Shown here: piece by piece, positions 1 to 64,000 of the stretch
How the letters are laid out: every line of letters begins with the position of its first letter
Position numbering within the stretch: the first letter of the stretch is position 1
Source of the DNA: Patescibacteria group bacterium
Lineage (GTDB): Bacteria > Patescibacteriota > Patescibacteriia > 2-02-FULL-49-11
DNA length: 64,000 nucleotides
Reading direction: 5' to 3'
Assembly: GCA_041645165.1 (NCBI GenBank)
Contig: JBAZQN010000012.1
Location: 636 to 64,635 of the forward strand
The notes under the pieces: model-generated
Told to the model about the DNA's origin: nothing
Databases searched by the model: none
Seen by the model: the letters and a program-made list of their open reading frames with translations, nothing else
Made by a program: the position numbers and the translations under genes

Positions 1-2
1 AA

Positions 3-3000
3 GCCCCCTTAAGAGTGCAGACGCAGCTGTTGAATAAGCGGACGGGAGAGAAGCGCGAGCAGGAGATCTACCTCGGCGATTTCCCCATCATGACCGATCG
101 CGGCACCTTTGTGGTGAACGGCATTGAGCGCGTAGTCGTATCCCAGCTCATCCGTTCCGCAGGGGTGTTTTTTACTTCCGAATATTTCCGCGGACGGCGG
201 TGGTACGGCGCGAAAATCATTCCCAACCGCGGCGCGTGGCTTGAAATCGAGACCGCGCCCTCTGGCGTGATTTCCGTCAAGATTGACCGGAAGAGAAAGG
301 TGCCCGTCTCGTCCCTCTTCCGCGCGTTCGGCATGGGCAATGACGAAGAAATTTTGGCGTACTTCAAAGAGGTTGATACTGATCCCGAATTAAGCTACAT
401 GGGCATCACCGTGGCAAAAGATATTGCGCACAGCGAAGGGGAAGGCCTTCGTGAGGTGTATAAGCGCATCCGTCCAGGAGACTTAGCTACCCTTGATAAC
501 GCGAAGTCGCTCATTTACGCCACCTTTTTCAACTTTGAGCGGTATGATTTCGGAAACGTCGGCAGATACAAGCTGAATCAGCGGTTTAAGAGAAATTGGC
601 CCTTGAATAAGGAGCACCGCGTGTTCAAGCGTGAAGACCTCATCGATATCGTGCGTGAGGTGGTGCGCCTCAATGTGAGCCAAGCGGAACCTGATGACAT
701 TGATCACCTTGGCAATCGGCGCGTGCGCGCCATCGGTGAATTGGTGCAAAACCGTTTTCGCGTAGGACTCATGCGGATGGAGCGCATTGTGCGCGACCGC
801 ATGTCTACGCTGGATATCGCCACGATTACGCCAGGGCAGCTCACCAATGCGCGGCCGGTGATCGGCGCCATCAAAGAATTTTTCATGAGTTCGCAGCTTT
901 CGCAGTTCATGGACCAGACCAACCCCTTAGCAGAGCTTGAACACAAGCGCAGGCTGTCTGCGATGGGGCCGGGAGGGCTTTCTCGTGAGCGCGCGGGATT
1001 CGAGGTGCGGGATGTCCATCGCACGCACTACGGCCGCATCTGCCCCATCTCAACTCCTGAAGGGCCGAACATTGGCTTGGTGGGCCACCTTGCGAGCTAT
1101 GCGCGGGTGAATGAGTATGGATTTATTGAGACGCCATTCCTTCGCGTGAAACATGAAGTGGAAAATCGCACGGATGAGACTGATGGGGAGATCGCGCAGG
1201 AAGACTTCATCAACCCTGCTTCCGGTTCCGCGGTGGTATCCAAGGGTGACCAGATTACTCATGAGCGCGCGCTTCAGCTCGCGGGTATTATAGAAATAAA
1301 GAAAGTAAAGATGAAGCCTCGGGTAACCAATCAAATTGTATGGCTTGATGCATTTTCTGAAGAACGGTATATCACCGTCGCGGCCACCGCGCCGCACGAC
1401 GAGCAGGGCTATTTCCTCGCAGAACGCTGCGAAGTGCGCCAAGGAGGGAAGCCTACCATTGAACCAGTCGAGCGGATTAATTATATGGATGTGGCACCGA
1501 ATCAGATCGTCTCCATAGCGACCTCCCTTATACCATTTCTTGAGCATGACGATGCGGTGCGCGCGCTCATGGGCACCAATATGCAGCGCCAATCAGTGCC
1601 GTGCGTCCGCCCTGAATCTCCGCTGGTGGGCACAGGGGTAGAGCGGCGGGCAGCGCAGGATTCAGGCCATGTGATTGTGAGCTCGGTGGAGGGAACGGTA
1701 AAGACAGTGCGGGGAGATTTTGTCGCCATTGAGGGCAAAGACGGGAAACTGTATGAATATCCCTTAAGGAAGTTTGTGCGCTCCAACGCCTCCACCTGCC
1801 TCAATCAGCGCCCTTTGGTGAACCCGGGGGAGACCGTGACGAAGGGGACCGTGATCGCGGACGGCGCCGCGTCTGACCATGGGGATCTGGCGCTTGGGTC
1901 AAACCTTCTTGTCGCATTCATGATTTGGGAAGGCGGAAATTATGAAGATGCCATCCTTATTTCCGAGCGTGTCGTGGAGAAGGACCGTTATACGTCCATT
2001 CATATTGAAGACTATGTCATCGACGTGCGGGAAACGAAACTGGGGCCGGAAGTGGTCACGCGCGATATCCCGAACGTGGGCGAGGAAAAGCTTAAAGATC
2101 TTGATGAACGCGGCATCGTGCGTATAGGCGCCCAGGTGTCATCCGGGGACATCCTCGTGGGGAAAATCACTCCCAAAGGGGAAACGGAGCTCTCGGCGGA
2201 GGAGCGGCTGCTGCGCGCCATATTCGGCGAGAAAGCAAAAGAAGTGAGGGACTCGTCGCTCTATCTGGAGCATGGCGAACACGGCAAGGTGGTGGACGTG
2301 AAGATATTTTCCCGCAACGAAGGCGATAAATTGCCCTCAGGCGTCATTGAGCAGATTCAAGTGTCGGTGGCGCGGTTAAGGAAGGTGCAGGTAGGCGATA
2401 AAATGGCGGGGCGCCACGGCAATAAGGGCGTAATCTCGCGCATCGTGCCCGTGGAAGACATGCCTTACCTTGAGGACGGCACGCCCGTGGACATTATCCT
2501 GAATCCTTTGGGCGTGGCGTCGCGCATGAACATCGGGCAGATTCTCGAGACGCACCTTGGGCTCGCCGCACATGCACTCGGCTACAAGGTGGCGACGCCT
2601 CCGTTCCATGGCGTGCCTGAAGAATATATCAAGGATGAGCTTGAGAAGGCAGGGTACCGGAGAGACGGGAAGATGACGCTCTATGACGGCAGAAGCGGCA
2701 ATCCATTCGACCTTTCGGTCACGGTCGGCTATATCTATATAATGAAGCTTAACCATTTGGTGGAAGACAAAATACACCAGCGCTCCATAGGCCCGTATTC
2801 GCTGGTCACGCAGCAGCCCCTGGGAGGGAAAGCGCAATTCGGCGGCCAGCGATTTGGGGAAATGGAAGTGTGGGCGCTTGAAGCATACGGCGCCGCGCAT
2901 ATGCTCCAGGAGATGCTCACCATTAAATCTGACGACGTGGTGGGCCGCTCGAAAGCGTATGAGTCTATTATCAAGGGCGAGCCTATCAGGCGCCTCAACG

Positions 3001-3116
3001 TGCCGGAGTCATTCAACGTACTCATTAGGGAGCTCAAAGGCCTCTGCTTGGATGTGGAATTATTGAAAGAAGGCAATGTGGTGGCAAACGAGGTGGGAGG
3101 AGAGAAACGGTCATAA
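3..3116 (+). CDS. rpoB: DNA-directed RNA polymerase subunit beta, 5'-truncated at window edge
   Basis: Open frame runs from the window start (track M at 15 is internal); hallmark RpoB segments ([43 protein letters not shown]); rpoC follows 88 bp downstream. Confidence 0.97.
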
Positions 3117-3203
3117 CAAACAACAATCCAAAACCCAAAATGTAAAAACCAAAATGATACGCCAAAATTTTCAATTTTACATTTTCATTTTGGAGTTTGG
3201 ATT

Positions 3204-6200
3204 TTGCATTTTGATTCTCTTATGATGTTTGAAGAACAACACCCCTCTACTGATTTTGACGCGATACGCCTGCGCCTCGCCAGCCCTGAGGTGATGAGGA
3301 AGTGGTCCTATGGAGAGGTGACGAAACCAGAAACCATCAACTACCGCACGCAGAAGCCGGAGAAGGATGGTTTGTTTGACGAGCGCATTTTCGGCCCCAC
3401 GAAAGATTGGGAGTGTTACTGCGGGAAGTACAAACGTATCCGCTACAAGGGCATCGTATGCGATAAGTGCGGCGTCGAGGTGACGCGCGCGGTCGTGCGC
3501 CGGGAGAGGATGGGTCATATAAACCTTGCCGCGCCCGTCACCCATATTTGGTTCTTACGGAGCGTCCCGTCCAATATCGGGCTCATGCTTGACCTCTCGG
3601 TGCAGGAGCTTGAGAAGGTAGTGTACTTTGCAAATTTCATCGTGCTCAAGGTGAATGAGGAGTTGAGGCAGGCAACCCTTCAGCAAGTCCAGGATGAGCA
3701 CAAGACGAGGAAGAAGGAGATTGAGCGGGAGTGGGAACAAACGCACAGCGCTCTCATGGCGGATAAAAACGCGAGCGGCGTCAGCGAGCGTGTGGTCCAG
3801 CTCCAGCGGCAAAAGGAAGAGCGTCTTAAGGAGCTGGAGAGCGCCGTAATACTTGCGCGTAAGGAAATCACCGAATTGAAACCGCTCATGACCATGTCGG
3901 AGTCGCAGTACCAGGATTTGGCGCTGAAGTACGGCCATGTATTTGAAGCGGGGATTGGCGCGGAAGCAGTCTACGAACTACTCAAGAGCATCGACCTTGC
4001 CGCGCTCGTGCGCGAGCTTGAGGATGAAGCGCATGAAGTGGTGGCGTCAAAACAGAAAAGGGTTTTAAAGCGGCTGAAGCTCACGAAAACATTTCTCCTC
4101 AATGGGATACGCCCGGAATGGCTGGTGCTTACCGTCGTGCCTGTAGTACCTCCTGATTTGCGTCCGATGGTGCAGCTTGATGGAGGGCGTTTCGCCGCGT
4201 CCGACTTGAATGACCTCTACCGCCGCGTCATCAACCGCAATAATCGCCTGAAGCGCCTACTGGAACTTAATGCGCCTGAGGTGATTACCAGGAATGAAAA
4301 ACGCATGTTGCAGGAAGCAGTGGACGCTTTGATTGACAACAGCGCGCGCCACGGCAAAACCGTCACCGCGTCCACCGGGCAGAAGAGGATGCTCAAATCC
4401 CTTGCCGATATTTTGAAGGGGAAACAAGGGCGTTTCCGCCAGAACCTGTTGGGGAAGCGCGTGGACTATTCCGGACGTTCGGTCATCGTGGTGGGGCCGC
4501 ATCTTTTACTCCACCAATGCGGGCTCCCTAAGAGAATGGCGCTCGAACTTTTCAAGCCGTTCGTGATTGCGAAGCTCATCGCGGGAGAATACGTCCATAA
4601 CGTGCGTTCTGCCAACCGGTTTATCGAATCCGGGCGGAGCGAAGTGTGGGATATTCTTGAAGAGGTGACGAAAAATTCCCACGTCTTGCTCAACCGCGCG
4701 CCCACCCTGCACCGGTTGGGAATCGAGGCGTTTCAGCCGATCCTTATTGAAGGGAAAGCAATTCAGGTCCACCCTCTGGTGTGCCCTCCTTTCAACGCGG
4801 ATTTCGACGGAGACCAGATGGCGGTGCATGTGCCGCTCACGGAAGAGGCAAAAAAAGAAGCGCGGGAGTTGATGCTCGCGTCCCGTAATATTTTAAAACC
4901 CGCGACAGGCGATCCCGTGATGGCTCCCCAGCAAGATCTCGTCTTGGGCTGTTTCTATCTTTCAACGTTTACGCGCGAGTCCTCTGAACTTCCCCAAACC
5001 GCATTAAAAAAGTTTTTCAATTCGGACGAGGCACTTACCGCATATGAAGTGGGCAGTATCCGTTTGCGCGAGCGGATACTGGTGCGCTACAGAGGCGCGC
5101 TCCTTGATACTTCAGTGGGCCGCATCATATTCAATGAGACGCTTCCCGAACAACTGCGGTTCGTGAACGAGGTGCTGGACAAGTCGAGATTGCGCTCACT
5201 TATCGCAAGGAACGTGGAGCACTTTGGCATTGAACCGACCGCACTGCTGTTAGACGAGATAAAGCGACTTTCTCTTGAGTATCTCACTATGTCAGGCATC
5301 TCTTGGGGCATGGATGACCTGCCGAAACTTCCTGAAAAAGATGCGATTGTTGCGAGCGCGGATAAGGAGGTGGATGAGGTGGAATCCATGTATGAACAAG
5401 GGTTACTTACTGATGACGAGCGCCATACCAAAGTGATTGAGATTTGGGCGCGGGTGAAAGATGAAGTGACGAAAATATCCAAAAAAAGCCTTGACCGCAA
5501 CGGTTCGGTCTATGCGATGATCGAGTCAGGCGCGCGCGGCAGCTGGGCGCAGATTACGCAAATGATGGGTATGAAAGGGAACGTGGCAAACCCCGCCGGT
5601 GATCTCATTGAATTGCCGGTCAAAGCAAGTTTCAAAGAAGGCCTTGAGGTGCTTGAATATTTCATATCCACCCACGGCGCGCGCAAAGGCTTGTCTGATA
5701 CCGCATTAAGGACTGCCAATGCGGGCTATCTGACGCGGCGCTTGATTGATGTGTCCCAGGATGTGGTTATCTTGGAGGAGGACTGTGGCGACACTGAAGG
5801 ACTTGCCATTACCAAGGAAGACAGCGAGGAGATGGGAGAGACTATTGCAGCGCGGGTACGGGGCAGGAAATTAGCTGCGGCGATAAAGGAACCCTCCACC
5901 AAGAAGGTGATTGCCAAAAAAGGGGAGACCGTGACTGATGAGCTTGCGCGGCAGATTGAATCTCTCAACTTGGACTTGGTGAAGATACGGTCCGCGCTCT
6001 CGTGCAAGACGCTTCGGGGTTTATGTGCCGCCTGTTATGGATGGGATTTGGGATACAATAAAGATGTTGCGAAGGGGACTGCCGTGGGTATTATCGCTGC
6101 GCAGTCCATAGGAGAGCCTGGCACCCAGCTCACTATGCGCACGTTCCATACGGGCGGTGTGGCCGGATCAGATATCACTCAAGGTCTCCCTCGTGTGGAG

Positions 6201-7082
6201 GAGCTTTTTGAAGCGCGTCCGGTGAAACGCCCCGCGCTCATGGCGCCCATTGAAGGCACGGTCGCGATTGGAGACGCGGCATCTGTGCCGGGGCAGGGGG
6301 GCAGGCAGCGCATCATTACCATAACCGGCAAGGAACTGCATGAGGAAAAAATTGAAATTGGTCCTGCCGACCTTGACCAGCTTCTCGTGAAGGACGGGGA
6401 GAAGGTGAAGCGCAATGCAGTGCTTCTTGAAACTGCTACCAAGAAGGTCATTGCCCCCATCGCAGGGGTCGTGGAAGTGCGCGAGGGTGAAGGCGGGCGG
6501 CTCTTGCTTATTATCAAGACGGAGCGCGACGCCACTAAAGAGCTTATTGTCCCTGCGGGGATAGGGCTCTGGGTTCGCGAAGGCGACACTGTGGAACGCG
6601 GAGACCAGTTGACGGAAGGGTCGCTTGATTTGCATGAGCTTTTTGCCTTAAAAGGCAAAGAAGCGGTGCAAAAATATGTGATCAAAGAGATTCAGTATAT
6701 CTATTCTTCGCAGGGGCAGAAGCTCAACGATAAACATATCGAGATCATCGTGCGCCAGATATTCTCCCGCGTGTATATTATGAGCGCAGGCGATAGCGAA
6801 TTCCTGCCCGGGGAAGTGGTGGAATTATCGGAGTTTGAGTCAATGAACAGGGATATTATCGCGCGCGGCAAGAAGCCTGCGACCAGCAAACAGCTGCTCT
6901 TAGGCATCACCAAGTCATCGCTCTCGACTTCCTCATTCCTCTCTGCCGCGTCGTTCCAGGAAACCGCGCGCGTGCTCATTGACGCGGCGGTGTCAGGCAA
7001 GGTGGATCACTTGAGGGGCCTCAAAGAAAATGTCATCATCGGCCGGCTCATCCCCGCAGGCACCGGGTTCAGGAAGACGTAG
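3204..7082 (+). CDS. rpoC: DNA-directed RNA polymerase subunit beta'
   Basis: 1292 aa; Zn-binding CYCGKYKRIRYKGIVCDKCGVEV, catalytic NADFDGDQMAVHVPL, C-terminal GRLIPAGTGF; canonical rpoB-rpoC order. Confidence 0.97.
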   Translation: MHFDSLMMFEEQHPSTDFDAIRLRLASPEVMRKWSYGEVTKPETINYRTQKPEKDGLFDERIFGPTKDWECYCGKYKRIRYKGIVCDKCGVEVTRAVVRRERMGHINLAAPVTHIWFLRSVPSNIGLMLDLSVQELEKVVYFANFIVLKVNEELRQATLQQVQDEHKTRKKEIEREWEQTHSALMADKNASGVSERVVQLQRQKEERLKELESAVILARKEITELKPLMTMSESQYQDLALKYGHVFEAGIGAEAVYELLKSIDLAALVRELEDEAHEVVASKQKRVLKRLKLTKTFLLNGIRPEWLVLTVVPVVPPDLRPMVQLDGGRFAASDLNDLYRRVINRNNRLKRLLELNAPEVITRNEKRMLQEAVDALIDNSARHGKTVTASTGQKRMLKSLADILKGKQGRFRQNLLGKRVDYSGRSVIVVGPHLLLHQCGLPKRMALELFKPFVIAKLIAGEYVHNVRSANRFIESGRSEVWDILEEVTKNSHVLLNRAPTLHRLGIEAFQPILIEGKAIQVHPLVCPPFNADFDGDQMAVHVPLTEEAKKEARELMLASRNILKPATGDPVMAPQQDLVLGCFYLSTFTRESSELPQTALKKFFNSDEALTAYEVGSIRLRERILVRYRGALLDTSVGRIIFNETLPEQLRFVNEVLDKSRLRSLIARNVEHFGIEPTALLLDEIKRLSLEYLTMSGISWGMDDLPKLPEKDAIVASADKEVDEVESMYEQGLLTDDERHTKVIEIWARVKDEVTKISKKSLDRNGSVYAMIESGARGSWAQITQMMGMKGNVANPAGDLIELPVKASFKEGLEVLEYFISTHGARKGLSDTALRTANAGYLTRRLIDVSQDVVILEEDCGDTEGLAITKEDSEEMGETIAARVRGRKLAAAIKEPSTKKVIAKKGETVTDELARQIESLNLDLVKIRSALSCKTLRGLCAACYGWDLGYNKDVAKGTAVGIIAAQSIGEPGTQLTMRTFHTGGVAGSDITQGLPRVEELFEARPVKRPALMAPIEGTVAIGDAASVPGQGGRQRIITITGKELHEEKIEIGPADLDQLLVKDGEKVKRNAVLLETATKKVIAPIAGVVEVREGEGGRLLLIIKTERDATKELIVPAGIGLWVREGDTVERGDQLTEGSLDLHELFALKGKEAVQKYVIKEIQYIYSSQGQKLNDKHIEIIVRQIFSRVYIMSAGDSEFLPGEVVELSEFESMNRDIIARGKKPATSKQLLLGITKSSLSTSSFLSAASFQETARVLIDAAVSGKVDHLRGLKENVIIGRLIPAGTGFRKT

Positions 7083-7126
7083 TCAAGATTATTTCAACCT
7101 TACAACATACACTTTACACCAATTTG

Positions 7127-7168
7127 AAAAGCTGTTATCAGGATGTTACCTAATAACAGCTTTTTTGA
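7127..7168. terminator. Bidirectional rho-independent terminator between convergent rpoC and ABC permease
   Basis: aaaagctgttat...ataacagctttt stem (12 bp) followed by TTTTTT; A-run on the other side serves the minus strand. Confidence 0.7.
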
Positions 7169-7174
7169 GTGTCT

Positions 7175-7825
7175 TTAACCTTCGGTTAGTTTCCTCTCGA
7201 TTCGCTTCCCCACTAACTCAAGAGGAAGAATGATAATGAGGTACATTGTGGCAAGCGCCGTATATACCTCCATCGGCCGAAAGGTTTCGGCGTTTATGCT
7301 CGCCGCTCGATTCACCAGCTCTCCCACCCCAATCACCGAGGCGAGCGAGGTGAGTTTGATGGACGTAATCCACTCGCCCATCAAGTTGGGCAACATATTT
7401 CTAACAGCTTGTGGCAAGATAATATGCCACATCGTCTGCCACCACGTCGCCCCTTCCATTGCGGCCGCTTCGATCTGATTCCTCGGGATAGTTTCGATCC
7501 CTGCCCTAATGTTCTCTGCCGCATATGCAGCTAGGTTCAGAGCGAGGGCAATGACGGCAGAGATAAATGCCGTCCAAAACGGGACCTGATAATAAATCCC
7601 AAGGATCAATACTAGTGCAGGTATCGCTCGGAACACCACAATATAGATGCCTGCCAGGGTTCGCAATATGGGATTGCGAGATTTCCTGGCAAGCGCGAGC
7701 GCAGCTCCGAGTATAGTGCCGAATACGACCGTTAAGACAGATAATGCAGCAGTCATGAACGCACCATAGAGAAACGCCTCTCGATACCGCCAGAAAATAC
7801 TCCAATCCCATACCATTACAATCAC
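7175..7825 (-). CDS. Polar amino-acid ABC transporter permease (His/Glu/Gln/Arg/opine family)
   Basis: 216 aa, about 5 TM helices, EAA-like loop (IEAAAMEGATWWQT) typical of HisM/GlnP-type permeases; immediately downstream of the SBP gene. Confidence 0.8.
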   Translation of the reverse strand: MIVMVWDWSIFWRYREAFLYGAFMTAALSVLTVVFGTILGAALALARKSRNPILRTLAGIYIVVFRAIPALVLILGIYYQVPFWTAFISAVIALALNLAAYAAENIRAGIETIPRNQIEAAAMEGATWWQTMWHIILPQAVRNMLPNLMGEWITSIKLTSLASVIGVGELVNRAASINAETFRPMEVYTALATMYLIIILPLELVGKRIERKLTEG

Positions 7826-7830
7826 CTCCT

Positions 7831-8640
7831 TTACTTGTGAACTACACGGATGCCGTATTTTGCTTCAAGCATCCGAACTACTCCCTTCTCAACCAACAAA
7901 TCAATATGAACTTGTAAAAAGCCTCTCCACTCATCATCCCCCTTTCTCACTGCCCAAGCGGCAGCGGTGAGACCGAACGGGTTTTCGGCAAAAGGATTCA
8001 CAACCTCATTGGCGTGGGCTTTAACAAAAAGGTCAATCACGTCTGTCCCCCCAATGGCGACATCAGCTCTTCCCGAAAGAACTTCAAGAGCGAATCGTGT
8101 GACGTCTGCCGACTCCACAGCTATGCGCTTAATTTTGGCATGAGGTAAGTGTTGCGCTACCCACGGATCTGCGGCTTCCCCTGTAGCAACAATAATGTCG
8201 CATTCAGACGTGTCGAAATCAGCAACGTCGGTGATGCCCGCAAATCTCGCATTATCTTTTCTGACGATTGCGCCGTACCCCATATAAAACCAAGGGCTAG
8301 TGAAGTCGACGACCTTAAGACGCGACTCAGTGATGTAGAGCTCCGCCGCGACGACGTCACTCCGATGTGACGTCAGGGTTGTAACGGCAGTCCCCCAAGT
8401 GGCCTCATTCCAATGGACACGAGCTCCTATATGGGAGGCAAGACTGTCCATTAGCTCGATCATGTAGCCCGAACGAATACCCGTGATTGGGTCTTTGATC
8501 GAGAACGGTGGATTGACCACCGTCGTTGCCCTAATAACGCAGGTTCGACGAACCCTTTGTAAGGTAGGTCCTTCCTGCTTCTGGCACGCACTAAAGATAA
8601 GTGTCACGCCAAACAGCATCAAGTAAATATTCCGTTTCAT
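7831..8640 (-). CDS. Amino-acid ABC transporter substrate-binding lipoprotein (family 3 SBP)
   Basis: 269 aa; lipoprotein signal MKRNIYLMLFGVTLIFSAC; SBP_bac_3-like fold; operon with the permease; no ATPase gene adjacent. Confidence 0.75.
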   Translation of the reverse strand: MKRNIYLMLFGVTLIFSACQKQEGPTLQRVRRTCVIRATTVVNPPFSIKDPITGIRSGYMIELMDSLASHIGARVHWNEATWGTAVTTLTSHRSDVVAAELYITESRLKVVDFTSPWFYMGYGAIVRKDNARFAGITDVADFDTSECDIIVATGEAADPWVAQHLPHAKIKRIAVESADVTRFALEVLSGRADVAIGGTDVIDLFVKAHANEVVNPFAENPFGLTAAAWAVRKGDDEWRGFLQVHIDLLVEKGVVRMLEAKYGIRVVHK

Positions 8641-8842
8641 GGTTTACTCCTCTCTAAGTTAGGTTGTCAAAAAGCAATGTAATTTATATTAAACGTGGAA
8701 GTATATAGGAAATAATACGATTTGTCAAGATTGTGTATACACTAATATAATACTTTACAAGGCTTATTTTTTGATATATAATTAAATTGTCGAAGATTAT
8801 TTACAACATGGTTCGACAAATTCACCATGACAATTATGAAAT

Positions 8843-9634
8843 ATGCCTGAAATTAGCCAACTCCTCTCCCAACTCGGCCTTGGAGAAAAAGAAGTGAAGG
8901 TATTCTTAGGTCTCGTTAAGCTTGGTTCCTCAACCGTGAGCGAGATTGCAGACGAAGCGAAAATCACTCGCACCCATGTTTACGAACTGGCGGAGTCTCT
9001 CAAGAAGAAAGGACTCCTCACGCTCTCTGGCACTGCAGGAATCCGTAAATATGAAGCGCTTGATCATGCCGGTCTCTTAGCCTTTATTTCCCATAAACAA
9101 AAAGAGCTCCAAGAGCTCGAAAAATCGCTTGCTCATGCGGCCAATCAGTTTAATTCCTTGCAGAAAGGTGGAAAATTAAAGACCAAAGTCCGTTTCTTTG
9201 AAGGAGTAAAAGGGATTGAAGCGATTTATCATGAAGTAAAACGCGACTGTAACGCCATGGCGCCTGGCTATGACCTTTTGGTGATATTCTCACCCGGACG
9301 AGTGGAAAAGCTTATGCCAGGATGGTTCAAGAAAGAACTTTATTTTGACGAGCCAGGCATGAGAAAACGCGGCATTCTCGCAGACACGGAATTTACGAAA
9401 CATTTCATTGAAAAGTTGAAAACAAGTAAATATGAACAGCACTATAAAATTTGGCCAAAAGAAAGAGGTGAATTTCCTACTGATACTGTCAGTTGGTCAA
9501 ACAAAATGTTCCTCATCGATCTCATCGACTACCCATCCGGCATTATCATAGAAGACGCAGCCATCGTGAAGTCGTTTAAGATGTGGTTCGACCTCATGTG
9601 GGAGCAATTGCCATTAAGCGTGACCATTCCATGA
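8843..9634 (+). CDS. TrmB-family transcriptional regulator (winged HTH, sugar-sensing type)
   Basis: N-terminal LSQLGLGEKEVKVFLGLVKLGSSTVSEIADEAKITRTHVYELAESLKKKGLL matches the TrmB HTH; divergent from the ABC transporter operon across an AT-rich spacer. Confidence 0.7.
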   Translation: MPEISQLLSQLGLGEKEVKVFLGLVKLGSSTVSEIADEAKITRTHVYELAESLKKKGLLTLSGTAGIRKYEALDHAGLLAFISHKQKELQELEKSLAHAANQFNSLQKGGKLKTKVRFFEGVKGIEAIYHEVKRDCNAMAPGYDLLVIFSPGRVEKLMPGWFKKELYFDEPGMRKRGILADTEFTKHFIEKLKTSKYEQHYKIWPKERGEFPTDTVSWSNKMFLIDLIDYPSGIIIEDAAIVKSFKMWFDLMWEQLPLSVTIP

Positions 9635-9731
9635 TTCAGTGTGGAGTTTCATCGCAAGCGTTGGCTTTAGGATGATGTGGTCATATAATAAGCTGTCGGT
9701 GAACGAAGTGAGAACAATTAATATTCAATAT

Positions 9732-9764
9732 AACGCTATTGATAGAATCGATAGCGTTTTTTTC
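9732..9764 (+). terminator. Rho-independent terminator after the trmB-like gene
   Basis: aacgctat...atagcgtt stem followed by a 7-T run. Confidence 0.7.
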
Positions 9765-9842
9765 TGTTTTCACGATCACCGTGCGATAGATAGCAGACCT
9801 CTTTATCCTTGGCATTATTTCCTCTGTTTCCGCAACCCCCTT

Positions 9843-9878
9843 AAACCCGCATTTACCTGGTAGATGCGGGTTTTGTCT
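9843..9878 (+). terminator. Second tandem rho-independent terminator
   Basis: aacccgcat-ttacctggtag-atgcgggtt followed by TTTGTCTT. Confidence 0.6.
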
Positions 9879-10033
9879 TGGGTATTTTACTGAAGTGCCT
9901 GTCTAGAACAACTCCTGCATAAAAATGCGAAATTATGATATACTAACAGCATTCATGTAACAGAATTTCAATCCTTCTGCGTTATTCTGCGTGTAAATCT
10001 GCGTTCTTCCGCTTCTATTGGTATAGAAGCAGA

Positions 10034-10137
10034 CCCGCCTGCCAACGCCTATAGACATAGGCAGAATGCAGTATGATTATAGGCCTAGAGTAACGGTCGT
10101 ATCTCATTTCAGGGAATAGGCAATGGCGGGCGGGTAT
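10034..10137 (+). repeat. Repeat family B copy 1: structured element closed by a GCCCGCC / GGCGGGC long-range stem, upstream of ftsK
   Basis: Shares cccgcctgccaacgcc ... ggc(a/t)atggcgggc(a/g)ggtat ends with copies at 18785-18899 and 20067-20181; preceded by an ATCTGCG cluster and a gcttctattggtatagaagc hairpin. Confidence 0.6.
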
Positions 10138-10193
10138 ACGCTGATGGTGACGCAGATGTACGCAGAAGTAACTGAAGTACTAAGCTGATTATT

Positions 10194-12461
10194 ATGGCTA
10201 GATATTATCGTGAAGAGCGCCCTCGAATTCCGCGCATGCGGGAAAGAGAGCCTATGTCGCCCGAGACAAAGCGCGCGCTTGGTATTATTTTTTTATTTGC
10301 GCTCGGGATCCTTTCCGTGCTCGCTTTTTTTGATCTCGCTGGGCCGGTAGGAAACACCTGGCGGCTATTTTTGGCTACTTTTTTTGGGCGCGTGGATGTG
10401 CTTGTGCCCCTGCTCTTGCTTACGGTTGCCATGCATACGCTCTTTCCGGAAAGATTCGCAGTGAAGCGGGGACAGTGGTGGGGGGTGGCGTTTCTTATGG
10501 TGGCGCTCATCGGATTGTTTCATCTGCGCATATCCCCGGAAGACGCGCTTGCGGTAATAGGCGAGGAGCGCGGCGGTGGATACCTCGGACTCTTGGTGTC
10601 TTATCCTCTGCGGCAGGTCGCGGGCATCTGGGGCGCGTTGGTCATCCTTTTTGCGTTTGGGCTTGCAGGCCTTATCTTAATGTTTGAAACGAGCATCACG
10701 GGCTTGCTTGCGCCGACGCGGTGGGGTATGCGCGTGATTGCGTGGGTGCGGGACAGGATGCGCAAGGTGGCAAACCTTTGGCACGGGCGATTCGGCAGAG
10801 AAGATGAAGAAGAGAACGAGGAAGTAATGTTTCATAGGCAGGATATAGAGGACGGAGAAGAAGAGTTTTCCCACGAGGCGCCAATGTCTCTTAATGCGGA
10901 AGAAGGCGCGGCAATGGGCGCTCTTCCTATGAGAGAGTTTGATGTGCACACGGTACCGCGGCCGCTCTTTCCTGTGCCGCGCCGCAGAAAGAAAGTGGAT
11001 ATTCCCTTCGAACTCTTAACCGGCAAAGCAGGCAAGCCCACATCGGGCGACATTAGCGCGAATCAGGAGACTATTAGGAAGACGTTTGCGAACTTCGGCA
11101 TTGAAGTGGAAATGGGAGAGGTATCCGTGGGACCCACCGTCACGCAGTTTACGCTGCGGCCTGCGGAAGGGGTGAAGGTATCCCAAATCACCAGCCTTTC
11201 CAATGATATAGCCTTGGCGCTCGCTGCCCATCCTATCAGGATTGAAGCGCCTATCCCTGGGAAGTCATTGGTGGGCATTGAGGTGCCTAACCAGCAGGTG
11301 GCTATCGTGCCGCTCCGAGAGGTTCTCTTAAGCGATGAGTTCAGGAAACGCAATAGTTCGCTTACCATAGCAATTGGTAAAGATGTCGCCGGCAAGCCGT
11401 GGCTGGCGGATGTAGGGAGAATGCCGCACTTGCTCATAGCTGGCGCAACCGGATCAGGGAAATCGGTAATGATCAATAGCTGTATCATCAGCCTGCTCTA
11501 TCAGAACCAGCCTGATGACCTTCGGTTTATCTTGGTGGACCCGAAGCGGGTGGAGCTTACGGTGTATAACGGCCTCCCGCATTTGCTCACGCCAGTCGTC
11601 ACTGAAGTGGACCGGACCATCAATGCCCTGCGGTGGGTAGTGGGAGAAATGGACCGCAGGTTCCAGCTGCTTTCGGAAACGGGAAAGAGGAATATTGAAA
11701 TGTACAACAGTAATGGCGGCGAGCGCCTGCCCTACATCGTGGTGGTGATCGATGAATTGGCGGATCTTATGTCAGTGGCGGCGGCTGAAGTGGAAGCGGC
11801 CATTATACGTCTTGCGCAGATGGCGCGCGCGGTCGGCATTCATCTCATCGTCGCGACCCAGCGGCCTTCGGTAGATATCATTACCGGCCTCATTAAGGCG
11901 AATATTACCTCACGGATCGCGTTTGCCGTGGCGTCTGCGGTGGACTCGCGCACTATCCTTGACATAAGCGGCGCGGAGAAACTTCTGGGTAGAGGCGATC
12001 TGCTCTTTACCACCGCCGAGCTTTCAAAGCCGCGCCGTCTGCAAGGCGCCTATGTGTCTGATGAAGAAATAGAGCGGGTGGTCGCGTATTGGAAAGAGAA
12101 AGGTGGAGAGCCTTCTTATGACGAGGAGATTTTAGAGAAGCGCTCTACGGCGCAAGAGTATCTCGAGGGGGAGGGAGAGGGCGATATGCGCTTAGCGGAA
12201 GCCCGGGAGCTGGTAGTGCGCGCGGGAAAAGCGTCCGCGTCATTCCTCCAGCGCAGGATGAGCGTGGGATACGCGCGGGCCGCGAGGCTTCTTGATCTGT
12301 TGGAAGAAGAAGGCGCCATCGGTCCTGGCGACGGGGCAAAACCCAGAGACGTGCTGGTCACGATTGAAGATTTGCATACGCGGGAATTTACCCCTGAACC
12401 AAGGGAGGAAAAAATGGATCAGAATTCCGATAACATTCCTCAAGAAGAAGATGAGGAATAA
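10194..12461 (+). CDS. ftsK: DNA translocase FtsK/SpoIIIE
   Basis: 755 aa; N-terminal TM helices; Walker A LIAGATGSGKS, Walker B VVVIDELADLM, FtsK motor motifs, C-terminal gamma-like winged helix; true start may be the internal Met at about 10254. Confidence 0.93.
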   Translation: MARYYREERPRIPRMREREPMSPETKRALGIIFLFALGILSVLAFFDLAGPVGNTWRLFLATFFGRVDVLVPLLLLTVAMHTLFPERFAVKRGQWWGVAFLMVALIGLFHLRISPEDALAVIGEERGGGYLGLLVSYPLRQVAGIWGALVILFAFGLAGLILMFETSITGLLAPTRWGMRVIAWVRDRMRKVANLWHGRFGREDEEENEEVMFHRQDIEDGEEEFSHEAPMSLNAEEGAAMGALPMREFDVHTVPRPLFPVPRRRKKVDIPFELLTGKAGKPTSGDISANQETIRKTFANFGIEVEMGEVSVGPTVTQFTLRPAEGVKVSQITSLSNDIALALAAHPIRIEAPIPGKSLVGIEVPNQQVAIVPLREVLLSDEFRKRNSSLTIAIGKDVAGKPWLADVGRMPHLLIAGATGSGKSVMINSCIISLLYQNQPDDLRFILVDPKRVELTVYNGLPHLLTPVVTEVDRTINALRWVVGEMDRRFQLLSETGKRNIEMYNSNGGERLPYIVVVIDELADLMSVAAAEVEAAIIRLAQMARAVGIHLIVATQRPSVDIITGLIKANITSRIAFAVASAVDSRTILDISGAEKLLGRGDLLFTTAELSKPRRLQGAYVSDEEIERVVAYWKEKGGEPSYDEEILEKRSTAQEYLEGEGEGDMRLAEARELVVRAGKASASFLQRRMSVGYARAARLLDLLEEEGAIGPGDGAKPRDVLVTIEDLHTREFTPEPREEKMDQNSDNIPQEEDEE

Positions 12462-12677
12462 TACTCTCGCTTTTGAGGTAGTATAACTGTCCATTCAAGT
12501 TCTTTCCCGCTCAGGAATACACAATTTTTCTGCGGACGCGACCTAGCGTCCCTCGCGCCTAAATCCTCGAAAAATTGGTATTCCCTCACTTCTCGGTTTA
12601 AATAAGACAAAGCAGATAAGGTGGGGCATTGACAGTAAGTGTCGCAGTAGGGTATAAGGAGGAGAACTAAGAATACT

Positions 12678-12907
12678 ATGCCCCGCAATACAACATCCAA
12701 GAGGGAGGCAGATATCCCTGTGCAGAGAAAGGGTGTGATATAAGGGAATTCGTATGTGTGCATTGAGAGGCACATTTATAGCCTCCCTCATCAATCGCCA
12801 AACGTTATCTTCAAACTTTGTTATGAATCGCTACTCCAAGGTCGCATTCAATCTAGGTGTTAGTACCATGCCAGACGCGTTTGGCGTGGGATGTTGATAT
12901 ACGGGGT
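12678..12907 (+). repeat. Repeat family C copy 1 (about 230-nt leader-like structured element ending at the start codon of the downstream gene)
   Basis: atgccccgcaatacaacatccaagagggaggcag ... gcctccctcatcaatcgccaaac ... gcgtgggatgttgatatacggggt, immediately followed by ATG at 12908; second copy at 17042-17276. Confidence 0.6.
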
Positions 12908-13606
12908 ATGAAAATATTTCGTGCGAAAGCAATTAAGCAGAAAGAGACGATTGGGGAAATACTTATGCGTGCGCGGGAAAGGGCGCATCTCACGCGCGCG
13001 CAAGCAGCCCTTGCGGTGGGCGTGCAAGAGCATTATCTGGTGGCGCTTGAAGAGAACCGATGGCACGACCTTCCAGGAGTCCTTTATGTGCGGCGTTACC
13101 TTGAGCAATATGCGAAGTATTTAGGGGTGGTACCCAAGACGCTTCTGGCACAATTAAAAACTCAGCTCATCCATGACCATTGGAGCAGTGCGCCCAAACC
13201 TCAAAGCTGTACCCGCGCGCATTTAGTCGTGTGGCCGCAGCGGCTGCGGCGCATCGCTATGGCCGCAGTACTCCTTGCCATAGTCGGGTACCTCGGCATG
13301 CAGTTGATAGCACTCACCAACCCGCCTCCGCTTGCCGTTGATTATCCGCCTGACGGATTCGTCACTCATCTTGAATCCATCACCGTATCAGGCAGCACGG
13401 AACCAGAAGCGCGTCTCATGGTTAATAATGAGGCGGTCACGGTGCGCGCTGACGGGACTTTTTCTGTTTCCCTTACTCTCGCGAAAGGGGTAAACTATAT
13501 ACATCTTTCGGTGGCACGGCGTTTTGGCAGGGAGAGGATTTTGGAACGCCGTGTCGTGCGCGATGGCGCCACAGGAATGAGAGTACGCCAAAGTGCGGCG
13601 CCATAA
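12908..13606 (+). CDS. RodZ-like cytoskeleton protein (XRE-type HTH, single TM, C-terminal beta domain)
   Basis: HTH ETIGEILMRARERAHLTRAQAALAVGV, TM LRRIAMAAVLLAIVGYLGMQLIAL, then a soluble C-terminal domain; track ORF 12857 (GTG) extends into repeat C and the ATG at 12908 sits right after the conserved repeat end. Confidence 0.6.
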   Translation: MKIFRAKAIKQKETIGEILMRARERAHLTRAQAALAVGVQEHYLVALEENRWHDLPGVLYVRRYLEQYAKYLGVVPKTLLAQLKTQLIHDHWSSAPKPQSCTRAHLVVWPQRLRRIAMAAVLLAIVGYLGMQLIALTNPPPLAVDYPPDGFVTHLESITVSGSTEPEARLMVNNEAVTVRADGTFSVSLTLAKGVNYIHLSVARRFGRERILERRVVRDGATGMRVRQSAAP

Positions 13607-13636
13607 TTCTTGAAACATACCTTATTATAATTTTCA

Positions 13637-14716
13637 GTGTCTATGCCTAAAATAAAAACTTCAAGTACTGACCGGTCTAAGGGCGCGGAAGCGGCGATCC
13701 ATGAGATAAAAGAACGGTTTGGCGAGGGTGCGATAATGCGTTTTGGCGAGGCGCGCGCCAAGGAAGTGCCGGCAGTGTCCACCGATTGCCTTTCATTGGA
13801 TATTGCGCTGGGGGTGGGCGGCGTGCCGCGCGGAAGAATTATCGAAATTTTTGGGCCCGAAGCTTCAGGCAAGACGACGCTGGCTCAGCATATCGTGGCA
13901 GAGGTGCAGCGGTTAGGCGGTATTGCCGCTTTTGTGGATGCGGAGCATGCGCTCGACCCAGAATATGCGCGCAAAATCGGAGTAAACGTGGACGAACTCT
14001 TAATTTCCCAGCCTGACACCGGCGAGCAAGCGCTTGATATCGTGGAAACGCTCGTGCGCTCGAATTCCGTGGACATCATAGTGATCGATTCTGTCGCGGC
14101 GCTCACGCCCAAGGCGGAAATCGAAGGAGAGATGGGCCAACAGCATATGGGACTGCAGGCGCGGCTTATGTCCCAGGCTTTGAGGAAGCTCACGGCGATT
14201 GTGTCAAAGTCAAACACGATCGTCATTTTTATCAACCAAATCCGTTTGAAGATAGGCGTATTTTTCGGCAATCCCGAAACCACGACCGGCGGGACTGCGC
14301 TTAAATTTTATTCTTCCGTGCGCATCGAGGTGCGGCGTTCTGCGCAGCTCAAGTCTCAAGAGCGCATCATAGGCCATCGCACGAAAGCGAAGGTGGTGAA
14401 AAATAAAGTGGCTGCCCCTTTCCGAACTTGCGAGTTTGACATCATGTTTAATGAAGGGATTTCGATCGCAGGAGACACGCTCGATACCGGGCTCCAATTC
14501 GGCGTGGTCGAGAAATCAGGCAATTCTTATGTATTCGGAGAAGAAAAGCTGGGGGTCGGTCACGAGGTCGCGCGGAAATTCTTGAAAGACCATCAGGAAA
14601 TCCTGAAAGCGATTAAGGCGCGCGTGTGGGAAAAGGTGCGCGAGAAAGAGGCGGCAGAGGCGCAAGAAGGCATGACCGCAACCCCTGCGGGCGAGGAAGA
14701 GGAGGCGGGGAGGTAG
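13637..14716 (+). CDS. recA: Recombinase RecA
   Basis: 359 aa; Walker [12 protein letters not shown], loop L1/L2 regions, near-full-length conservation with bacterial RecA. Confidence 0.97.
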
Positions 14717-14754
14717 TCGAGTTCAACTGTTTTTCAGTTTATCAGTTTTCAGTT

Positions 14755-14784
14755 AGAAAAAAATCGCCCCGCAAATGCGGGGCG
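14755..14784 (-). terminator. Rho-independent terminator of efp (shared with the recA 3' end)
   Basis: cgccccgc-aaa-gcggggcg stem; on the minus strand it is followed by TTTTTTT. Confidence 0.7.
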
Positions 14785-14807
14785 GTATATATTTGCGCTT
14801 GTAGGGT

Positions 14808-15380
14808 TCAGGTGACCCGTTCGGTGTATTCTCCGGTATCGGTGTTGATGCGGATGAGGTCGCCTTCTTTTACGAAGAGCGGGGTGCGAATGGTGGCGCC
14901 GGTTTCGAGCGTCACTTCTTTGGTGACATTTCCTGACGCGGTGTCCCCTTTAACCGCGGCGTCGGCTTCCGTGACACGGAGGTCGATTTTTTTCGGGAGC
15001 TGGACCGAGATGGGCATTTCATCAAAACGGAGCACTTCCACCTCCTGTCCTTCTTTCAGAAAATTTTTCCCCTCGCCTATTTCTGACGCATTGATAAAAA
15101 ATTGGTCATACGTTTCCTGATCCATGAAGTAGTATTGGCTGTCTTGCGCATAGAGAAAAGTAGCCTTTTTGCGGGTAATGTCAGCTTCTTCCACGCGTTC
15201 GCCGGGCTTGAAGCTGTATTCAATCACTTTGCCGGAGCGGAGATTTTTCAATTTGGTCTGCATGACAGGCTTGCGCTGCTGCATGCGCATGAAAGACGCA
15301 TCCATGACAATGCAGGGCTCGCCTTGATAATTAAGGACTATTCCTTTTTTGATGTCATTGAGGGAGGATAATACTGCCAT
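14808..15380 (-). CDS. efp: Elongation factor P
   Basis: 190 aa; KPGKG-type loop region (FKPGERVEEA), three OB/KOW-like domains; length and conservation typical. Confidence 0.93.
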   Translation of the reverse strand: MAVLSSLNDIKKGIVLNYQGEPCIVMDASFMRMQQRKPVMQTKLKNLRSGKVIEYSFKPGERVEEADITRKKATFLYAQDSQYYFMDQETYDQFFINASEIGEGKNFLKEGQEVEVLRFDEMPISVQLPKKIDLRVTEADAAVKGDTASGNVTKEVTLETGATIRTPLFVKEGDLIRINTDTGEYTERVT

Positions 15381-15485
15381 ATAAAAATTCCGCGTAGATC
15401 AGCGTCATTATCTGTGTTGATCTGCTTCTATTAGTGTAGAAGCGGAAGGACGCAGATAGTAACGCAGAAGAACGCAGAAAGTAAT

Positions 15486-15725
15486 TTACTTAGTAAACGC
15501 AAACAATCCCATGATGCGTGCGCGCTTTATGGCACGCGCTACTTTGCGCTGATGAGTGGCGCACAAGCCCGATTTGCGCTTTGGCACAATCTTCGCAAAG
15601 TGCGACACAAAACGCTGAAGGGTCATTGCATCCTTATAGGATACGCTGTGGAGATTGTTGATGCAGAAGTAGCAGTGTTTCTCTACTGGCTGCGATTGCT
15701 GGCTGGGAGAAGAGGTGAAGGGCAT
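15486..15725 (-). CDS. rpsR: 30S ribosomal protein S18
   Basis: 79 aa; CYFC...SYKDAMTLQRFVSHFAKIVPKRKSGLCATHQRKVARAIKRAR matches S18; downstream of rpsF-ssb on the same strand. Confidence 0.93.
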   Translation of the reverse strand: MPFTSSPSQQSQPVEKHCYFCINNLHSVSYKDAMTLQRFVSHFAKIVPKRKSGLCATHQRKVARAIKRARIMGLFAFTK

Positions 15726-15770
15726 ATCTTAGTGTAAATCCTAAATTCTAAGCTCTAAAGCCTAAACTCA

Positions 15771-15796
15771 CGCCTGAGGCGGATCCGCCTCAGGCG
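15771..15796. promoter_or_regulatory. 26-bp perfect palindrome (cgcctgaggcGGATCCgcctcaggcg) between ssb and rpsR, flanked by an imperfect ctaaa-rich inverted repeat
   Basis: Exact inverted repeat read directly; sits inside the rpsF-ssb-rpsR operon spacer. Confidence 0.5.
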
Positions 15797-15896
15797 GAAA
15801 ATTCAAAATTCAAAATGATCGAAATTTCAAACGTTTTGGATTTTGAACATTTGGATTTGGTATTTGTTTAGGATTTAGGTTTTAAAGTTTATCAAT

Positions 15897-16331
15897 CTAG
15901 AATGGTATTTCTTCAACATTGATCACTGGTTCTTGGGGGGCGGCAGCAGCGGGAGACTGGTCTTCGAGGGGCGATGCGGAGGGTGCCGCATTTGACGGGG
16001 TAGTCTGCCGGTCGAGCATGATAAGGTTTTCCGCAACTATTTCAGTGCGATAGCGTTTCTGTTTTTGCTGATCTTCCCATTGACGCGTCTGTATGCGGCC
16101 TTCCACATACACTTTCGATCCTTTGCGGAGATACTGCCCGCAAATTTCCGCAAGCTTCCTCCATGCGACAATATTATGGTATTCCACTTTTTCTTGGCGG
16201 TTGCCGCTCGGATCAGTCCATCGCAGGTTGGTGGCGACCGAAAAGGTGGTGACCGGCGTGCCATCAGGCGTGGTGCGCGCTTCAGGGTCGCGCGTAAGGT
16301 TGCCGATAAGGAGCGCTTTATTGAGGTTCAT
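15897..16331 (-). CDS. ssb: Single-stranded DNA-binding protein
   Basis: 144 aa; OB fold N-terminus (ALLIGNLTRDPE, NIVAWRKLAE), Pro/Ala-rich linker, acidic C-terminal tail ending EEIPF. Confidence 0.93.
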   Translation of the reverse strand: MNLNKALLIGNLTRDPEARTTPDGTPVTTFSVATNLRWTDPSGNRQEKVEYHNIVAWRKLAEICGQYLRKGSKVYVEGRIQTRQWEDQQKQKRYRTEIVAENLIMLDRQTTPSNAAPSASPLEDQSPAAAAPQEPVINVEEIPF

Positions 16332-16433
16332 ACCCGCTTAAATTTTGCACCTATTACAGTGCATTATATTATGATAAAAAACGCTTAGTTTATTTCATCA
16401 AACCTTTTCATTCTCGCAAAACTTAGGCGGGCA

Positions 16434-16868
16434 TTATGCTATTTCTTCAGAAATGAGTTCTTCTAGTTTCTTGTCAAGTTCTTCAAAGCTCACTTTTTCC
16501 GTGATCTTGGAAGCGGTGGTTGGCACAGGCATAGGAGCAGTGAAGCGGTGAGGCCGCGTCCTCCGTTTCCCTTTCTTACCCATCGTATGCTCTTCTTGCA
16601 CGATTTGGTAACGGGTGATGGCGGTTTCAAGCGAGAGTACCTCCTTCAGTTTTGGCAACACTGATGCTTCTGCCTCGAAAATGATATTACCGTAGTAGCC
16701 ATGGCGCTGGTTTTGGATAGGATACGCGAGTTTCCGCCGCCCCAGATTTTCATCGCGGATAATAGTCGCGTTGATAGATTTGAGATAATCGCTTATTTTA
16801 TTCTTCACTTCATCACTGGGCGTTTCTTCGGTTTGCGAAGGGAGAATATAGAGGAGATCGTAGCGCAT
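16434..16868 (-). CDS. rpsF: 30S ribosomal protein S6 (with C-terminal extension)
   Basis: MRYDLLYIL...NLGRRKLAYPI N-terminal S6 domain; rpsF-ssb-rpsR synteny. Confidence 0.88.
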   Translation of the reverse strand: MRYDLLYILPSQTEETPSDEVKNKISDYLKSINATIIRDENLGRRKLAYPIQNQRHGYYGNIIFEAEASVLPKLKEVLSLETAITRYQIVQEEHTMGKKGKRRTRPHRFTAPMPVPTTASKITEKVSFEELDKKLEELISEEIA

Positions 16869-17041
16869 AGTTTATCTAAAATTTCATAACGGAGACCTCC
16901 CCTCGCGTGTCCCCTCCTTAGTAAGGAGGGGATGGGGTGGTTTCCAAAATTTAAACAATATTCTTTTTTAAGAGGTTCTTTGATTACCCTATCATAATCG
17001 TTAAGATTGGTCAAACGCAATCACTCTGGTATACTTTTAAT

Positions 17042-17276
17042 ATGCCCCGTAATACAACATCCAAGAGGGAGGCAGGAGTCTTAAGAGTATGCAGGTAGGG
17101 TAGTAAGTGTAGCTAATGTCACAAGAAGAAAAGTAGAAAAGTTTATTGCGAGCCTCCCTCACCGATCGCCACACCCACGATAAACCTTGATATGCATTAT
17201 TCTATGCCAGTCGCATTCATTTACCATAATCATCTAACGCCCTCCGTGTGTGGCGTTGGATGTTGATATACGGGGT
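17042..17276 (+). repeat. Repeat family C copy 2 (structured leader-like element)
   Basis: Same atgccccg(c/t)aatacaacatccaagagggaggcag / gcctccctca / gcgttggatgttgatatacggggt blocks as 12678-12907, again ending right before the start codon (GTG 17277) of the downstream gene. Confidence 0.6.
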
Positions 17277-18530
17277 GTGAAATACGCATTTTTTTTAGGA
17301 AATACACCCGCGCTGTCTCTGGCGGAGCTCTTTGCCGTGAGCGCGCGCTTAGGGGTGGATTTAAAAATTGTGCGATGGAGCAAGGAAGTGGCGCTCGGTG
17401 AGACTGCGAGCAATGTGAGTATGGATCAGCTGTTTCACGCGCTTGCGGGTTTGGTCAAAGTAGCAGAAATAACCAAGGCAGTTCCCGGCGCCCTTACGGC
17501 GGAGCAGGTACGATCCATGCTGCCCACTACGGGAAGGAAATTATTTTTTGGCTTATCCGCATACGTGCTCGAGCCTAGCGCCAGAGCAATAGATTGCCGC
17601 AAGCTTGGCCTCGGCGTCAAGCGCCTGCTTAGTGAAGAGGAGCGGAGCGCGCGTTTTGTCACCTCCCGCGAAGATACGCTTTCGTCGGTGGTTATCAATA
17701 CCAATAAATTACTGTCGGAGCGCGGGGCAGAAATTGTGGTGCTGTCTTTGCCCAACGGCGCTTATCTGGGGAGAACGCTCGCGGTGCAGCCGTATGAGGA
17801 ATATGCGCAGCGTGATATGGAAAGGCCGGCACGGGACGCCAAGATAGGAATGCTGCCTCCTAAAATTGCGAGGATGATGGTGAACCTTGCCCGAATGAGC
17901 CCGGGTGAGACACTGCTAGACCCTTTTTGCGGTTCCGGTACGGTGCTGCAAGAGGCGGCGCTTTTGGGGATTGACCGTCTTTTGGGCAGCGATCGTGACA
18001 AGAAAGCAGTTGAACGCACCCGCATAAATCTTGAATGGCTCGGCAATTTTACGTCGCAGATGAAGACCGCGTCATTTTCTATGCAATTAATCGCGTGCAG
18101 CATAGAAGAATTGCCTGCGCATATGCCCCAAGGCGGTATACATGCGATTGTCACCGAGCCTTACCTGGGACCGCCGCGGATAAAGCCATTATCCCCGGAA
18201 GAGGTGCCGCAGATGCGCATGGAGCTTGCGTCCCTGTATCGCCGCGCGTTTGCATCATTTACCCGAGTGCTTGCACCGGGAGGACGCGTGGTGATGATAT
18301 GGCCGGTGTGGAGAGTAGCGGGGAAATCCGTATCAAGAACTGCGGTGGCGTTCCTCGACCTTGAGCGCGCGGCGCAGGAGGCAGGACTCGCTGTCATCGA
18401 TCCGTTTCTTGAACATTTGCGCCCGGTCCCCGGCGCCGAGCACGGGTATCTCAAAGAGCGGCACTCGCTCCTGTATCAGCGCGAGGATCAGCAGGTGATG
18501 AGGGAGATACGGATATTTAAAAAAACATGA
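17277..18530 (+). CDS. Putative RNA (guanine-N2/adenine-N6-type) methyltransferase, UPF0020/Trm11-like with THUMP-like N-terminus
   Basis: SAM motif I LLDPFCGSGTVLQEAALLG, motif IV-like IVTEPYLGPP; track ORF starts at GTG 17250 inside repeat C, the analogous start is GTG 17277. Confidence 0.65.
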   Translation: MKYAFFLGNTPALSLAELFAVSARLGVDLKIVRWSKEVALGETASNVSMDQLFHALAGLVKVAEITKAVPGALTAEQVRSMLPTTGRKLFFGLSAYVLEPSARAIDCRKLGLGVKRLLSEEERSARFVTSREDTLSSVVINTNKLLSERGAEIVVLSLPNGAYLGRTLAVQPYEEYAQRDMERPARDAKIGMLPPKIARMMVNLARMSPGETLLDPFCGSGTVLQEAALLGIDRLLGSDRDKKAVERTRINLEWLGNFTSQMKTASFSMQLIACSIEELPAHMPQGGIHAIVTEPYLGPPRIKPLSPEEVPQMRMELASLYRRAFASFTRVLAPGGRVVMIWPVWRVAGKSVSRTAVAFLDLERAAQEAGLAVIDPFLEHLRPVPGAEHGYLKERHSLLYQREDQQVMREIRIFKKT

Positions 18531-18567
18531 TACAATACTCAATTGCTATTCAAATTCCGATTCCATC

Positions 18568-18687
18568 GTCATTCCCGCCCCGTATCACGGTACGGGGTAA
18601 ACTCCGGCGGGAATCCAGAAAATTAAAGTAAAATCGATGTTTTGTTTGTTTTTTATGTCTGGATTCCAGATCTCGGTCTGGAATGAC
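18568..18687. mobile_element. MITE-like element family A copy 1 (TIRs gtcattcccgcc ... ggaatgac, internal ccccgtatcacggtacgggg hairpin)
   Basis: Terminal inverted repeats and conserved core (ggaatccagaaaa...aaaatcgat...tttgtt...tctggattcc) shared with copies at 35969-36144, 38009-38131 and a partial copy at 47472-47590. Confidence 0.7.
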
Positions 18688-18784
18688 AATCGGAATTAGG
18701 TTAGCAAGTTAGTATAATCTGCAAATAAATACTAATGATACGAATACCTACCAATCCAATATTCAAACACATTCGCAGCCATTA

Positions 18785-18899
18785 GCCCGCCTGCCAACGT
18801 CTGTCATTAATGAATGTGCTACCCTTGGTGTATGCACTAACCTTTCTCATCGCTCCCTACCTAAGGGTAAGGCTATGGCGGGCAGGTATCATTCGCATG
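18785..18899 (+). repeat. Repeat family B copy 2 (downstream of ychF)
   Basis: Near-identical to 20067-20181 (cccgcctgccaacg(t/c)ctgtcattaatgaatgt...ctacctaa(g/a)ggtaaggctatggcgggcaggtatcattcgcatg); similarity extends about 50 bp on each side. Confidence 0.7.
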
Positions 18900-18940
18900 A
18901 ATTCGTATATTGGTATTAGCCTTAGTATATTGATATCAAA

Positions 18941-20002
18941 TTATACACTAAATCTAAAATGGACGACGTCTCCGTCTTGAACCATGTACTCTTTCCCTTC
19001 GAGGCGTAAGGTGCCTTGTTCTTTTGCCTTAGCTTCCCCTCCTGCCTGCACGAAGTTTTCGTAGCCAATCACTTCTGCCGTGATAAATCCGCGCTCGAAA
19101 TCTGAATGGATGACGCCCGCCGCGTGGGGCGCTTTGGACCCCCTGCGCACCGTCCAAGCCCTTGTTTCCTTTGGGCCGGTGGTAAAGAAAGTGATGAGGT
19201 CGAGCGTTTCGTAGGCGGCGTGGATGAGTTTGAAGAGGCCAGTGCGCACAAGGCCGAGCTCTTTGAGGTCATCATCCGAGAGTTCAGCGAGATCTGCCTC
19301 TTTTTTTATATCCATCGTTATGACGCCCTCTCTTTCGTTCTCCACCTTACCAGGGGGAGAGACAGTGGGGGTGTTTTGTTCTGTGATATTAAGCACAAAA
19401 AGGAGCGGCTTTACGGTGAGCAGGTTTAAGTCCTTTATTTTTTCCTGTTCTTCTGCGCTCAAATGCGCTTCATTTACCCAATTGCCTTGGTCGAGCGCGC
19501 GTTTGCATTTTTCGTAAACCGCAAAGAGCTCCCGCGCTTCCTTAATGCCGGCGTGCGCGCTTCCCTCGATTGACGTAATGCGTTTCGCGACGGTGGCAAG
19601 GTCCGCCATGGCAAGCTCAAGGTGGATGGTCTCCTGGTCGCGTGTGGGATCCACCGAGCCTTCTACATGGAGCACATTCGGGTCTGGGAACGCCCGCAGC
19701 ACCTCGCAAATGGCGTCTGTTTCGCGGATATGGGAAAGGAATTGGTTCCCCAAACCCTCTCCTTTATGCGCGTTTTTTACCAACCCTGCGATATCCACGA
19801 ATTCCACGATGGTGGGGATAATCTCCTTTGAATCGCTAAGGCGAGCGAGCATCTCCAGCCTCTCATCCGGCACTTTCACGACGCCCACGTTGGGGTCAAT
19901 GGTGCAAAAAGGGTAATTCGAAGCATCCACTTGCTTTTTCGTAAGTGCGTTAAACAAGGTGGATTTGCCGACGTTCGGGAGGCCGACGATGCCGATTTGC
20001 AT
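18941..20002 (-). CDS. ychF: Ribosome-binding ATPase YchF (Obg family), TGS C-terminal domain
   Basis: MQIGIVGLPNVGKSTLFNALTK...NYPFCTIDPNVGVV N-terminal G domain; TGS domain at the C-terminus; the track ORF (start 20119) is a 39-codon read-through of repeat B, true ATG at 20002. Confidence 0.92.
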   Translation of the reverse strand: MQIGIVGLPNVGKSTLFNALTKKQVDASNYPFCTIDPNVGVVKVPDERLEMLARLSDSKEIIPTIVEFVDIAGLVKNAHKGEGLGNQFLSHIRETDAICEVLRAFPDPNVLHVEGSVDPTRDQETIHLELAMADLATVAKRITSIEGSAHAGIKEARELFAVYEKCKRALDQGNWVNEAHLSAEEQEKIKDLNLLTVKPLLFVLNITEQNTPTVSPPGKVENEREGVITMDIKKEADLAELSDDDLKELGLVRTGLFKLIHAAYETLDLITFFTTGPKETRAWTVRRGSKAPHAAGVIHSDFERGFITAEVIGYENFVQAGGEAKAKEQGTLRLEGKEYMVQDGDVVHFRFSV

Positions 20003-20066
20003 AGATATGATACTAATATACGAATGAATACTAATGATACCAATACCTACGAATTCGAAGTGATTC

Positions 20067-20181
20067 GCCCGCCTGCCAACGCCTGTCATTAATGAATGTA
20101 TTACTCTTGGTGTATGCACTTACTTTTATAATCGTTCTCTACCTAAAGGTAAGGCTATGGCGGGCAGGTATCATTCGCATG
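20067..20181 (+). repeat. Repeat family B copy 3 (immediately upstream of ychF, same orientation as copy 2)
   Basis: See copy 2; the two copies directly flank ychF as direct repeats. Confidence 0.7.
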
Positions 20182-20254
20182 GATTAGTATATTGGTATCT
20201 TATGTATTTTATCAATTCCTTGAATCTTCGTCACCTTTCTCGTAAGATGAAGCT

Positions 20255-20722
20255 ATGTATACTGTCGTGATTGATACCAATATACTTATCGCGGCGACCG
20301 AGGACCTAATGAATGCGGCGCGCGAGGTGATAAACCTCGTCATTAAAGGAGAGATTAAAGCGTTTGCCAGCCGCTCTATTTTAGACGAGAACCGTACTTT
20401 ATTGCAACAGCGCGTCGTGGCGGCAGCAGTGCGCAGGGAGCTGCAGGATTATTTCATGAAGGTGGTGCTCGTGCGGCAGGTGCGCAAGAGTATGCCGATG
20501 CTCTGTGAAGATCCGGAGGATGAAAAGTTCGTGCAATGCGTAAGGGCTGTAGAGCCTGAATATCTCATTACCCAGGATCGCCATTTGCTCGACCTTGAGG
20601 ATATTGGCACGACGCATGTAGTGACTCCGCAAGAATTTCTCTCAAACGTCAAGCGCGCGCAGGATCCTTTTGGGAGAGGCGAGTGGGCGGGGTGGGTGAA
20701 GCAATTATTGAAGAATGGCTAA
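20255..20722 (+). CDS. PIN-domain protein (TIGR00305-like putative toxin), solitary
   Basis: MYTVVIDTNILIAA... with the acidic residues of the PIN fold (D7, E, D); 155 aa; no recognizable antitoxin upstream. Confidence 0.7.
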   Translation: MYTVVIDTNILIAATEDLMNAAREVINLVIKGEIKAFASRSILDENRTLLQQRVVAAAVRRELQDYFMKVVLVRQVRKSMPMLCEDPEDEKFVQCVRAVEPEYLITQDRHLLDLEDIGTTHVVTPQEFLSNVKRAQDPFGRGEWAGWVKQLLKNG

Positions 20723-20772
20723 GTTAAAAAATGGTTAAATGGTTACATTGTTAATTGTTTATTTTTAATGTT

Positions 20773-20913
20773 ATGACGCGAAGAAAGTTACCGAAGAGCA
20801 TACGGAAATACATTCGTCTTGAAAAGGCGCGGCTTCGGCGCGCGATTACAGATTTGCGTGAACGGGAACAGAAGATCAGGGAACTATTAAAACAGTTTGG
20901 CGTTTCACCGTAG
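20773..20913 (+). CDS. Small basic coiled-coil ORF (46 aa) MTRRKLPKSIRKYIRLEKARLRRAITDLREREQKIRELLKQFGVSP
   Basis: Uninterrupted ATG-to-TAG frame below the track length cutoff, in the spacer between PIN and nudix; weak RBS. Confidence 0.3.
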   Translation: MTRRKLPKSIRKYIRLEKARLRRAITDLREREQKIRELLKQFGVSP

Positions 20914-21032
20914 CCCCTGTTTATGTATCAAAATACACATTATCTGCGTAAATCTGCGACCGCGCCGCAGGCGCGCCCCCCGCGAAGCGGGATCTGCGTT
21001 AATCTGCGATATGCGCACAGCGCATATGTTTC

Positions 21033-21539
21033 ATGAAACATACCCCGCCTTATCGTTATTGCATCAAATGCGGAGGGCTTTTCCATCCGCGCCGCGAAGG
21101 CCAGTACGTGCGCTGGGTGTGCACGCGCTGCAGCTACACTTTTTACGGCAATCCTCATCCGACGGTGGGATTGCTTCTTGTCTTCAGGAAAGAATTGTTA
21201 TTCGTGCGGCGCGCGGCGCCGCCTTTCCAAGGGTGGTGGGATTTGCCAGGGGGATTCGTGGAGCGCGGAGAATCGTTTGAAGCCGGGTTGAAGCGCGAAA
21301 TTTATGAGGAATTGGGCATTGCCGTGCCGCGATGTTCCTATTTCGGCAGTTTCGCCGATCTGTATCAAGGCGAGGCGACCTTGGCAGTATTATTCCTCAG
21401 CCGCATCATGCGGAAGCCATCAGTGAAGCCTACTGATGACATACAGGAAGCACAGTGGTTTCCTGTGCACGCGCCTCCTCAACGGTTAGCTTTTACGAAT
21501 AACAGGATTGCGGTGCGCATATTACGCAATGTCGTATGA
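21033..21539 (+). CDS. NUDIX hydrolase with N-terminal zinc-ribbon (NudC-like architecture)
   Basis: CIKCGG...CTRCS Zn-ribbon; Nudix box GGFVERGESFEAGLKREIYEELGI; start codon embedded in a 16-bp perfect palindrome ATGTTTCATGAAACAT. Confidence 0.85.
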   Translation: MKHTPPYRYCIKCGGLFHPRREGQYVRWVCTRCSYTFYGNPHPTVGLLLVFRKELLFVRRAAPPFQGWWDLPGGFVERGESFEAGLKREIYEELGIAVPRCSYFGSFADLYQGEATLAVLFLSRIMRKPSVKPTDDIQEAQWFPVHAPPQRLAFTNNRIAVRILRNVV

Positions 21540-22717
21540 CGAGCCAGCGCATATTATCAGTTACAGAATTCAACCGCATCGTTTCAGACTATCTGGAACA
21601 GGGGTTGGGGGCCGTGACGGTGCAGGGAGAGGTGACGGGGTTCAGGGTCGCGCGGGAGCGGCTGGTGTATTTCGAGCTGAAGGATGAACGCGCGCGGTGT
21701 TTGTGCTTCTCATTGACGCATGAGATGGCCCAGCCTCTCGAGGACGGGATGGAGGTGAAAGTGACGGGGGTGCCGAAAATATTCCAATCAACCGGGGGAT
21801 TCCACTTGCGCGTGCAGGCGGTGGAATTGGTGGGGGAAGGCGCGCTGCAAAAAGCCTTTTTAATGCTCAAGAAAAAACTTGAGGGAGAGGGGTTGTTTGA
21901 AGAGCGATGGAAAGTCTCCCCCCCGCGGTTTCCTGAACGCATCGGCATCATCACCTCTCCCACCGCCGCGGCGTATACTGACATTCTGCGGAGGCTCAAT
22001 GAGCGCTGGGGAGGATTGACCATTACCCTCGCGCCCGTGGCCGTGCAAGGAGCGAGCGCCGTGGGCGAGATTGTAGGCGCGGTCAAATATTTAAACGAAA
22101 GCCATCCGGTCGACATCATTATCCTCACCCGTGGCGGGGGGTCGATGGAAGATTTGCAGGCATTCAACAGCGAGCCGGTCGCCCGCGCGGTGTTTGCCTC
22201 GAAGATTCCCGTTATTTGCGGGGTGGGACATGAGCGCGATGTGACGCTTGCGGATTTTGTTGCAGACGTGCGCGCGTCAACTCCCACGAATGCCGCGGAG
22301 CTGGTGGTGCCTCATCGAAGGGAGATTATACAAGATCTTGCCAATAAAGAAGCGACGCTTGTCGAGGCACTTGAACGCGAACTGCATGAGCGCGCGCACC
22401 AGATTTCACGCATGCTTACGAGCGCTTGGCACGCGATTGAATTCCACATGCAGGAGGTGAAAGGGTTATGCGCACGGTTCCAGCTCTCTTTAAGCCATAT
22501 TGCGCATATCCAGCTGCGTTTTGAAGAGCGGGTGGCGCAGCTGTCGCGCCGACTTCATGCGCTCTCTCCCCAGGAAACCTTAAAACGCGGGTATTCCATC
22601 ACGCGCGTGAAAGGCGCCATCATGCGAGAGGCGACAGGGATTATGGAGGGTGATATAATGGAGACGCAACTCTCTAAGGGTACAGTTTCTTCGCGTGTAG
22701 GGCAGGTTAATAGCTGA
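21536..22717 (+). CDS. xseA: Exodeoxyribonuclease VII large subunit
   Basis: 393 aa; N-terminal OB fold (ILSVTEFNRIVSDYLE...VTVQGEVTGF), catalytic core; 4-bp ATGA overlap with nudix; xseB follows. Confidence 0.92.
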   Translation: MTSQRILSVTEFNRIVSDYLEQGLGAVTVQGEVTGFRVARERLVYFELKDERARCLCFSLTHEMAQPLEDGMEVKVTGVPKIFQSTGGFHLRVQAVELVGEGALQKAFLMLKKKLEGEGLFEERWKVSPPRFPERIGIITSPTAAAYTDILRRLNERWGGLTITLAPVAVQGASAVGEIVGAVKYLNESHPVDIIILTRGGGSMEDLQAFNSEPVARAVFASKIPVICGVGHERDVTLADFVADVRASTPTNAAELVVPHRREIIQDLANKEATLVEALERELHERAHQISRMLTSAWHAIEFHMQEVKGLCARFQLSLSHIAHIQLRFEERVAQLSRRLHALSPQETLKRGYSITRVKGAIMREATGIMEGDIMETQLSKGTVSSRVGQVNS

Positions 22718-22841
22718 ATAAGTATTAAAAATAGTCTTTAATTCAAAACGTAAATCTTATAACTCGAAACCACAACTCGAATCGTAAAGCTATTTAGTTT
22801 TGAGATATGGATTTGACATTTGAGCTTTGAGATTACACATT

Positions 22842-23093
22842 ATGCCGAGACCAAAAGTCAATTTTGTAAAATCATTTGAAGAGTTGGAGAAGATCGTGGC
22901 GAAGTTTGAAGAAGGCCGCATTGATCTGGACGAGGCGCTTGTGGAATTCGAGCGCGGATTGAAGCTGGTGGATGAATTGAAAGGGCGGCTAAAGGAAGTG
23001 GAGAATAAGGTGGTGGTGTTGAAGAAGCAGTTTAAGAACAGTAATGAGGAGACGGAGAAAGAAGAGACGGAAGCGGAAGAAGAATCACAGTAA
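22842..23093 (+). CDS. xseB: Exodeoxyribonuclease VII small subunit
   Basis: MPRPKVNFVKSFEELEKIVAKFEEGRIDLDEALVEFERGLKL matches XseB; acidic tail; track ORF 22827 has a 5-codon upstream extension. Confidence 0.9.
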   Translation: MPRPKVNFVKSFEELEKIVAKFEEGRIDLDEALVEFERGLKLVDELKGRLKEVENKVVVLKKQFKNSNEETEKEETEAEEESQ

Positions 23094-23117
23094 TGCAAAA
23101 CTCAAAATTATTATGGA

Positions 23118-23134
23118 GTCCCGCGGAGCGGGAC
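23118..23134. repeat. Repeat family E minimal unit: gtcccgc-gga-gcgggac hairpin inside a 95-bp module duplicated at 44066-44163
   Basis: Module gcaaaactcaaaattat(t)atggagtcccgc(g/a)gagcgggac...cattttg(g/a)tttttg...aaggtatg appears upstream of both the pilB-like and tlpA-like genes, ending at the start codon. Confidence 0.65.
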
Positions 23135-23188
23135 GAAATACCTTCATTTTGGTTTTTGACTTTTGGTTTTTGACTTTCACATTAAGGT

Positions 23189-24367
23189 ATGCCCAAAGCG
23201 CAGTTTCCCATGAGCGAATCCGCCACGAATGTGGTGAACTCGTATATTGATGAAGCATTGAGGCTCAACGCGTCAGACGTGCATATTGAGCCGGACGCCA
23301 CGCATGTGCGCATTCGGTTCCGTATCGACGGCACCCTGCGCGAAGCAGGGAGCGAGGACACCGATTTCCTTCCGACGCTCGTATCCCGCATCAAGGTGCT
23401 CTCCAACCTCGATATTTCGGAAACGCGCATTCCCCAGGACGGGCGGTTTCAGCTCAAAAAAGGCGGCAAGGAGCTTGATGTGCGCGTGTCCGTGTTTCCC
23501 ACAAGTTATGGCGAGTGCGTGGTCATGCGTCTTTTGGATTTAAGCCGCGCGCTGCTCAGCTTTGACCAATTAGGCGTGCGGGGGAATGATTTAGACAGGC
23601 TCCAGCGCATGGTGAGCAAACCAAACGGCCTTCTCCTGGTGACCGGCCCCACCGGATCGGGGAAAACGACTTCGCTTTTTTCATTTTTAAATACCATCAC
23701 TACGCCGGAGAAATGCGTGGTCACGCTCGAGGACCCTATCGAGTATCGCCTGCCTAACATCCGCCAAACGCAGGTAGATTACGATATCGGGCTTACGTTT
23801 GCGAAAGGATTGAGGGGACTCTTTCGCCAGAATCCCGATATTATCATGGTCGGCGAGATCCGCGACCAGGAAACCGCGCAGATAGCGGTAGAAGCAGCGC
23901 TCACCGGCCACCTCGTGCTCACGACGCTGCATACGAATGACGCTATTGGCGCGGTGGCACGCCTCGTGAATATGGGCACTGAGCCGTTCCTCATCGGTTC
24001 CTCCCTTATCGGCGTGATTGCCCAGCGTTTGGTGCGCAAGGTGTGCGAAGTTTGCGGTAAGGAATTCCATCCGCCGCAAACGCTATTGGAGGATCTGGGA
24101 ATGCACGAAAAAGACGCGGTGTTCCGCAGGGGGGAAAAGTGCGATGCGTGCGCGTTTACCGGATATCGCGGCCGGAGCGGCATCTTTGAGGTTCTTGAGG
24201 TGACCAAGGAGATAGAGACCATGATTATCGCGCGCGAGCCGATCGAACACATTGAAACGAACGCGCGAAGGAGTGGCATGAAGAGCCTTCGAGAAAACGG
24301 GCTCTCGCTCGCACGGGAAGGCTTTACAACTCTGGAGGAAATAGTGCGGCTGACGAGGAAAGGATGA
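23189..24367 (+). CDS. Type IV pilus / type II secretion ATPase, compact GspE/PilB family
   Basis: Walker A LLVTGPTGSGKTTSL, Asp box, Walker B IIMVGEIRD, His box TLHTND, tetracysteine CEVCGKEFHPP...CDAC; 392 aa, lacking the long N-terminal domains. Confidence 0.88.
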   Translation: MPKAQFPMSESATNVVNSYIDEALRLNASDVHIEPDATHVRIRFRIDGTLREAGSEDTDFLPTLVSRIKVLSNLDISETRIPQDGRFQLKKGGKELDVRVSVFPTSYGECVVMRLLDLSRALLSFDQLGVRGNDLDRLQRMVSKPNGLLLVTGPTGSGKTTSLFSFLNTITTPEKCVVTLEDPIEYRLPNIRQTQVDYDIGLTFAKGLRGLFRQNPDIIMVGEIRDQETAQIAVEAALTGHLVLTTLHTNDAIGAVARLVNMGTEPFLIGSSLIGVIAQRLVRKVCEVCGKEFHPPQTLLEDLGMHEKDAVFRRGEKCDACAFTGYRGRSGIFEVLEVTKEIETMIIAREPIEHIETNARRSGMKSLRENGLSLAREGFTTLEEIVRLTRKG

Positions 24368-24577
24368 AGAGAGTGAAGAAGCGAGAATTTAGAATTAAAA
24401 ATTTAGCAGTAACTGCTCACTAACCCTCGACACCCCCACCACACCTCCCCCTTGTTAGGGGGAGGACAATCGTTGTTCTCCCCTGCCTGCGCAGGCAGGC
24501 CTGCCAGGGGGAGATGCAAAAGAGGGGGCTCCACTGCGGGATTGGAGAATGCCCCAGTGAGCAGTTACATTTAGCAC

Positions 24578-25105
<528 letters not shown>

Positions 25106-25200
25106 TGTAAAAATCAAAAGTCATAGTTCGACTCGGCTCACCATGACACAGAACGATTATCATCCTGAGCCGAGTCGATGAGATTACATTTTGAATTATA

Positions 25201-26334
25201 ATGATGCGTTTTTTGCTTTCCGTCGCTACCCTAGTAGGTACCATCGTAGGGGTTGGAATGTTTGGGCTGCCGGCAGTAACCGCGGAAGCGGGGTGGCTCT
25301 CCATCGCCGTGATTGCGCTCATCGTCTTGCCCTTAGTGGTGATCACCCATCTTGCCTACGCCCACGTGGTGGTGCTTACTTCAAGCCGCGCCCGTTTGCC
25401 CGGCTATGCAGGATTATGGCTTGGGAAACCAGCGAAATATGTGGCATTTGTTTCTCAAGCGTTGGGATTGGTAGGCTCTTCTCTGGCGTATCTCATGGTG
25501 GGCGGTTCGTTCCTCGCGCAGTTTATCAGTAGCGTGTTGCCGATACCGTTTTGGGCGGGAGTAGCCATTTTTTTTCTCGCAGGAGCGGTGCTGGTGTGGC
25601 GGGGGACGAAGAGCATCGCACGCGCAGAGCTTGTAATGGTGGGGATCATGTTGTGTGCCATTGTGGTGCTGGGGATCGCGGCCCTGCCCTCGTTTAGAAG
25701 CGCAAATCTTGCCGCTATTCCTTTCACCGGCGCACCATGGCGCGCGTATGGCGTGCTCATTTTTTCTCTGTGGGGAATGTCAGTCATTCCTGAAGTGGCA
25801 GAGGTATCATCGCGCCGGAATTTAGGCGAGGTGGTGGCGGGCGGAGTTATTCTTTCCTTCCTTGCGTCTGCGCTCTTCGTGCTCATTGCCCTGGGGGTGA
25901 GCGACGGCGCCATTTCCGCGGACGCGCTTAGCTCATTAAGCATGCACCTTGGGAAAGGGGTGAGACTGTTCGGATTCGGATTCGGCGTACTCGCCACCTT
26001 TACGTCATACCTCACGCTCACCCGCGTCACCGTGGATATGCTGCGATATGATTTCCGCATTGGCACCGTCGTATCATTTATCTCGGCAACGGTTATCCCC
26101 CTCATACTCCTCCTCATGGGATTCAATGATTTTATCACCGTGCTTGCGATCACCGGCGCCGTCAGCCTTGGTATAGAAGGCATTCTCGTGATGATGATCG
26201 AGGAGCATGCGGTCCGAGAGCGCCCGCAGCAGAAGATATTTCATATGCCGTCCTTCGTGAGAAATACGGTGATTTTATTATTATGCATCGGTATTTCCCT
26301 TGAGCTTCTTGCGACCATAGGGGTATTGAAATAG
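25201..26334 (+). CDS. Amino-acid permease-like membrane transporter (APC/HAAAP superfamily)
   Basis: 377 aa, about 11 TM helices, N-terminal GVGMFGLP motif typical of Tyr/Trp/Ser-type permeases. Confidence 0.6.
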   Translation: MMRFLLSVATLVGTIVGVGMFGLPAVTAEAGWLSIAVIALIVLPLVVITHLAYAHVVVLTSSRARLPGYAGLWLGKPAKYVAFVSQALGLVGSSLAYLMVGGSFLAQFISSVLPIPFWAGVAIFFLAGAVLVWRGTKSIARAELVMVGIMLCAIVVLGIAALPSFRSANLAAIPFTGAPWRAYGVLIFSLWGMSVIPEVAEVSSRRNLGEVVAGGVILSFLASALFVLIALGVSDGAISADALSSLSMHLGKGVRLFGFGFGVLATFTSYLTLTRVTVDMLRYDFRIGTVVSFISATVIPLILLLMGFNDFITVLAITGAVSLGIEGILVMMIEEHAVRERPQQKIFHMPSFVRNTVILLLCIGISLELLATIGVLK

Positions 26335-26375
26335 CAGCTTGCCAATGATCTGCCTGCGATATACACTTTCATTAG

Positions 26376-29300
26376 ATGAACACTTTATTACATAATGAAA
26401 AATTTTCACAGGTTTCAAAACGAAACCTGATACATGAGCACGTTCTCCTCTGCCGGTTTTTGTTGCCTTTAAGCATTCTCCTCTCTTTCATATTTCTCCC
26501 ACCCTCCGCACAATCCGCCTCATGCCTCCCCCTTCCTTCAGACGCCGCACACTGGTGGCGCGCCGAAGGCAATGCGCAGGACAGCCTGGGCTTAAACCAC
26601 GGCGCCTTGGAAGGAGGCACTCTCTATGAAGCCGGTAAAGTAGGTCAGGGATTTAGCTTTGACGGCATTGACGATCTGGTGCAGATACCCACCCAAGGAT
26701 TCCCCGCAGGAGCAAGCGATCGCACCCTGGAAGTATGGGTTAAGATTGACGCCCTGGTTGTCCAGGAGGCGTATTTTGCAGGCTACGGCCTGTTCGGCGC
26801 CACTGGCGCGTCGTACAATATTGGCGCAAGCTTCGGCAGGCTCTATTTCTCCTCATGGGGGCCTGACCTGTTCGGGCCGCAGGTCGAGTTAGGACAGTGG
26901 CACCACGTTGCCGTGACCAATGTCGGCAGCTTCGTCACGCTCTACCTCGATGGCGTGTCCGTGAACAGCGCTTCACTCCCCATCGATGTCCCCCCTGAAG
27001 GCACGCAGTTCTTTATAGGTAAGGTCGGAGGGGAGTACGGCGATATCAGGCGGCTGCAAGGCCAGGTGGATGAGGTGAGCCTCTACACCCGCGCCCTCAC
27101 GGCTGAAGAAATTGCCGCCATCTATCAGGCAGGCTCTTTAGGCAAATGTGCTCCAGGATCACCCGCGAACCACCCTCCCATCCTCTCCTTTTCGCAAGAG
27201 ACCGGCTATGTCACCGACGGCATCAATCCTGACAAGGGCACAGCCAATCTTACTCCACTCGCCTTCAAAGTCATCTACACCGACCACGACAACGACCCGC
27301 CGCAGAGTCTCTTACTCCACATCGATACCGGCACCGTCAATCTTGACCCCATCCCTCTCATTCCCGATACTGGCGACACTGTTCCCTCCATACTCAAAGA
27401 CGGCAACTTTTCCAACGGCGAACAGTACGCTTACACCAGCACCTTCCCCAAGGGAAATTACCAATACCATTTCGAAACCAGCGACGGCGAAACAACCGCG
27501 CGTCTGCCTGCTGCAGGTGAGTTGAACTTTACTGTCGATTACCAGCCAGTCATCCTCATCCATGGGATTGCAGGATCAAGGAACTTGGACGTGATGTTCG
27601 GGGGCATCCTTTCCAATAACTGGAAACTCAACGGCAATGCCTACCTAGATCTTATACACACTCTTACCGATGCGGGATATACACAAGGACAAGATTTATT
27701 CATTGCCTTTTACGACTGGCGCCAAGATAACGCCCAGTCGGCCGCGCAGTACCTTGTTCCTATTATTGACGAAGCAAAGAGCAGGACCGGGCAAAGCAAA
27801 GTGGATATTGTGGCGCATTCAATGGGGGGGCTAGTCGCCCGAAGCTATATCCAAAGCGCCGGGTATCGTAACGACGTGGATCAACTCTTACTCATTGGCA
27901 CCCCGAATCAAGGCTCGAGTGATTCATATCTAATTTGGGAGGGAGGGCAATTGCCGGAGGATTGGAGTTCATCTATGAAATGGATTGTAAGGGCATACGT
28001 CGAGTATCTACGTGACAAATTATTCCCCCCACAAACCACTGTAAGCGCTATTCAAGAAAATATTCCCTCTATTGGCCAACTCCTCCCCACCTACGGTTTT
28101 CTTGTTGAGAATGATACTAACAATGTCATCACGCTCGCGAACCCTTATCTTGACGGCCTGAATGCAGGGATCGGCACGCTTTCTCCGCGCGTAGGCGACC
28201 TCCTCGTAATTGCTGGAGATGAGGTGGCCACGATTGAAAAAATCCTTGTGGAAGATCGAAGTTCTATAGATGCACTCCAAAATCAATGGGAACATGGTAA
28301 GCCGAATCCGAATCCTCCCCTGAAAGACTCCCAAGACGGCGACAACCGTGTCTTGCTTTCCAGCGCTTCAATTCTTAGCGTCACCCGACTGTTATACGGG
28401 AACGGCAGACACGACCGTTTGCCCACACTTGCTCAGCAGGACGTGGTAGAGGCGCTTATGGGTACCCGTCCATCCACTATCTACGATACTCCTGATCCGT
28501 CTCGCATTTTGGGCGTTATGGTGGCCTCTCCTGTGGAAATTGAGATAACGGACAGTGAAGGGAAGATGGTCTCCAGAACACTCTCCGAAATTCCCGGTGC
28601 CGAGTTTGACGCAGAAACCAATCCCATGGGCGTCAAGATGATCATGATTCCTGATCCAGGTGATGGCGTTTACACTATCAAACTCGCCGGCACTGACAAT
28701 GGCACCTATCACCTGATTACTGCTTTCATCGATGAAGACACGGACTCGTCCAAAACGTTCACCGGAGAGGCGCGAATGGACGAAATCATTGAATATCGAA
28801 TCATACTTAATGGTGAGAGCAATGAAATTCCTCTCGTCACAGAGATCATTGACGGAGAGCCGCCCGCGGCGGTCATCACGCAACCTCAAGATAACTCAAC
28901 TCATTCTGACGCCGAGATTCTCCCAATGGAGCTGGTGAGCGCCGATCGCCTCTCGGGGATTAAGGAATCAAGGCTCTTTTTTGACGGCGCCGTCTTTGCC
29001 GCTTCCCCCACGCCCACCACCACCGCATCCGCTGATCTCTCTCTCGTGTCCCTCGGTATGCATACCGTCAGGGGCGAGGCGGATGACCGCGCAGGCAACA
29101 CCACGTCAACGGAAGTCACTATCATCTCCATAACCTCCTTTGACGATACTATCCGGAACATTGAACATTACGAAACGCTTGGTTTGCTCAGCATACAGCC
29201 CAAGGTGAAGCAATTTCTAGTCGTTCAGCTCAAGGCCGCCAAGACGCTGGCTCAGCAGTACGTTAAGCGCCCCCTCCCGAAGTTAAAGATTGCCGTCAAT

Positions 29301-29414
29301 ACCATTCTCTTAACTTTGACTAAAGAAGTTGAGATCCTGGAGCAGATAGGCATGATTGATCCCCGAGCGGCAAGTCATCTCAAGGAAGCCTTTGTGTTTT
29401 TGAAGATTCCTTAA
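26376..29414 (+). CDS. Large secreted multidomain protein: LamG/ConA-like lectin domain, alpha/beta-hydrolase lipase domain (AHSMGG), C-terminal beta-sandwich region
   Basis: Signal-like LLCRFLLPLSILLSFIFLPPSAQSA; LamG_3-type segment (TLEVWVKIDAL...HVAVTNVGSFVTLYLDGVS...DEVSLYTRALTAEEIAAIY); lipase core VILIHGIAGS...DIVAHSMGGLVARSYI; 1012 aa. Confidence 0.8.
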   Translation: MNTLLHNEKFSQVSKRNLIHEHVLLCRFLLPLSILLSFIFLPPSAQSASCLPLPSDAAHWWRAEGNAQDSLGLNHGALEGGTLYEAGKVGQGFSFDGIDDLVQIPTQGFPAGASDRTLEVWVKIDALVVQEAYFAGYGLFGATGASYNIGASFGRLYFSSWGPDLFGPQVELGQWHHVAVTNVGSFVTLYLDGVSVNSASLPIDVPPEGTQFFIGKVGGEYGDIRRLQGQVDEVSLYTRALTAEEIAAIYQAGSLGKCAPGSPANHPPILSFSQETGYVTDGINPDKGTANLTPLAFKVIYTDHDNDPPQSLLLHIDTGTVNLDPIPLIPDTGDTVPSILKDGNFSNGEQYAYTSTFPKGNYQYHFETSDGETTARLPAAGELNFTVDYQPVILIHGIAGSRNLDVMFGGILSNNWKLNGNAYLDLIHTLTDAGYTQGQDLFIAFYDWRQDNAQSAAQYLVPIIDEAKSRTGQSKVDIVAHSMGGLVARSYIQSAGYRNDVDQLLLIGTPNQGSSDSYLIWEGGQLPEDWSSSMKWIVRAYVEYLRDKLFPPQTTVSAIQENIPSIGQLLPTYGFLVENDTNNVITLANPYLDGLNAGIGTLSPRVGDLLVIAGDEVATIEKILVEDRSSIDALQNQWEHGKPNPNPPLKDSQDGDNRVLLSSASILSVTRLLYGNGRHDRLPTLAQQDVVEALMGTRPSTIYDTPDPSRILGVMVASPVEIEITDSEGKMVSRTLSEIPGAEFDAETNPMGVKMIMIPDPGDGVYTIKLAGTDNGTYHLITAFIDEDTDSSKTFTGEARMDEIIEYRIILNGESNEIPLVTEIIDGEPPAAVITQPQDNSTHSDAEILPMELVSADRLSGIKESRLFFDGAVFAASPTPTTTASADLSLVSLGMHTVRGEADDRAGNTTSTEVTIISITSFDDTIRNIEHYETLGLLSIQPKVKQFLVVQLKAAKTLAQQYVKRPLPKLKIAVNTILLTLTKEVEILEQIGMIDPRAASHLKEAFVFLKIP

Positions 29415-29448
29415 GTTCATTAATACCAATAATAATTTTATCTGTCTT

Positions 29449-29820
29449 ATGGAATCGAAACAGTCATTATCGCATCCTACTATACCAACTACGACAGGAA
29501 GGGTAAAAAAAGTATCGTTAAGGTTCATTATAGCCGTAATTTTATTTATTATTTTACTTTTTACTTATTTCATTGCCAAGGATCTTTTTATTAGTATAAC
29601 CGTCGTGCTATTTTGGCCATTTTCAATTTCTCTCTCGCTATTTTTAATTCTTTCCCCTTTTATTTATATTTGGAGGCTAAAGAAGAGCTGGAGCTTTTTA
29701 AATATATGCATTGCGCTCATCAGCGCTGTCATCCTCACTATAGTAGTATATTTTGGTTGGGTCGTTTTTTTAAACTACATGTTTGATGTTATGGGCGAAG
29801 CACTCTTGAGCACATTTTAA
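29449..29820 (+). CDS. Small polytopic membrane protein (123 aa), family 1 of the AT-rich island
   Basis: About 30% GC; 3-4 TM helices; paralog of 31028-31342. Confidence 0.55.
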   Translation: MESKQSLSHPTIPTTTGRVKKVSLRFIIAVILFIILLFTYFIAKDLFISITVVLFWPFSISLSLFLILSPFIYIWRLKKSWSFLNICIALISAVILTIVVYFGWVVFLNYMFDVMGEALLSTF

Positions 29821-29925
29821 AAGTGCCATTTCTGCGGGCTTGTTGGGTCTTTTATATGAAAGTCACTAAACCACAACAGTTGTATATATTAATAATAGTA
29901 TCATTAAGATTTTGGGTTTTAAATA

Positions 29926-30225
29926 ATGGTGTTTTATTCCATGATATTTAAAACAAAACACGCAGTTATAGTATTAATCTCTATTTTTGCATTGGACTTA
30001 GTTTATTTGGTGGGTGTCATTAATCGCATAGATTCTATCATCAATTATTCAATATGGTGGTTTAGCATTGCGTTTATTGGATTCGCCCTTTCTTATATAA
30101 TGAATAAAGCTGATTTTGAAGATAAGACAGCGATTAATATATTTATAACAATCGGTCTTCTCATTAATCTTGTTCTCATAGTGTTTTGGTATCTTTTTAG
30201 AGATTTTGACCCAATATTTCTATAA
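29926..30225 (+). CDS. Small polytopic membrane protein (99 aa), family 2; upstream MKVTKPQQLYILI leader reading frame is frameshifted relative to the paralog at 31413
   Basis: Paralog of 31413-31694 and 30206-30520 (C-terminal FWY(I/L)xKDFGF). Confidence 0.5.
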   Translation: MVFYSMIFKTKHAVIVLISIFALDLVYLVGVINRIDSIINYSIWWFSIAFIGFALSYIMNKADFEDKTAINIFITIGLLINLVLIVFWYLFRDFDPIFL

Positions 30226-30520
30226 ATATACGCATTATTCCCCGAAAGGCATATTAATTCTTGCAGTATCTTCTTTTGGATTGGATGTGTTATTTTACTT
30301 AACCGTAAAAAGTAATAGCACTTTCATTATTCAGAGTAGTATATTGTGTATCATTTTGAGCTTTATAGGATTTGTTTGGCTGTTGATTCTGAATAGAAAA
30401 ACACCTTCATCTAATAAAGATAGCAGATGGACTATATTAGGATTGATTGGTGTTGTGATTAATCTGTATTTCCTCTTTGGATGGTCGTATTGGTTTGTAT
30501 TTAAAGATTTTGGGTTTTAA
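30206..30520 (+). CDS. Small polytopic membrane protein (104 aa), family 2
   Basis: Ends WSYWFVFKDFGF like the other family 2 members; overlaps the preceding gene by 20 nt. Confidence 0.5.
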   Translation: MTQYFYKYTHYSPKGILILAVSSFGLDVLFYLTVKSNSTFIIQSSILCIILSFIGFVWLLILNRKTPSSNKDSRWTILGLIGVVINLYFLFGWSYWFVFKDFGF

Positions 30521-30526
30521 GTTGTT

Positions 30527-31012
30527 ATGAAAAATTTAAGAAAAATAATGGTTTATTTATCAGTCTTTACTGGTTTATTGGGTTTGTGTATTGGGCAATA
30601 TTTTTATTTCGCAGCTAAATCATACCGATTAAGATCCCTTTGTCCCGTGCGTAGTGAAGTCAAATATCAATGTTTAGATAAATATCAAAATTTTGGACTC
30701 TGGCTCTCACTTATCTCTTTCTTTGTTTTGGTTATCTTAGTTATTATGTTTATCGTTAGTGAACCACGGATTCGTGTGGTGTGGAAAAAATTTACATTCT
30801 GGTTCATTCCCCTAGCTATCATAATCACCCTCGTGAGCCCCGGCAGCTGCGGAGGGTCAATTAGTAGTTTACTCTGTTGGAGCCAAGAATGGTCCGTCAT
30901 GTTTTTCTCCGTAGTCTATATCTCCGTATCTATCTTGATACTTATCATCAAGTCGTGGAAATTAAGAAAAGAGAATAAAGCGAATGAGCTTCCTATTAAG
31001 ACACAGGGTTGA
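30527..31012 (+). CDS. Membrane protein (161 aa) with Cys-containing loops
   Basis: 4 TM helices; AT-rich island. Confidence 0.5.
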   Translation: MKNLRKIMVYLSVFTGLLGLCIGQYFYFAAKSYRLRSLCPVRSEVKYQCLDKYQNFGLWLSLISFFVLVILVIMFIVSEPRIRVVWKKFTFWFIPLAIIITLVSPGSCGGSISSLLCWSQEWSVMFFSVVYISVSILILIIKSWKLRKENKANELPIKTQG

Positions 31013-31027
31013 CGACTCATCTGTATT

Positions 31028-31342
31028 ATGGAATCGAAACACTCATTAACAGGAAGGGTTAATAAAGTATCGTTATGGTACAATATAGCCGTAATTTTAA
31101 TTGTTATTTTATTTTTTACTTATTTCATTGCTAAGGATCTTTTTATTGAGATTACATCGTGGGCAATGGTCATTATGCTGCCTCTTTTAAGTCTACTAAT
31201 AATCCTTTCCCCTTTTATTTATATTTGGAAGTTCAAGAAGAGATGGAATTTTTTTAAACGTATGCATTGCGCTCATCAGCACGGCAATCCTCACTATGGC
31301 AGTATATTTTGGTTGGGTCGTTTTTTTAAACTACATGTTTGA
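31028..31342 (+). pseudogene. Frameshifted paralog of 29449-29820 (small membrane protein family 1)
   Basis: DNA 31255-31380 is near-identical to 29695-29820 but the reading frame diverges after ...FKKRWNFFKRM; the original C-terminus (VYFGWVVFLNYMFDVMGEA(L/F)LSTF) is retained in another frame. Confidence 0.5.
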
Positions 31343-31412
31343 TGTCATGGGCGAAGCATTCTTGAGCACGTTTTAAAAAGTCCCATTTCTGCGGGCTTGT
31401 TGGGTCTTTTAT

Positions 31413-31694
31413 ATGAAAGTTACTAAACCACAACAGTTGTATATATTAATAATGGTATCATTTGTTATCGACGCTCTGTACTACTACGGTTATCTAAACC
31501 TAATTGATGTATTTATTGATTACGCGATAGGCTGGTTTGTTCTCGCGCTTATCGGATTCATTGGTTCATATTTCCTGCTATACACAATCGACATCAAACA
31601 CAAGGCAGCTTTGAGCATTGTCATCACAATCGGCGTGCTCATCAATTTAGGATTCACTTTCTTCTGGTATATTCTTAAAGATTTCGGGTTTTAA
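31413..31694 (+). CDS. Small polytopic membrane protein (93 aa), family 2
   Basis: MKVTKPQQLYILIMVSFVIDALYYYGY...; 85-bp upstream region duplicated at 29820-29905. Confidence 0.55.
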   Translation: MKVTKPQQLYILIMVSFVIDALYYYGYLNLIDVFIDYAIGWFVLALIGFIGSYFLLYTIDIKHKAALSIVITIGVLINLGFTFFWYILKDFGF

Positions 31695-31702
31695 TAGGTT
31701 TT

Positions 31703-32152
31703 ATGTACGAAATCAAAGTGCGCATGATGAATGAAGCAATGGCGAGGAAACTCATTGAGCCCCTAGGATTAGGGGAGCCTCACCATGTCGAGACCGCCAC
31801 CCATACGTACCTAGCCGACCCTCATGTGACGAGGAAAATCAAGAATGACCATGGCACGCTTTCCTACACCATTATGCAGCGCCATGGGGCGGGGTTTACC
31901 TCTGCCGTTGAGGAAATTTCTGAAACCCGCGCTGAGGAACTTAAGCGCGAATACCCGCCCCGCGTGAGTCTGGCAATGACGAGAACGGTGTGGCAGGAGG
32001 AGGGAGTTGCCATTGCCCTGAATGTGGTGGACAAATTAGGAGTATTTTTGGAATTCCAAGGTGAGGATTTTGAAACGCTCAAAAGCTGGCCTCGGAAGAT
32101 AGGGTTTTCAGAACACCACTATCTCACCCGGGCTTATGATGAAATTTTATGA
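31703..32152 (+). CDS. CYTH-domain protein (class IV adenylate cyclase / triphosphatase-like)
   Basis: MYEIKVRMMNE (ExExK-type start), 149 aa, eight-strand CYTH pattern; GC returns to genome average. Confidence 0.6.
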   Translation: MYEIKVRMMNEAMARKLIEPLGLGEPHHVETATHTYLADPHVTRKIKNDHGTLSYTIMQRHGAGFTSAVEEISETRAEELKREYPPRVSLAMTRTVWQEEGVAIALNVVDKLGVFLEFQGEDFETLKSWPRKIGFSEHHYLTRAYDEIL

Positions 32153-32212
32153 CCTACGATGAAATAGTGGTAGAATATCTGCGTAATCTGCGTAATAACC
32201 TAGTTTTGTATT

Positions 32213-32611
32213 GTGCAATTTTCTCAGGAAGCATTTGAACAGCTGGTACGAGAGGAGGTGCAGCTTCTGCCAAAACGGTTCCGCCAGAAGATCAAGAATT
32301 GCGCTTTTTTTATCGCACAAGAGCCAACCCGCGAGCAGCTACGCAACGCGCGCGTGCGCGCAGGCTCTACCCTGCTCGCATTATATGAGGGCGTGCCCCA
32401 GCTCCACCGGACCATCGCGACAGGCACCGCGCTTCCGGACCGCATTACGCTTTTTCAGGGTCCTTTAGAAGCGCTCGCCGGAAACCCTGTCAACTCCGAT
32501 CTTCTTCGCAAGGCAGTGCGCGACACCGTGTGGCATGAGATCGCGCATCATTTCGGGTTTGAGGAACACGAAGTGCGCGCCATGGAGCGTACAAGGCGGA
32601 AGAGTGTCTAA
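32213..32611 (+). CDS. Zincin-like metallopeptidase family protein (DUF1025/Zincin_1, HExxH)
   Basis: C-terminal TVWHEIAHHFGFEEHEV; 132 aa. Confidence 0.65.
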   Translation: MQFSQEAFEQLVREEVQLLPKRFRQKIKNCAFFIAQEPTREQLRNARVRAGSTLLALYEGVPQLHRTIATGTALPDRITLFQGPLEALAGNPVNSDLLRKAVRDTVWHEIAHHFGFEEHEVRAMERTRRKSV

Positions 32612-32793
32612 GAGGTGGGCGGGGGGGCGTTCACCTTTTTTTATTTTATATCGGCATTTCAATGGTTCTGTTGTAGCGTGGCCCCGCCTGGGCGTGGCCA
32701 CACGATCGGTTGAGTCGGAGACATCCCAGTCATTCGACGGGATAAAAGCTCCGACGCTACAGAGTTGATAAAAGTGCCCGAAGGGCTTAATTT

Positions 32794-34110
32794 ATGAAAC
32801 TCTACCAGACTCTCCATGCGGTGATACACGGCGTAGATGCGCACGGACGCGGCACGGCGACCGCGGAAGGTAAGCTGCTCGCAGTGCCTTTTGCCTTCCC
32901 CGGCGATGAAGCTGACGTGCGGCCGGCGCATCGCGAGCATGGGATATTGGTGTGTGAGCTCGTGGCGCTTACCCGCCCTTCGCCATGGCGCGTGGCTCCC
33001 CAATGCGACCATGCGGACCGGTCAGGGGGATGCTTCTGGCAGGTTATTGCGTATGAGAAGCAATTGGAATGGAAACGGATGATCACGCAAATGTTTTTCG
33101 ACACGGCAGGAGTGTCATTATCGGTGCCGGAGGTTATTCCCAGCGCCCCGCTTTTCGAGTTTCGGAATAAGATGGAATTCGCAATCGGCGAAGGTCCCGT
33201 AATTGGCACCAAAGCGCCGGGGAAATGGTGGGAGATCGTGGACATGGACGGATGTCTGCTTCTTTCGCGCGAATCGTGCGAGGTGGTGCGCCGCGTGCGC
33301 GCGTTTCTCACGCAGCACCGCGTGCCCTCATGGAACGCGCGGTTGCATCAGGGATATGCGCGGTATCTTGTGATTCGGGAAGGGAAATACACGCATGAGC
33401 GCATGGTAACCTTGATTACCGCGCCCGGGGCATTGCCCGGAGCCGAGGATCTCATCACACTTTTGCATCCGCTCACCACGTCGCTCTACCACGGCATTAA
33501 TTTTTCTTTGAGCGATACTGCACTCGCAGATACGCTCACGCTTCTTGCGGGAGACCCTTATCTTCACGAGCAAGTGGGGGAATTGAGGCTCGCCATCAGC
33601 CCCAATTCGTTTTTTCAGACCAATTCATTTATGATAGAGAAGCTGATGGATGTGGTGGAAGATCTCCTGCAGTTAGCGCCGCGCGAGAAACTTCTCGACC
33701 TCTATTGCGGATTAGGATTATTTTCTTTGAAATATGCGCCTCTGTGCGCGCAGGTGATCGGCATTGAGGCGGCACAAGAAGCGGTGGCGATGGCCATACG
33801 GAATCAGGAGACGAATAAGATCGCCAATGTTGAATTTAAGGCGGGGAAAGTTGAGGATTTATCATGGGTAAGCCCTTGGGCTGATGCGGCTATTGTGGAT
33901 CCGCCGCGGGCAGGGCTTCATCCGGACGTCATAGAGGCATTCATAAAGTGCGGCCCTCAAAGGTTTGTGTATGTCTGCTGCAATCCTAAAGCGTTCGCGC
34001 GGGAACTGGCCGCACTGCAAGCCGCGTATCGCGTCACTGCCATGCGCGCGCTTGACCTCTTCCCCCACTCGCCGCACGTGGAACTGGTGGTGAGGCTTGA
34101 GAGAATATAG
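32794..34110 (+). CDS. 23S rRNA (uracil-C5)-methyltransferase, RumA/RlmD family (TRAM + class I SAM MTase)
   Basis: N-terminal TRAM-like beta-barrel; SAM motif LLDLYCGLGLFSL; motif IV IVDPPRAGL; catalytic Cys region FVYVCCNP. Confidence 0.85.
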   Translation: MKLYQTLHAVIHGVDAHGRGTATAEGKLLAVPFAFPGDEADVRPAHREHGILVCELVALTRPSPWRVAPQCDHADRSGGCFWQVIAYEKQLEWKRMITQMFFDTAGVSLSVPEVIPSAPLFEFRNKMEFAIGEGPVIGTKAPGKWWEIVDMDGCLLLSRESCEVVRRVRAFLTQHRVPSWNARLHQGYARYLVIREGKYTHERMVTLITAPGALPGAEDLITLLHPLTTSLYHGINFSLSDTALADTLTLLAGDPYLHEQVGELRLAISPNSFFQTNSFMIEKLMDVVEDLLQLAPREKLLDLYCGLGLFSLKYAPLCAQVIGIEAAQEAVAMAIRNQETNKIANVEFKAGKVEDLSWVSPWADAAIVDPPRAGLHPDVIEAFIKCGPQRFVYVCCNPKAFARELAALQAAYRVTAMRALDLFPHSPHVELVVRLERI

Positions 34111-34203
34111 AATTTAGAATCAAGAATCTGGAATGAATATCGAATAATGGTATGCAGAATGTGTCAATATCTAGATTCTCATTTCTAGCTTCCAGATTTT
34201 ATC

Positions 34204-35097
34204 ATGGTACAATACATGAGCATGACTGAACCAACCCCCCCACATCCATATAAATGCGGTATCGTCGTCCTTATTGGCCGATCCAACGTCGGCAAATCAA
34301 CGCTCCTCAATGCCTTGGTGGGCGAGAAGGTAGCCCCGGTGTCGCCCCTGCCGCAGACGACGCGGCAGCCGGTGCAGGGCGTCCTCACCACTGATGAGGG
34401 ACAGTTGGTATTCGTGGATACGCCGGGATTGCTCAAGGGTTCGAAAGACAAGATCACGGGACGCATTAACCAGACGATTAAGGAAAGTTTGGAAGGCGTG
34501 GACCTTGTCCTTTATGTGGCAGACCCCACGCGCATGATTGGCGAAGAGGAGCGGGCGCTGCTCGCAATGGTAAGGCCTCTTCCTATTCCGAAATTGCTCG
34601 TGATCAACAAGAGCGAAATCGCGGATGCGCCTTATGGCGAGGATTACAGGGATCTGCGTGAAGATTTTGCCGCGATCATGGAAGTGTCGGCGCTCACTGG
34701 CAGCGGCCTTAAGGTTTTGGTGAATGAGTGCCTCGCGCGCCTCCCGGAGGGGGTCATGCTCTATCCTCCCGAAGAAAAGACGAATATATCTCACACGCGG
34801 TGGATTGAGGAAATGATCCGCGAGAAGCTTTATTATTATCTCCACAAGGAAGTGCCCTATACTGCCACGGTGCGCGTGGAAGAAATAAATGAACGGGCAA
34901 ACAAGGTGCTTTACATACGCGCCGTGGTGGTCACCACGGATGCGCGTTACCGCAAAATGATCATCGGACACGGCGCCCAGCGGATTAAGGAGATAGGCAC
35001 TGCGGCGCGCAAAGAGCTAAGCCTCGCCCTCAACCGGCCGGTGTACCTCGATCTTACCGTGGATGTAGATACGCATTGGATGACGAGGATGGAGTAA
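34204..35097 (+). CDS. era: GTPase Era
   Basis: G1 GRSNVGKSTLLNAL, G2 QTTRQP, G3 DTPG, G4 NKSE; C-terminal KH domain; 297 aa. Confidence 0.93.
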   Translation: MVQYMSMTEPTPPHPYKCGIVVLIGRSNVGKSTLLNALVGEKVAPVSPLPQTTRQPVQGVLTTDEGQLVFVDTPGLLKGSKDKITGRINQTIKESLEGVDLVLYVADPTRMIGEEERALLAMVRPLPIPKLLVINKSEIADAPYGEDYRDLREDFAAIMEVSALTGSGLKVLVNECLARLPEGVMLYPPEEKTNISHTRWIEEMIREKLYYYLHKEVPYTATVRVEEINERANKVLYIRAVVVTTDARYRKMIIGHGAQRIKEIGTAARKELSLALNRPVYLDLTVDVDTHWMTRME

Positions 35098-35104
35098 GGT
35101 TCTA

Positions 35105-35460
35105 TAAGACTAGAAATATGGTTCCATTACGCCGCGGTTGCCGCCTTTCTTGTTGCGGAACTCGGCTAATCGCTCGGATTGCCCGTTGCGCAACACGCGT
35201 CCCCGCCTCCAGCGCGGCGGGGCGCTCCGCCTCGGCAGGGCGACTCCGACGTGACGTCGGAGACCATGCTCGCCCTGCCTGCGGAGGGTAGCGCAAGAGC
35301 AATCCTCGCTTAGGGGAAGAATCGATCACACAGTCCCTGTCTGCCGTAGCCATTTCTACGGGGGTGTTCCCTACGTCAATGAGGATTCTATCATCATGGA
35401 TGTTGCCGTTCATTGTTGACAGGCGATGACAGGCGGGCTCACAGCGAAACGCGGCACCCG
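35105..35460. ncRNA. Candidate structured RNA: GC-rich 350-nt non-coding block with nested helices (class and strand undetermined)
   Basis: Nested pairing GCGCUCCGC/GCGGAG(GG)UAGCGC around GGCAGGGCGA/UCGCCCUGCC around CUCCGAC-GUGAC-GUCGGAG; AAUCCUC/GAGGAUU around UAGGGGAA/UUCCCUA around CCGUAG/CUACGG; only Arg-rich low-complexity ORFs; between era and a minus-strand gene. Confidence 0.3.
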
Positions 35461-35463
35461 CGG

Positions 35464-35973
35464 CTAGTCATACTTTAGAGAAGATTTATCTATAAGGCGA
35501 GGCGTGTGTTCTCGGGTAAAGATAAGTACGCCGATAAAAATAAGCACAATGCTGATAAGTACTGCACCTGCAGTGCTGGGATCATCGCGCGTAGTGGCAA
35601 CACCGGCGACTTGGCCGGTCGAAATAGTGACCGGCAGCTTGATGCCTGAAGCGGCATTTGTGGCTCGAACGGTTAAGGGACGGCCTAGGATGGAAATATT
35701 AGTTTTTGAGTTTATGGGTTGTTGAGTTTGTGAATAGTATTCAATGGTGACTGTGGCGGATTTATTGGGCTCCAAGAGGAATGTGGTGGGAGTAATGATG
35801 AATGGAAAGAGGCTGTCGTTTTCCACTTCGTAAATCACGGTTTCACGGGAGGGATTCATCACGGTAAACGTACCTGTGATTTTTTTATTTGCCGCGCCAT
35901 GGAGGGTCAGTTCTCGGGGCGAGACTGAAATACCTACAGCGAGTACAATAGGAGGAAGCATCCATAACGTCAT
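35464..35973 (-). CDS. Small secreted/anchored surface protein (N-terminal hydrophobic segment, beta-rich domain, C-terminal TM anchor)
   Basis: True start MTLWMLPPIVLAVGISV at 35973, where the ATG lies inside the proximal TIR (ggaATGac) of MITE A; the track N-terminus (…IPACAGM) is MITE read-through; C-terminal AVLISIVLIFIGVLIF anchor. Confidence 0.6.
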   Translation of the reverse strand: MTLWMLPPIVLAVGISVSPRELTLHGAANKKITGTFTVMNPSRETVIYEVENDSLFPFIITPTTFLLEPNKSATVTIEYYSQTQQPINSKTNISILGRPLTVRATNAASGIKLPVTISTGQVAGVATTRDDPSTAGAVLISIVLIFIGVLIFTREHTPRLIDKSSLKYD

Positions 35974-36144
35974 TCCCGCGCAGGCGGGAATCCAGATGAA
36001 AACAAAAAATAAAAATCGTAATGACTGTTTGTTTATCTTTGTTTCCCCGATCAGAGCCTGCCCCGTACTTGATACGGGGTCGGGGGCGGCGTCTGGATCC
36101 CGCATCAAGCCTGCCCCGTACCGCGATACGGGGTGCGGGATGAC
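35969..36144. mobile_element. MITE-like element family A copy 2 (with internal duplication of the ccccgta...tacgggg hairpin)
   Basis: gtcattcccgcgcaggcgggaatccag ... cgggatgac termini; supplies the start codon of 35464-35973. Confidence 0.7.
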
Positions 36145-36216
36145 GTTGAATAGTGTTTGGAAGCTCATACCCCCGGCGTTTAAGTGCGTTGTGAATGCGT
36201 GTGAATGCGATTTGTG

Positions 36217-38013
36217 TTACTGCGCCTGTCCCCAAAAGACGAGCGTACCTTGCGATACGCCTGTTTCGTTCCCGCTGGGCACGGAGAGCGCAACCTCCAC
36301 CGTTTGAGTTGATTGCGCATTAAGCGATGTGTCAAAAGATCTCCATGAAGAGCCCGAAAGCCGCAGGTTGTCGACAAAGAGCTCGTCGCCGCGGACCGCG
36401 CTGGTGAATGAAAGAGGCGCGTCTCCAGTATTGCGCAGGAGGAGCGTGCGGTCTGCGGCCCTGCCTTGCGGTACATTGCCAAAGTCAAGAAGCGAAGGCT
36501 CGACCGTGAACCCTAGGGTTACGCCGTCCGCATTTCCGCCACCGGGCGCGGGAACCACATAAACCAATAAACCCACTGCGTTGCCATCTCCTATCGTGAG
36601 GGTGACCCGATTGGAACGGATTGCGCCGTCAGCCTCCGCCCAAATGGTCCACACGCCATCCGATAATGTAATAGTCGCCTCGCCTTGCGCGTCTGTCTGT
36701 ATTGGTTCAGTCCCCCCATAGAGCGTGGCGGCAATCGGACTCCAACTATTATTGCTGAATTGTTGAATTGTTATATTGGCAGATTGGCCGTTGATCGTGC
36801 GGGTGGTAGATGCTGAAAGGCGCAAGGGACTCCACTCGAATTCCCCATAATACCAGAGCACTTCATCTCCCGGCGCTAATGCATAGTCAGCGGCGCCACG
36901 GTCAGGGAGTGCCCAGTTGACGCGGTAGAGCCACCCCTTTGTCCCTTGCGCCGCATCGTTGTTGATCGTCTTTACATAAGGGCCGAACGAGGTTTGCGGG
37001 ATATCATAGGTGAAGCCGCACGCAGATGCGGCAGCGGGAATGATATCTAAGGCGCTGGCTAGTTGCGGAGCGAGCGCGGCGGTGCCGGTGCAGACTGGGT
37101 TTAACGATCCTTCTATGCGGTAGGACACGGTCGTGGCATGTTCTGGCACAAAGGAGGCGACCGGGAGGCTTTTGCCTGCGAGCGCGATCACGGCATATGC
37201 GGTTGAGATCGGCGTGAACGAGGTTTCATCGGTGAAGGTGGAGGAATGCGCAAAACTGCCATTCGGCTGCTGCAGCGCAAGGAGGTGGTCAAGCGCGTCT
37301 TTGCCATTCTTTTCCCATGCGGAGGAAGCGGGATCCTGGCCTGCTTTTCTCACTGCGTGCGCAACCCAGGCGGAGGACGATGTGTCGGAAGGATCCGGCT
37401 CACTGGTATAGGGATTGGCGGGCCAGAAGTAGGGGAATCCGCCGTCCTCATTTTGCGTGCCCTTCAGCCAGAGAAGCGCTCTTGAAATTGGCTCTTGGGA
37501 TGGGGCGACTCCCGCTTCTATAAGCGCCTGAATGGCCGCTGCGGTGGTGTTGGTATCGCCCCATGACCCGTTCTCCTGCTGTGCATTGAGGAGAGTTGTT
37601 TTTGCGTCTTGGATCGCCGGGTCGTCAGAGGCCTCTCCTGCCGCAGAAAGCGCAAGAATTCCGAAAATATCATCGTTGAGAAGCGCAGGGTCGCCGATTT
37701 GGCCGTTGGTGTGGAACGTGTTGAGCTTCGCGACCAAGTCGATCCCGGTAAAAGTGCGGGGATCGTATCCTGCCGCGACAATCGCGAGTATCGGCGCTTC
37801 CATCGTGATGGCAGAGCTGGTATCTGCCGTTTTTAGGTATTCGGCAGGGACTTCTGTGTCTCCTGCGGCTACAAGCGCCATGGTAGCCCAGGGGGCGGCG
37901 GGTTTGGATTTGAGATAGGTAATGGCGCGGGAGAGAGGGGCGTCTGCTTGCAATGAGAGTGACGGGATAAGGGATGAGGCGATGAGGAGCGCGGTTACGC
38001 ACCTCACTGTCAT
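36217..38013 (-). CDS. Secreted prenyltransferase/squalene-oxidase-repeat (alpha/alpha-toroid) protein with C-terminal beta-sandwich domains
   Basis: Signal MTVRCVTALLIASSLIPSLSLQA; repeated QxxxGxW-like motifs (QQENGSWGD, TQNEDGGFPY, LQQPNGSFAH); true start at 38013 inside the MITE A TIR (gggATGac); the track N-terminal 62 aa are MITE read-through. Confidence 0.7.
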   Translation of the reverse strand: MTVRCVTALLIASSLIPSLSLQADAPLSRAITYLKSKPAAPWATMALVAAGDTEVPAEYLKTADTSSAITMEAPILAIVAAGYDPRTFTGIDLVAKLNTFHTNGQIGDPALLNDDIFGILALSAAGEASDDPAIQDAKTTLLNAQQENGSWGDTNTTAAAIQALIEAGVAPSQEPISRALLWLKGTQNEDGGFPYFWPANPYTSEPDPSDTSSSAWVAHAVRKAGQDPASSAWEKNGKDALDHLLALQQPNGSFAHSSTFTDETSFTPISTAYAVIALAGKSLPVASFVPEHATTVSYRIEGSLNPVCTGTAALAPQLASALDIIPAAASACGFTYDIPQTSFGPYVKTINNDAAQGTKGWLYRVNWALPDRGAADYALAPGDEVLWYYGEFEWSPLRLSASTTRTINGQSANITIQQFSNNSWSPIAATLYGGTEPIQTDAQGEATITLSDGVWTIWAEADGAIRSNRVTLTIGDGNAVGLLVYVVPAPGGGNADGVTLGFTVEPSLLDFGNVPQGRAADRTLLLRNTGDAPLSFTSAVRGDELFVDNLRLSGSSWRSFDTSLNAQSTQTVEVALSVPSGNETGVSQGTLVFWGQAQ

Positions 38014-38131
38014 CCCCGACCAGAACCTGCCCCGTACCGAGATACGGGGTCGGGGATCCAGAAGGGAAAAATAGACAAAAATCGATTTGTTTTTGTTCGT
38101 TTGTCTGGATTCCTGCTTTCGCAGGAATGAC
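38009..38131. mobile_element. MITE-like element family A copy 3
   Basis: gtcatccccgaccagaacctgccccgtaccgagatacggggtcggggatccag...aaaatcgatttgtttttgtt...tctggattcctgctttcgcaggaatgac; supplies the start codon of 36217-38013. Confidence 0.7.
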
Positions 38132-38152
38132 ACCAGCTGTGTGCGCATATAA

Positions 38153-38378
38153 GAAATAAAAAAAATCCACTCGAGGGAGTGGATGGTCTTAAAGCGCAAA
38201 GCATAAAATTGCGCATAAGGACCATGGTATAACTCTGCTCGGAGTCATGTGAGGGGGTTACTTTACTCCAGCGACCGGGCTTGTCCCGCCAAAATTTTGC
38301 TCTGCAAAACTTAGGCGGGCGTTACCGTTGCGGCACAGCGGGGGAATGAAACCCCACTTCCCTGTGAGTAAAGAGTCT
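38153..38378 (-). ncRNA. Candidate small RNA (about 210 nt) on the minus strand, ending in a strong intrinsic terminator
   Basis: Minus-strand hairpin aucCACUCccucGAGUGgau followed by U8 (38153-38184); upstream 190 nt folds into a multi-stem structure (UCUUUACUC/GAGUAAAG closing stem; CACAG..CUGUG; GCCCGCC-UAAG-UUUUGC-AGA-GCAAAA-UUUU-GGCGGGAC); no plausible ORF. Confidence 0.4.
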
Positions 38379-38383
38379 TGTGA

Positions 38384-39199
38384 ATGAGCTTTTCAAGCTT
38401 ATATCGGTTTGAATGGCAGGGCAAGTGGATAACTAGGGATGCGTCTGATATAATGAAGAGAGAATATATTTCTTTTATCAACGTTATAATCATGAATATG
38501 CCGCAGCGCCTCGGTTCATCCTCACCTCGCCGCGTCGTGGTATTTGTGGGTGTTATTGCGCTCATCGGGGTATATGTAGGATACGCGGTGGTTTCTCGTA
38601 CGTTTAAAAATCAGACACGCCAGGGCGCTCCTGCACCATCTGCAACCATGACGCAAGAGCCTACCCCAGATGAGCTGGCAGCGCGGCAGAACGTATGGAC
38701 CAGCGATGATCCGGTACGGGGGAATATTAAAGCCCAGGTGTCCATTGTGGAATTTAGCGATTTCGAGTGCCCTTATTGCCGTGAGGAGTATCCTATAATA
38801 AAGCAGCTCCTCGATACGTATGGAGCCCAGGTCCGGTTCCAGTACCGCGATTTCCCTATTTCTGAACCACACCCCAATGCGCAGAGTGCGGCAGAGGCGG
38901 CAGAGTGCGCGAGCGCCCAGGGCAAGTTTTGGGAATATCATAATATATTATTTGAGCATCAAGACAGCCTTACGCGCGAAGACCTCGGAAGGTATGCGCG
39001 CGAGGTCGGGCTCAATCTCAAACTTTTCAATCAGTGCCTGGACGGCCGTTCTAAAACGAATGAGGTGATTGCGGACTTTAACGATGGGCGCGCGTTAGGA
39101 GTTGGTGGCACGCCGACTTTTTTTATAAACGGAGCAAAGTATGCGGGAGTGTTTACCTATGAAGAATTGAAGGGGATTGTTGAGGAGTTATTAAAGTGA
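38384..39199 (+). CDS. DsbA-family thiol:disulfide oxidoreductase (thioredoxin fold, CPYC), membrane-anchored
   Basis: Active site FECPYCREEYP; TM VVVFVGVIALIGVYVGYAVV; likely true start at Met 38492/38498 (MNMPQRL...). Confidence 0.8.
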   Translation: MSFSSLYRFEWQGKWITRDASDIMKREYISFINVIIMNMPQRLGSSSPRRVVVFVGVIALIGVYVGYAVVSRTFKNQTRQGAPAPSATMTQEPTPDELAARQNVWTSDDPVRGNIKAQVSIVEFSDFECPYCREEYPIIKQLLDTYGAQVRFQYRDFPISEPHPNAQSAAEAAECASAQGKFWEYHNILFEHQDSLTREDLGRYAREVGLNLKLFNQCLDGRSKTNEVIADFNDGRALGVGGTPTFFINGAKYAGVFTYEELKGIVEELLK

Positions 39200-39297
39200 T
39201 AAATTTTCAATTCTCAATTTTACAATTTTCACTAAATGATTCAATGATTCAATTTTCAAACATTGGGAAATTGAAAATCAACTGAAAATTGAACATT

Positions 39298-39351
39298 GTC
39301 CCGCTCTTTGATCATTTTTTTAAATGTTAGCGGGATCCCGCCTAAGCGGGA
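39298..39351. repeat. Repeat family E module (gtcccgc...gcgggatcccgcc-taa-gcgggag) preceded by about 95 bp of ttgaaa/caaaat low-complexity sequence
   Basis: Contains GCGGGATCCCGC 12-bp perfect palindrome; sister modules at 39991-40047, 40820-40875, 42772-42828; the flanking AT-rich part is near-identical to 41900-42030. Confidence 0.7.
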
Positions 39352-39373
39352 GAAATTGATAATTATATTAAGT

Positions 39374-39901
39374 ATGGAAAAAACCCTAAAGACAATCATT
39401 ATCGGTGCTGACCATCGCGGGTGGCAGGCGAAGGAAGACCTTAAGCGTTCCATTGCAGAGTGGGGATATTTAATTGCTGATGAAGGGGCGCATGCGTATG
39501 ACGTGCATGATGATTATCCTGATATCGCCTATGCGGTGGCCTTGAGAGTCGCGCAGGAAGATGACATGCAGGGAGTGCTCCTGTGCGGATCCGGCGTGGG
39601 GATGTCAGTGGTTGCCAATAAAGTGCAAGGGATTCGCGCTTCCTTGTGCTTTTTTCCTGAACAAGCGGCAGCAGCCAAACACGATGATGATGCGAATGTG
39701 CTAGTGCTGTCCGTGGATTATCTGACCGCGGCACAGATGCGCCGCATTCTCAAGAGCTGGCTTGACACCGATTTTGCGCCGAAAGAGAAGTATATGCGGA
39801 GGTTGAGGAAGATTACTTTATTGGAGACACAAGGCTATCTGAAGAATGTCAAAGCTCAAAGTTCAAATGCCATGGTTCGACAGGCTCACCATGACAAATA
39901 A
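39374..39901 (+). CDS. rpiB: Ribose-5-phosphate isomerase B (RpiB/LacAB family)
   Basis: MEKTLKTIIIGADHRGWQAKEDL... CGSGVGMSVVANK; track ORF (TTG 39296) is read-through of repeat E. Confidence 0.88.
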   Translation: MEKTLKTIIIGADHRGWQAKEDLKRSIAEWGYLIADEGAHAYDVHDDYPDIAYAVALRVAQEDDMQGVLLCGSGVGMSVVANKVQGIRASLCFFPEQAAAAKHDDDANVLVLSVDYLTAAQMRRILKSWLDTDFAPKEKYMRRLRKITLLETQGYLKNVKAQSSNAMVRQAHHDK

Positions 39902-39990
39902 GACGTGTCATCCGAGAGCCTAAGTCGAAGGGTTGACACTCATTTGAGCTTTGAAATTTGTCATTGAGATTTTGAAATTCCTTTGAACTT

Positions 39991-40047
39991 TGTCCCGCAC
40001 TTTGAATTATTTTATCTAAGGTATGCGGGATCCCGCCTGAGCGGTGA
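39991..40047. repeat. Repeat family E module (identical 85-bp copy at 42756-42840)
   Basis: tttgaactttgtcccgcactttgaattattttatctaaggtatgcgggatcccgcctgagcggtgagattttgaaatt. Confidence 0.75.
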
Positions 40048-40066
40048 GATTTTGAAATTTGTCATT

Positions 40067-40723
40067 ATGCTAGAAGTTCTTCCTGCCATTATCGAAGATA
40101 CCTACGAGGAGGTGGAGAAAAAGCTAAACCTCGTGGCGCCCTTTGTGGACTGGGTGCAGATCGATGTGGGCGATGGCGCATTTGTGGCGCATAAGACCTG
40201 GAGTAGAATTGAAGACCTGTCATCTCTTTCCCTCGAATTGGCGATTGATTTGCATCTCATGGTACAGGACCCGCTCTCGTATGTGGCGCGCGCGCAGGCA
40301 ATACCGCAGATAAAACGCATCACGTTCCATATTGAATCTGCCGCGGAGGGTGCCGCCGTCTGCCATGCGATCAAGCGTGCAGACAGGGAAGCGGGGGTGG
40401 CGTTGAATCCTGATACATCGTTTTCAACACTTGCCAACTTCCATGGTATACTGGATGCACTTCTGCTCATGGGCGTGCATCCGGGATGGGGCGGGCAAAC
40501 ATTTATCCCTCGGACGCTTGAACGGATACGGGAAGCGCGCACACAATATAAAAAAATAAAGATTGGCGTGGACGGCGGCGTGCATCTTCAAAACGGAAGC
40601 GCGCAAGCTTGTGTGGACGCAGGAGTGGATTACCTTGTGGTTGGAAGCGAGATTTTTAACGCTCAAGAGCCAGCAGTAGTGATTAGAAGATTACAACAAC
40701 TGGTTCCTTCTTTTCGATCATAG
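40067..40723 (+). CDS. rpe: Ribulose-phosphate 3-epimerase
   Basis: IDVGDGAFV, DLHLMV, GVHPGWGGQTFI, VDGGV, GSEIF motifs of Rpe; track ORF start (39983) runs through repeat E; ATG MLEVLPAII follows the repeat. Confidence 0.85.
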   Translation: MLEVLPAIIEDTYEEVEKKLNLVAPFVDWVQIDVGDGAFVAHKTWSRIEDLSSLSLELAIDLHLMVQDPLSYVARAQAIPQIKRITFHIESAAEGAAVCHAIKRADREAGVALNPDTSFSTLANFHGILDALLLMGVHPGWGGQTFIPRTLERIREARTQYKKIKIGVDGGVHLQNGSAQACVDAGVDYLVVGSEIFNAQEPAVVIRRLQQLVPSFRS

Positions 40724-40819
40724 CGATAAATCCCAATGTCAAAATCCAAATATCAAATAAAGCTCAAATGTCCAATGTCCAAGGGTTGGGAATTGGGATT
40801 TTTGATTTTATTGGAAATT

Positions 40820-40875
40820 GTCCCGCACCATTATTTTCTAAATTTAAGGTATGCGGGATCCTGCCTAAGCGGGAG
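40820..40875. repeat. Repeat family E module
   Basis: gtcccgcaccattattttctaaatttaaggtatgcgggatcctgcctaagcgggag. Confidence 0.7.
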
Positions 40876-40901
40876 AAATTGGAAATTGGGATTTACGTCA
40901 T

Positions 40902-41903
40902 ATGTTTGATGTCATCACCATCGGCGCGGCAACCCAGGATGTATTCTTGATGAGCAAGGGTTTTCACCTTATGCGATCTTCTCGCATGAAACGGATATGT
41001 GAGTGTTTCCCTCTGGGCGAAAAAATAAACGTAGAGCGCATTGATTTTGAAACCGGCGGCGGAGCAACAAACGCTGCGGCGACTTTCCGTAATTTGGGAT
41101 TCAGCGCGGGTGTCATTGCCAAAGTAGGGGATGACAGCGCAGGCGCGGCGGTAGTAAATGATTTGCGCGGGAGAGGATTAAAGACTGATTGGGTGCGTCA
41201 CGTGGCGGGGGGCACGACTGGGTTTGCGGCCATACTCCTTACTCCCCACGGCGATCGCACGGCGCTTGTCCATAGGGGCGTGTCCGCCTCGTTTTCCTCT
41301 GCAGATATTCCTTGGCAGAAGCTCAATGCGGCGTGGCTTGTGGTCACTTCGCTTGCGGGAAACATCGCATTGCTCAAGCGCCTTATCAACGCAGCGTGCG
41401 CGCGTGGGGTGCGGGTCGCGTTCAATCCGGGCATGGGAGAATTGCGTTATGGTCTCGAAGTCCTTCGTAAGCATTGCAGCGCCGCGCATGTGCTGCTGCT
41501 CAATCGCGGAGAAGCGAACATGCTCGCCTCGCTGAAGTTCTGGCGAAGCGGGCTCGCGCCAGGCGCGCGTGATATCCGTGCGCTCCGGCGCCGTTTATCT
41601 GCCCGTTTTCAAAATGCCGTCGTGGTCACTGAGGGAGCGCGGGGCGCGTATTATTGGGATCAACGCCAGTTCTTATGGGCGCAGAGCAAAAAAGTGAAGG
41701 TGGTGAATTCTACGGGCGCGGGCGATGCATTTGGCGCCGGATTTATTTCTGGTATACTGCGCTGGCGTGACCCTGCGCGGGCGCTGCAACTGGCGACACT
41801 CAATGCGCTCGGCACGATACAACAGATGGGCGCTAAAAAAGGGTTGCTTACTAAATGGCCTACGCAAGCTATACTGGATGGAATTAAGATAACGTCATTA
41901 TAG
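40902..41903 (+). CDS. PfkB-family carbohydrate kinase (ribokinase-like)
   Basis: N-terminal DVITIGAATQDVF, GGGATNAA, C-terminal GAGDAFGAGFISG anion hole motif. Confidence 0.85.
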   Translation: MFDVITIGAATQDVFLMSKGFHLMRSSRMKRICECFPLGEKINVERIDFETGGGATNAAATFRNLGFSAGVIAKVGDDSAGAAVVNDLRGRGLKTDWVRHVAGGTTGFAAILLTPHGDRTALVHRGVSASFSSADIPWQKLNAAWLVVTSLAGNIALLKRLINAACARGVRVAFNPGMGELRYGLEVLRKHCSAAHVLLLNRGEANMLASLKFWRSGLAPGARDIRALRRRLSARFQNAVVVTEGARGAYYWDQRQFLWAQSKKVKVVNSTGAGDAFGAGFISGILRWRDPARALQLATLNALGTIQQMGAKKGLLTKWPTQAILDGIKITSL

Positions 41904-42032
41904 AATATTCAATTTTTCAATTCTCAATTTTACAATTTTCACTCAATGATTCAATGATCCAATTTTCAAACATTGAAAAATTGAAAATTAATTGAAAATT
42001 GAACATTGAAAATTGGAAATTATTAATAAATT

Positions 42033-42668
42033 ATGAATACACAAAAGGAACAAAAGAAGAATATTGGTTGGCTCAAGTATACGATATGCGTTTCAGGCGC
42101 TGCGGGCGGTCCCGTGGTGACGCAAGCGGCGATGGATAAAGCAAAAGAAATAGGCCGTGAGATCGTGCGGCACGGGTGTGTGCTCGTGACGGGCGCCACC
42201 ACCGGCATCCCCTATGCGGCTGCGCAGGGAGCAAAAGAGTTGGGTGGCATTTCCATAGGCCTGTCCCCCGCCTCCTCCGAGCGGGACCATATACGCCATT
42301 ACCACCTGCCGACCAAGTACTTTGATTTGATCATTTATACAGGATTCGATTATTCAGGAAGGAACCTCCTGCTCACCCGTGCTTCGGATGCGGTGATCGT
42401 CATTAATGGAAGGATAGGGACGCTCAACGAGTTTACCATTGCCTTTGAAGATCGGAAACCCATCGGGGTGCTTATCGAGAGCGGCGGTTCTGCTGATTTG
42501 ATAAAAGGGATTGTGAAGGCGGCGCAGAAAGGCGCGGGGAAAATTATCTATCACAACGAGCCGAAGGTATTGGTGGAAAAAGTGCTTGCACTGGTCAGGA
42601 AAGAAAAATTAATGAAGCCTCCTCTAAGCGAATACTTTTTGAACCACCATTATCATGGAAATGAATAG
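42033..42668 (+). CDS. LOG-family/TIGR00725 Rossmann-fold nucleotide-binding protein
   Basis: CVSGAAGGP...VVTGATTGIPYAAAQGA...GRIGTLNEF pattern of the SLOG/LOG superfamily; 211 aa. Confidence 0.7.
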   Translation: MNTQKEQKKNIGWLKYTICVSGAAGGPVVTQAAMDKAKEIGREIVRHGCVLVTGATTGIPYAAAQGAKELGGISIGLSPASSERDHIRHYHLPTKYFDLIIYTGFDYSGRNLLLTRASDAVIVINGRIGTLNEFTIAFEDRKPIGVLIESGGSADLIKGIVKAAQKGAGKIIYHNEPKVLVEKVLALVRKEKLMKPPLSEYFLNHHYHGNE

Positions 42669-42771
42669 GATGGGAAATCCCAATGACAAATTTCAAATGT
42701 CAAATGAATATCAAAGCTCAAAATCCAAATTTGACATTGGGGTTTTGAATTTTATTTGAACTTTGAACTTT

Positions 42772-42828
42772 GTCCCGCACTTTGAATTATTTTATCTAAG
42801 GTATGCGGGATCCCGCCTGAGCGGTGAG
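42772..42828. repeat. Repeat family E module (identical to 39991-40047)
   Basis: 85-bp exact duplicate. Confidence 0.75.
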
Positions 42829-42864
42829 ATTTTGAAATTATGGTGATGGCTGGTCGCAATAACC

Positions 42865-43827
42865 TTGTTATTTTTTATGAAGAGTCGAAATAAATATGAT
42901 TTGATAATTGTCGGTGGTGGTGCCGCAGGATATGCCGCGGCGCTCTACGCGAAACGGTATGAACTTTCTGTGTTGTTGATAGAAGGAGAAACTCCCGGAG
43001 GAGAAACCGCAAATGCGGGATTAATTGAAAATTATCCCGGTTTTGATGCGATTGACGGGTATGAGCTCTATCAGAAATTCCGCAGCCATGCGCTCAAGTT
43101 CGGCGCTGAAATCCAATCGGGCAGGGTTGAGAAAGTGACACAAGAAGGCCATCAGTTCAAAGTGTCCGTAGGGGGACAAGGCGAGAAGGAAGGCTTATGC
43201 ATTATATTCGCCCATGGTCAGGCGCGCAGGAGATTGGGGCTTCCAAGCGAAGATCGCTTAACCGGCAAAGGGGTATCTTACTGCGTCACCTGCGACGGGC
43301 CATTGTACAAAGGGAAGACCGTGGGGATTGTGGGAGGGGGCGATGCGTCGGTGAAAGGAGTAAATCTGCTTACTGAATTCGTTCATAAAGTTTTCTTAAT
43401 TGTTATGCTGGGGCAAGTGAACGCAGAACCTATTAATTTTCGGCTCATGCAAAGCAAGGGTGACAAGGTTGAAGTGTTATACCATACGCAAGTAAAAGAG
43501 TTATTAGAAGAGAGCGGAAAATTCGCGGGAGTGAAGCTCTCACCGGGTTATCAAGGAAATGACATCCTTAAGCTTGATGGGTTGTTTATAGAAATCGGCG
43601 CAGTGCCGGATCGGGCGCTTCCCGCATCTCTGGGGGTGGCGCTCGCCGAGAGCGGGCATATTCACGTGGACCAATTCATGCGGACGAACATCGCGGGTAT
43701 TTTTGCCGCAGGGGACGTGACGGACGCCACGGGATCATTCCGCCAGATCGTCACCGCGGCCGCGCAAGGGTCCATCGCGGCGACCAGCGCGTATGAGTAT
43801 CTGAAAATCCTAAATCCGAAATCCTAA
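42865..43827 (+). CDS. trxB: Thioredoxin-disulfide reductase (NAD(P)H, FAD)
   Basis: YDLIIVGGGAAGYAAALYA FAD motif, redox CVTCDG, NADPH GIVGGGD, C-terminal FAAGDV; probable start ATG 42877. Confidence 0.9.
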   Translation: MLFFMKSRNKYDLIIVGGGAAGYAAALYAKRYELSVLLIEGETPGGETANAGLIENYPGFDAIDGYELYQKFRSHALKFGAEIQSGRVEKVTQEGHQFKVSVGGQGEKEGLCIIFAHGQARRRLGLPSEDRLTGKGVSYCVTCDGPLYKGKTVGIVGGGDASVKGVNLLTEFVHKVFLIVMLGQVNAEPINFRLMQSKGDKVEVLYHTQVKELLEESGKFAGVKLSPGYQGNDILKLDGLFIEIGAVPDRALPASLGVALAESGHIHVDQFMRTNIAGIFAAGDVTDATGSFRQIVTAAAQGSIAATSAYEYLKILNPKS

Positions 43828-43911
43828 ACAAACTCAAAGCACAAAATTCAAAGGTGAAACAGTTTTGTATTTCGGATTTGTTTAGAGTTTAGTGTTTAGT
43901 ATTTAGAGTTT

Positions 43912-44055
43912 ATGCTATTAAGCGACCTCTGCGAATGCGGCTCTGGTTTAGTCTATGGCGCGTGCCATGGTTCCATGGAGCCGTGCGACTGCGGATCCGG
44001 CGATCCTGCGGGCAGCTGTTGTTATGACGTTGACAATGGCGAGGAGGAAGAATAA
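43912..44055 (+). CDS. Cys-rich 47-aa ORF MLLSDLCECGSGLVYGACHGSMEPCDCGSGDPAGSCCYDVDNGEEEE between trxB and tlpA
   Basis: Uninterrupted ATG-TAA frame (below the track cutoff), 7 Cys in CxC...C...CxC...CC spacing, acidic tail; genome-typical GC. Confidence 0.4.
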   Translation: MLLSDLCECGSGLVYGACHGSMEPCDCGSGDPAGSCCYDVDNGEEEE

Positions 44056-44089
44056 CAAAAAAGCAAAATGCAAAACTCAAAATTATGGA

Positions 44090-44106
44090 GTCCCGCAAAG
44101 CGGGAC
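44090..44106. repeat. Repeat family E minimal hairpin gtcccgc-aaa-gcgggac within the 95-bp module upstream of tlpA
   Basis: Module near-identical to 23095-23190. Confidence 0.65.
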
Positions 44107-44160
44107 AGAATTCTTTCATTTTGATTTTTGGTCTTTGATTTTTGCATTTCACACAAAGGT

Positions 44161-44805
44161 ATGTCCTTTCCCCACCGCGTGAGACCAGGAAGGCGCGCCC
44201 AAGCCCGCCTGTCTGGGCGCAGGACGAAATGGTTCTTAGGAGCCGCGGCGCTGTTGCTTGTGTCAGGCGGCGTTCTTTTTTTATATTTCACCAGAGGGAC
44301 CACCCTTGTGCTAGATAGTGCGGACGTGTCAGGTGAAGCCTCATCCACCGCCCAAGACATCCCTCCTGCCGGAAGCGATGAGTTCATGCCGCCTTTTTCG
44401 GCGGACACGTTCGAAGGGAAACGTTTTTCAGTGGCGGAGTATGAGGATAAAACCGCGGTTATTATTGATTTTTGGGCTTCATGGTGTTCGTTTTGCGTAA
44501 AGGAAATGCCGCTTATACAGCACATGGCGGATTTGTACGGGAAAGACAAGCTTACCGTGGTCGGCATTCATCGCGGCGACTCTGAGCCTGTAGAAAAGGG
44601 AGTAGCGCTCGCGGCGAAGTTAGGGATAAAATATCTCCTGCTCCAGGATCCTGAAGGGAAATATTTCAAGTTGCTCGGGCAGGGGAAACCATTCATGCCG
44701 CTTACCATATTTATAGACCGCGAAGGGCGCATAGTGGAGCGGCGCATCGGCCCCAAAACGGCGGAAGAAATACGGGTGAGCACGGCGAAGATCATAGCCC
44801 CATGA
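44161..44805 (+). CDS. TlpA/ResA-family thiol-disulfide oxidoreductase (thioredoxin-like, membrane-anchored)
   Basis: WASWCSFCVKEMP active site; N-terminal anchor LGAAALLLVSGGVLFLYF; ATG directly after the repeat E module; track ORF 44128 (TTG) is read-through. Confidence 0.85.
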   Translation: MSFPHRVRPGRRAQARLSGRRTKWFLGAAALLLVSGGVLFLYFTRGTTLVLDSADVSGEASSTAQDIPPAGSDEFMPPFSADTFEGKRFSVAEYEDKTAVIIDFWASWCSFCVKEMPLIQHMADLYGKDKLTVVGIHRGDSEPVEKGVALAAKLGIKYLLLQDPEGKYFKLLGQGKPFMPLTIFIDREGRIVERRIGPKTAEEIRVSTAKIIAP

Positions 44806-44974
44806 GGGGAAATTCTAAACTCTCTCGTTACGCGAGATCTGGCGTAGCCAGATAAATTCTAAATACTAAACAAATCCAAAATCCAAATTACCGAAATTCA
44901 AAACGATTTTGGGCATTTGGGTTTTGAGCTTGGAATTTATTTAGGATTTAGGGCTTCGGATTTAGAGCTTCTCA

Positions 44975-45922
44975 ATGTTTTTGCACACTTTCCATCCTTC
45001 TCCCATTCTTTTTTCTTTTGGTCCCTTTTCCGTCCACTGGTACGGTCTTTTCATGCTCGCAGGCGTCGCGGCAGGCTACGCAATTGCGCGGCGCACGTTT
45101 GCGTGGGCGCGCGTTTCCCCCTCGGTCCTTGATCGTCTCGTCACTGCGCTCATTCTGGGCGGCTTCATAGGCGCCCGACTCTATCATGTCCTGAACGTAT
45201 TCGGGTATTATTGGTCGCATCCTTTGGACGTGTTCGCCGTGTGGAAAGGGGGTCTTGCGATCCACGGCGCGCTCTTGGGAGGATTGATTGCATTGTGGTG
45301 GTTTGTCGGCAAGCGTACACACCCTGTCCCGATATGTCGGGACATCCCTCTCAAGAGGGGATTTCGTACGGTCGAGTCCCCTCCTACGGAGGGGTGGCCG
45401 CAGGCCGGGGTGGGTGGTGCCCGCGAAAGGTTGTGCACATGTTTACTGATCACCGACCTCCTTGCGCCTTCCGTCGCGCTCGGCCAGGCGATTGGCCGCT
45501 GGGGAAATTATTTTCGGCAGGAGCTCTATGGCCTGCCGACTGACCTGCCGTGGGGAATTCCCATCGATGCTGCGCATCGGCTCTCTGATTTCACGCAGTA
45601 CAAATATTTTCATCCCGTATTTCTCTATGAGTCAGTGTGGTTAATCATTGTGTGTATTATCCTTCTTGTCATCCTGAGCGGAGTGATGCGGAGCAGAACA
45701 GAGTCGAAGGATCTCCGGCGAATGCCGGTCGGTCGCATCTTCTTCCTCTACCTCATCCTTGCAGGACTCGGGAGATTCTTCATAGAATTTTTACGCATCG
45801 ACCCGATGCCGCTGGTGTACGGCGTGCGCCTGCAGCAGCTCGTGAGTATAATCTTAATAATGGTAGGATTTGGTGGAATTGTTTGGATGCGGCACCTGGC
45901 TCGGGGAGGAGAAGATAATTAA
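44975..45922 (+). CDS. lgt: Phosphatidylglycerol-prolipoprotein diacylglyceryl transferase
   Basis: HWYGLFMLAGV, Lgt signature GQAIGRWGNYFRQELYG; about 35-aa in-frame insertion relative to typical Lgt. Confidence 0.85.
   Translation: MFLHTFHPSPILFSFGPFSVHWYGLFMLAGVAAGYAIARRTFAWARVSPSVLDRLVTALILGGFIGARLYHVLNVFGYYWSHPLDVFAVWKGGLAIHGALLGGLIALWWFVGKRTHPVPICRDIPLKRGFRTVESPPTEGWPQAGVGGARERLCTCLLITDLLAPSVALGQAIGRWGNYFRQELYGLPTDLPWGIPIDAAHRLSDFTQYKYFHPVFLYESVWLIIVCIILLVILSGVMRSRTESKDLRRMPVGRIFFLYLILAGLGRFFIEFLRIDPMPLVYGVRLQQLVSIILIMVGFGGIVWMRHLARGGEDN
45322..45425 (+). repeat. Palindrome-dense in-frame insertion inside lgt (three consecutive hairpins)
   Basis: gtcccgatatgtcgggac, tccctctcaagagggga, cccctcctacggagggg, then ggccgcaggcc; encodes HPVPICRDIPLKRGFRTVESPPTEGWPQAGVGG, directly before the Lgt signature. 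Confidence 0.6.
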
Positions 45923-45927
45923 TTCTA

Positions 45928-46656
45928 TTGCATAAAACAGAAGAAACGTGTACGATAGCCAGTGAAGAAATACTGCATATCATGCCAAAATATAAAGCAA
46001 AAAATGAAAATTTTTTTAAACACTGGTCGCCTTCGATGGCATATACACTTGGTTTTTTCTGCGCAGACGGTTCGATGTTTGTAAATCCACGAGGGAGCAG
46101 GTATGTTGCCTTTTACTCAAATGACAGGAATGTGCTTGAATTTATTCGCAGGGCTATTGGTGCGGCACATAAAATAAGTGTCAAACAAGTAGGGAAATTC
46201 GGAAGGAAATCGCCAGCATATTTTCTTCAGATTGGGAGTAAAGAAATGTTTATTGACTTGTCCCGAATGGGTATCATGATCAATAAGAGTAAACGAATGG
46301 TGCTTCCAGATATTCCTGAGGATTGCTTCTCTCCTTTTGTGAGGGGTTATTTTGACGGAGACGGCAATGTCGTGTATGGTCTATATAAAAGAAAAGCTCG
46401 GCCCCATCCTGCGAGGATATTACGGGTTAGCTTTACTTCAGGGAGCAGGGGGTTTCTTAAATCGTTATCGGAAAGATTATTTAGTACGTTACAGATTGAA
46501 GGTGTTCTAAGTTATTACGGGAGAGCATGGCGCCTTGTGTATAGCAATCGTCCATCATTACACTTATTGGAGTTTATGTATGCGCCTCGCTTAGATCAGC
46601 TTCCCGTGCTACAAAGAAAATTTGAGAGGTTTATAAAAGCGAAAAAATATATGTAG
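45928..46656 (+). CDS. Free-standing LAGLIDADG homing endonuclease (two-motif, monomeric type)
   Basis: LGFFCADGSMF and RGYFDGDGNVV LAGLIDADG motifs; about 40% GC against about 55% flanks; stop codon abuts tRNA-Asp. Confidence 0.85.
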   Translation: MHKTEETCTIASEEILHIMPKYKAKNENFFKHWSPSMAYTLGFFCADGSMFVNPRGSRYVAFYSNDRNVLEFIRRAIGAAHKISVKQVGKFGRKSPAYFLQIGSKEMFIDLSRMGIMINKSKRMVLPDIPEDCFSPFVRGYFDGDGNVVYGLYKRKARPHPARILRVSFTSGSRGFLKSLSERLFSTLQIEGVLSYYGRAWRLVYSNRPSLHLLEFMYAPRLDQLPVLQRKFERFIKAKKYM

Positions 46657-46731
46657 GGGCCGGTGGTGTAGCCTGGTTTGCACACCTCCCTGTCACGGAG
46701 GTAGTCGCGGGTTCAAATCCCGTCCGGCCCG
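46657..46731 (+). tRNA. tRNA-Asp (anticodon GTC)
   Basis: GGGCCGG/CCGGCCC acceptor stem, anticodon arm CCUCC-CUGUCAC-GGAGG, T-arm GUUCAAAUC, discriminator G, no encoded CCA. Confidence 0.9.
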
Positions 46732-46837
46732 TTGTGTTTTTCACCACCTTGATAGAGGGCGGTGATATTATTTTCGATTGACTAAAGTCAATTTTTGCTG
46801 TATAGTAGAAACAGACAGTGCGAAGGAAAAAACAAAA

Positions 46838-47029
46838 ATGCAGTTTCAAATACAAAAAAGCGCGCAGGCCAACCACACGTCTATCGAACAACAAGAGCGG
46901 CCAGAATCCTTGGACCTGGAATCATCGGTCGATGATTTTAGGTTTGAGAAGGAAGTGTCGCAGAGGCACTCTTTATTATTTTCGTCGTTCTTCCGCAAAC
47001 CTCCGCGCCCACTCCTCTGGCCGTATTAA
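46838..47029 (+). CDS. Small hypothetical ORF (63 aa) between tRNA-Asp and a terminator
   Basis: AAGGAAAAAACAAAAATG context; terminator 47064-47085 follows; no homology recognized. Confidence 0.3.
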   Translation: MQFQIQKSAQANHTSIEQQERPESLDLESSVDDFRFEKEVSQRHSLLFSSFFRKPPRPLLWPY

Positions 47030-47063
47030 AAAATGGCAGAAATTGGAATATAAACTTAAATAG

Positions 47064-47085
47064 TCGCCATTATGGCGATTTTTTA
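47064..47085 (+). terminator. Rho-independent terminator
   Basis: tcgccat-t-atggcga followed by TTTTTTAT. Confidence 0.65.
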
Positions 47086-47144
47086 TTTGGCTTCACGCTC
47101 CCAGCTTCTAGATTTTAAATTCCAACTCCTAGATGCCCATACCC

Positions 47145-47173
47145 TTGACATGCGCCGCAGATCGTGTTAATCT
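47145..47173 (+). promoter_or_regulatory. Sigma70-like promoter (TTGACA-17 bp-TAATCT) heading a 540-nt leader
   Basis: Consensus -35, 17-bp spacer, near-consensus -10; the leader contains TTAACAG 8-mer iterons, ATCTGCG tandem motifs and a partial MITE A. Confidence 0.35.
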
Positions 47174-47471
47174 TCCCTGTTTTAGCAATCCCAAACAAAC
47201 CAACAATATATAACAGTGTAACAGTCTAGCAATTCAACAGCATATCGATGTAACAGTTTAACACTGTAACAATTTAACAATTCATCCAACAAGGGCTCTC
47301 CTCTGGTGGTTGGGGTGTATACACCCAGAGTGAGCAATAACTTCTCTATCCAGATCTGCGTTTATCTGCGTGTGATCTGCGAAGATCGGCGTTATTGTAC
47401 TCTTTCCCCCCTAACCTCCAGTTGCGAGTTCTGGTTTCAAGAACTCATTGCGGCTGGAGGTTGGTTGTTTT

Positions 47472-47590
47472 TCATCCCGCACCGAGCCTGCCTGAACTTG
47501 ATTCGGGGATGCGGGATCCAGAGGACACCTCTTTCGTCATTCCGGATTTATTCCGGAATCCAGAAAAAACAAAAATACAATAACGATATT
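47472..47590. mobile_element. MITE-like element family A, partial/rearranged copy
   Basis: tcatcccgcaccgagcctgcc...ggggatgcgggatccag and gtcattccggatttattccggaatccagaaaaaacaaaaa; right TIR missing. Confidence 0.5.
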
Positions 47591-47717
47591 TCATTTCCGT
47601 TGGGATTAAAGCATCTTTTCATGTTTTGCTTTCAAGGGGAATGAATTAGAGATAGCAAATTGAAAATTCAGAAATTCAATGATAGAACAATAAAATAAAA
47701 AGAAAGGTAGGTTTGTT

Positions 47718-48383
47718 ATGGCAGAAGAAGCGGAAAAACAGACAAACGCCGGGCCGATCACGGTCAGCAAGGATGTGCTCGACATCGTGATCAACGAGGC
47801 CATTCGGCCACTTGCGCGGCATCTGGTGATGTCCCTGCCAGATGATGTATTAAAGGATCGTGCAAGATTGTGGTCGATGGCTACTCCGGCGCTCGCGTTT
47901 GCGGTGGCGCGGGCATTGCCGGACAAGGGGGTCTGGAAGACGGTGGACATTTTCCAGAAGGAATTTTTCTCCGAGGTCGGGCAGGCGTTGCGCGACCGTG
48001 CGTCCGGCATGCTTAAAGAAATTGCCACGCACGAACCGAAGATTGCGCACTTGCCGAAGGCCGAGGCGGTTTCTTTTGGATTGGTGTTTACGACCCTCGG
48101 CAGGACATCGCAAGGCGTGGCAGTACTTAAGAGGATCGGATCTTACGGAGGGGACGGCCTTGCATTGTACGCGCATTTTGCTGGCATCCCGGCGGCCCAG
48201 CTTGAACAGCAATTGAGAGGGTTGAAGCCAGAGGCGGTAGACGCCCTAATGCTTACCTTCAAGAAGCCGGAAAAACAACCCAGCGCCCCGATCTTGCCAA
48301 AGATGACAGCTAAACTCGACGGCTGGAAGAGTCGGGCGCGGCAGGCAGCTGACAAATACAATAAAAAGAAAGGATGGTGGTAA
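47718..48383 (+). CDS. Hypothetical protein (221 aa), first gene of the plus-strand hypothetical cluster
   Basis: No recognizable domain; 3-bp gap to the next gene. Confidence 0.5.
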   Translation: MAEEAEKQTNAGPITVSKDVLDIVINEAIRPLARHLVMSLPDDVLKDRARLWSMATPALAFAVARALPDKGVWKTVDIFQKEFFSEVGQALRDRASGMLKEIATHEPKIAHLPKAEAVSFGLVFTTLGRTSQGVAVLKRIGSYGGDGLALYAHFAGIPAAQLEQQLRGLKPEAVDALMLTFKKPEKQPSAPILPKMTAKLDGWKSRARQAADKYNKKKGWW

Positions 48384-48386
48384 GTC

Positions 48387-49628
48387 ATGGAGTTCCTCGA
48401 GCTATTTCATTCCTGGCTGGCCTACCAAGGTCGGCGGATCCAATGGACGGTCAGGTTTCTCGGTGCCACCGTCCTTATCACGGCAGTCCTTATCTCCTGG
48501 GGATTGTTTGTGCAAATGAGCATTGGGCTCATCATCGTAGGCGTACTGTTTTCGTTTGTGGGGTTCGTGCTGTTTGGGATACTCCGCCATTTGATTTTAT
48601 TGGTATTAGCTGAGGCGGCTGGGGAATTGGTGACGAAGACCCGCGAAGCGATTCAGACGTATTTGAAATTCATGGGGGTGGTGGTATTGAGCGAGGCGAT
48701 CGGGCTGAATTATCTGGGGCTCGTTTTTATCTTCGGGACACCGGATAAGATTATCTTCGGTCTGATTTCGCTCGCAGTCCTGATCCTGCTTTTGGGCGGC
48801 GGGATCAAGGGGGAGAAATTTATTCCCACCGTCACCGGACTCGCCTGGGTCGAGTTCGGTCTCGCAACCACATACCTCATCGCGCCGGAGGAGTTAAGGG
48901 CTCTCTTCGGGGAATTGAGACAGCTTCCATTTTTGGGGAATCTTGCATTGGTTGCTCTTGGTTACCTTGTGGTAAGCAAGGTCGCTAGGAAGAGAACTGG
49001 GCAGAGTGCTTCGGGTTTAACCACCGCCACCGTCAGCTCAACTACAACGCCAGCTTCGGGGTACGGTAGTGGTGCCAGCAAGAGCAAGGGGAGCGGGCTG
49101 TTCGGCTTCCTCATTTTTCTCCTTGTTCTTGGGGCGGCTGTCGGTGGCATTCTCTTCTTCACGCTTCCCAAGGAGAAACTGACGCCGGAGTATCGGGCGG
49201 AGGTTTTCGGGGCAGTGAAGGGAGAGGTCGGGAAGGTAACCAGCGAAGTCAAATCTCGCTTGGATACTTTCCGCGGCCCGCAAGCGCAAGCCGCACCCGC
49301 ACCCAAGCCAGCAGCCGCGGCGCCTATGAAGCTCTCCGTCGATCTTTCCGGTGCACGCGTTCTTGTGTATCGGGAGAGTGATGGAAGTGCACAGGGCCAG
49401 TTCATCGGTCCGGTGCTTGCGACGGCTATGACTGGCACGATCTCTCGGGACGCGGGAGGACCCGAGACGATTAGTGTGGCGCTGTGCTTTTCGCGACACG
49501 ATAGTGTCCTTGCTGTCGCCTCCCATCCGTTCAAGGAGAACGAAAGCTACACCTTCAAGTCCTCTGGAGTGCCCTACGTGTGGGCGCCGAAGGGGACGAA
49601 GGGAAAAGTCAATTTGGTTCTAAATTAA
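48387..49628 (+). CDS. Hypothetical polytopic membrane protein (413 aa; 6 TM, Thr/Ser-rich linker, C-terminal soluble domain)
   Basis: TM helices read directly; no known domain. Confidence 0.55.
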   Translation: MEFLELFHSWLAYQGRRIQWTVRFLGATVLITAVLISWGLFVQMSIGLIIVGVLFSFVGFVLFGILRHLILLVLAEAAGELVTKTREAIQTYLKFMGVVVLSEAIGLNYLGLVFIFGTPDKIIFGLISLAVLILLLGGGIKGEKFIPTVTGLAWVEFGLATTYLIAPEELRALFGELRQLPFLGNLALVALGYLVVSKVARKRTGQSASGLTTATVSSTTTPASGYGSGASKSKGSGLFGFLIFLLVLGAAVGGILFFTLPKEKLTPEYRAEVFGAVKGEVGKVTSEVKSRLDTFRGPQAQAAPAPKPAAAAPMKLSVDLSGARVLVYRESDGSAQGQFIGPVLATAMTGTISRDAGGPETISVALCFSRHDSVLAVASHPFKENESYTFKSSGVPYVWAPKGTKGKVNLVLN

Positions 49629-49650
49629 AGCTCGCGTTGAGGACGTGAGA

Positions 49651-49690
49651 AAGGCCGGATAGATCTTTTATCCGGCCTTGATTTTTTTAT
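49651..49690 (+). terminator. Rho-independent terminator
   Basis: aaggccggata-gatcttt-tatccggcctt followed by GATTTTTTTATTTATTT. Confidence 0.75.
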
Positions 49691-49742
49691 TTATTTCTGT
49701 TATGATATAAGTGTTTTATACCCAATCTTTAACTAAAAAAGT

Positions 49743-50069
49743 ATGCTTACCTCTGCGATTCAGCAGTTTGTAGCCCAGCTCATGACGGATGCCGGGCTCG
49801 ATGCCCTTGCGCCAGAGTTCAAAGAGGATTATGCTGAACAGCTTGCTGCACAAGTAGAACGTCGCATTGGGATAAAAGCCGTGGGGATGCTTGATTTCAA
49901 AGGTAAGCAAGAATACCTCAAATTTATCGAAAAATTCGAAAATAAAGTGCCAAATCCCGAGGAGGCGCATAAATTTTTCCAGCAGCATGTGACGGATTTT
50001 GACACGAAAATGCAGACCGTACTCGACGATTTTTCAAAAGAATTCTTATCATCTATTAAGAAAGATTAA
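49743..50069 (+). CDS. Small helical protein (108 aa), paralog of 51660-51992
   Basis: About 35% identity to the 51660 protein over the core; precedes the large paralog by 11 nt. Confidence 0.6.
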   Translation: MLTSAIQQFVAQLMTDAGLDALAPEFKEDYAEQLAAQVERRIGIKAVGMLDFKGKQEYLKFIEKFENKVPNPEEAHKFFQQHVTDFDTKMQTVLDDFSKEFLSSIKKD

Positions 50070-50079
50070 TATTGTTTAT

Positions 50080-51636
50080 ATGTCTGAACATCCACAGCAA
50101 CGACAGGAGGCAGAGGGAGGAATACATCAATTCATTGACACGAGCGGAGCGACTATCGGACCTACTGTTGATCAGAATTTTAACGGCGCGCATATCGGTC
50201 CCCATACCGAAGAGAATTTTAGCGGCGCGCGCATTGGCGGCATGCACGCAGAACACGTCGATGGCGGTATCAATGTCACTATCGGCTCGCCACGAGATGT
50301 AACGGCAGAAAAAGAGAAGACAGCTGCGCGTGAGGAGACGACCACAAAGAAGGCTGCAACTCATGAGGAAAAGCCAGCGAGCGAAGAAAAGGGTAAGGGG
50401 ACAAATCAGGAAGCAAAGGAGCAAAAAGATGTAACGTATAAACTTACCCAGGGTGAATTTGATATGTTAGTATTGGCGACAAAGGTGAAATTACGCAGGA
50501 AAGAAGTTACACCAGAAGAATTGGGAAAAGTATTAGAGCAGGCGGTAAAGGATGTGATTGGCGTTGCCGCAAAGGAGAAACGGGCAAGAAAAGACGTAAA
50601 GGTTTATTCTCTCGAAGACTTCAAGACGGCACTTGGCATAGGTAAAAAGAAAGAAGAAGAACCAAAGGAGGAATATGCACTGACTGATGCTGAATTGGCA
50701 AGTGCGGTGCGGAGGCTGAAAAAAGCATTTCCTCTTGAGGGAAACAAAGAGCCGCCTGATGAAGGTATTATGTTTATAGTGAAAGACGAAATGTTGAAAC
50801 GCGGCGAAAAGGCTGAAACACCGAAAGACGCAAAGGTCTTGACAATCGCGCAGATCAGGGATGCATATAAGAGACCAGAGAAGAAGGAACAGAAAGAAGA
50901 AGCGTCCTTTCAGATGACTCCTTTTGAGTTTAAATATGTAGTCAAACGGCTTTTGGAATGGAAAGTGACGGCGGACAAACTTTCTGTGATAGATGTACAG
51001 AGAATTAAGCTTGACCCCGCCAGGAGAAGAGGGGGGGAACAGCCGCGTACGTACACCTTGGATGATATAAGGAAGGCTTTAGGATCCGAAGGGGCGGGCG
51101 GTCAGACAGACAAGAGTGCGAGGAAAGATGATAAAGATGGCAATGCACCACCACCTGAGAAGGAAGCGCCTGACGGTGGATACCAGTATAGTAAGGCTGA
51201 AATGGCGTCTGTTGTGAAATCACTTGCTGACCAGATGATTGATCCCCAGAATTTAACGGCTGAAGATATTCGCGCAATATCATATCCTGTTGAGGAACAT
51301 GCAGAGCGGGGTGCGGTTACTTTGGAGGATCTAAAACAGGCCTTGGCTGAAGAGTTGGGGAAGAGGGCGGGAGGAGAACATGAGGGTTTTAAGCCAAAAA
51401 CCAAGGAGGAGCTTGAGGCGATTGCCCCCGAGCCTTATAAGGTTACTTATAACGGAGCTACCTATGATATCCGACAGGTAATGGATAATGCTGATAAGCT
51501 TGCGCGAGTGAGGGATGCGTTTGGCATTGAAGGGAAAGAGAGAACTTCTACACAGAAGGGGATTGTGGGTGATTTAGCGATAGCGTTAGATATAGCAATT
51601 AGAAATGGACTCCAGCCAATCGAGGAAAAGAAGTAA
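50080..51636 (+). CDS. Large K/E-rich hypothetical protein (519 aa) with conserved Gly/His-rich N-terminal domain and internal LEDxKxALG repeats
   Basis: N-terminal GIHQFIDTSGATIGPTVDQNFNGAHIGPHTEENFSGARIGGMHAEHVDGGINV shared with the 51996 protein; track start 49999 overlaps the upstream gene and ATG 50080 follows its stop. Confidence 0.6.
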   Translation: MSEHPQQRQEAEGGIHQFIDTSGATIGPTVDQNFNGAHIGPHTEENFSGARIGGMHAEHVDGGINVTIGSPRDVTAEKEKTAAREETTTKKAATHEEKPASEEKGKGTNQEAKEQKDVTYKLTQGEFDMLVLATKVKLRRKEVTPEELGKVLEQAVKDVIGVAAKEKRARKDVKVYSLEDFKTALGIGKKKEEEPKEEYALTDAELASAVRRLKKAFPLEGNKEPPDEGIMFIVKDEMLKRGEKAETPKDAKVLTIAQIRDAYKRPEKKEQKEEASFQMTPFEFKYVVKRLLEWKVTADKLSVIDVQRIKLDPARRRGGEQPRTYTLDDIRKALGSEGAGGQTDKSARKDDKDGNAPPPEKEAPDGGYQYSKAEMASVVKSLADQMIDPQNLTAEDIRAISYPVEEHAERGAVTLEDLKQALAEELGKRAGGEHEGFKPKTKEELEAIAPEPYKVTYNGATYDIRQVMDNADKLARVRDAFGIEGKERTSTQKGIVGDLAIALDIAIRNGLQPIEEKK

Positions 51637-51659
51637 GTCACACGGATTTGATTTAGTGT

Positions 51660-51992
51660 ATGTCACACGCACCTGCACGTCACTTCGCCCACCACCTTAT
51701 ACATCACGGAGGGCTTCACGTACTCGGTCATACGTATACGCATGAATATAAAGAGAAACTCGCCGATCAGCTATCCCGTAGGGTGGGCCTGAAAGCGATA
51801 CAAATGCTCGACGATAATGGGCGGGAGGAGTATATGAAATTCAGTTCCAAATTTGCACGCAAGGATCCGACGCCTAAGCAGGCGTTTGATTTTTTTCGAA
51901 AGCGCATTCCCGACTTTGAGAAGAAACTCGGGCAGGTAGTGAGCGATATTATACGCGATTTTTTCGAATCCCATGCGAAGTTTGTAGGATAA
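51660..51992 (+). CDS. Small helical protein (110 aa), paralog of 49743-50069
   Basis: HEYKEKLADQLSRRVGLKAIQMLDDNGREEYMKFSSKFARKDPTPKQAFDFFRK aligns with the 49743 protein. Confidence 0.6.
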   Translation: MSHAPARHFAHHLIHHGGLHVLGHTYTHEYKEKLADQLSRRVGLKAIQMLDDNGREEYMKFSSKFARKDPTPKQAFDFFRKRIPDFEKKLGQVVSDIIRDFFESHAKFVG

Positions 51993-51995
51993 TAT

Positions 51996-54900
51996 ATGGA
52001 AGATCCCAAAGAACAAAGTACATCCACTCATACCGAGCTCACGCGCGAGCGCGGAGTGACCAGCGAGGAGCGTGCAAAGCACGTACTGCTTGAAAAAGAG
52101 CTCACTGCGTTGATGCGCAAACGTAAAAAAGGCGAAGCGCCGTCACCTGATGAAAAAAGGCTTATCGGCGACGTCCTCGCGCACCCTTATCGGATCGAGC
52201 AGGTAACCGTGTTCCTGTATGGGCCGCGAAGTACAAAAATATCTCCTGAAATTAAAGCAAAGTTACTTGAATTCTGCACATTAAGAGATAGGATCGAGTT
52301 AGGGAGTCATGGTGCAGGGGGATCTATAATAATTAATCAGAACGTTGAAGGAGTTCATCAAACCATTGATAATAGCGGCGCTCAAATAGGACCTCAAGTA
52401 AAGCAAGACTTTACCGGTGCACATATTGGACCTCATGTGGAAGAGGATTTTACCGGTGCACGTGTTGGCGGCATGCATGCGGATAATGTACAGGGCGGCA
52501 TAACGGTTGACGTTGCGGGAGGGGTGGCATCTGTTCCTGTGGCGCCTCCCTCGCATGAAGAACCACGGAGGGAGAGACCAGAGGAAGAGGAGGAAGCTGA
52601 ACAAGAACCAGAAGAAGAAGAAGAAGAAGTTGAAGAGGAGCCAGAAGAGGAGGAAGCTGAGTTAGTACCAGAGGAAGAAGTTGAAGAGGAAGAGGAACTA
52701 GAGCCGGAGAGAGAATGGAATCTCCTACGCAGGCTGAATACGGCAAAACGGGAGGAGGCACTGCGTCAGGGGGTGGAGGGACCGAAGACCGAGGAAGACA
52801 TTGAGATTGATTTGGAAAAAGTAAAATACGCAGAACGTGATGAGGTGGCAGATGACCAAGAGCTCAATGAGAAGATCCAGGAGCTTTTAGAAGCTATGGC
52901 AAAGGCTGAGGATGTGCTTGAGGGTGTGAAACCGGAGACCTTGCAGTTTATCAACGAGCGGACGGGACTTCCTGAAGATCAGGTTTTAGAAATAGCCAAA
53001 CAACAGCTAACGCGTTTGCAAGAGGAAGCCGAGAAAAATGTGAAGGGCAAGAAGAGCAAATCAGGCTGGTTTAAGACGCTCGCAAAAAATATCCTTCCCT
53101 ATGCCGCTTTTGCGAGCTTGGGTTTTTTTGCGCTACTTCCCGGTTCGCTTGCCGCGCTCACGTTTGCGGCGTACCGCGGCGGGCAGATGCTCTATAAGAA
53201 GCATAAGGAGAAGAAGGCGATTACCGAAGAGACAGAACGCATACAGGGCCAGTTGGTCGTAAACGGTTCTCAAGAACAGCGGCAATATAAGGAGCAGTAT
53301 AACGCATCCATTGCCACGGCCAAGCAGGAGCAGATCGACGGAGAGTCAGTGGAAAAGAGGATGCTTGATACTGATGCAGCGCGGGATGCGCATCTTAATA
53401 CATGGAGAGCAGAAGAGTTGTGGAGCAAATCAGCGGCAGATCAAGAAAGCGCCCGACAGGAATATTTGGATGAACTTACTAATACCAGGGAAGCGTATGA
53501 ACAAAGGATTCTCACGTATTTGGAAAACCACGAATACTGGAGAGAGCGTCCCGAAGAAGAGCGTGTGCTCTACGCCAAGGCGTGCAGTGATTTATATGAG
53601 CGAAATGAACGGGAGTCATTGAGCGAGGCGGAGCTGCAGGCGGAATTTGTAAAGGTAGATGAGGGAAAGATTACGAAGTTCCTACGGCGCAAGCGGCACG
53701 AGCTCGAAGAAGTAAAGTTCTTCAAGGGGCTTTCTGAAAAGATGAAGGATAAGGTAAATACCGGCCTCATCTTTATTGCCGCTCGGCAAGTGGCGCATGC
53801 CAGCAGCGTTCTGGGACCTGCGATGGATTTCTGGGGCGGCATGCGGCTCGGCGGCGCATTGGGGGATTTGATGCTGCGAAAGAAATATGGCGAACTCCAG
53901 GATGTGACGGTAGATGATCTCACGCGGTGCCAGTCGCTCTCAAGACTCACTCCTGATCAACGAAGCAAAGCTAACTTACCGGACGATGCCCAGCTTACAG
54001 AATGGAAGAAAGCGCTCTATGATAAGGCGCAGCGGCAGATATTGAATACAGATTTCAGGCTCAAACATCCCACGGAATATGCACAGTTAAAGGAGTATCT
54101 CCACGGAGAAGCGCTGAAAGACATGTCCACCCGTTATCTCATGCGACTGGAACAGATGAACAGTGATGACGAGCAAGTCATGGCGCTCTCTTTAGGTCTT
54201 GCGGTCAGTGAGGAACAGAAAGTGAGCCGCACCCAGGAAGCTGCTGTTACGGGAGGGGCACGAGAGGCGCAGGCACGGAAGGAAAAGATAGAAAAGGAAG
54301 TGCAGTGGAAGAGGGTAGCCTATAAGATGGGCGGTGCATTGATTACCTCGGTGGTTGGTGAAGTGGTGTCTAAAGAGATTCAGGAGGCGGTGGAGGCGAA
54401 GGTTGCCGCAGGGGAAGTATCGGAAGGTGCATTGGCAGTCGCGGCACGGGTGACGACTTGGTTTGAAGAGTTGCAGCGGGGCGCGCAGGGCGAGCGGTGG
54501 TGGGAAAAACTCCCGCCTGAGTGGGCAGGGGAGAAGGTCAATTTGCTCGGCGTCGAAATGACGAAATTAGAATGGCTGAGGAAGTTCGTGCCAGAATTCG
54601 AAATAGCCACTGAACATTTACCGCCCGTTGAGTTTGATGATGGAGGGGGCGAGGGGGCATTGCCCGCACCAGGTTCTGCCGGGGAAGAACATGTACCAGG
54701 AGAATTTGAGGATGGTGGAGATAAAGGAGGGGGAGAAGCGATAGTTCCGCCACCAGTCGAAACCGTTCCCTTGCCGGCCCATATTGGATATCAAGGCGGT
54801 GGGGACTTGTGGCATGAGCTTATCAAGCAAGCTAATGTCCGTGCTGACTTCACCCAACTTGTGGGCCATCAAATTCCGGAATCAAGCTTGCAACTTTCCG

Positions 54901-56873
54901 GGGATGATACTTGGACGATTGACGCTTTGAAAGACGAAGTTTTGCGTAATCCGGCAGCATATAATTTGCCTGCTAATGTTGATATTGACCATTTGACTGC
55001 GGAACAGTTAAAGAATTTTGATTATGATAAACTGTTTAATCAATGGACGATAACTCATCAGGCTGACGTGATTCATCATGTCAGCGCTTCGGAAGACGCC
55101 CAGAATAAGGAACACAATCGCCTACTTGCTAAGTGGCAGGCGGAGCATCCGCACGAGACGATTGAATCCACGCCGGGTGAGAAGAATTTTGCGGATGATA
55201 TTATTAGAGAAATGCGGGCGGAAGAGGTGTTCGCAGAGGGAACCACAGCAGGTGGCAGTGCAGCGCCGGTGGTGCCTGAAACGGCAGGAACCGGCAGGAC
55301 TGTGGTGATCAATGAAGCGGGCGCAGAGTATGAGCAGCCCGCGGAGCTCGTATATCCGCAGGCAGGCAAGGGTGCGCAGGTTGAAGCGCCGCCTGCTGCG
55401 GCGAAGGTATCCGGAGGCGTGATATTGGAAACGCCTGTGCCAGAGAGCAGCGCCGGCGGGCAGGAATATTTCTATGATGAGAATTCTCATATGGAGTACC
55501 GCCATGTGCCCGGGACGAAAAATATTTATGAATTCAATAAGATAGAAGAAGGAGCGACTGGCGGAGGAAAGGGATCATTTAAAGATCATGGGTTGCCGGA
55601 GGGCGCCGTGGAAGTAGATGCCAAGGGAGTCCAGCAAGTTGTTGCCGAATACGCCAAACTGGATAAACAATTATTGAATGATGAGAAGGTGCTCCCAGAG
55701 GGAGCAAAGCGTTTGTTTTATACACCGGAGAGCCAACGCGACTTCGCGTATTATCAGCAGTTGGACCAGGCTTTGCGCGAGATTGATCGGGTGCACATTG
55801 AGCAAGACGGCAGGATGATGAACTGCATCATCGGCGGCAAGGATTACCGTATAGCGATACCCGAAGGATGGCGTGTAGGAGACGATGCGCAGGGCAGCCT
55901 AGAGCCGCGGATTTCTGTGAATAGTCCTGAAGGCATAAATACAATAGGTGTGCTCACGGTGAAGGACAATAAACTTATAATTGATTCATTAGGTAATCAG
56001 CAGGAAGTGGGCGGGGCCTTTGGAGGCAAGCAGTTGAAAGGAGAGGGATTGAGGATAATTGCTATTGATAAAAGTCCATTGCCGACGGGTATCGCAGGTA
56101 TTGATCCAAAGATACCGGGACTGGATGCTCAACGTACTCAACCATTGGAGGGCAAAGAATCTACTGGGATCCCTGCAGTTGATCGTTTGCATCAGGAAGT
56201 TGCAGAGATGCATAAATACACAGATGCATGGGATACACTTATGTCTGATAAGGCCACAGGCGAACAAAAGGTTGAAGCTTTTAAAGCGGTCATCCCTGAC
56301 AAGCAAGCGGTGGAAATGAATATCTTTACCTTCGCGCGCGATGGCGACAAATTGTATCTTATAGAAGGCGGCAAACAGATAGAGGTTACGCCCAATAATG
56401 TCAATAAATTGCAAGAGATTTATCAGCAGGCATGGGATCAGCTTCATGGTAAACATATGGCTCCGGTGACAGAGCGGGCGGCAGCGCACGCGGCGGAAGC
56501 TGTGTCCCCGTCTTCGGGACCAGAGGTGAAATATGATTTTGGCAAAGCATTCACATCATTAAATACTGACGATCTCTATTTGGTGAAAGGAAATGCGCAA
56601 GATATGATTAACCTGTCTGGCACGGAATTTGGCAAGATTGCGGCAAATTTAGGCATGTCAGAGGCTAATTTTCGCAGGGGACTTGAGCTTATCGTAAAGG
56701 GAGTTGATGCGAATGGCGGGAACTTTATCATGGACAATGCGCAGGATATAAAAGACGTTGAGGGCGCGCTCGATGCCATTATTACCGCGTACGGGGAAAC
56801 GAGCAGCATCGGACAGTATCTTAAGCACTTACAGGAATCAGTTGAGCAAAGCCTCAAGAAACCCGACACATAA
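51996..56873 (+). CDS. Giant hypothetical protein (1625 aa): shared N-terminal Gly/His-rich domain, poly-Glu acidic tract, single TM segment, long C-terminal region
   Basis: GVHQTIDNSGAQIGPQVKQDFTGAHIGPHVEEDFTGARVGGMHADNVQGGITV paralogous to the 50080 protein; EEEEAEQEPEEEEEEVEEEPEEEE tract; TM ILPYAAFASLGFFALLPGSLAALTFAAY; starts 4 nt after the small paralog. Confidence 0.65.
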   Translation: MEDPKEQSTSTHTELTRERGVTSEERAKHVLLEKELTALMRKRKKGEAPSPDEKRLIGDVLAHPYRIEQVTVFLYGPRSTKISPEIKAKLLEFCTLRDRIELGSHGAGGSIIINQNVEGVHQTIDNSGAQIGPQVKQDFTGAHIGPHVEEDFTGARVGGMHADNVQGGITVDVAGGVASVPVAPPSHEEPRRERPEEEEEAEQEPEEEEEEVEEEPEEEEAELVPEEEVEEEEELEPEREWNLLRRLNTAKREEALRQGVEGPKTEEDIEIDLEKVKYAERDEVADDQELNEKIQELLEAMAKAEDVLEGVKPETLQFINERTGLPEDQVLEIAKQQLTRLQEEAEKNVKGKKSKSGWFKTLAKNILPYAAFASLGFFALLPGSLAALTFAAYRGGQMLYKKHKEKKAITEETERIQGQLVVNGSQEQRQYKEQYNASIATAKQEQIDGESVEKRMLDTDAARDAHLNTWRAEELWSKSAADQESARQEYLDELTNTREAYEQRILTYLENHEYWRERPEEERVLYAKACSDLYERNERESLSEAELQAEFVKVDEGKITKFLRRKRHELEEVKFFKGLSEKMKDKVNTGLIFIAARQVAHASSVLGPAMDFWGGMRLGGALGDLMLRKKYGELQDVTVDDLTRCQSLSRLTPDQRSKANLPDDAQLTEWKKALYDKAQRQILNTDFRLKHPTEYAQLKEYLHGEALKDMSTRYLMRLEQMNSDDEQVMALSLGLAVSEEQKVSRTQEAAVTGGAREAQARKEKIEKEVQWKRVAYKMGGALITSVVGEVVSKEIQEAVEAKVAAGEVSEGALAVAARVTTWFEELQRGAQGERWWEKLPPEWAGEKVNLLGVEMTKLEWLRKFVPEFEIATEHLPPVEFDDGGGEGALPAPGSAGEEHVPGEFEDGGDKGGGEAIVPPPVETVPLPAHIGYQGGGDLWHELIKQANVRADFTQLVGHQIPESSLQLSGDDTWTIDALKDEVLRNPAAYNLPANVDIDHLTAEQLKNFDYDKLFNQWTITHQADVIHHVSASEDAQNKEHNRLLAKWQAEHPHETIESTPGEKNFADDIIREMRAEEVFAEGTTAGGSAAPVVPETAGTGRTVVINEAGAEYEQPAELVYPQAGKGAQVEAPPAAAKVSGGVILETPVPESSAGGQEYFYDENSHMEYRHVPGTKNIYEFNKIEEGATGGGKGSFKDHGLPEGAVEVDAKGVQQVVAEYAKLDKQLLNDEKVLPEGAKRLFYTPESQRDFAYYQQLDQALREIDRVHIEQDGRMMNCIIGGKDYRIAIPEGWRVGDDAQGSLEPRISVNSPEGINTIGVLTVKDNKLIIDSLGNQQEVGGAFGGKQLKGEGLRIIAIDKSPLPTGIAGIDPKIPGLDAQRTQPLEGKESTGIPAVDRLHQEVAEMHKYTDAWDTLMSDKATGEQKVEAFKAVIPDKQAVEMNIFTFARDGDKLYLIEGGKQIEVTPNNVNKLQEIYQQAWDQLHGKHMAPVTERAAAHAAEAVSPSSGPEVKYDFGKAFTSLNTDDLYLVKGNAQDMINLSGTEFGKIAANLGMSEANFRRGLELIVKGVDANGGNFIMDNAQDIKDVEGALDAIITAYGETSSIGQYLKHLQESVEQSLKKPDT

Positions 56874-56903
56874 TCTTTTCTCCGAAAAAGAGAATCATCA
56901 TAC

Positions 56904-56928
56904 GGGCGCGCGGCAACGCGCCTTTTGT
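56904..56928 (+). terminator. Rho-independent terminator after the giant gene
   Basis: ggcgcg-cggcaa-cgcgcc followed by TTTTGTAATT. Confidence 0.55.
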
Positions 56929-57134
56929 AATTCATCCCGCCCGCGATCACGCGCACCGCATAATCAAAATGTAGGGGCGTACGGCTGTACGCCCATAACC
57001 TGAATAAAAAGCAAGAAACCCTCGAGATCTTGCGCGCATTTGAACCATTGACGGTTGCGTGCTGATGATAAATTTGATATAGTAGGGTCGTATGGTAATT
57101 GATGTAATGGTTCAAGTAAATTATTGGCGCAAGA

Positions 57135-57509
57135 ATGCAGCAGCGAAATGGAAGACGGCGCAGGGATTATATTCCCTTAAGCGGTACGCTGATTGTCTGT
57201 TTTTTTTGTCATCTGGTGTTGGAGTGCCTGCTCAAGGCATTGGTGTGTCAAGCGACTAAAAAGGAGGCTCCCTATATTCACAATCTTGTACGCCTTGCAG
57301 AGTATGCACACCTTGAGCTGTCCGATATCCAAAAGGATACCCTCAAAGTTATCAGTACATTCAACCTCCGGGCGCGCTATGAGGAGTATAAGATGGCATT
57401 CCACAAAAGGGCAACGAGCGCATTCACGGAAGAATATTTTAATCACACGCGCATAATGAAAGTATGGTTATCACGCGAACTACAAAAAAGAGGGCACAGA
57501 GGTATGTAG
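57135..57509 (+). CDS. HEPN-domain protein (toxin-like partner of the downstream nucleotidyltransferase)
   Basis: HEPN helical pattern with Rx4-6H-like RARYEEYKMAFH; overlaps the MNT gene. Confidence 0.65.
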   Translation: MQQRNGRRRRDYIPLSGTLIVCFFCHLVLECLLKALVCQATKKEAPYIHNLVRLAEYAHLELSDIQKDTLKVISTFNLRARYEEYKMAFHKRATSAFTEEYFNHTRIMKVWLSRELQKRGHRGM

Positions 57510-57799
57510 CGGACTTCGTGCGGCACCTCAAGCAACAGGAGAAGCTACCTATACAGGGAGTGTATCTTTTTGGCTCTTACGCGAAGGGGACTCCGCATAA
57601 GTGGAGCGATATTGACGTGGCGGTCGTTTCCCGGAAGTTTACCGGTAAGGTAGATCCTTATGAATATCTGTGGCTGCATTTGCGGGATGAAGATGTGAGG
57701 CGCGGCATTGAGCCGATAGGTTTCCATCCGCGGGATTTTGTGTGGGAGAATCCCCTCGCGGCAGAGGTGAAGCAGCACGGAATTAAGATCAAAGTGTAG
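57464..57799 (+). CDS. Minimal nucleotidyltransferase (MNT) domain protein
   Basis: GVYLFGSYAKGTPHKWSDIDVAVV nucleotidyltransferase signature (GS...DxD). Confidence 0.75.
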   Translation: MVITRTTKKRAQRYVADFVRHLKQQEKLPIQGVYLFGSYAKGTPHKWSDIDVAVVSRKFTGKVDPYEYLWLHLRDEDVRRGIEPIGFHPRDFVWENPLAAEVKQHGIKIKV

Positions 57800-57924
57800 C
57801 CAGGATGCGTCTTTACCCCTAGAAAAAACAAGGAACCCTCGAGATCTTGCGCGCATTTGCATCGGTGCGGCGGGAATCAAAATCATGTTGCTTTTTTGTC
57901 CGCTATGCGCTATAGTCGTTTTAT

Positions 57925-58128
57925 ATGCCGGTACAATATAAAGAGACAATTCGAACTGCAGGCGCTCGCATTATTAATCTTCCCGATTTAAAGCGTCTGC
58001 GCTATTCTCTGCCGGAGAGCTGGGATAACGCCGCGGGTATGTTGCGCCATAAGCGGGCGGCGCTTGAGCGTCATCTTAAGCGCGTGCGTTCGGAGTGGAA
58101 CCGCGCCGGGAGGAGTTATGACGATTGA
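57925..58128 (+). CDS. Putative VapB-type antitoxin (67 aa)
   Basis: Small ORF overlapping the downstream PIN gene by 11 nt. Confidence 0.5.
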   Translation: MPVQYKETIRTAGARIINLPDLKRLRYSLPESWDNAAGMLRHKRAALERHLKRVRSEWNRAGRSYDD

Positions 58129-58489
58129 CGCGAACATTCTCATCGCGTACCTTGCGGGCGACGGAGCGGTAATTCAAGCGTTGACGCGATGGCGGCGCGA
58201 TGGCATGCCGCTCTTCCTTTCTACCGTCGCGGAGGCGGAGGTGTTGTCATTTTCAGAGTGGACCTTGCAGGAGCGTCATGATACGGAGAAGTGGATTGAG
58301 GAAAATTTCACCTCTCTATCTTTCGATCGTCAGGTGGCGCGAGTTGCCGCTGATCTTCGTCGTAACTACAAGATTAAGTTTCCCGATGCCGCGATTGCGG
58401 CTACCGCCTGGTATACGAACTCGCCGCTTGTTACAAGGAATCAAAGAGATTTCAAACACATTGATGGTTTACAGATTATAGCTCTGTAA
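58118..58489 (+). CDS. vapC: VapC-type PIN-domain toxin
   Basis: MTIDANILIAYL... with PIN acidic residues; FPDAAIAATA; RNQRDF C-terminal; track ORF 58064 has an upstream extension. Confidence 0.8.
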   Translation: MTIDANILIAYLAGDGAVIQALTRWRRDGMPLFLSTVAEAEVLSFSEWTLQERHDTEKWIEENFTSLSFDRQVARVAADLRRNYKIKFPDAAIAATAWYTNSPLVTRNQRDFKHIDGLQIIAL

Positions 58490-58653
58490 GCGGGCGGGTA
58501 CAGAAGAGAGAGTATCCCGCATCCGCGTAGATCCGCGTATCCGCTAGCTGGTGGAATCTGCGTAGATCAGCGTCACAGAAAAAGCAGAAGCCTTTACCCC
58601 GTGTTCATCACGGGGCCTCAAGTCTCTGAAAATAATAATCATTATAAATGCAA

Positions 58654-58693
58654 GAGCCCTCAGAGACAGTATTATGTCCTGAGGGCTTTTTAA
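58654..58693 (+). terminator. Rho-independent terminator
   Basis: agccctcag-agacagtattatgtc-ctgagggct followed by TTTTTAAA. Confidence 0.55.
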
Positions 58694-58758
58694 ATCGGTG
58701 GGGTTTTGTCGCAAAAATCACGGGGGCGGGGGACCGCGGGTCGCAATCAGCGAGAGCG

Positions 58759-59379
58759 CTATTGCATCAGTGCTTCAAGCCGTTGCTTCCGCGCCTGGGC
58801 GCGCTGGCGGAGCTCGTCGGCGTTGACGAGGACGGCCCGTAAGGCTGCCTCGCGTTTACCACGGTTTCGCTCCAGGGTTGCGCGGACTGCATCCTGCTGG
58901 ACCGACAAAGTCGAGTCCAGAAGGTCGATGGTGCCGACCATATGCTCGGTCAGCTCGCCAACCGCCAACTCCACGTTATTGATGCGTGTGGAGTCGTCGG
59001 CCAGCCGCGTTGAGTCAGCGGTGAGTCGCTTGGTGATGGTGGTCAGGTCGGCGGCGGCTGGGATGGTCGCCTTTATACTATCCATTTGAGCAATGATCGA
59101 TTGGATAGCTGTCGGCTTTCCATCGCGCCTGTTGATTCCAGGCACCCACATAAATCGGCCGTCGAGAGCGGTTAGACCATTCACCACTCTCATCCAGAAC
59201 TCCCGGAAGACCCGCTCGGTAATGGGGGCATTTGGATCCGGGGGGACCCGTCCGCCAGTGGTGTCCGTGAAAAAAGCGGTCAGAAACGTGCTGTCGGCTG
59301 CGGACAAGGGGGGAAGCTGTGCTTGGGCGGCGGCGGTCAGGATTACGACCGCCAAAATTGTTAATGTGATCGATTTCAT
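58759..59379 (-). CDS. Secreted hypothetical protein (signal peptide, coiled-coil C-terminus)
   Basis: MKSITLTILAVVILTAAAQAQ signal; 206 aa. Confidence 0.55.
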   Translation of the reverse strand: MKSITLTILAVVILTAAAQAQLPPLSAADSTFLTAFFTDTTGGRVPPDPNAPITERVFREFWMRVVNGLTALDGRFMWVPGINRRDGKPTAIQSIIAQMDSIKATIPAAADLTTITKRLTADSTRLADDSTRINNVELAVGELTEHMVGTIDLLDSTLSVQQDAVRATLERNRGKREAALRAVLVNADELRQRAQARKQRLEALMQ

Positions 59380-59451
59380 CAGAAATTCTCCTTCTATTTT
59401 TTTGCCCGTCTATGTTAGCCCGGGCGTGGTTGTTTGTGGTAACTGCGCCAA

Positions 59452-59973
59452 TTACATGATCTTGCTGAAGTCGGTTTTGGATTTGGCAGCTTTCGAAGCT
59501 TCAGCAGGTTTGCCGGGCTCGGCTTTTTTTGCCCCTGTTGCTTTCGCAACCTTGGGGGCGTAGAGGGCGTTGACCGAGTCAACGTAGGTCTGCACAGTGG
59601 GCGGCTGGGGGACCACTAGGACGTTTTCGTCCCAGCTGTAGAGGTCCACCTCCGGCAGTTTGGCGCTATCCGGTACCCATGTGGCGTATTGGGGGACCAA
59701 CCCTGCCGCCACGATCGTAGAATAGAGCCCGCCCTCTACTCTCTCTATTCGCGTCGCAAATTCTTTTTTTTGCGTTTCGAGCCCAGATTTGAGCTCTCCA
59801 CGCAAGGTTTCGGTATTGGCCTGGACCATAGCCAATGCCGAGGCGTCAGCGGCGGTGCGGACGGCAGACAGGTCCGAGTGGGAGGGACTGCAGGGTCCCC
59901 AGAATCCCACTGCGACGGCGGCAATTGCCACCGCTAAGGTCCCGATTGAGAACCAGTTGATTTTTGTTTCCAT
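59452..59973 (-). CDS. Membrane-anchored hypothetical protein (173 aa)
   Basis: N-terminal anchor FSIGTLAVAIAAVAVGFWG; Lys/Ala-rich tail; upstream in the same operon. Confidence 0.5.
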   Translation of the reverse strand: METKINWFSIGTLAVAIAAVAVGFWGPCSPSHSDLSAVRTAADASALAMVQANTETLRGELKSGLETQKKEFATRIERVEGGLYSTIVAAGLVPQYATWVPDSAKLPEVDLYSWDENVLVVPQPPTVQTYVDSVNALYAPKVAKATGAKKAEPGKPAEASKAAKSKTDFSKIM

Positions 59974-60320
59974 TTGTAAATCCTCCTAAAGAGAGTTTTT
60001 TGCCGAGAGTAAGGTCTCGGCGCCTATTCTGAATAGTTGTCTACAACGAGCGGAGAAAGCGAGATGATGAGAAGCTGGAAGTTGGAAGCTGGAATTTAGC
60101 AAATGAAATATTCTAGCTTCTAGATTCTATCTTCTAACTTCTTCCGATCTTGTCCTCTCTGCTCGCTGCGACAATGACGCGGATGTACGCGGAACGTCAC
60201 GCTTGGCTAGATCGCGGATATACGCGGATGTGTATCTGCGTTGATCCGCGTTTTGATCTGCGTTAATCCGCGATTAGTTGGTTGGCGGTCTGTGGGGCTT
60301 TTTGACGGTGGAATATCGCT

Positions 60321-60641
60321 ATGGTACGATATATACATATTATTTATATGTTCCCTATGGCAGATTACGATGAAAAGCCAATAACATATAAGACACTCGA
60401 GGGCTACATGGACAAAGTGGCTTATCCACGCGTGAGGGGGATTATCCGTGAAGAGGTAGGACGGGATACGGATAAGATTCTCACCAGCAATGACCGATTG
60501 GCTAAAAAGCTCGACCGGATTCTCACGGAACAGCAGGCTATTACCGTGAACTACAAACGGGTGGACCAGCGCGTCGAGTACCTAGAATTGTTTTCAGCGC
60601 AGGTCGCGCAGAAGCTCGGGCTTGCGTTTGAGCGGATGTAA
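60321..60641 (+). CDS. Hypothetical protein (about 95-106 aa)
   Basis: Preceded by a dense ATCCGCG/ATCTGCG tandem motif cluster 60170-60295; likely start MADYDEKP. Confidence 0.45.
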   Translation: MVRYIHIIYMFPMADYDEKPITYKTLEGYMDKVAYPRVRGIIREEVGRDTDKILTSNDRLAKKLDRILTEQQAITVNYKRVDQRVEYLELFSAQVAQKLGLAFERM

Positions 60642-61219
60642 TGATTGTCGGAGACCAGCTCCGACGCTACCAATCAATTCCCACAGATCGCCAACCAAGG
60701 TGATCTGTTTATTTTTGAATTTTCAACGAACGTTCCGCTTGGTAACTCCTCCTTGCTTCCTCCTCTTAAGGTAAGAGGAGGTGAGGTGGAGTTATGTGGA
60801 TCGTGATCTCTGATCCGGAGAGAATGAGGGGAGAGACTTCCCGCGAAGCGGGAAACCCGCATCCCATCCGGATCAGAGAGAACGAAGTCCTTTATCTTAA
60901 CAAAAATACCCTCTTTGTCGAGAGGGCCGGCGGTAACAGTTAAACAGTTTAGCAGCCTGACAATTTGTCAGTGTAGCAGTTTAACAGTTCGTGCTGATTC
61001 CGGTCTCTCTCGGAATTGTTTTGGCCAAGTCTCTCGATTGGCGCTTGTATCGCGGACTGACGCGGAACGTCACGCTTGGGCTTCTCGCGGAATTACGCGG
61101 AAAAGTGTCTGCGTGGGTCTGCGTTTAGTCAGCGAATGTCTGCGATTTTTCAAAGTTAACAGGCCATTATAGCGCAGCCGCAGGATTTGTCAAGGGCCTA
61201 AGGGGCATGGTAGGATAAT

Positions 61220-61507
61220 ATGCAGATAACCCTTGATTTTATGGCTATAAAACAAGAACCTATAAATTATCATGTGATTTTTCGCCCTGAATCAGAGGGC
61301 GGATATACGGTTATGGTGCCGGCATTGCCCGGATGCGTCACCTATGGGAAAGACTTGGCGGAAGCGAGAGAAATGGCCCATGATGCCATCAGCGCGTATC
61401 TCGTGAGCCTGCGGAAACACGGTGAAGTAATCCCTACTGATGAGCAGTCATTTATTAGCAATGTGAGGATTCTCAAACCCAGAGTTCGGCAGAAAACCTA
61501 TGCCTAA
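61220..61507 (+). CDS. hicB: HicB-family antitoxin (UPF0150, RNase H-like fold)
   Basis: YHVIFRPESEGGYTVMVPALPGCVTYGKDLAEAREMAHDAISAYL matches the HicB core. Confidence 0.8.
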   Translation: MQITLDFMAIKQEPINYHVIFRPESEGGYTVMVPALPGCVTYGKDLAEAREMAHDAISAYLVSLRKHGEVIPTDEQSFISNVRILKPRVRQKTYA

Positions 61508-61718
61508 ATTTGCCCAAGTAAGACCTCGGGAATTGGTAAGCGCTTTTGAGAAATTGGGCTTTTATGTGGATCATCAGACCGGGTCGCACGCGGTGCTGTA
61601 TAGGGATTCCGACCAGAAAAGAGCGGTCATTCCCCTTCATACGAGAGTAATTCCGCGCGGCACTTTCACGGCAATTCTCCGCGAAGCAGGGGTAAGGAGA
61701 GAAGATATCGTATTATAG
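61500..61718 (+). CDS. hicA: HicA-family mRNA interferase toxin
   Basis: 72 aa, KLGFYVDHQTGSHAVLYR... pattern of HicA/YcfA; 8-bp overlap with hicB. Confidence 0.75.
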   Translation: MPKFAQVRPRELVSAFEKLGFYVDHQTGSHAVLYRDSDQKRAVIPLHTRVIPRGTFTAILREAGVRREDIVL

Positions 61719-62583
61719 GGTATTTGAATAGCACGTCGCAGGCCCGTATGAGGGCTTTTTTATTTTAAGCTCTTGACAACTTCATAATTGATATGTTAGG
61801 GTGCACCTTCCCTTCAATATTAAGATTCACGTATAAATAGTCTGTATAGGTCTGCGATATGCGTGAAATGTAAATTTTGTAGGGGCGTGGAGCACCAACA
61901 GACGAATTGCAGCTTAAAGAACCGGAAGGGCTTGAAAAAGCCCAGAGAGGAAGCACAAGGAGGCATAAGGTATCGCTCCACCACGATTTTGGCAGGAGCG
62001 TTTTTTGTTGTAACTGACTTGGAATTTTCGATGTTTATCCACCCTATCATTTCTATCCGTCTTATTAGTTTTATCCAACTTATCAAAACATAACCATTTA
62101 ACCATGTAGCCATTTAATAACAGTCCGATTCCCGCCGTCTTTCCGGACGGCAATAGGTGACCCGAAGACAATCGCGATCTGCTCCACAGTTGCGGTTTGC
62201 TCGCCGGCAGTATCACCTATTGCTATCTGGGATGACAAAGAGTGTACATTGAAAATTTAAATACCAATACATGCCTCGACTGGCGCGCCTTGGGCAGAAT
62301 CCTCAAAAAGTTCCTCTCCCTAGTAAGGGAGAGGTGTAGGTGAGGGTGTACAACAATTTAACAGTTTAACAGTGTAGCAATTTAACCATGTAGCATTGCA
62401 TCAATGTAGCAGTTTAACAATTCACCAAGGGTTTCCTCCCAGCGTGCGTCAGTCATGAGGCAATTAAAAAACCAAAAATAGCCGGTTGGACTTGCCCCGT
62501 AGTGAAACGAAGTTTCTACTACTGGGGTGTGCAATTCCGGCAGAACTTCCTCCTTCAAAACCAATAGAGGGAAGAAAAACATC

Positions 62584-63726
62584 ATGGAGGTACGCATAAT
62601 GCGAACACTCACATGCGCCACGTTGGCGCTCGTAATCATTGCGTCATTGGCCGCCCCCGCCATGGCGCAACAATCGGCGTGGAAACACGTCGGGGGTGCT
62701 CCCTATACTGGGAAGGATTCGGTGGCAATTTGGTCCGCCCCGAACACCTCTTCCTCAGTGAAGGCCCATCTCTGGGACCAGTGGGCTGCAGGGAGCAAAA
62801 AAAAGATCTCGGTCCCACGGGGTTCTATCCTCGCCGCCGTCAATAATCGAGGCGGCTGGACCCTTCGCAACGTTCGTTGCGAGTGGGAAACCCCGGAACG
62901 TTTTCCTTCTTTGCCGGCCTATGAGGTCAGCTGGCAGGAAGGTGCCGTTCTTTACAAGGTCGGCAAATTTTCCCGCGACCTCAACCGCTTAAATTGCGGG
63001 AACTGGTACGTCATCGTGTCATACCAGCGCCCGCAGCCATCTGCGCAACGCCCTACTCAACCCGTCACAGCCTTACCAACCTACGTCATAAATAATTATG
63101 GTGGGATTGTGGTAACAGGAAATAACAACACCGTGACGGTGTCTGGAAGTCAGCCTTCCTTACTAAACGAGCAACACACCCGCACCACCCAACGCGGGAC
63201 CACAGTCGGTGATGGTAAAAAGAACTGGGGAATTGCCCCCACCCTGACCTACAATCGGATGGGATTTTCCGATGGACGATCGTCCGATTATGTAGGTATC
63301 GGTGGTACTATCTACTACCGCCATCTCTTTGCTTTTGCTAATGGCGGTATTGGTGGGCGGAACACCGGGTATCCCACAACCCAAAACGAGGGCTGGCAAG
63401 CAGGTCTCGGCGTTGAAATCCAACAGCTTTTCGGGCTGGAAGATGATACCGAATCTCGGTTTCCCATCCGTTTTGGTCCCGTTCTCGGATTTACCCATTT
63501 TGGTGAGGCCCTGAAAGAGTCAAGCCAACAGTTGGGTTTTACTCGTGGGCAATATGCGCTTGATTTTGATGCCTTTGCAATGGGGTTACAGGTAGATTTA
63601 TTTAACATAATAACCTTAACTGCAAACTATTGTATTGGTGAACGCGATTTGCCGTTTCAAAATGACTTAAACACTGTTTCCGGCCTACAAGTTACTGTAG
63701 GTTTGAAACACACTTTTCACTTTTAA
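62584..63726 (+). CDS. Secreted protein with C-terminal beta-barrel-like domain ending in an OMP-type aromatic beta-signal (…LQVTVGLKHTFHF)
   Basis: GAGGGAAG RBS, signal MRTLTCATLALVIIASLAAPAMAQQ; C-terminal 180 aa show alternating hydrophobic beta-strand periodicity and a terminal Phe. Confidence 0.6.
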   Translation: MEVRIMRTLTCATLALVIIASLAAPAMAQQSAWKHVGGAPYTGKDSVAIWSAPNTSSSVKAHLWDQWAAGSKKKISVPRGSILAAVNNRGGWTLRNVRCEWETPERFPSLPAYEVSWQEGAVLYKVGKFSRDLNRLNCGNWYVIVSYQRPQPSAQRPTQPVTALPTYVINNYGGIVVTGNNNTVTVSGSQPSLLNEQHTRTTQRGTTVGDGKKNWGIAPTLTYNRMGFSDGRSSDYVGIGGTIYYRHLFAFANGGIGGRNTGYPTTQNEGWQAGLGVEIQQLFGLEDDTESRFPIRFGPVLGFTHFGEALKESSQQLGFTRGQYALDFDAFAMGLQVDLFNIITLTANYCIGERDLPFQNDLNTVSGLQVTVGLKHTFHF

Positions 63727-63742
63727 AAAAGTAGGTGACTAA

Positions 63743-64000
63743 ATGAAAACAAAAATCATTGCAGTCCTCGTACTGCTCGTAATTGCGGCGTTGCTGGGCT
63801 CTTGCACCCGCAACGCCCCGGACTTAATTATGAGTCCAAAAATCCAGACTGTTGATAACATTAATCAGCACCTTAAGTTGGAAGTCTGGGCTCATACCGG
63901 TTCCGGTGTCGTGCAAGATGCTACTGTTTCATTAAATGAGCGGCTAATCGGAAGTAAGCTGCCCGTGAAATTTGATACAACCTCGAGTCCAGGTAAATAT
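63743..64000 (+). CDS. Lipoprotein, 3'-truncated at window end
   Basis: AGGTGA RBS; MKTKIIAVLVLLVIAALLGSC lipobox. Confidence 0.7.
   Translation, partial: MKTKIIAVLVLLVIAALLGSCTRNAPDLIMSPKIQTVDNINQHLKLEVWAHTGSGVVQDATVSLNERLIGSKLPVKFDTTSSPGKY

Follow-up and report, generated by a model that had tools for sequence, protein, structure and literature searches.

A putative polymorphic secreted-lipase locus with small, immunity-like membrane proteins on a Patescibacteria chromosome

Here, we describe an AT-rich island of small membrane-protein genes that lies directly 3' of a secreted LamG and LCAT-like lipase on a Patescibacteria (CPR) chromosome, within a window of 64 kb (the whole stretch of DNA analysed). 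Comparison with relatives supports a functional tie between the small genes and the lipase, and on balance we favour a reading of the whole as a polymorphic secreted-lipase locus with small polytopic immunity-like partners, for which we infer an immunity function. An initial annotation of this DNA had likened the island to an immunity-gene array beside a lipase effector, or to an imported cassette; the tie to the lipase stands, through the linkage of one small-gene family (F2) to LCAT-domain proteins, and the import is not supported.

The island (29415-31700, 2286 nt, genes on the + strand) has a GC content of 0.334, compared to a mean of 0.510 (sd 0.057) in 300-nt windows outside it. Outside windows at or below 0.35 make up 0.65%, every one of them a short intergenic spot, leaving the island as the sole extended low-GC stretch in the 64 kb. 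The drop in GC reported in the initial annotation was reproduced, with 300-nt windows falling from 0.55-0.57 to 0.27-0.40 between about 29400 and 31650, and all six of its short ORFs were recovered in place; counting remnants, seven small membrane-protein genes lie on the same strand directly behind the lipase. GC3 is 0.29-0.45 in island genes versus 0.55-0.67 in host genes. The features of the region are as follows.

26376 to 29414, + strand: secreted LamG and LCAT-like lipase, "type A", 1012 aa
26449 to 27511, + strand: conserved 5' block of the lipase gene (signal peptide, LamG, middle domain), common to relatives
27512 to 29414, + strand: polymorphic 3' part of the lipase gene (alpha/beta-hydrolase, beta-sandwich/Ig-like region, helical tail)
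29440 to 29908, + strand: duplication unit A (F1a and the 5' end of an F2 gene)
29449 to 29820, + strand: F1a, intact ORF, 123 aa, three hydropathy-predicted TM helices
29856 to 29922, + strand: F2a, a remnant, first ~50 nt fused to last ~17 nt
29926 to 30225, + strand: F2b, likely start ATG 29941, C-terminus …RDFDPIFL, not …KDFGF
30206 to 30520, + strand: F2c, sole available start TTG 30206, overlapping F2b
30209 to 30252, + strand: rearranged F2b/F2c junction without counterpart in intact relatives
30527 to 31012, + strand: F3, intact ORF, 161 aa, four predicted TM helices
31019 to 31465, + strand: duplication unit B (F1b and the 5' end of F2d)
31028 to 31376, + strand: F1b, second family 1 copy, frameshifted by one additional T in the T7 run at 31249-31255
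31413 to 31694, + strand: F2d, intact, 93 aa, three TM helices, C-terminal WYILKDFGF
31703 to 32152, + strand: CYTH-like host gene (Pfam CYTH, weak, 0.003), starting 8 nt past F2d
32213 to 32611, + strand: zincin-like gene, 3' of the CYTH-like gene
32610 to 32649, + strand: intrinsic-terminator-like site, 12-bp stem then a T-run, just past the zincin-like gene

Lipase, island, CYTH-like and zincin-like genes follow one another on the same strand with every intergenic gap at 34 nt or less, and a consensus scan of the + strand from 26000 to 32800 found the site at 32610-32649 to be the only strong terminator-like one, which suggests that they form a single transcription unit. The CYTH-like gene marks the right edge of the variable region: in the relative L035, this gene starts directly after an F1 gene (L035 2615-2646 corresponds to window 31702-31733, 97% identity), and this F1 gene adjoins a DDE transposase at the same chromosomal site. 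According to the initial annotation, conserved synteny across the lineage with unchanged GC, or a match to a housekeeping family, would have spoken against its reading; the content of the island differs in every relative, so the island as a whole lacks conserved synteny, and no island gene matches a housekeeping family.

The lipase carries a hydrophobic, signal-like segment near its N-terminus (aa ~25-48, judged by eye) and a LamG domain at aa 96-247 (nt 26661-27116; Pfam Laminin_G_3, 4.3e-24). It exceeds the cut-offs of the Pfam families LCAT (PF02450; 4.8e-12, 46.2 bits, cut-off 21), PGAP1 (3.6e-9, 37.2 bits, cut-off 24.3) and Lipase_2 (34.8 bits, cut-off 20.3), and a sequence search of the PDB matched Bacillus LipA, Burkholderia lipase, LPLA2 and PhaZ7. 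The motifs AHS482MGG, DGD656NRV and GRH680DRLP probably supply the catalytic triad; with a GXSXG motif, Asp and His motifs and profile scores above threshold, the protein qualifies by sequence as a member of the LCAT-like alpha/beta-hydrolase lipases, presumably one acting on membranes.

Relatives of this gene keep its beginning and exchange its end. The conserved 5' block shares 91-92% nucleotide identity with L024 and L045, and the N-terminal parts of the three lipases are 87-88% identical as proteins. Homology to L024 and L045 breaks off abruptly at 27511-27520, and that to L034 at 27175; the hydrolase domain is just 29-38% identical to those of L024, L045, L034, L044 and L041, and the 3' part is collinear with the L002 lipase over 618 aa at 29% identity. 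Synonymous divergence between the window and L024 is saturated in F2 (pS 0.80) compared to a dS of 0.22 in the lipase 5' block, which points to a history of the 3' module separate from that of the 5' block. By sequence, the locus shares with polymorphic toxins a conserved N-terminus and a variable C-terminus joined at a recombination breakpoint.

Three lipase types, A, B and C, can be distinguished, whose directly adjoining small gene belongs to family F1, F3 and F2, respectively. Type A is the lipase of the window, followed by F1a. Type B (L024 and L045, hydrolase domains 48% identical) is followed by an F3-family gene and then an F2. Type C hydrolase domains in L034, L044 and L041 have 51-69% mutual identity and each directly adjoins an F2 gene, as do the partial type C lipases of L040 and L049, and the type C-F2 pairing occurs in at least six loci. 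In this small sample, the adjoining small gene changes with the C-terminal type, as it does in polymorphic toxins. The A-F1 pairing is seen at a single locus only, and type B in two locus groups. Type B and a further variant share the metagenomes ERZ27254845, ERZ27254842 and ERZ28563591, and GCA_040960315.1 is the common source of L034, L048, L049 and L036.

Wherever the contig of an F2 relative extends far enough, an LCAT-domain secreted protein is encoded at most two genes away (the window, L024-L033, L045, L034, L044, L041/L042, L040, L049, L048, L050 and L037). This linkage spans three N-terminal domain types and two gene orders: the L041/L042 lipase has a Beta_helix_4 N-terminus and an 8-nt gap to F2, L040 has F2 upstream of a CarboxypepD_reg-LCAT protein, and in L048 and L050 F2 starts 13-17 nt past a lipase tail. 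Within type C, partners are matched only loosely. Lipases of L034 and L049 share 84% identity, with adjoining F2 proteins only distantly related to one another, and F2d shares 91% identity with the partner of the L034 lipase, which itself shares ~26-38% with the lipase of the window. Such loose tracking is more in keeping with promiscuous protection, or with a role lacking specificity, than with strict one-to-one recognition.

The small proteins fall into three mutually unrelated families (hhalign probabilities 0.2-2.6%). Two had been recognised in the initial annotation: family 1 (ORFs 29449 and 31028) holds, as does family 2 (29926, 30206 and 31413, with 33-41% pairwise identity and a C-terminal motif in common), and the sixth ORF, 30527, belongs to a third, unrelated family. 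Values of dN/dS (F2, 0.06-0.16; F1, 0.26-0.42; F3, 0.21), together with a confident F2 model, show the small genes to be real and constrained at the sequence level. A homolog search had been expected to return immunity proteins or DUF-only families; F1, F2 and F3 match no Pfam or NCBIfam family, and have no similarity to lipase chaperones or transporter families in either collection. Membrane topology, as predicted from hydropathy and charge, and an almost complete lack of extramembrane mass characterize all three.

A profile of F2 retrieves just 14 representatives from 1.84 billion proteins, and divergent F2 paralogues stand in tandem in L034 and L050. AlphaFold2 predicts F2d to be a compact 3-TM bundle (pLDDT 90.6; helices 5-28, 38-58 and 64-89); it is 91% identical to L034 F2x and 74% to P0002 (dN/dS 0.16 and 0.06), and its C-terminal motif is nearly invariant across F2 despite saturated synonymous change. 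F1a directly follows the type A lipase after a 34-nt gap and is presumed to be its partner; its only relative is P0005/L035 (76% identity; dN/dS 0.30 vs L035), its AlphaFold model, from a 2-sequence alignment, is helical with a pLDDT of only 72.5, and the 25-residue C-terminal tail of F1 is invariant. Relatives of F3 comprise P0007 (61%), a 155-aa protein in L045 (44%) and a 128-aa protein in L024 (25%), the latter two each encoded directly 3' of a type B lipase, and F3 has conserved Cys pairs in two loops predicted by hydropathy topology to face outward.

Damage affects four of the window's seven copies, so selection to retain extra ones is weak at best. The segmental duplication described in the initial annotation is real and larger than was reported there, extending over ~470 nt (29440-29908 corresponds to 31019-31465) and taking in an entire F1 gene, the spacer and ~50 nt from the start of an F2 gene. 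Repeat blocks are offset by 1555-1579 nt with 83-96% identity, and decay has been reciprocal: unit A retains F1 and has lost F2, unit B retains F2 and has lost F1. The reported frameshift in the 31028 copy, F1b, was traced to the extra T in its T7 run; removal of one T restores the reading frame of a full-length 115-aa protein ending …MGEAFLSTF, 77% identical to F1a with a locally divergent TM2 patch. What had been taken as a "MKVTKPQQLYILI leader" of ORF 29926 (ATG 29856) is instead the remnant of a separate F2 gene, F2a, with an out-of-frame internal deletion of ~215 nt: positions 29850-29905 are 95-96% identical to the start of F2d and L034 F2x, 29901-29922 match the ...KDFGF-stop ends of F2c and F2d, and the 3' end AAGATTTTGGGTTTTAA closes at 29922. 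L050 and L048 carry intact versions of the F2b and F2c genes, and homology to them stops at 30208 and restarts at 30253; DNA homology of F2b to L050 is limited to 29941-30208, and F2c from 30253 on has 86-90% nucleotide identity to the L048/L050 genes. Rearrangement of 30209-30252 has thus left ORF 29926 without its ...KDFGF end (the intact relative P0008 begins MKFKTKH and ends KDFGF) and ORF 30206 without its first ~11 codons and ATG (intact version, P0009). An independent Logan contig, L001 (1464 nt), is 100% identical to 29867-31330, T7 run and junction included, so the internal arrangement is not an artefact of one assembly; likewise, duplication units at 83-96% rather than 100% identity cannot be a collapsed or duplicated assembly.

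The likeness to immunity arrays drawn in the initial annotation gains from each of these observations: a conserved N-terminus, an abrupt catalytic switch, a neighbour that follows the type, non-partner copies and decay. We propose that the island forms the variable end of a locus for a polymorphic secreted lipase. The lipase would combine a Sec-type signal peptide and a conserved LamG (lectin-like) part with an LCAT-like C-terminal part of at least three types, and each type would have its own family of tiny polytopic membrane proteins (A with F1, B with F3 and then F2, C with F2). These proteins would reside in the cytoplasmic membrane of the producer with their most conserved parts outward, namely the C-terminal WYxxKDFGF in F2, the last 25 residues in F1 and the loops that carry Cys in F3, and would prevent interfacial attack by the lipase on the producer's own membrane. 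In this strain, F1a would be the likely cognate of the type A lipase, and F2a-d, F3 and F1b would be non-partner copies that may protect against the type B and C lipases of neighbours or may be remnants of earlier 3'-end replacements. The repeats and frameshifts would have arisen when an F1-F2 unit was duplicated in tandem and its two copies then decayed reciprocally.

Most of the data that fit immunity would fit a docking or accessory role as well. The small proteins could be accessory partners of the lipase, docking it via its helical C-terminal tail or carrying lysolipids or fatty acids, with the extra copies in the window as decaying leftovers of earlier 3'-end swaps. Tight linkage and the correspondence of type to family apply equally to such partners, and damage to four of seven copies would suit them. 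Family I.2 lipases need a membrane-bound helper encoded downstream, and Burkholderia enzymes of this family are among the solved lipases closest to that of the window. L050 holds a displaced lipase 3' fragment, the helical tail only, with a small TM gene downstream, as if the two travelled together; a tblastn search for lipase fragments inside the island of the window found none, only extra small genes. Lipid acquisition would also give such partners a purpose, as CPR bacteria, which cannot synthesise lipids and show enrichment in lysolipids, are thought to get lipids from other cells (PMC7242380). However, three unrelated families would each need to have evolved the same role, the intact non-partners F3 and F2d are kept beside a lipase of another type, and the divergent tandem F2 paralogues of L034 and L050 are typical of immunity arrays and needless for an anchor. 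The lack of any likeness to lipase chaperones or transporters, with essentially no extramembrane domain for a steric-chaperone role, weighs in the same direction, and we consider an accessory role rather unlikely.

Far more doubtful is the idea that an unrelated AT-rich mobile cassette of phage, plasmid, bacteriocin or holin type landed beside the lipase by chance. Its appeal lies in the low GC3 of the island, the transposase next to the F1 relative in L035 and a lipase-locus neighbourhood that varies among relatives. Yet an LCAT-type lipase is adjacent in every informative locus, across hosts of 37-57% GC, three N-terminal architectures and both gene orders, and this recurrent linkage largely refutes a chance landing. 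F1, F2 and F3 genes are equally AT-rich beside lipases throughout those relatives: low GC is a trait of the three families in every host examined, high-GC or low-GC, and no marker of recent import. No relatives of the island genes were found in 50,697 phage records, 72,556 plasmids or IMG/VR, and the window has no integrase, mobility genes or repeat boundaries, the island sitting within an operon-like same-strand run. On these grounds, the imported cassette of the initial annotation is not supported as worded there. PHROG and PADLOC searches with the small proteins gave no significant match, and neither these nor phage context identify them as phage holins or known anti-phage defence proteins. 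Finally, although hydrophobic ORFs arise easily in AT-rich DNA, the source is a metagenome-assembled contig and the F1b frameshift falls within a homopolymer, it is extremely improbable that the ORFs are chance frames in non-coding DNA or the repeats and frameshifts assembly artefacts, given purifying selection across genomes, a C-terminal motif nearly invariant despite saturated synonymous change, the confident F2 structure prediction, imperfect duplicates and an independent assembly that repeats 29867-31330 exactly.

The preferred reading, a polymorphic lipase with immunity-like partners, has parallels in several known systems. BmiA and PmiA are small 3-4-TM integral-membrane immunity proteins against membrane-surface enzymes, the colicin M-like bacteriocins (PmiA of Pseudomonas, ~137 aa, 4 TM; BmiA of Burkholderia, 3 TM), and form non-homologous families with orphan copies and cross-protection at <40% identity (PMC5277000). 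In both settings the enzyme works, here presumably, on a lipid of the cytoplasmic membrane and from its outer side; the gene beside it, on the same strand, encodes a very small polytopic membrane protein, with size, topology and position in agreement; and several rarely annotated, non-homologous families exist whose outward-facing stretches (here by prediction) are the most conserved. Similar cross-protection below 40% identity would explain why the F2 subtype tracks the lipase loosely. In contrast, the enzyme here is an LCAT-like alpha/beta-hydrolase and not a lipid II phosphatase, and a monoderm-like CPR host with Sec export takes the place of a receptor/translocation route. No sequence similarity to PmiA or BmiA was detected. 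The resemblance is one of shared working principle, not of membership.

In Staphylococcus aureus, the type VII-secreted phospholipase A TslA is a polymorphic lipase toxin with multiple non-identical immunity genes, the tandem DUF576 lipoproteins TilA (PMC10730906). Shared with it are a lipase domain polymorphic between strains, multiple non-identical partner copies at the locus and, here by inference, a lipase that acts from outside on a bacterium lacking an outer membrane. The lipoprotein TilA binds its lipase 1:1, whereas the partners here have 3-4 TM helices and almost no soluble part, and a Sec signal peptide replaces the T7SS, helical domain and Lap-like partners of TslA. The window has no DUF576 or LXG Pfam matches and no T7SS genes; lacking DUF576 and LXG, and with an N-terminal signal-peptide-like segment on the lipase (by eye), the locus is ruled out as a TslA/TilA member. 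Firmicutes TspA-TsaI and EsaD-EsaG systems have strings of 2-16 non-identical immunity genes directly 3' of a polymorphic toxin, polytopic in the case of TsaI (PMC9484751). Here, too, an array of non-identical genes lies directly 3' of a secreted protein; those arrays contain toxin fragments and pseudogenes, and recombination between tandem paralogues reshapes genes, as seen here in F2a, the F2b/F2c junction and the F1-F2 duplication. Unlike the membrane-depolarising TspA, the secreted protein here is a lipase, and whereas TsaI has five TM segments and belongs to DUF443, the array here mixes three unrelated families.

Polymorphic toxin systems as described by Zhang, Aravind and colleagues include CDI/Rhs systems with orphan C-terminal cassettes (PMC3482391). 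They share with this locus a sharp breakpoint between conserved N-terminal and variable C-terminal parts, an adjoining small gene that varies with the C-terminal part and variants that co-occur in one community; the displaced 3' fragment of L050 with its own downstream gene is reminiscent of an orphan cassette, although it comprises the helical tail only. The variable part of classical polymorphic toxins is a short unrelated domain, whereas here it spans ~630 aa and stays homologous (25-38%) with the same architecture, and the locus has no recognised pre-toxin or trafficking domain. The Tle phospholipases of the T6SS are likewise GXSXG alpha/beta-hydrolases aimed at membranes, with an immunity gene beside the effector; the family nearest to the window's lipase we take to be the PGAP1-like Tle4. 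The GXSXG hydrolase, its Pfam PGAP1 match and the small gene beside it recall this arrangement, but here there is no T6SS and no outer membrane, and Tli proteins are periplasmic or lipoproteins, not polytopic; both Tli and TilA are soluble or lipoprotein binders, compared to almost no extramembrane mass here. With no T6SS domains among the scanned window genes and 3-4-TM partners, Tle/Tli membership is ruled out. Lif, the lipase-specific foldase, is encoded 3' of family I.1/I.2 lipases; a single helix anchors it, and its large helical domain in the periplasm wraps around the lipase. As with Lif, a membrane-bound product is encoded beside a secreted lipase, and family I.2 is among the closest solved hydrolase relatives; unlike Lif, F1, F2 and F3 are almost wholly membrane-embedded, occur in arrays and form three families. 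Membership is ruled out, with no Pfam or NCBIfam match at E<0.1 and F2 a 93-aa 3-TM bundle.

Tentatively, the locus may represent an undescribed, Sec-exported polymorphic lipase system in Patescibacteria, in which a lectin- or adhesin-like module delivers an LCAT-type phospholipase/acyltransferase to neighbouring cells. If so, the enzyme would harvest membrane lipids or kill rival epibionts, and the producer would protect itself with at least three unrelated families of ~90-160-aa polytopic membrane proteins, whose outward, near-invariant tails (such as the WYxxKDFGF-COOH of F2) would keep the enzyme from acting at the membrane-water interface. Strains would then be engaged in an arms race, gaining and losing partner genes of other lipase types.

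The AT-rich island at 29415-31700, directly 3' of the gene for a secreted LamG and LCAT-like lipase, carries seven copies of three small membrane-protein families, here called F1, F2 and F3. From its gene content and that of related loci on other contigs (L numbers), we lean slightly towards reading it as part of a polymorphic secreted-lipase locus, with small polytopic membrane proteins as immunity-like partners.

Genes of the lipase locus and island
26376-29414, + strand: lipase gene, with a 34-nt gap before F1a
29449-29820, + strand: F1a, intact
29856-29922, + strand: F2a, an F2 remnant in which the first ~50 nt and the last ~17 nt are joined in different frames
29926/29941-30225, + strand: F2b, family C-terminal motif lost
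30206-30520, + strand: F2c, ATG and first ~11 codons lost
30527-31012, + strand: F3, intact
31028-31376, + strand: F1b, one extra T in the T7 run at 31249-31255
31413-31694, + strand: F2d, intact
Starting 8 nt after F2d, + strand: CYTH-like gene

Only F1a, F3 and F2d are fully intact, the other four of the seven island genes being damaged. The segmental duplication reported in the initial annotation is present but larger than described there, comprising F1 together with the start of F2 (unit A, 29440-29908; unit B, 31019-31465) in blocks that are 83-96% identical. Decay of the duplicates is reciprocal, unit A having kept F1 and lost F2, and unit B having kept F2 and lost F1. Set against intact relatives, the F2b/F2c junction (30209-30252) proves to be rearranged, which explains why F2b lacks its C-terminal motif and F2c its start. 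Positions 29867-31330, junction and T7 run included, recur with 100% identity in an independent Logan contig; exact-sequence look-up of F2d returned no match, and that of F3 one 1.4-kb contig only. The F1b frameshift site (31249-31255) is a T7 homopolymer where F1a has C+T5 and the corresponding gene at L035 is in frame. Slipped-strand on/off switching of F1b is possible, as is a fixed pseudogene, and either could produce the same sequence pattern.

The island open reading frames are real genes. Between genomes, dN/dS was 0.06-0.16 for F2, 0.26-0.42 for F1 and 0.21 for F3, and the F2 C-terminus, WYxxKDFGF-COOH, is nearly invariant although members share just 24-55% identity. Small hydrophobic genes had been correctly recognized at the outset but were assigned to two families, whereas hhalign resolves three, with no detectable kinship among F1, F2 and F3. 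Signal peptides and topology were judged visually or from simple hydropathy. The pattern of hydrophobicity and charge suggests three transmembrane segments in F1 and F2 and four in F3, with an outward orientation predicted both for the Cys-bearing loops of F3 and for the C-terminal tails that are conserved in F1 and F2. The AlphaFold2 model of F2d consists of three long helices (mean pLDDT 90.6), and a Foldseek search of the F2 model against the PDB returned generic three-helix bundles only, none at E<=0.001, and gave no functional lead; the F1a model (pLDDT 72.5, pTM 0.38, from a 2-sequence alignment) was left out of the topology assignment. Pfam, NCBIfam, PADLOC and PHROGs showed no significant match, to a housekeeping family or any other, for any island small protein, and weak, far-below-threshold matches to YccF (0.066) and PycTM (0.032) were disregarded. 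A holin identity was rejected on the lack of a charged C-terminal domain, phage context and a PHROG match. All three families are extremely rare: among the matches listed, F1 and F3 each had a single further cluster (at 90% identity) in a set of 5.8 billion proteins, F2 had two other clusters in the word-indexed search, and an F2 profile run against 1.84 billion cluster representatives found 14.

The drop in GC that first drew attention to the island is borne out, with 300-nt windows falling from 0.55-0.57 to 0.27-0.40 over ~29400 to 31650 and the island as a whole at 33.4% GC, against a mean of 51.0% (sd 5.7) for 300-nt windows elsewhere. The island is the sole long AT-rich stretch within the 64 kb; 0.65% of non-island 300-nt windows are at <=35% GC, every one a short intergenic spot. 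GC3 is low too (0.29-0.45 in island genes vs 0.55-0.67 in host genes), so the low GC is not explained by amino-acid composition alone, a cause also rejected on the 55% GC of the gene for a 291-aa membrane protein beside the L024 F2. Because F2 genes show the same AT-richness across hosts spanning 37-57% GC, and always lie below their neighbors, their own lipase gene included, low GC is a property of the families rather than a mark of recent import; frequent exchange among strains or selection may have produced it. Phage and plasmid tblastn and two IMG/VR scans recovered no relatives of the island proteins, and with low GC common to the families across hosts, the earlier suggestion of an imported cassette is not upheld.

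The window is a chromosomal segment of a Patescibacteria (CPR) MAG, and NCBI names one island protein a hypothetical protein of 'Patescibacteria group bacterium'. Around the island lie the housekeeping genes rpoB, rpoC, ftsK, ychF and xseA, along with a type IV pilus ATPase, a pilin-like gene and a permease; CYTH-like, zincin-like, rumA-like and era-like genes follow on its 3' side. A consensus scan of the + strand from 26000 to 32800 found one strong terminator-like site only, at 32610 after the zincin-like gene, so that the lipase, the island and the CYTH-like and zincin-like genes look like a single transcription unit. No Rfam family was detected within or close to the island (scan of 25000-36000 at E<=0.1 and of the whole window at gathering scores). 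Just 5' of the permease and lipase, the interval 23189-25105 contains a type II/IV secretion ATPase (T2SSE, 2.5e-129) and, beside it, the pilin-like gene with an N-terminal methylation motif. Cultivated Patescibacteria make host contact through type IV pili.

Elsewhere in the window, an intergenic repeat family (39201-42841) comprises four copies of a 56-79-nt unit with the palindrome GTCCCGC...GCGGGATCCCGCCTAAGCGGGAG (39311-39366, 40006-40061, 40834-40889 and 42786-42841; two are 100% identical over 79 nt); the unit is not a tRNA, has no Rfam match and also occurs in L024 (1847-1937). An AT-rich 98-nt repeat is found at 39201-39298 and 41911-42008. Two short intergenic segments are conserved in relatives at positions that are otherwise not syntenic. 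The one that follows ftsK (12510-12587) shares 93.6% identity with a segment following groEL in L024 (5611-5688), and the one that precedes the rumA-like gene (32714-32795) shares 86.6% with a segment following the PPDK gene in L045 (8119-8197). Neither matches an Rfam family, and both could be small RNAs or regulatory elements. Two open reading frames (49999-51636, 545 aa; 51996-56873, 1625 aa) had no Pfam match at 1e-5; their purine skew is strong (AT skew up to 0.29) and their GC, at 0.45-0.52, slightly low.

The lipase has an N-terminus that by eye resembles a signal peptide, a LamG domain (Pfam 4.3e-24) and an alpha/beta-hydrolase domain with above-threshold matches to LCAT, PGAP1 and Lipase_2 and the motifs AHSMGG, DGDNRV and GRHDRLP. 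Among proteins of solved structure, sequence comparison places it nearest to Bacillus LipA, Burkholderia lipases, lysosomal phospholipase A2 and PhaZ7, a set that does not specify a substrate for the putative lipase. Among the matches listed, a scan of genome contigs with the lipase returned distant relatives only, the best (L002) at 29% over the C-terminal part, and no second locus of the same hydrolase type (type A). In L002 (8855-11947; MAG labelled Bdellovibrionales) a beta-helix and LCAT-type lipase aligns collinearly, at 29% identity across 618 aa, with the C-terminal part of the window's type A lipase, and 18 nt upstream lies a gene for a 136-aa polytopic membrane protein of yet another family, with no homology to F1 by hhalign. 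The pairing of lipase and small membrane gene may thus occur outside Patescibacteria as well, unless the contig is mis-binned.

Among the matches listed, all F2 relatives with enough contig flank lie <=2 genes from an LCAT-type secreted protein, and since the flanking genes are different at each locus, lipase and small partner travel together.

Arrangement of lipase and small genes in relatives
L024-L033, L045: LamG-LCAT protein, then an F3-like gene, then F2
L034: LamG-LCAT protein, then two F2 genes
L044: LamG-LCAT protein, F2, then ftsA-ftsZ
L041/L042: beta-helix-LCAT protein, F2 8 nt later
L040: F2 5' (upstream) of a CarboxypepD_reg-LCAT protein
L049: LamG-LCAT protein, then F2
L048, L050: F2 13-17 nt 3' of a lipase tail
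L037: F2 9 nt after the C-terminus of a protein related to the L041 lipase tail

Across the LamG and middle domains, the window lipase and those of L024 and L045 share 87-88% identity (91% in nucleotides); homology ends abruptly at window position 27511-27520 for L024 and L045 and, in the case of L034, at 27175. Sorted by hydrolase domain, the lipases form three types. The window lipase is type A, with 29-38% identity to every other; L024 and L045, which share 48%, are type B; and L034, L044 and L041, at 51-69%, are type C, with which the partial L040 and L049 group. The directly adjacent small gene is F1 for type A (one locus, in a small census), an F3-family gene for type B (the L045 product is 44% identical to the window F3) and F2 for every type C. 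Between the window and L024, synonymous change is saturated in F2 (pS 0.80) and just 0.22 (dS) in the lipase 5' block, a divergence consistent with an exchanged lipase 3' module. Close relatives of F2b (L050), F2c (L048/L050) and F2d (L034) adjoin type C lipases, which places the window F2 copies and F3 away from their usual partner; within type C, F2 subtype tracks the lipase only loosely.

Variation is also evident at the site itself. In L035, an intact F1 that shares 83% of its nucleotides with F1a stands immediately 5' of the equivalent CYTH-like gene. The site equivalent to the island also carries (2-2192) the N-terminus of an opposite-strand RHS-repeat protein and, between that gene and this F1, a high-GC DDE transposase. 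In L050, a displaced 93-aa fragment with homology to the lipase helical tail comes after two F2 genes, and 3' of it is encoded a 140-aa membrane protein (fragment and protein together, 939-1644), probably the footprint of a 3'-end replacement. This protein represents a fourth family, which also occurs 3' of the F2 gene in L049 (2571-2969; 32% identity). Different variants are found together in the same metagenomes (ERZ27254842, ERZ27254845, ERZ28563591 and GCA_040960315.1).

Tiny integral-membrane immunity proteins are known to act against an enzyme that attacks membrane lipids from outside, namely BmiA (3 TM) and PmiA (4 TM, ~137 aa), which are non-homologous families with orphan copies and cross-protection at <40% identity (PMC5277000). 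In TslA/TilA, polymorphic lipase toxins are accompanied by several non-identical immunity genes (PMC10730906), and strings of polytopic immunity genes are reshaped by recombination (PMC9484751). Under an immunity-like role, F1a would be the cognate partner in the window array and the rest non-partner copies in varied stages of decay. The main alternative, which we regard as rather unlikely, gives the small proteins a role in docking the lipase or in uptake and makes the extra copies mere relics of past cassette swaps; the damage to four of the seven copies, the displaced L050 fragment consisting of the tail alone and the loose tracking of F2 subtype within type C fit it equally well. A chance neighbor, a mobile cassette and non-genes are effectively excluded.

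Systems in which a secreted, polymorphic enzyme is encoded beside a decaying array of protective or partner genes are of a known kind; what is new is the unannotated partner families and the combination of a lipase with tiny polytopic proteins, of which we found no account in the searchable literature. F1, F2 and F3 are hereby defined as three unannotated families with a clear genomic signature, and the immunity-like reading predicts that lipase type tells which partner protects against it. CPR/Patescibacteria have no membrane-lipid synthesis of their own, are thought to take lipids from other bacteria and reportedly have lysolipid-rich membranes (PMC7242380). Almost no interbacterial weapon or lipid-harvesting systems have been described in the phylum, for which a secreted, polymorphic LCAT-type lipase with dedicated tiny membrane partners is a candidate for lipid acquisition, epibiont competition, or both. 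If immunity were confirmed, the principle of small integral-membrane immunity, as against pore-formers and lipid II-cleaving bacteriocins, would be extended to lipases and would reach into a phylum with hardly any studies of interbacterial antagonism.

Follow-up and report, generated by a model that had tools for sequence, protein, structure and literature searches.

Hairpin-pair repeats lie in frame, downstream of conserved start codons, within two adjacent Patescibacteria genes for predicted surface proteins

Two adjacent minus-strand genes in a 64,000-nucleotide stretch of DNA from a Patescibacteria group bacterium (the window) each carry one copy of a repeated hairpin element, which begins 17 nt (large gene) or 24 nt (small gene) after a conserved ATG, and in both genes the reading frame has been kept open through the element (Table 1). 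On the basis of sequence comparison, we regard it as probable that these are in-frame insertions that were kept, similarly to the RPEs of Rickettsia, and that translation runs from the original ATGs through the elements. In such a scenario, one element copy would have entered each gene long ago, and translation would start at the original ATGs at 38148, directly after the terminator of a predicted cobalamin riboswitch, and at 36168, with the ribosome passing through the element in frame. In the small gene, the insertion would have split the original h-region of the signal peptide, so that the element would now supply the n-region and part of the h-region; in the large gene, the element would form an N-terminal extension ahead of an intact signal peptide. 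The ATG of the terminal repeat would then be an in-frame internal methionine codon, which may serve as a secondary start, mainly in the large gene.

Table 1. Positions of the repeat elements, start codons, genes and regulatory features in the window.
Feature	Position	Strand	Remarks
Predicted cobalamin (AdoCbl) riboswitch aptamer	38220..38386	-	upstream of large gene; Rfam RF01482
Terminator-like hairpin ATCCACTCCCTCGAGTGGAT with T-run	38155..38184	-	from terminator scan; kept in all orthologous loci
Ancestral ATG, large gene	38146..38148	-	17 nt upstream of element 1
Large gene	36217..38148	-	signal peptide, alpha/alpha toroid, DUF4430, Ig-like domains (from ancestral ATG)
Element 1, full copy, 123 nt	38009-38131	-	inside 5' coding end of large gene
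Element 1, gene-proximal 5' hairpin module	38105..38131	-	gene sense GTCATTCCTGCGAAAGCAGGAATCCAG; 3 mismatches to NTS consensus
Element 1, spacer	38062..38104	-	A-rich then T-rich (gene sense); ancestral-frame translation QTNKNKSIFVYFS
Element 1, 3' hairpin module	38009..38061	-	CTGGAT-CCCCGA...TCGGGG-ATGAC; nested 24-nt hairpin in loop; in-frame ATG 38011-38013
Ancestral ATG, small gene	36166..36168	-	24 nt upstream of element 2
Small gene	35464..36168	-	MSP/PapD-like Ig domain, C-terminal transmembrane anchor
Element 2, full copy, 176 nt	35969..36144	-	inside 5' coding end of small gene; also has an A/T-rich spacer
Element 2, 5' module	36093-36144	-	with nested hairpin
Element 2, extra hairpin unit	36045-36085	-	
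Element 2, 3' module	35969-35995	-	in-frame ATG 35971-35973
Further full copy, 120 nt	18568..18687	.	intergenic, convergent genes on either side
Partial/compound copy	~47472-47590	.	two same-orientation modules and A-rich half spacer

The element family noticed in the preliminary description was recovered at all four of its positions. Each element consists of two inverted NTS/SRM-type hairpin modules around a palindromic A-rich/T-rich spacer, in the layout GTCAT-[hairpin]-ATCCAG, A-rich run, CGAT, T-rich run, CTGGAT-[hairpin]-ATGAC, and all full copies end in the terminal inverted repeats GTCATYCC...GGRATGAC. Across 14 modules, the oriented flanks GTCAT and ATCCAG are near-invariant, and the stems between them are variable and covarying, with compensatory changes in three of seven stem pairs. 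The spacers are A/T-rich and 43-97 nt long, a nested 24-nt hairpin is common in the module loops, and the whole element is able to fold as one long hairpin. None of the three full copies showed a target-site duplication (flanks CTGGT|...|AGTGA, TCAAC|...|GTTAT and CCATC|...|AATCG), and an Rfam scan of the whole window at gathering thresholds matched a tRNA-Asp alone, leaving the elements unmatched. All four copies are single units, with no arrays, and two of them lie inside ORFs; the intergenic ones are located between a plus-strand gene (17250-18530) and minus-strand ychF (18941-20119), and upstream of an ORF at 47718, respectively.

The modules were compared with the 28-nt NTS consensus of Neisseria, CGTCATTCCCGCGMAVGCGGGAATCYRG. 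Positions 35968-35995 match it with 0 mismatches and positions 38105-38132 (minus strand) with three, and these were the two matches, one of them exact, found in a scan of the window with up to 3 mismatches, which gave 0 matches in 100 shuffles; the search in the paper on the Neisseria motif permitted 1 mismatch to the consensus (PMC11893778). The dRS3 core ATTCCC-N8-GGGAAT is present at 35972-35991 (ATTCCCGCGCAGGCGGGAAT), and several modules have variant cores (ATCCCC, ATTCCT). The layout is like that of an isolated dRS3-RS-dRS3 (NIME-like) unit. In Neisseria, NTS/dRS3 repeats and Ssn-related motifs (SRM) are recognised as ssDNA by SsnA, a GIY-YIG nuclease (Nat Commun 2025, PMC11893778), whose gene encodes a single-domain GIY-YIG protein (cd10448) and is often flanked by the motif (PMC11893778). 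The GIY-YIG motif had no match among the six-frame ORFs of the 64 kb window, a fraction of the genome, and the GIY-YIG Pfam family had none in 10 window ORFs, 9 of them small.

The putative aptamer ahead of this two-gene operon was assigned to the cobalamin riboswitch clan of Rfam (CL00101); in the window it scores 38.2 bits (E 7.7e-5) with RF01482, against a gathering score of 50, and the same position passes gathering in orthologous loci (52 bits in L006; AdoCbl-II with 48.5 against 36.5 in L005). The terminator-like hairpin that follows it was read as the expression platform of the riboswitch. A TTG at 38199 was considered as a start and ruled out, as the stretch is read as riboswitch terminator. 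Pfam and AlphaFold2 agree with the preliminary assignment of the large gene product as a secreted protein with an alpha/alpha toroid and of the small one as an anchored beta-domain protein; the anchor is at its C-terminus. The large protein matched SQHop_cyclase_C and DUF4430 (E 1.3e-9), its AlphaFold2 model has a mean pLDDT of 90.7, and the best 15 Foldseek matches in the PDB were intrinsic factor, transcobalamin and haptocorrin (E 2.9e-10 to 5.7e-8); the predicted fold is transcobalamin-like, with an alpha6/alpha6 barrel and a DUF4430-type beta domain. The small protein matched Motile_Sperm and Cep192_D6. Neither protein is truncated, and both are well conserved. A pilin-like gene is also present in the window.

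The ATGs of the terminal GGRATGAC repeats, at 35973 and 38013 on the minus strand, are in frame with both genes (MTLWMLPP... and MTVRCVTALL...), as first reported. The preliminary description had also placed the elements exactly at the 5' ends of the genes, either as a co-opted start/5'-UTR module or as precise insertions at both starts. Comparison with orthologues indicated another arrangement. The TATG at the ancestral start of the large gene is invariant in an alignment of seven loci, three element-less loci included, and the NCBI annotation starts there (P0001, N-terminus MRTQLVSF). In the small gene, L008, L006 and L092 have no element, and their start codons (N-termini MKFIL... and MKLIL...) fall at the same alignment position as the ATG at 36168; the intergenic leader before it is conserved. 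The element-less large genes (L008/L009/L092, L093 and L094; N-termini MRHTRL..., MPHLTR... and MKKKFQ...) likewise have their start ATG upstream of the insertion point. Since the element-less orthologues start upstream, unlike either option offered, the element lies inside the signal-peptide coding sequence and is neither positioned precisely at the start nor, probably, a 5'-UTR/start module. The upstream ATG persists in the window and in all orthologues that bear the element, and it is in frame with the repeat ATG, with no stop between the two.

Both copies are absent from the closest relatives, L008 and L092 (85-86% identical). A scan of metagenomes for close orthologues gave three loci and no further element-bearing case, and a scan of genomes gave one more close relative, L009, which belongs to the lineage of L008 and whose scaffold is interrupted by a gap at the decisive position. 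The contig of P0121 begins within the gene, and P0124 lacks the element, its long basic signal peptide being unrelated. The start calls in these genes conflict, with gene callers choosing the upstream ATG (P0001), the repeat ATG (P0004, P0008 and P0130) or an internal TTG (L002 and L004; P0128). No clear Shine-Dalgarno motif was found at either upstream ATG. Directly next to the repeat AUG is a stable hairpin (-13 to -28 kcal/mol; -28 kcal/mol for the 3' module of element 1, whose stem ends immediately 5' of the AUG), and no Shine-Dalgarno motif is suitably spaced from this AUG.

The frame has been kept through elements of differing lengths. The ancestral and the repeat ATG are a multiple of three apart in each of the seven complete cases with an element (135, 144, 105 and 126 nt in large genes; 195, 135 and 111 nt in small genes), and the ancestral frame has no stop in any of them; the remaining two frames contain stops in 8/14. 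Where orthologous parts differ in length, they do so by multiples of three or the difference is compensated: L006 has a spacer shorter by 5 nt and a module shorter by 1 nt, and the small gene of the window has a leader longer by 5 nt and a middle longer by 55 nt. The nested inserts are 24-nt units, frame-neutral on their own. The chance probability of the frame pattern is roughly 0.01, for lineages that are few and phylogenetically related. The copies are orthologous and old: the insertion site is the same in both sub-clades of the protein tree, a CCCCGA/TCGGGG stem is common to the window, L005 and L006, and a CCCGCA..CTTGA..TGCGGG stem to the window and L093. In all seven cases, the last repeat is read as ..G-M-T and not in the other open frame (..N-D), which fits some importance of the repeat ATG; the seven cases go back to no more than about two independent insertions.

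The two genes differ in the signal peptide that each start would give. From the repeat ATG, the large gene would have a textbook signal peptide of 23 residues (range 23-26; MTVRCVTALLIASSLIPSLSLQA), whereas the pre-sequence obtained by read-through from the upstream ATG is unusually long, at 58-71 residues. In the small gene, a start at the repeat ATG leaves a pre-sequence of 12-13 residues with no K/R (e.g. MTMWLTLPDQTAA), with an uncharged run of just 8 residues in L007; read-through would place a K/R-rich segment ahead of 17-26 consecutive uncharged residues, and element-less signal peptides of this gene mostly have 23-24 residues. The earlier suggestion that the repeat ATG is the start may thus hold for the large gene and fits the small one poorly. 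In the reading direction, the element encodes a K/N/R/Q-rich stretch and then an F/L/I-rich stretch with WIPAxAGMT, an order like that of n- and h-regions in signal peptides. Read-through would include peptides such as SIFVYFSLLDPRPR and FLFFVFIWIPACAGMTLWMLPPIVLA; the quoted IPACAGM, RFWSGM, VIPAKAGIQ and DSRLRGNDV proved to be translations of the element. We infer that the ribosome uses the upstream ATG and that the extended peptides would work as signal peptides.

More tentatively, the hairpin-pair repeat may have been taken over as signal-peptide coding sequence under a double constraint, and could serve CPR bacteria at large as a source of export signals. The A-rich arm would then encode the basic n-region, and the T-rich arm with the terminal repeat the hydrophobic h-region, most clearly in the small gene. 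The constraint on both the hairpin (as DNA or RNA) and the ORF would predate the split of lineages that now share 63-67% identity with the window in the large protein. Because the element is palindromic, it could give a "basic then hydrophobic" cassette in either orientation, and so new or repaired export signals. When the peptide encoded by the element was searched, without a profile, against 1.84 billion representatives, it gave three matches only; two were spurious ORFs through arrays of NTS-like modules, and the search is therefore uninformative on the generality of N-terminal fusions.

Alternatively, the two genes could make mixed use of the starts, the large gene being translated mainly from the repeat ATG or from both ATGs (as isoforms) and the small gene by read-through that begins at the ancestral ATG or at an internal TTG/GTG. 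We consider this rather unlikely. It would account for the difference in the quality of the repeat-ATG signal peptide between the genes and for the internal TTG calls, and a ribosome arriving from upstream would open the hairpin and could permit internal initiation. The frame is conserved in the large gene equally to the small one, which is unexpected if the upstream ATG is unused.

It is less probable still that the repeat ATG is the real and only start of both genes, with the element as a 5'-UTR/start module and the upstream ATGs as relics. The invariable in-frame position of this ATG, the canonical signal peptide of the large gene and the calls for P0004, P0008 and P0130 are in line with it. 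So is L095, which has no recognisable element and starts at ATGACC (MTMLSVLPVFHFSTAHA), and thus a short uncharged pre-sequence beginning with MT can exist. However, such a model gives no reason for an upstream ATG that is kept in frame and stop-free in 7/7 cases across lineages with 63-67% identity to the window in the large protein, and it is also opposed by the short, uncharged pre-sequences of the small gene, by the hairpin and the lack of a properly spaced Shine-Dalgarno motif at the repeat AUG, and by L041, in which a module of the same type is part of the 5' UTR and has an out-of-frame ATG. That the elements are neutral junk from repeated, recent, site-preferring insertions, with the frame coincidental and the genes perhaps decaying, is very improbable: the family has been mobile (the composite module at 18568 resembles the large-gene module of L005), the closest relatives have neither copy, and the elements are intrinsically poor in stops, because the A-rich half is almost without T and the T-rich half almost without A, but both proteins are conserved at full length, the large one with a high-confidence fold, the orthologous copies share identical sites and stem sequences across both sub-clades, and the indels are compensated.

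For these genes, the comparison with orthologues provides a rule for settling conflicting start calls. We regard the locus as a candidate system for B12 capture in CPR bacteria, in which, as modelled, a riboswitch-controlled, transcobalamin-like surface protein would act with an anchored partner. If translation proceeds as we propose, the two genes would be a clear example, from beyond Rickettsia, of coding sequence that tolerates a palindromic repeat, likely due to a composition that mimics a signal peptide. We found no paper on such repeats in Patescibacteria, nor on MITE-derived signal peptides in bacteria. Patescibacteria probably depend on DNA uptake. If the assignment is right, the NTS/dRS3/SRM family would reach this group; a nuclease that cleaves ssDNA site-specifically and restricts transformation has recently been linked to the family (PMC11893778).

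Several known systems share features with these elements. The term "MITE-like" used at first is apt for the terminal inverted repeats; classical MITEs (e.g. Correia) are also short and non-autonomous, and can affect the expression of adjacent genes and form ORF fusions. In contrast to them, our elements have no target-site duplication and end in NTS/SRM hairpin modules, nor did we notice a parent IS or transposase with such ends in the window. REP/REPIN sequences, mobilised by RAYT, resemble them in the inverted hairpin doublet, the conserved flanking oligonucleotide, the lack of target-site duplication and the folding into a long hairpin, but no RAYT or Y1 transposase was identified here, and the motif is that of NTS/SRM, linked in the literature to a GIY-YIG nuclease. 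NIMEs, the dRS3-RS-dRS3 units, were described as intergenic, Neisseria-specific and usually in arrays, with an RS of about 50-150 bp (19-214 bp if any sequence between dRS3 repeats is counted), and as associated with surface-protein genes in Neisseria (PMC1797815). The two inverted dRS3-type repeats around a spacer of lower G+C are common to both, whereas the units here are isolated and two of four copies are intragenic and in frame.

With the NTS/dRS3 repeats and SRM of Neisseria, our modules share the hairpin, the conserved asymmetric flanks, the covarying stem and the occurrence in many copies; they differ in the host, a member of the Patescibacteria (CPR), a phylum that goes unmentioned in PMC11893778, in the 24-nt hairpin often nested in the loops, and in the location of the copies studied here within ORFs. 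The RPEs, palindromic repeats found in frame within unrelated metabolic protein-coding genes (reviewed in PMC10969869), belong to another sequence family, and the insertions here are in signal-peptide coding sequence, with a composition that mimics n- and h-regions. Both are palindromic repeats (of about 100-170 nt) that appear, from the sequence, to be translated in an open frame and to be compatible with protein function, and in 7/7 cases the element lies in an ORF, in frame and stop-free, with the host protein conserved.

All copies of the element were found where the preliminary description had placed them (see table), in a genome near Candidatus Uhrbacteria (Patescibacteria). The element is built in the order GTCAT-hairpin-ATCCAG, A-rich run, CGAT, T-rich run, CTGGAT-hairpin-ATGAC. 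In a comparison of 14 modules, taken from the window and from related loci, both flanks (GTCAT and ATCCAG) were near-invariant and the stem covaried, with compensatory changes in three of seven pairs. Inspection of the flanks revealed no target-site duplication around the elements. A nested palindrome, CCCCGTA-N6-TACGGGG with a short tail (~24 nt in total), lies in module loops or alone inside the small-gene element; the large-gene module of the orthologous locus L005 carries the same insert, and this palindrome is apparently a repeat in its own right that targets the module loops.

The longer orthologous loci share the gene order dsbA, riboswitch, large gene, small gene, era and rRNA methyltransferase, which the shorter contigs cover only in part. 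The large gene carries the element in the window, L005, L006 and L007, and lacks it in L008/L009/L092, L093 and L094; the small gene carries it in the window, L093 (partial), L005, L007 and the protein P0129 (judged from its peptide), and lacks it in L006, L008, L009, L092, P0131 and L098. Large-gene orthologues without the element start with MRHTRL..., MPHLTR... or MKKKFQ... from an ATG located about 17-25 nt past the riboswitch terminator, and their signal peptides are normal; small-gene orthologues without it start with MKFIL... or MKLIL... and have signal peptides mostly of 23-24 residues, cleaved before VGISVSP. These start ATGs and leaders align with ATGs that all element-bearing loci have preserved ahead of the element (the ancestral ATGs; 38148 for the large and 36168 for the small gene of the window), and the insertions therefore lie inside signal-peptide coding regions. 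Insertion exactly at the two gene starts, as proposed earlier, is at odds with the distance from the ancestral ATG to the element, which is 17 nt in the large gene of the window (23 nt in L005) and 24 nt in its small gene (24 or 19 nt among the loci); nor do the element-less orthologues start at a downstream Met, which had been put forward as a test, but at the upstream ATG. The closest relatives, L008 (3826-3945) and L092 (2823-2940), without a large-gene element, have a different large-gene signal peptide of 38 residues (MRHTRLPRPLRLVLFALLAAGLFANPW...), unalignable with that of the window; in this lineage the entire pre-sequence seems to have been replaced.

From the ancestral ATG to the ATG in the terminal GGRATGAC (the repeat ATG), the large gene spans 135 nt in the window, 144 nt in L005, 105 nt in L006 and 126 nt in L007, and the small gene 195 nt in the window, 135 nt in L005 and 111 nt in L007. 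All seven distances are divisible by three; stops are absent from the ancestral frame in each case and present in 8 of the 14 other frames. Part lengths vary among orthologous copies: apart from the 24-nt nested inserts, each of them frame-neutral, there are changes of +3, +12, +3 and +6, or compensated ones (-5 in the spacer and -1 in the module of L006; +5 in the leader and +55 in the middle of the window small gene). The chance of a kept frame is ~(1/3)^4, roughly 0.01, a rough figure for about four independent chances of loss in few lineages. The best-supported reading, which we hold to be moderately probable on these sequence comparisons, is that hairpin-pair units of the Neisseria Transformation Sequence (NTS) or Ssn-related motif (SRM) type were inserted in frame and retained in the signal-peptide coding sequences of both genes; initiation would probably still use the original ATGs, with the repeat ATG as a possible secondary start.

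Alternatively, the repeat ATG may be the actual start codon. The proposal of a start module stands in so far as the repeat ATGs (38013 and 35973, minus strand) are indeed in frame with both genes; however, conserved ancestral ATGs lie upstream. From the repeat ATG the large gene encodes a perfect, canonical signal peptide (MTVRCVTALLIASSLIPSLSLQA), ahead of which read-through adds ~35-48 K/R-rich residues; right element ends read ..G-M-T in all seven cases; and in L095, a related locus where no element could be recognised, the start is ATGACC and the pre-sequence is uncharged and 17 residues long. Against this, the Liptonbacteria orthologue L041 (38% identical) has a solo NTS-like module (2965-2991) in its 5' UTR, after the B12 riboswitch terminator and before the true ATG (3011), and the ATG of this module is not in frame. 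The module thus does not always supply a start codon, and it is met again at a comparable position. In the small gene, the element splits the old h-region; from the repeat ATG the pre-sequence has 12-13 residues and no K/R (MTLWMLPPIVLA, MTVWLIFPFSAYS, MTMWLTLPDQTAA), and read-through gives, for example, RKKNRKNR-FYFPFFFWIPAFAGMTMWLTL-PDQTAA, a sequence with all three signal-peptide regions (n, h and c). The composition of the element accounts for this pattern: codons rich in A give K/N/Q/R/T, those rich in T give F/L/C/S/V, and since the element is palindromic, the same basic-then-hydrophobic order arises in either orientation. By RNA folding, the repeat AUG lies directly 3' of a stable hairpin (-13 to -28 kcal/mol), the entire small-gene element can form one long hairpin, and no Shine-Dalgarno motif is suitably spaced from the repeat AUG; U-rich or unstructured surroundings are seen at the ancestral AUGs, as in element-less orthologues. 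This argument is weak, because Shine-Dalgarno use is patchy in this genome.

In the neighbour-joining tree of large proteins, (P0007,P0006),(P0005,P0004) and P0008,(W,(P0002,P0003)), where W is the window protein, element-bearing loci occur in both sub-clades. Orthologous copies share stem sequences absent from other copies of the same genome: CCCCGA/TCGGGG of the large-gene 3' module is common to the window, L005 and L006, and the small-gene 5' module CCCGCA..CTTGA..TGCGGG to the window and L093. Both observations favour a single old insertion per gene, with losses afterwards. Repeated site-specific insertion at the same positions may also have occurred; the copy at 18568 resembles the composite module of L005, which indicates that the family was mobile. 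This intergenic copy adjoins 146-nt direct repeats (88% identical; 18771-18916 and 20053-20198) that flank a ychF-like GTPase gene (18941-20119, minus strand).

The two genes form an operon under a probable cobalamin riboswitch and terminator (38155-38386, minus strand). The aptamer scores 38.2 bits, under the Rfam threshold, and its counterparts at the same position in L006 and L005 score above it. The large protein (gene at 36217-38148, minus strand), identical to the NCBI entry 'MAG: DUF4430 domain-containing protein [Patescibacteria group bacterium]', has alpha/alpha toroid, DUF4430 and Ig-like domains. The best 15 PDB matches of its AlphaFold2 model (mean pLDDT 90.7) were intrinsic factor, transcobalamin and haptocorrin (best E 2.9e-10), and the C-terminal domain of transcobalamin is DUF4430 (PMC4350170). 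The small protein has an MSP/PapD-like Ig domain and a C-terminal membrane anchor, and the domain matches agree with the secreted alpha/alpha-toroid protein and small anchored beta-domain protein described previously. Given the riboswitch, the transcobalamin-like fold and DUF4430, the operon is plausibly a B12-regulated cobalamin-capture system, with cobalamin binding predicted; its large protein, of transcobalamin/intrinsic-factor-like fold, is a candidate for surface B12 capture in CPR bacteria.

Other repeats were also observed. A repeat of 56-79 nt with GCGGGATCCCGCCTAAGCGGGAG precedes each of four plus-strand ORFs in a row, for which orthologous loci give the annotations rpiB, rpe and pfkB; it contains an SD-like GGGAG, and in the sole copy read (39311-39366) its end is ~8 nt short of a plausible start ATG. 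It may serve as a leader/RBS module present in several copies. Several places have intergenic arrays, made up of 8-nt units (TAACAGTN) or of ATCTGCGT or CGCGGAT-type units. A segmental duplication (29494-29905 and 31049-31462, 83-96% identical) in a low-G+C region (37-45%) contains small ORFs with no Pfam matches.

Repeats and regulatory features of the window
Feature	Position	Strand	Remark
Full element copy	18568-18687		
Full element copy	35969-36144		small gene
Full element copy	38009-38131		large gene
Partial or compound element copy	near 47472-47590		
Nested ~24-nt palindrome	18577-18600, 36058-36081, 36109-36132, 38024-38047		
Probable cobalamin riboswitch aptamer	38220-38386	-	upstream of large gene
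Terminator-like hairpin and T-run	38184-38155	-	downstream of aptamer
56-79-nt repeat	39311-39366, 40006-40061, 40834-40889, 42786-42841		
8-nt-unit and related arrays	47203-47283, 60934-60990, 62351-62423; also 9975-10033/15421-15479, 20941-21010, 47353-47372, 60178-60274, 61051-61126		

The module at 35968-35995 (CGTCATTCCCGCGCAGGCGGGAATCCAG) matches the 28-nt NTS consensus CGTCATTCCCGCGMAVGCGGGAATCYRG, which includes the older dRS3 repeat ATTCCC-N8-GGGAAT, without a mismatch, and no such match is expected by chance. The small GIY-YIG nuclease SsnA binds and cuts the ssDNA form of NTS, and Ssn-related motifs are widespread among bacteria, Patescibacteria not being mentioned in that paper (PMC11893778). 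No GIY-YIG gene was found in the window, which carries little weight for 64 kb only. Similar modules occur in other Patescibacteria loci (L016, L027, L041). Two proteins, P0132 (864 aa) and P0134 (225 aa; representative protein library), with repeated ..SFLRKQES.. units (16 and 4 matched stretches, respectively), come from other organisms, where in each case an ORF was called across an array of NTS-like modules; neither is likely to be a real gene, and they show that NIME-like arrays exist outside Neisseria. The NIMEs of Neisseria are inverted dRS3 repeats around lower-G+C 'RS' spacers (PMC1797815), and the window element has the layout of one dRS3-RS-dRS3 unit; alternatively, it resembles a REPIN-like doublet. 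In-frame palindromic insertion in an ORF has likewise been described for Rickettsia palindromic elements (RPEs; PMC10969869). On the favoured reading, the window elements are a variant of two established types: the NTS/dRS3/NIME repeats, and palindromes inserted in frame in the manner of RPEs.

Follow-up and report, generated by a model that had tools for sequence, protein, structure and literature searches.

A 47-residue protein encoded between a thioredoxin reductase (TrxR) gene and a redoxin gene is most probably a tandem of two SecA-like MBDs, predicted to hold two metal ions and followed by a disordered acidic tail. The gene lies in a 64,000-nucleotide stretch of DNA (the window) from a Patescibacteria group bacterium. 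We put the probability of this reading of the molecule, which combines sequence comparison with a structure prediction, at roughly 0.8. By analogy with SEC-C domains elsewhere, its most likely role would be in docking or regulation. The domain is already known and is recognised by annotation pipelines; the stand-alone tandem architecture is uncharacterised. The features of the gene and its surroundings are listed in Table 1.

Table 1. Features of the mini-gene and its flanks in the window (strand: +, forward;., not stranded).
Feature	Position	Strand	Evidence
47-aa tandem SEC-C mini-protein CDS	43912..44055 (including stop)	+	ORF list, Pfam, NCBI identity, dN/dS
Motif 1, CXCX8CH, C7-E-C9-G-S11-G-L-V-Y15-G-A-C18-H19	43930..43968	+	SecA peptide alignment, family conservation
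Motif 2, CXCX8CC, C25-D-C27-G-S29-G-D-P-A33-G-S-C36-C37	43984..44022	+	family conservation
Acidic C-terminal tail YDVDNGEEEE, predicted disordered, lineage-specific	44023..44052	+	pLDDT, orthologue indels
TrxR-type low-Mr flavoprotein, CVTC active site, without HRRxxxR	42877..43827	+	Pfam, PDB, orthologues, E. coli TrxB
TlpA-like redoxin, WCSFC motif, hydrophobic N-terminal segment	44161..44805	+	Pfam Redoxin and AhpC-TSA
AT-rich spacer, imperfect 42-nt-arm inverted repeat I3	43801..43904	.	inverted-repeat scan
AT-rich hairpin spacer, terminator-like; inverted repeats I8, I14 and I16	44055..44149	.	site scan, RNA fold

The translation of the ORF is exactly MLLSDLCECGSGLVYGACHGSMEPCDCGSGDPAGSCCYDVDNGEEEE, and the seven-cysteine reading frame reported by the first-pass annotation therefore exists as it had been written. 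The protein contains seven Cys, one His, 11 Asp or Glu and no Lys or Arg (pI ∼4.05, 4.8 kDa), and it has no hydrophobic or signal-like segment. The start ATG is the first after an in-frame TAG five codons 5', and the orthologues begin at the same ATG. The description of the ORF as unannotated was mistaken, as an identical protein, MFA4873306.1 (from a 65,473-bp contig), is already present at NCBI under the title 'MAG: SEC-C metal-binding domain-containing protein [Patescibacteria group bacterium]'.

The ORF is a real protein-coding gene under purifying selection, because its base composition, its Pfam match, its substitution pattern, its in-frame indel and the unalignable spacers around it all agree. 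It forms an island of 56% GC between spacers of 29% and 34% GC, and its GC3 of 0.58 compares with 0.54–0.62 in the adjoining genes. Orthologues of 47–50 aa were found at the same position in 14 related loci (L001–L014), one of which (L013) carries the label Candidatus Uhrbacteria. When the DNA of these loci was aligned with the window, the ORF was almost invariant and both flanking spacers were unalignable. The Nei–Gojobori method, applied to codons 1–38 of diverged pairs, gave a dN/dS of ∼0.07 (range 0.04–0.11), with a dN of ∼0.07–0.12 and a dS of ∼1–1.7, at which synonymous sites are near saturation. The mini-genes of the window and of L001 differ at 4, 2 and 17 sites in codon positions 1, 2 and 3, respectively. 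Conservation of the frame in relatives had been proposed in the first-pass annotation as the check on its ORF; the frame is kept, synonymous drift is abundant, and the sole indel within the ORF in the alignment of the orthologues is in frame.

A chance ORF, or a structured non-coding RNA in the intergenic region, might be suspected since short ORFs are common and since the RNA of the mini-ORF is a little more stably folded than its shuffled versions (z = -2.1). However, the changes between orthologues fall at third codon positions, the dN/dS is low, and the region has a protein-domain match, while Rfam returned no RNA family over the ORF (a tRNA-Asp was its only match in the window). This explanation is already refuted by the codon-level comparison and has practically no probability left. 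A split gene or read-through from trxB was also rejected. The two genes are in the same frame (43912 - 42865 = 1047 = 3 x 349), the spacer has in-frame stops (TGA at 43855–43857, in addition to the TAG before the ATG), and no trxB-mini fusion was found among the relatives compared.

Judged by its primary sequence, the mini-protein belongs to the SEC-C/SecA-like MBD domain family. The Pfam model SEC-C (PF02810) matched it in two stretches with 26.9 bits against a gathering cut-off of 20.4 (E = 4.5e-6), and no other Pfam family matched at E ≤ 1. A precomputed PF02810 label is carried by P0001 and most homologues. Three features define a SecA-like MBD (10.1101/613315): the ligand pattern CXCX8C[H/C], a Ser that hardly ever varies (Ser-889 in SecA) and a conserved aromatic position (Tyr-893 in SecA). 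Motif 1 has the ligand pattern, the Ser and the aromatic residue (a Tyr); motif 2 has the ligand pattern and the Ser, with Ala33 at the aromatic position. The Ser equivalent to SecA Ser-889, two residues past the second Cys, is S11 in the first motif and S29 in the second. Two metal ions with four predicted ligands each would account for all seven Cys and for His19. The CxC/CxC/CC arrangement described by the first-pass annotation is thus a real cysteine pattern, which reads simply as two SEC-C motifs once His19 is counted, and metal binding, one of the properties that it had thought plausible, is the best-founded of those predicted here, the seven Cys and His19 forming two CXCX8C[H/C] motifs.

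A PDB search with the orthologue profile returned three matches only, all of them C-terminal zinc-binding peptides of SecA (1ozb, 1tm6 and 1sx0), and motif 1 aligned with the SecA zinc peptide as NeLCqCGsGLvyGaChGs against NEPCPCGSGKKYKHCHGS. In the close orthologue P0003 His19 is replaced by Cys, a swap that is consistent with the choice between C and H in CXCX8C[H/C] (10.1101/613315). The acidic tail differs in length and sequence among the orthologues via in-frame indels, and a subfamily of 39 aa is without it.

The structure of the mini-protein was predicted by AlphaFold2 with the family alignment as input. The model had a mean pLDDT of 89, with ∼95 for residues 1–40 and a mean of 53 for residues 41–47. 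It predicts with confidence a 40-residue core made of two knuckles, while the acidic tail is probably disordered. Superposition on the SecA MBD 1ozb_I gave an rmsd of 0.7 Å over 21 columns and superposition on the YchJ structure 9l6b, one of three structural matches, an rmsd of 0.5 Å over 19 columns. The SecA MBD and YchJ were the only structures matched, with E-values that are non-significant because the domain is tiny (∼20 residues). No solved structure of a stand-alone MBD-MBD protein was found in the PDB by sequence and structure searches.

An exhaustive HMMER profile scan of 1.84 billion cluster representatives (E ≤ 0.001) returned 44 proteins, mostly of 39–100 aa, and most of them follow the pattern CxCGSG-x5-C[CH]G-x3/4-CxCGSG-xxAGxCC[YF]. 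A word-index search gave 178 matches, among which the mini-proteins were the strongest and the weaker ones graded into YchJ (SEC-C, PF17775, SEC-C). Among the proteins retrieved by the profile and word-index searches combined, the tandem module is present in 88 proteins of ≤110 aa. No source gives the mini-proteins a name other than 'SEC-C (metal-binding) domain-containing protein' or 'hypothetical'. NCBIfam holds no model for the stand-alone MBD-MBD architecture and gave sub-threshold matches only, and a full-text literature search found no paper on tandem SEC-C mini-proteins.

In an alignment of 36 sequences (A4), C7, C9, G16, C18, C25, C27 and S29 were invariant and G10, S11, C36 and C37 almost invariant. 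Counts per position were made on the 87 of the 88 mini-proteins that were parsed by a stricter pattern. The fourth ligand (position 19) is Cys in 76 and His in 11 of these, and nothing else. The conserved Ser occurs in 85 of the 87 first motifs and in all 87 second motifs, and the linker between the motifs is five residues long in 73/87. The aromatic position of motif 1 is occupied by Tyr or Phe in 61/87, and its equivalent in motif 2 by Ala or Val in 81/87. Because the pI of the family spans 4.05–9.03, the acidity and the tail can be regarded as traits of the lineage and not of the family; from the same spread, the interaction surface is predicted not to be conserved across the family.

Named hosts within the Patescibacteria included Uhrbacteria, Buchananbacteria, Parcubacteria, Staskawiczbacteria, Liptonbacteria and others; outside them they included Deltaproteobacteria, Clostridia, Sulfobacillus and Aminicenantes MAGs. 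Two larger proteins carry related arrangements. P0036, an exonuclease-like protein with an RNase_H_2 domain, carries the same module, with its five-residue linker, at its C-terminus, and P0045 is a C-terminal fragment of SecA with two SEC-C motifs.

The C-terminal MBD of SecA (PF02810; 1ozb, 1tm6, 1sx0/1sx1) has its ligand pattern and Ser repeated in both halves of the mini-protein and its Tyr in motif 1, while in motif 2 the aromatic position is taken by Ala. In SecA the domain is a tail on an ATPase, whereas the mini-protein is a free-standing tandem duplicate, and the basic residues with which the SecA domain binds SecB have no counterpart in the mini-protein, so that the SecB surface is missing. 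The mini-protein was rejected as a SecA: it is 47 aa long, SEC-C is its only match, and the DEAD-motor, preprotein cross-linking and wing/scaffold domains are absent. YchJ (UPF0225), in which two SEC-C motifs flank the NTF2-like domain PF17775, is likewise a small cytoplasmic protein with two SEC-C motifs, and YchJ proteins were the next-best matches of the family profile. YchJ copurifies with iron (10.1101/613315) and, in Salmonella, a regulatory function that depends on ROS sensing has been reported for it (PMC13377102). Its middle domain (∼120 residues) is missing from the mini-protein, where the motifs are only five residues apart, and the mini-protein also lacks the basic DNA-binding patch of YchJ. 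Identification as a YchJ was rejected because PF17775 gave no match and the NCBIfam models scored ∼8–9 bits against cut-offs of 140–158.

YecA/AscA, which has been reported as a chaperone (preprint), combines a UPF0149 domain with a C-terminal SecA-like MBD, and an iron-binding SecA-like MBD is what the mini-protein would have in common with it. YecA/AscA carries a single MBD on a larger domain, and the mini-protein has no such domain. Rubredoxins and the small zinc-ribbon and zinc-knuckle micro-proteins resemble the mini-protein in size (40–60 aa), in their frequent acidity and in having mononuclear Cys4-type sites. In rubredoxins and zinc ribbons, paired CxxC motifs form one site; the mini-protein, in contrast, has CxC plus C[CH] and two predicted sites. 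With this CxC...C[CH] geometry, and with SEC-C as the only Pfam match at E ≤ 1 (no rubredoxin or zinc ribbon), the protein was accepted neither as a metallothionein nor as a rubredoxin.

The two neighbours named by the first-pass annotation, a TrxR and a TlpA thiol-disulfide oxidoreductase, were confirmed by Pfam. The upstream flavoprotein matched Pyr_redox_2 at 5.5e-37, and its best solved relatives are all TrxRs, the first being Sulfolobus TrxB-3 (8.5e-67). Its segment LIVMLGQVNAEP aligns with LIHRRDTFKAQP of 3f8p; in the enzyme VMLGQVN replaces HRRxxxR, and GGGDAS replaces GxGxxA. HRRxxxR is also missing from the orthologues of this TrxR, and its loss is seen again in the comparison with E. 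coli TrxB. By the published criterion, the enzyme would be classed as non-NTR. The downstream protein has a thioredoxin fold (Redoxin/AhpC-TSA), for which a WASWC motif was found as a line of evidence. Its start was placed at the ATG at 44161, where conservation among the orthologues begins. A hydrophobic stretch read from its translation, FLGAAALLLVSGGVLFLYF, suggests that the redoxin is membrane-anchored, with its domain outside the cytoplasm. Because of this apparent anchoring, and because the mini-protein has no hydrophobic or signal-like segment, the mini-protein is unlikely to be a direct partner or substrate of the redoxin. By Pfam, the neighbours in the window are PfkB, SLOG, TrxR, redoxin, Lgt and a LAGLIDADG protein, and no SecA gene adjacent to the mini-gene was present among the scanned neighbours.

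The spacing had been called exact and operon-like, a description that does not hold: gaps of 84 nt (TrxR to mini-gene) and 105 nt (mini-gene to redoxin) separate the genes, and both gaps are hairpin-forming, as are the spacers around every other gene here. The RNA fold of the 5' spacer is not exceptional (z = -1.5), and no promoter-like site was found before the mini-gene in the window. In L001, a promoter-like site (10/12) lies just 5' of the mini-gene. The 3' spacer folds at -26.7 kcal/mol (z = -3.3) and contains a terminator-like site, a GC stem-loop (44090–44106) followed by a T-rich tract. This candidate terminator, which would separate the mini-gene from the redoxin gene, looked likely in the window, but a simple scan found none after the mini-gene in three relatives. 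The transcription signals around the mini-gene are ambiguous, and the operon argument was therefore left unused.

Related loci were searched with a 9-sequence alignment as the seed. In L001–L014 the order is PfkB, SLOG, TrxR, mini-gene, redoxin and Lgt, as far as the contigs reach. The TrxR-mini-redoxin order is confined to these Uhrbacteria-like close relatives, and, because the genomes are so close (TrxR ∼90% identical), the Uhrbacteria-type loci were treated as one observation. The 39-aa subfamily shows another arrangement: of its 12 species-representative loci, 10 have the string MetRS, CvpA, TatD and, as its last gene, the mini-gene. The gap between tatD and the mini-gene is 4–14 nt in nine of these loci and 97 nt in the tenth, and the genes 3' of it vary. 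No TrxR or redoxin homologue was present within 5 kb of the metG-cvpA-tatD-type mini-genes, and homologues of metG, cvpA and tatD were absent from the window and from the Uhrbacteria loci examined.

In the P0055 subfamily (L031) the mini-gene is convergent with a TrxR-like gene, whose product is 33% identical to that of the window and keeps HRSxxxR. Genes of the SQHop_cyclase_C/DUF4430 type lie nearby, as they do in the window (36217–38199), and because the two loci share these genes the TrxR adjacency of this subfamily suggests a leftover gene order and not an independent event. Three loci of the Deltaproteobacteria/Aminicenantes type contain, in this order, a Crp-family regulator, VTT or DsrE, the mini-gene and SoxA/TsdA cytochrome c, multihaem cytochrome or DUF302 genes. 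Other mini-genes were found adjoining MarR, between CsrA and UvrC, near a ribonucleotide reductase and, in the vicinity of a CCA-adding enzyme, flanked by DUF5671 and a hypothetical gene. The family thus occupies at least five distinct neighbourhoods, from which no single partner can be inferred. Redox and sulfur genes recur as context, but genes of translation and nucleic-acid metabolism do so too. It is possible that the mini-gene is linked to the adjoining redox genes, in a way that would be lineage-specific at most. The redox connection drawn by the first-pass annotation keeps the adjacency in close relatives and loses its generality, since most Patescibacteria loci are of the metG-cvpA-tatD type.

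The mini-protein would be a cytoplasmic protein of 4.8 kDa that consists of two back-to-back SEC-C motifs and an acidic tail only. Each CXCX8C[H/C], aided by its conserved Ser, may wrap one metal ion, through C7/C9/C18/H19 in the first motif and C25/C27/C36/C37 in the second, and the fixed five-residue linker would pack both knuckles into a rigid core of ∼40 residues. The metal would be Zn2+, or Fe as in the reports on SecA, YecA and YchJ; that each motif holds one Zn2+ or Fe is inferred from homology only. SecA-like MBDs take up either Fe or Zn, and it is through its MBD that SecA docks to SecB and to ribosomes (10.1101/613315). The MBD of SecA prefers iron, a preference to which the conserved Ser adds, and iron copurifies with YecA and YchJ (10.1101/613315). 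In Salmonella YchJ, the cysteines of the C-terminal SEC-C form a reversible ROS-sensing disulfide switch (PMC13377102). By comparison with these proteins, the mini-protein may act in trans as a metal-dependent docking or regulatory module, the metal-thiolate centres of which could sense metal supply or oxidation. Its partner might be encoded nearby and would then belong to the thioredoxin system in this lineage; for most of the remaining Patescibacteria, the candidates would be TatD or proteins related to translation. The SecA docking mode is not simply transferable to the mini-protein and the partner must differ, because the basic residues that bind SecB are absent: GSGKKYK of SecA aligns to GSGLVYG, and the protein has 0 Lys/Arg and 11 Asp/Glu. 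Such a basic, SecB-docking surface characterises the C-terminal MBDs of SecA, YecA and YchJ and does not define the Pfam family.

More specific roles were weighed against the genomic contexts. If the protein served the thioredoxin system as a client or as a switch, its Zn- or Fe-thiolates would be oxidised under stress, the metal would be released and the disulfides formed would be re-reduced via TrxR and thioredoxin; the position of the gene after trxB would reflect this role. The mini-gene adjoins trxB in all Uhrbacteria-type loci, the P0055 subfamily also lies beside a TrxR-like gene in a different, convergent arrangement, the members outside the Patescibacteria sit among Crp-family regulator, DsrE, SoxA/TsdA cytochrome c, multihaem cytochrome and DUF302 genes, and the ROS-sensing disulfide of YchJ is made by SEC-C cysteines (PMC13377102). 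The close kinship of the Uhrbacteria loci, however, reduces them to a single observation, the adjacency in L031 may be leftover gene order, in 10 of the 12 other species loci metG-cvpA-tatD stands there instead and neither a TrxR nor a redoxin homologue lies within 5 kb, and the transcription signals are ambiguous; we regard this role as rather unlikely. A doubtful candidate, too, is a docking adaptor that acts in trans on a nucleic-acid enzyme or the ribosome, as a free form of the appendage of SecA, YecA and some methionine aminopeptidases (MetAPs), with TatD or translation factors as partners. It would account for the MetRS-CvpA-TatD-mini order in 10 species loci, with its short gaps in nine and variable genes 3', and for P0036, in which an identical tandem module and linker are fused to a 3'-5' exonuclease-like domain (RNase_H_2). 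MBDs are known to bind ribosomes, and some MetAPs carry one (10.1101/613315). Yet the metG-cvpA-tatD context is missing from the lineage of the window, the peptide encoded in the window is devoid of basic residues, and the fusion is a single example. The pair metG-tatD is a widespread housekeeping pair, and a mini-gene that follows it may be a passenger.

A metallothionein-like buffer or metallochaperone, which holds or hands over Zn or Fe, seems improbable. It would fit the eight ligand residues within a 40-residue core, and SecA-like MBDs swap Zn within minutes and prefer Fe (10.1101/613315), but SEC-C is the only Pfam family at E ≤ 1, homology and the AlphaFold2 model point to two mononuclear structural sites and not to a cluster, and no metal transporter or regulator recurred in the sampled contexts. 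Still less probable is that, in the Uhrbacteria lineage, an Fe-binding, rubredoxin-like mini-protein is the redox partner (donor or acceptor) of the adjoining TrxR. The TrxR is without HRRxxxR and has GGGDAS for GxGxxA, the trxB-mini order is maintained in that lineage, and the peptide is strongly acidic, as ferredoxins and rubredoxins are. Against this, the adjacency is phylogenetically shallow, and we know of no redox activity of any known SEC-C site. Such a pairing, if real, would amount to a thioredoxin system of a new kind, independent of pyridine nucleotides and with a SecA-like iron site as its basis. The suggestion of the first-pass annotation that the peptide could be a RiPP-like precursor, with post-translationally cross-linked cysteines, took account of its small size, its many cysteines and its acidic tail, and can be given very little credence. 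No radical-SAM, YcaO, lanthipeptide, cyclase, protease or exporter gene, and thus no modification enzyme, was present among the scanned neighbours, the cysteine pattern is that of a known folded, metal-binding domain, the cysteine core is the conserved part and not a hypervariable one, and the contexts are housekeeping ones that differ between lineages and extend over several phyla. A docking or regulatory role of the tandem SEC-C mini-protein, of the kind that SEC-C domains have elsewhere, is the reading that we prefer.

To our knowledge, SEC-C motifs have been studied almost solely as appendages of SecA, YecA and YchJ. The present analysis delimits a family of proteins of ∼40 residues that are two SEC-C motifs and nothing else. 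For annotation, a candidate Cys-rich or RiPP peptide gives way to a domain label that can already be found at NCBI. A separate, minor lead, on what may power thiol reduction in these organisms, is the neighbouring TrxR, which is devoid of NADPH motifs. Tandem mini-proteins occur commonly in Patescibacteria, whose genomes are small, and the operon positions of their genes, after tatD or trxB, are conserved; the mini-proteins may be about the smallest natural system in which it can be asked what a lone SecA-like metal site does.

The thioredoxin reductase (TrxR) encoded upstream of the mini-gene was aligned to known TrxRs, and the criterion for non-NTR enzymes was taken from PMC10880999. The HRRxxxR NADPH-binding motif was absent from the window TrxR. 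The stretch LIVMLGQVNAEP was found as the counterpart of LIHRRDTFKAQP in Sulfolobus TrxB-3, at the position occupied in E. coli TrxB by HLIHRRDGFRAEK. The GxGxxA of NTRs was replaced by GGGDAS, and the CVTC active site was retained. The orthologues likewise had no HRRxxxR and carried VMLGQVN or VKLEQVN there. Judged by its sequence, the window TrxR is a non-NTR under this criterion.

Features of the window around and downstream of the mini-gene
Feature	Position	Strand	Basis
Inverted-repeat spacers, first four	39197-39297, 39840-39965, 41895-42018, 42664-42774		composition and inverted repeats
Inverted-repeat spacers, last three	43801-43922, 44055-44149, 44851-44973		composition and inverted repeats
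TrxR	42877-43827	+	alignment to Sulfolobus TrxB-3 and E. coli TrxB
Prolipoprotein diacylglyceryl transferase (Lgt), 315 aa	44975-45922	+	Pfam
LAGLIDADG_3 homing-endonuclease-like ORF, 242 aa	45928-46656	+	Pfam
tRNA-Asp(GTC)	46657-46731	+	
ORF, 221 aa, no Pfam family	47718-48383	+	Pfam scan
ORF, 413 aa, no Pfam family	48387-49628	+	Pfam scan
ORF, 545 aa, no Pfam family	49999-51636	+	Pfam scan
ORF, 1625 aa, no Pfam family	51996-56873	+	Pfam scan

All intergenic spacers between 39197 and 44973 had a GC content of ~30%, compared to ~55% in the genes, and each consisted of a single long, imperfect inverted repeat whose left arm was rich in A (CAAAT/TCAAA units) and whose right arm was rich in T. 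The strongest RNA fold was located at 44806-44950 (z = -6.35). This spacer style was common to the relatives; the spacer sequence was not conserved. The hairpins around each gene could be terminator, RNA-stability or processing elements. At the related locus L001, ~300 additional bases (~2880-3290) separated the mini-gene from the redoxin gene, and these were absent from the window and from the related locus L003.

The window Lgt matched the Pfam model in two stretches and had 315 aa for a profile of 240 positions, which implies that its central part carries an insertion. The LAGLIDADG_3 ORF started 6 nt past lgt, and the tRNA gene began directly at its end. As the loci of relatives had different genes after lgt (in L003 and L004 a 141-aa minus-strand gene), this ORF looks like a lineage-specific insertion. 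Further downstream, a Pfam scan (E ≤ 1e-5) of four consecutive ORFs found no family.

The records of three loci encoding the 39-aa mini-protein subfamily (L020, L021 and L023) were titled 'uncultured Gammaproteobacteria'. These taxonomic labels may be wrong, as L020 and L021 also contained the MetRS-CvpA-TatD-mini string of Parcubacteria and Buchananbacteria loci and L023 shared only a near-identical mini-protein. In P0036, a metagenomic protein of 276 aa, an RNase_H_2-superfamily 3'-5' exonuclease-like domain was joined to the tandem SEC-C module of the mini-protein, with the 5-residue linker of the module also kept. This nuclease-SEC-C fusion resembles the TatD-mini adjacency of the Parcubacteria-type loci, and it is a possible Rosetta-stone lead tying the tandem SEC-C module to nucleases.
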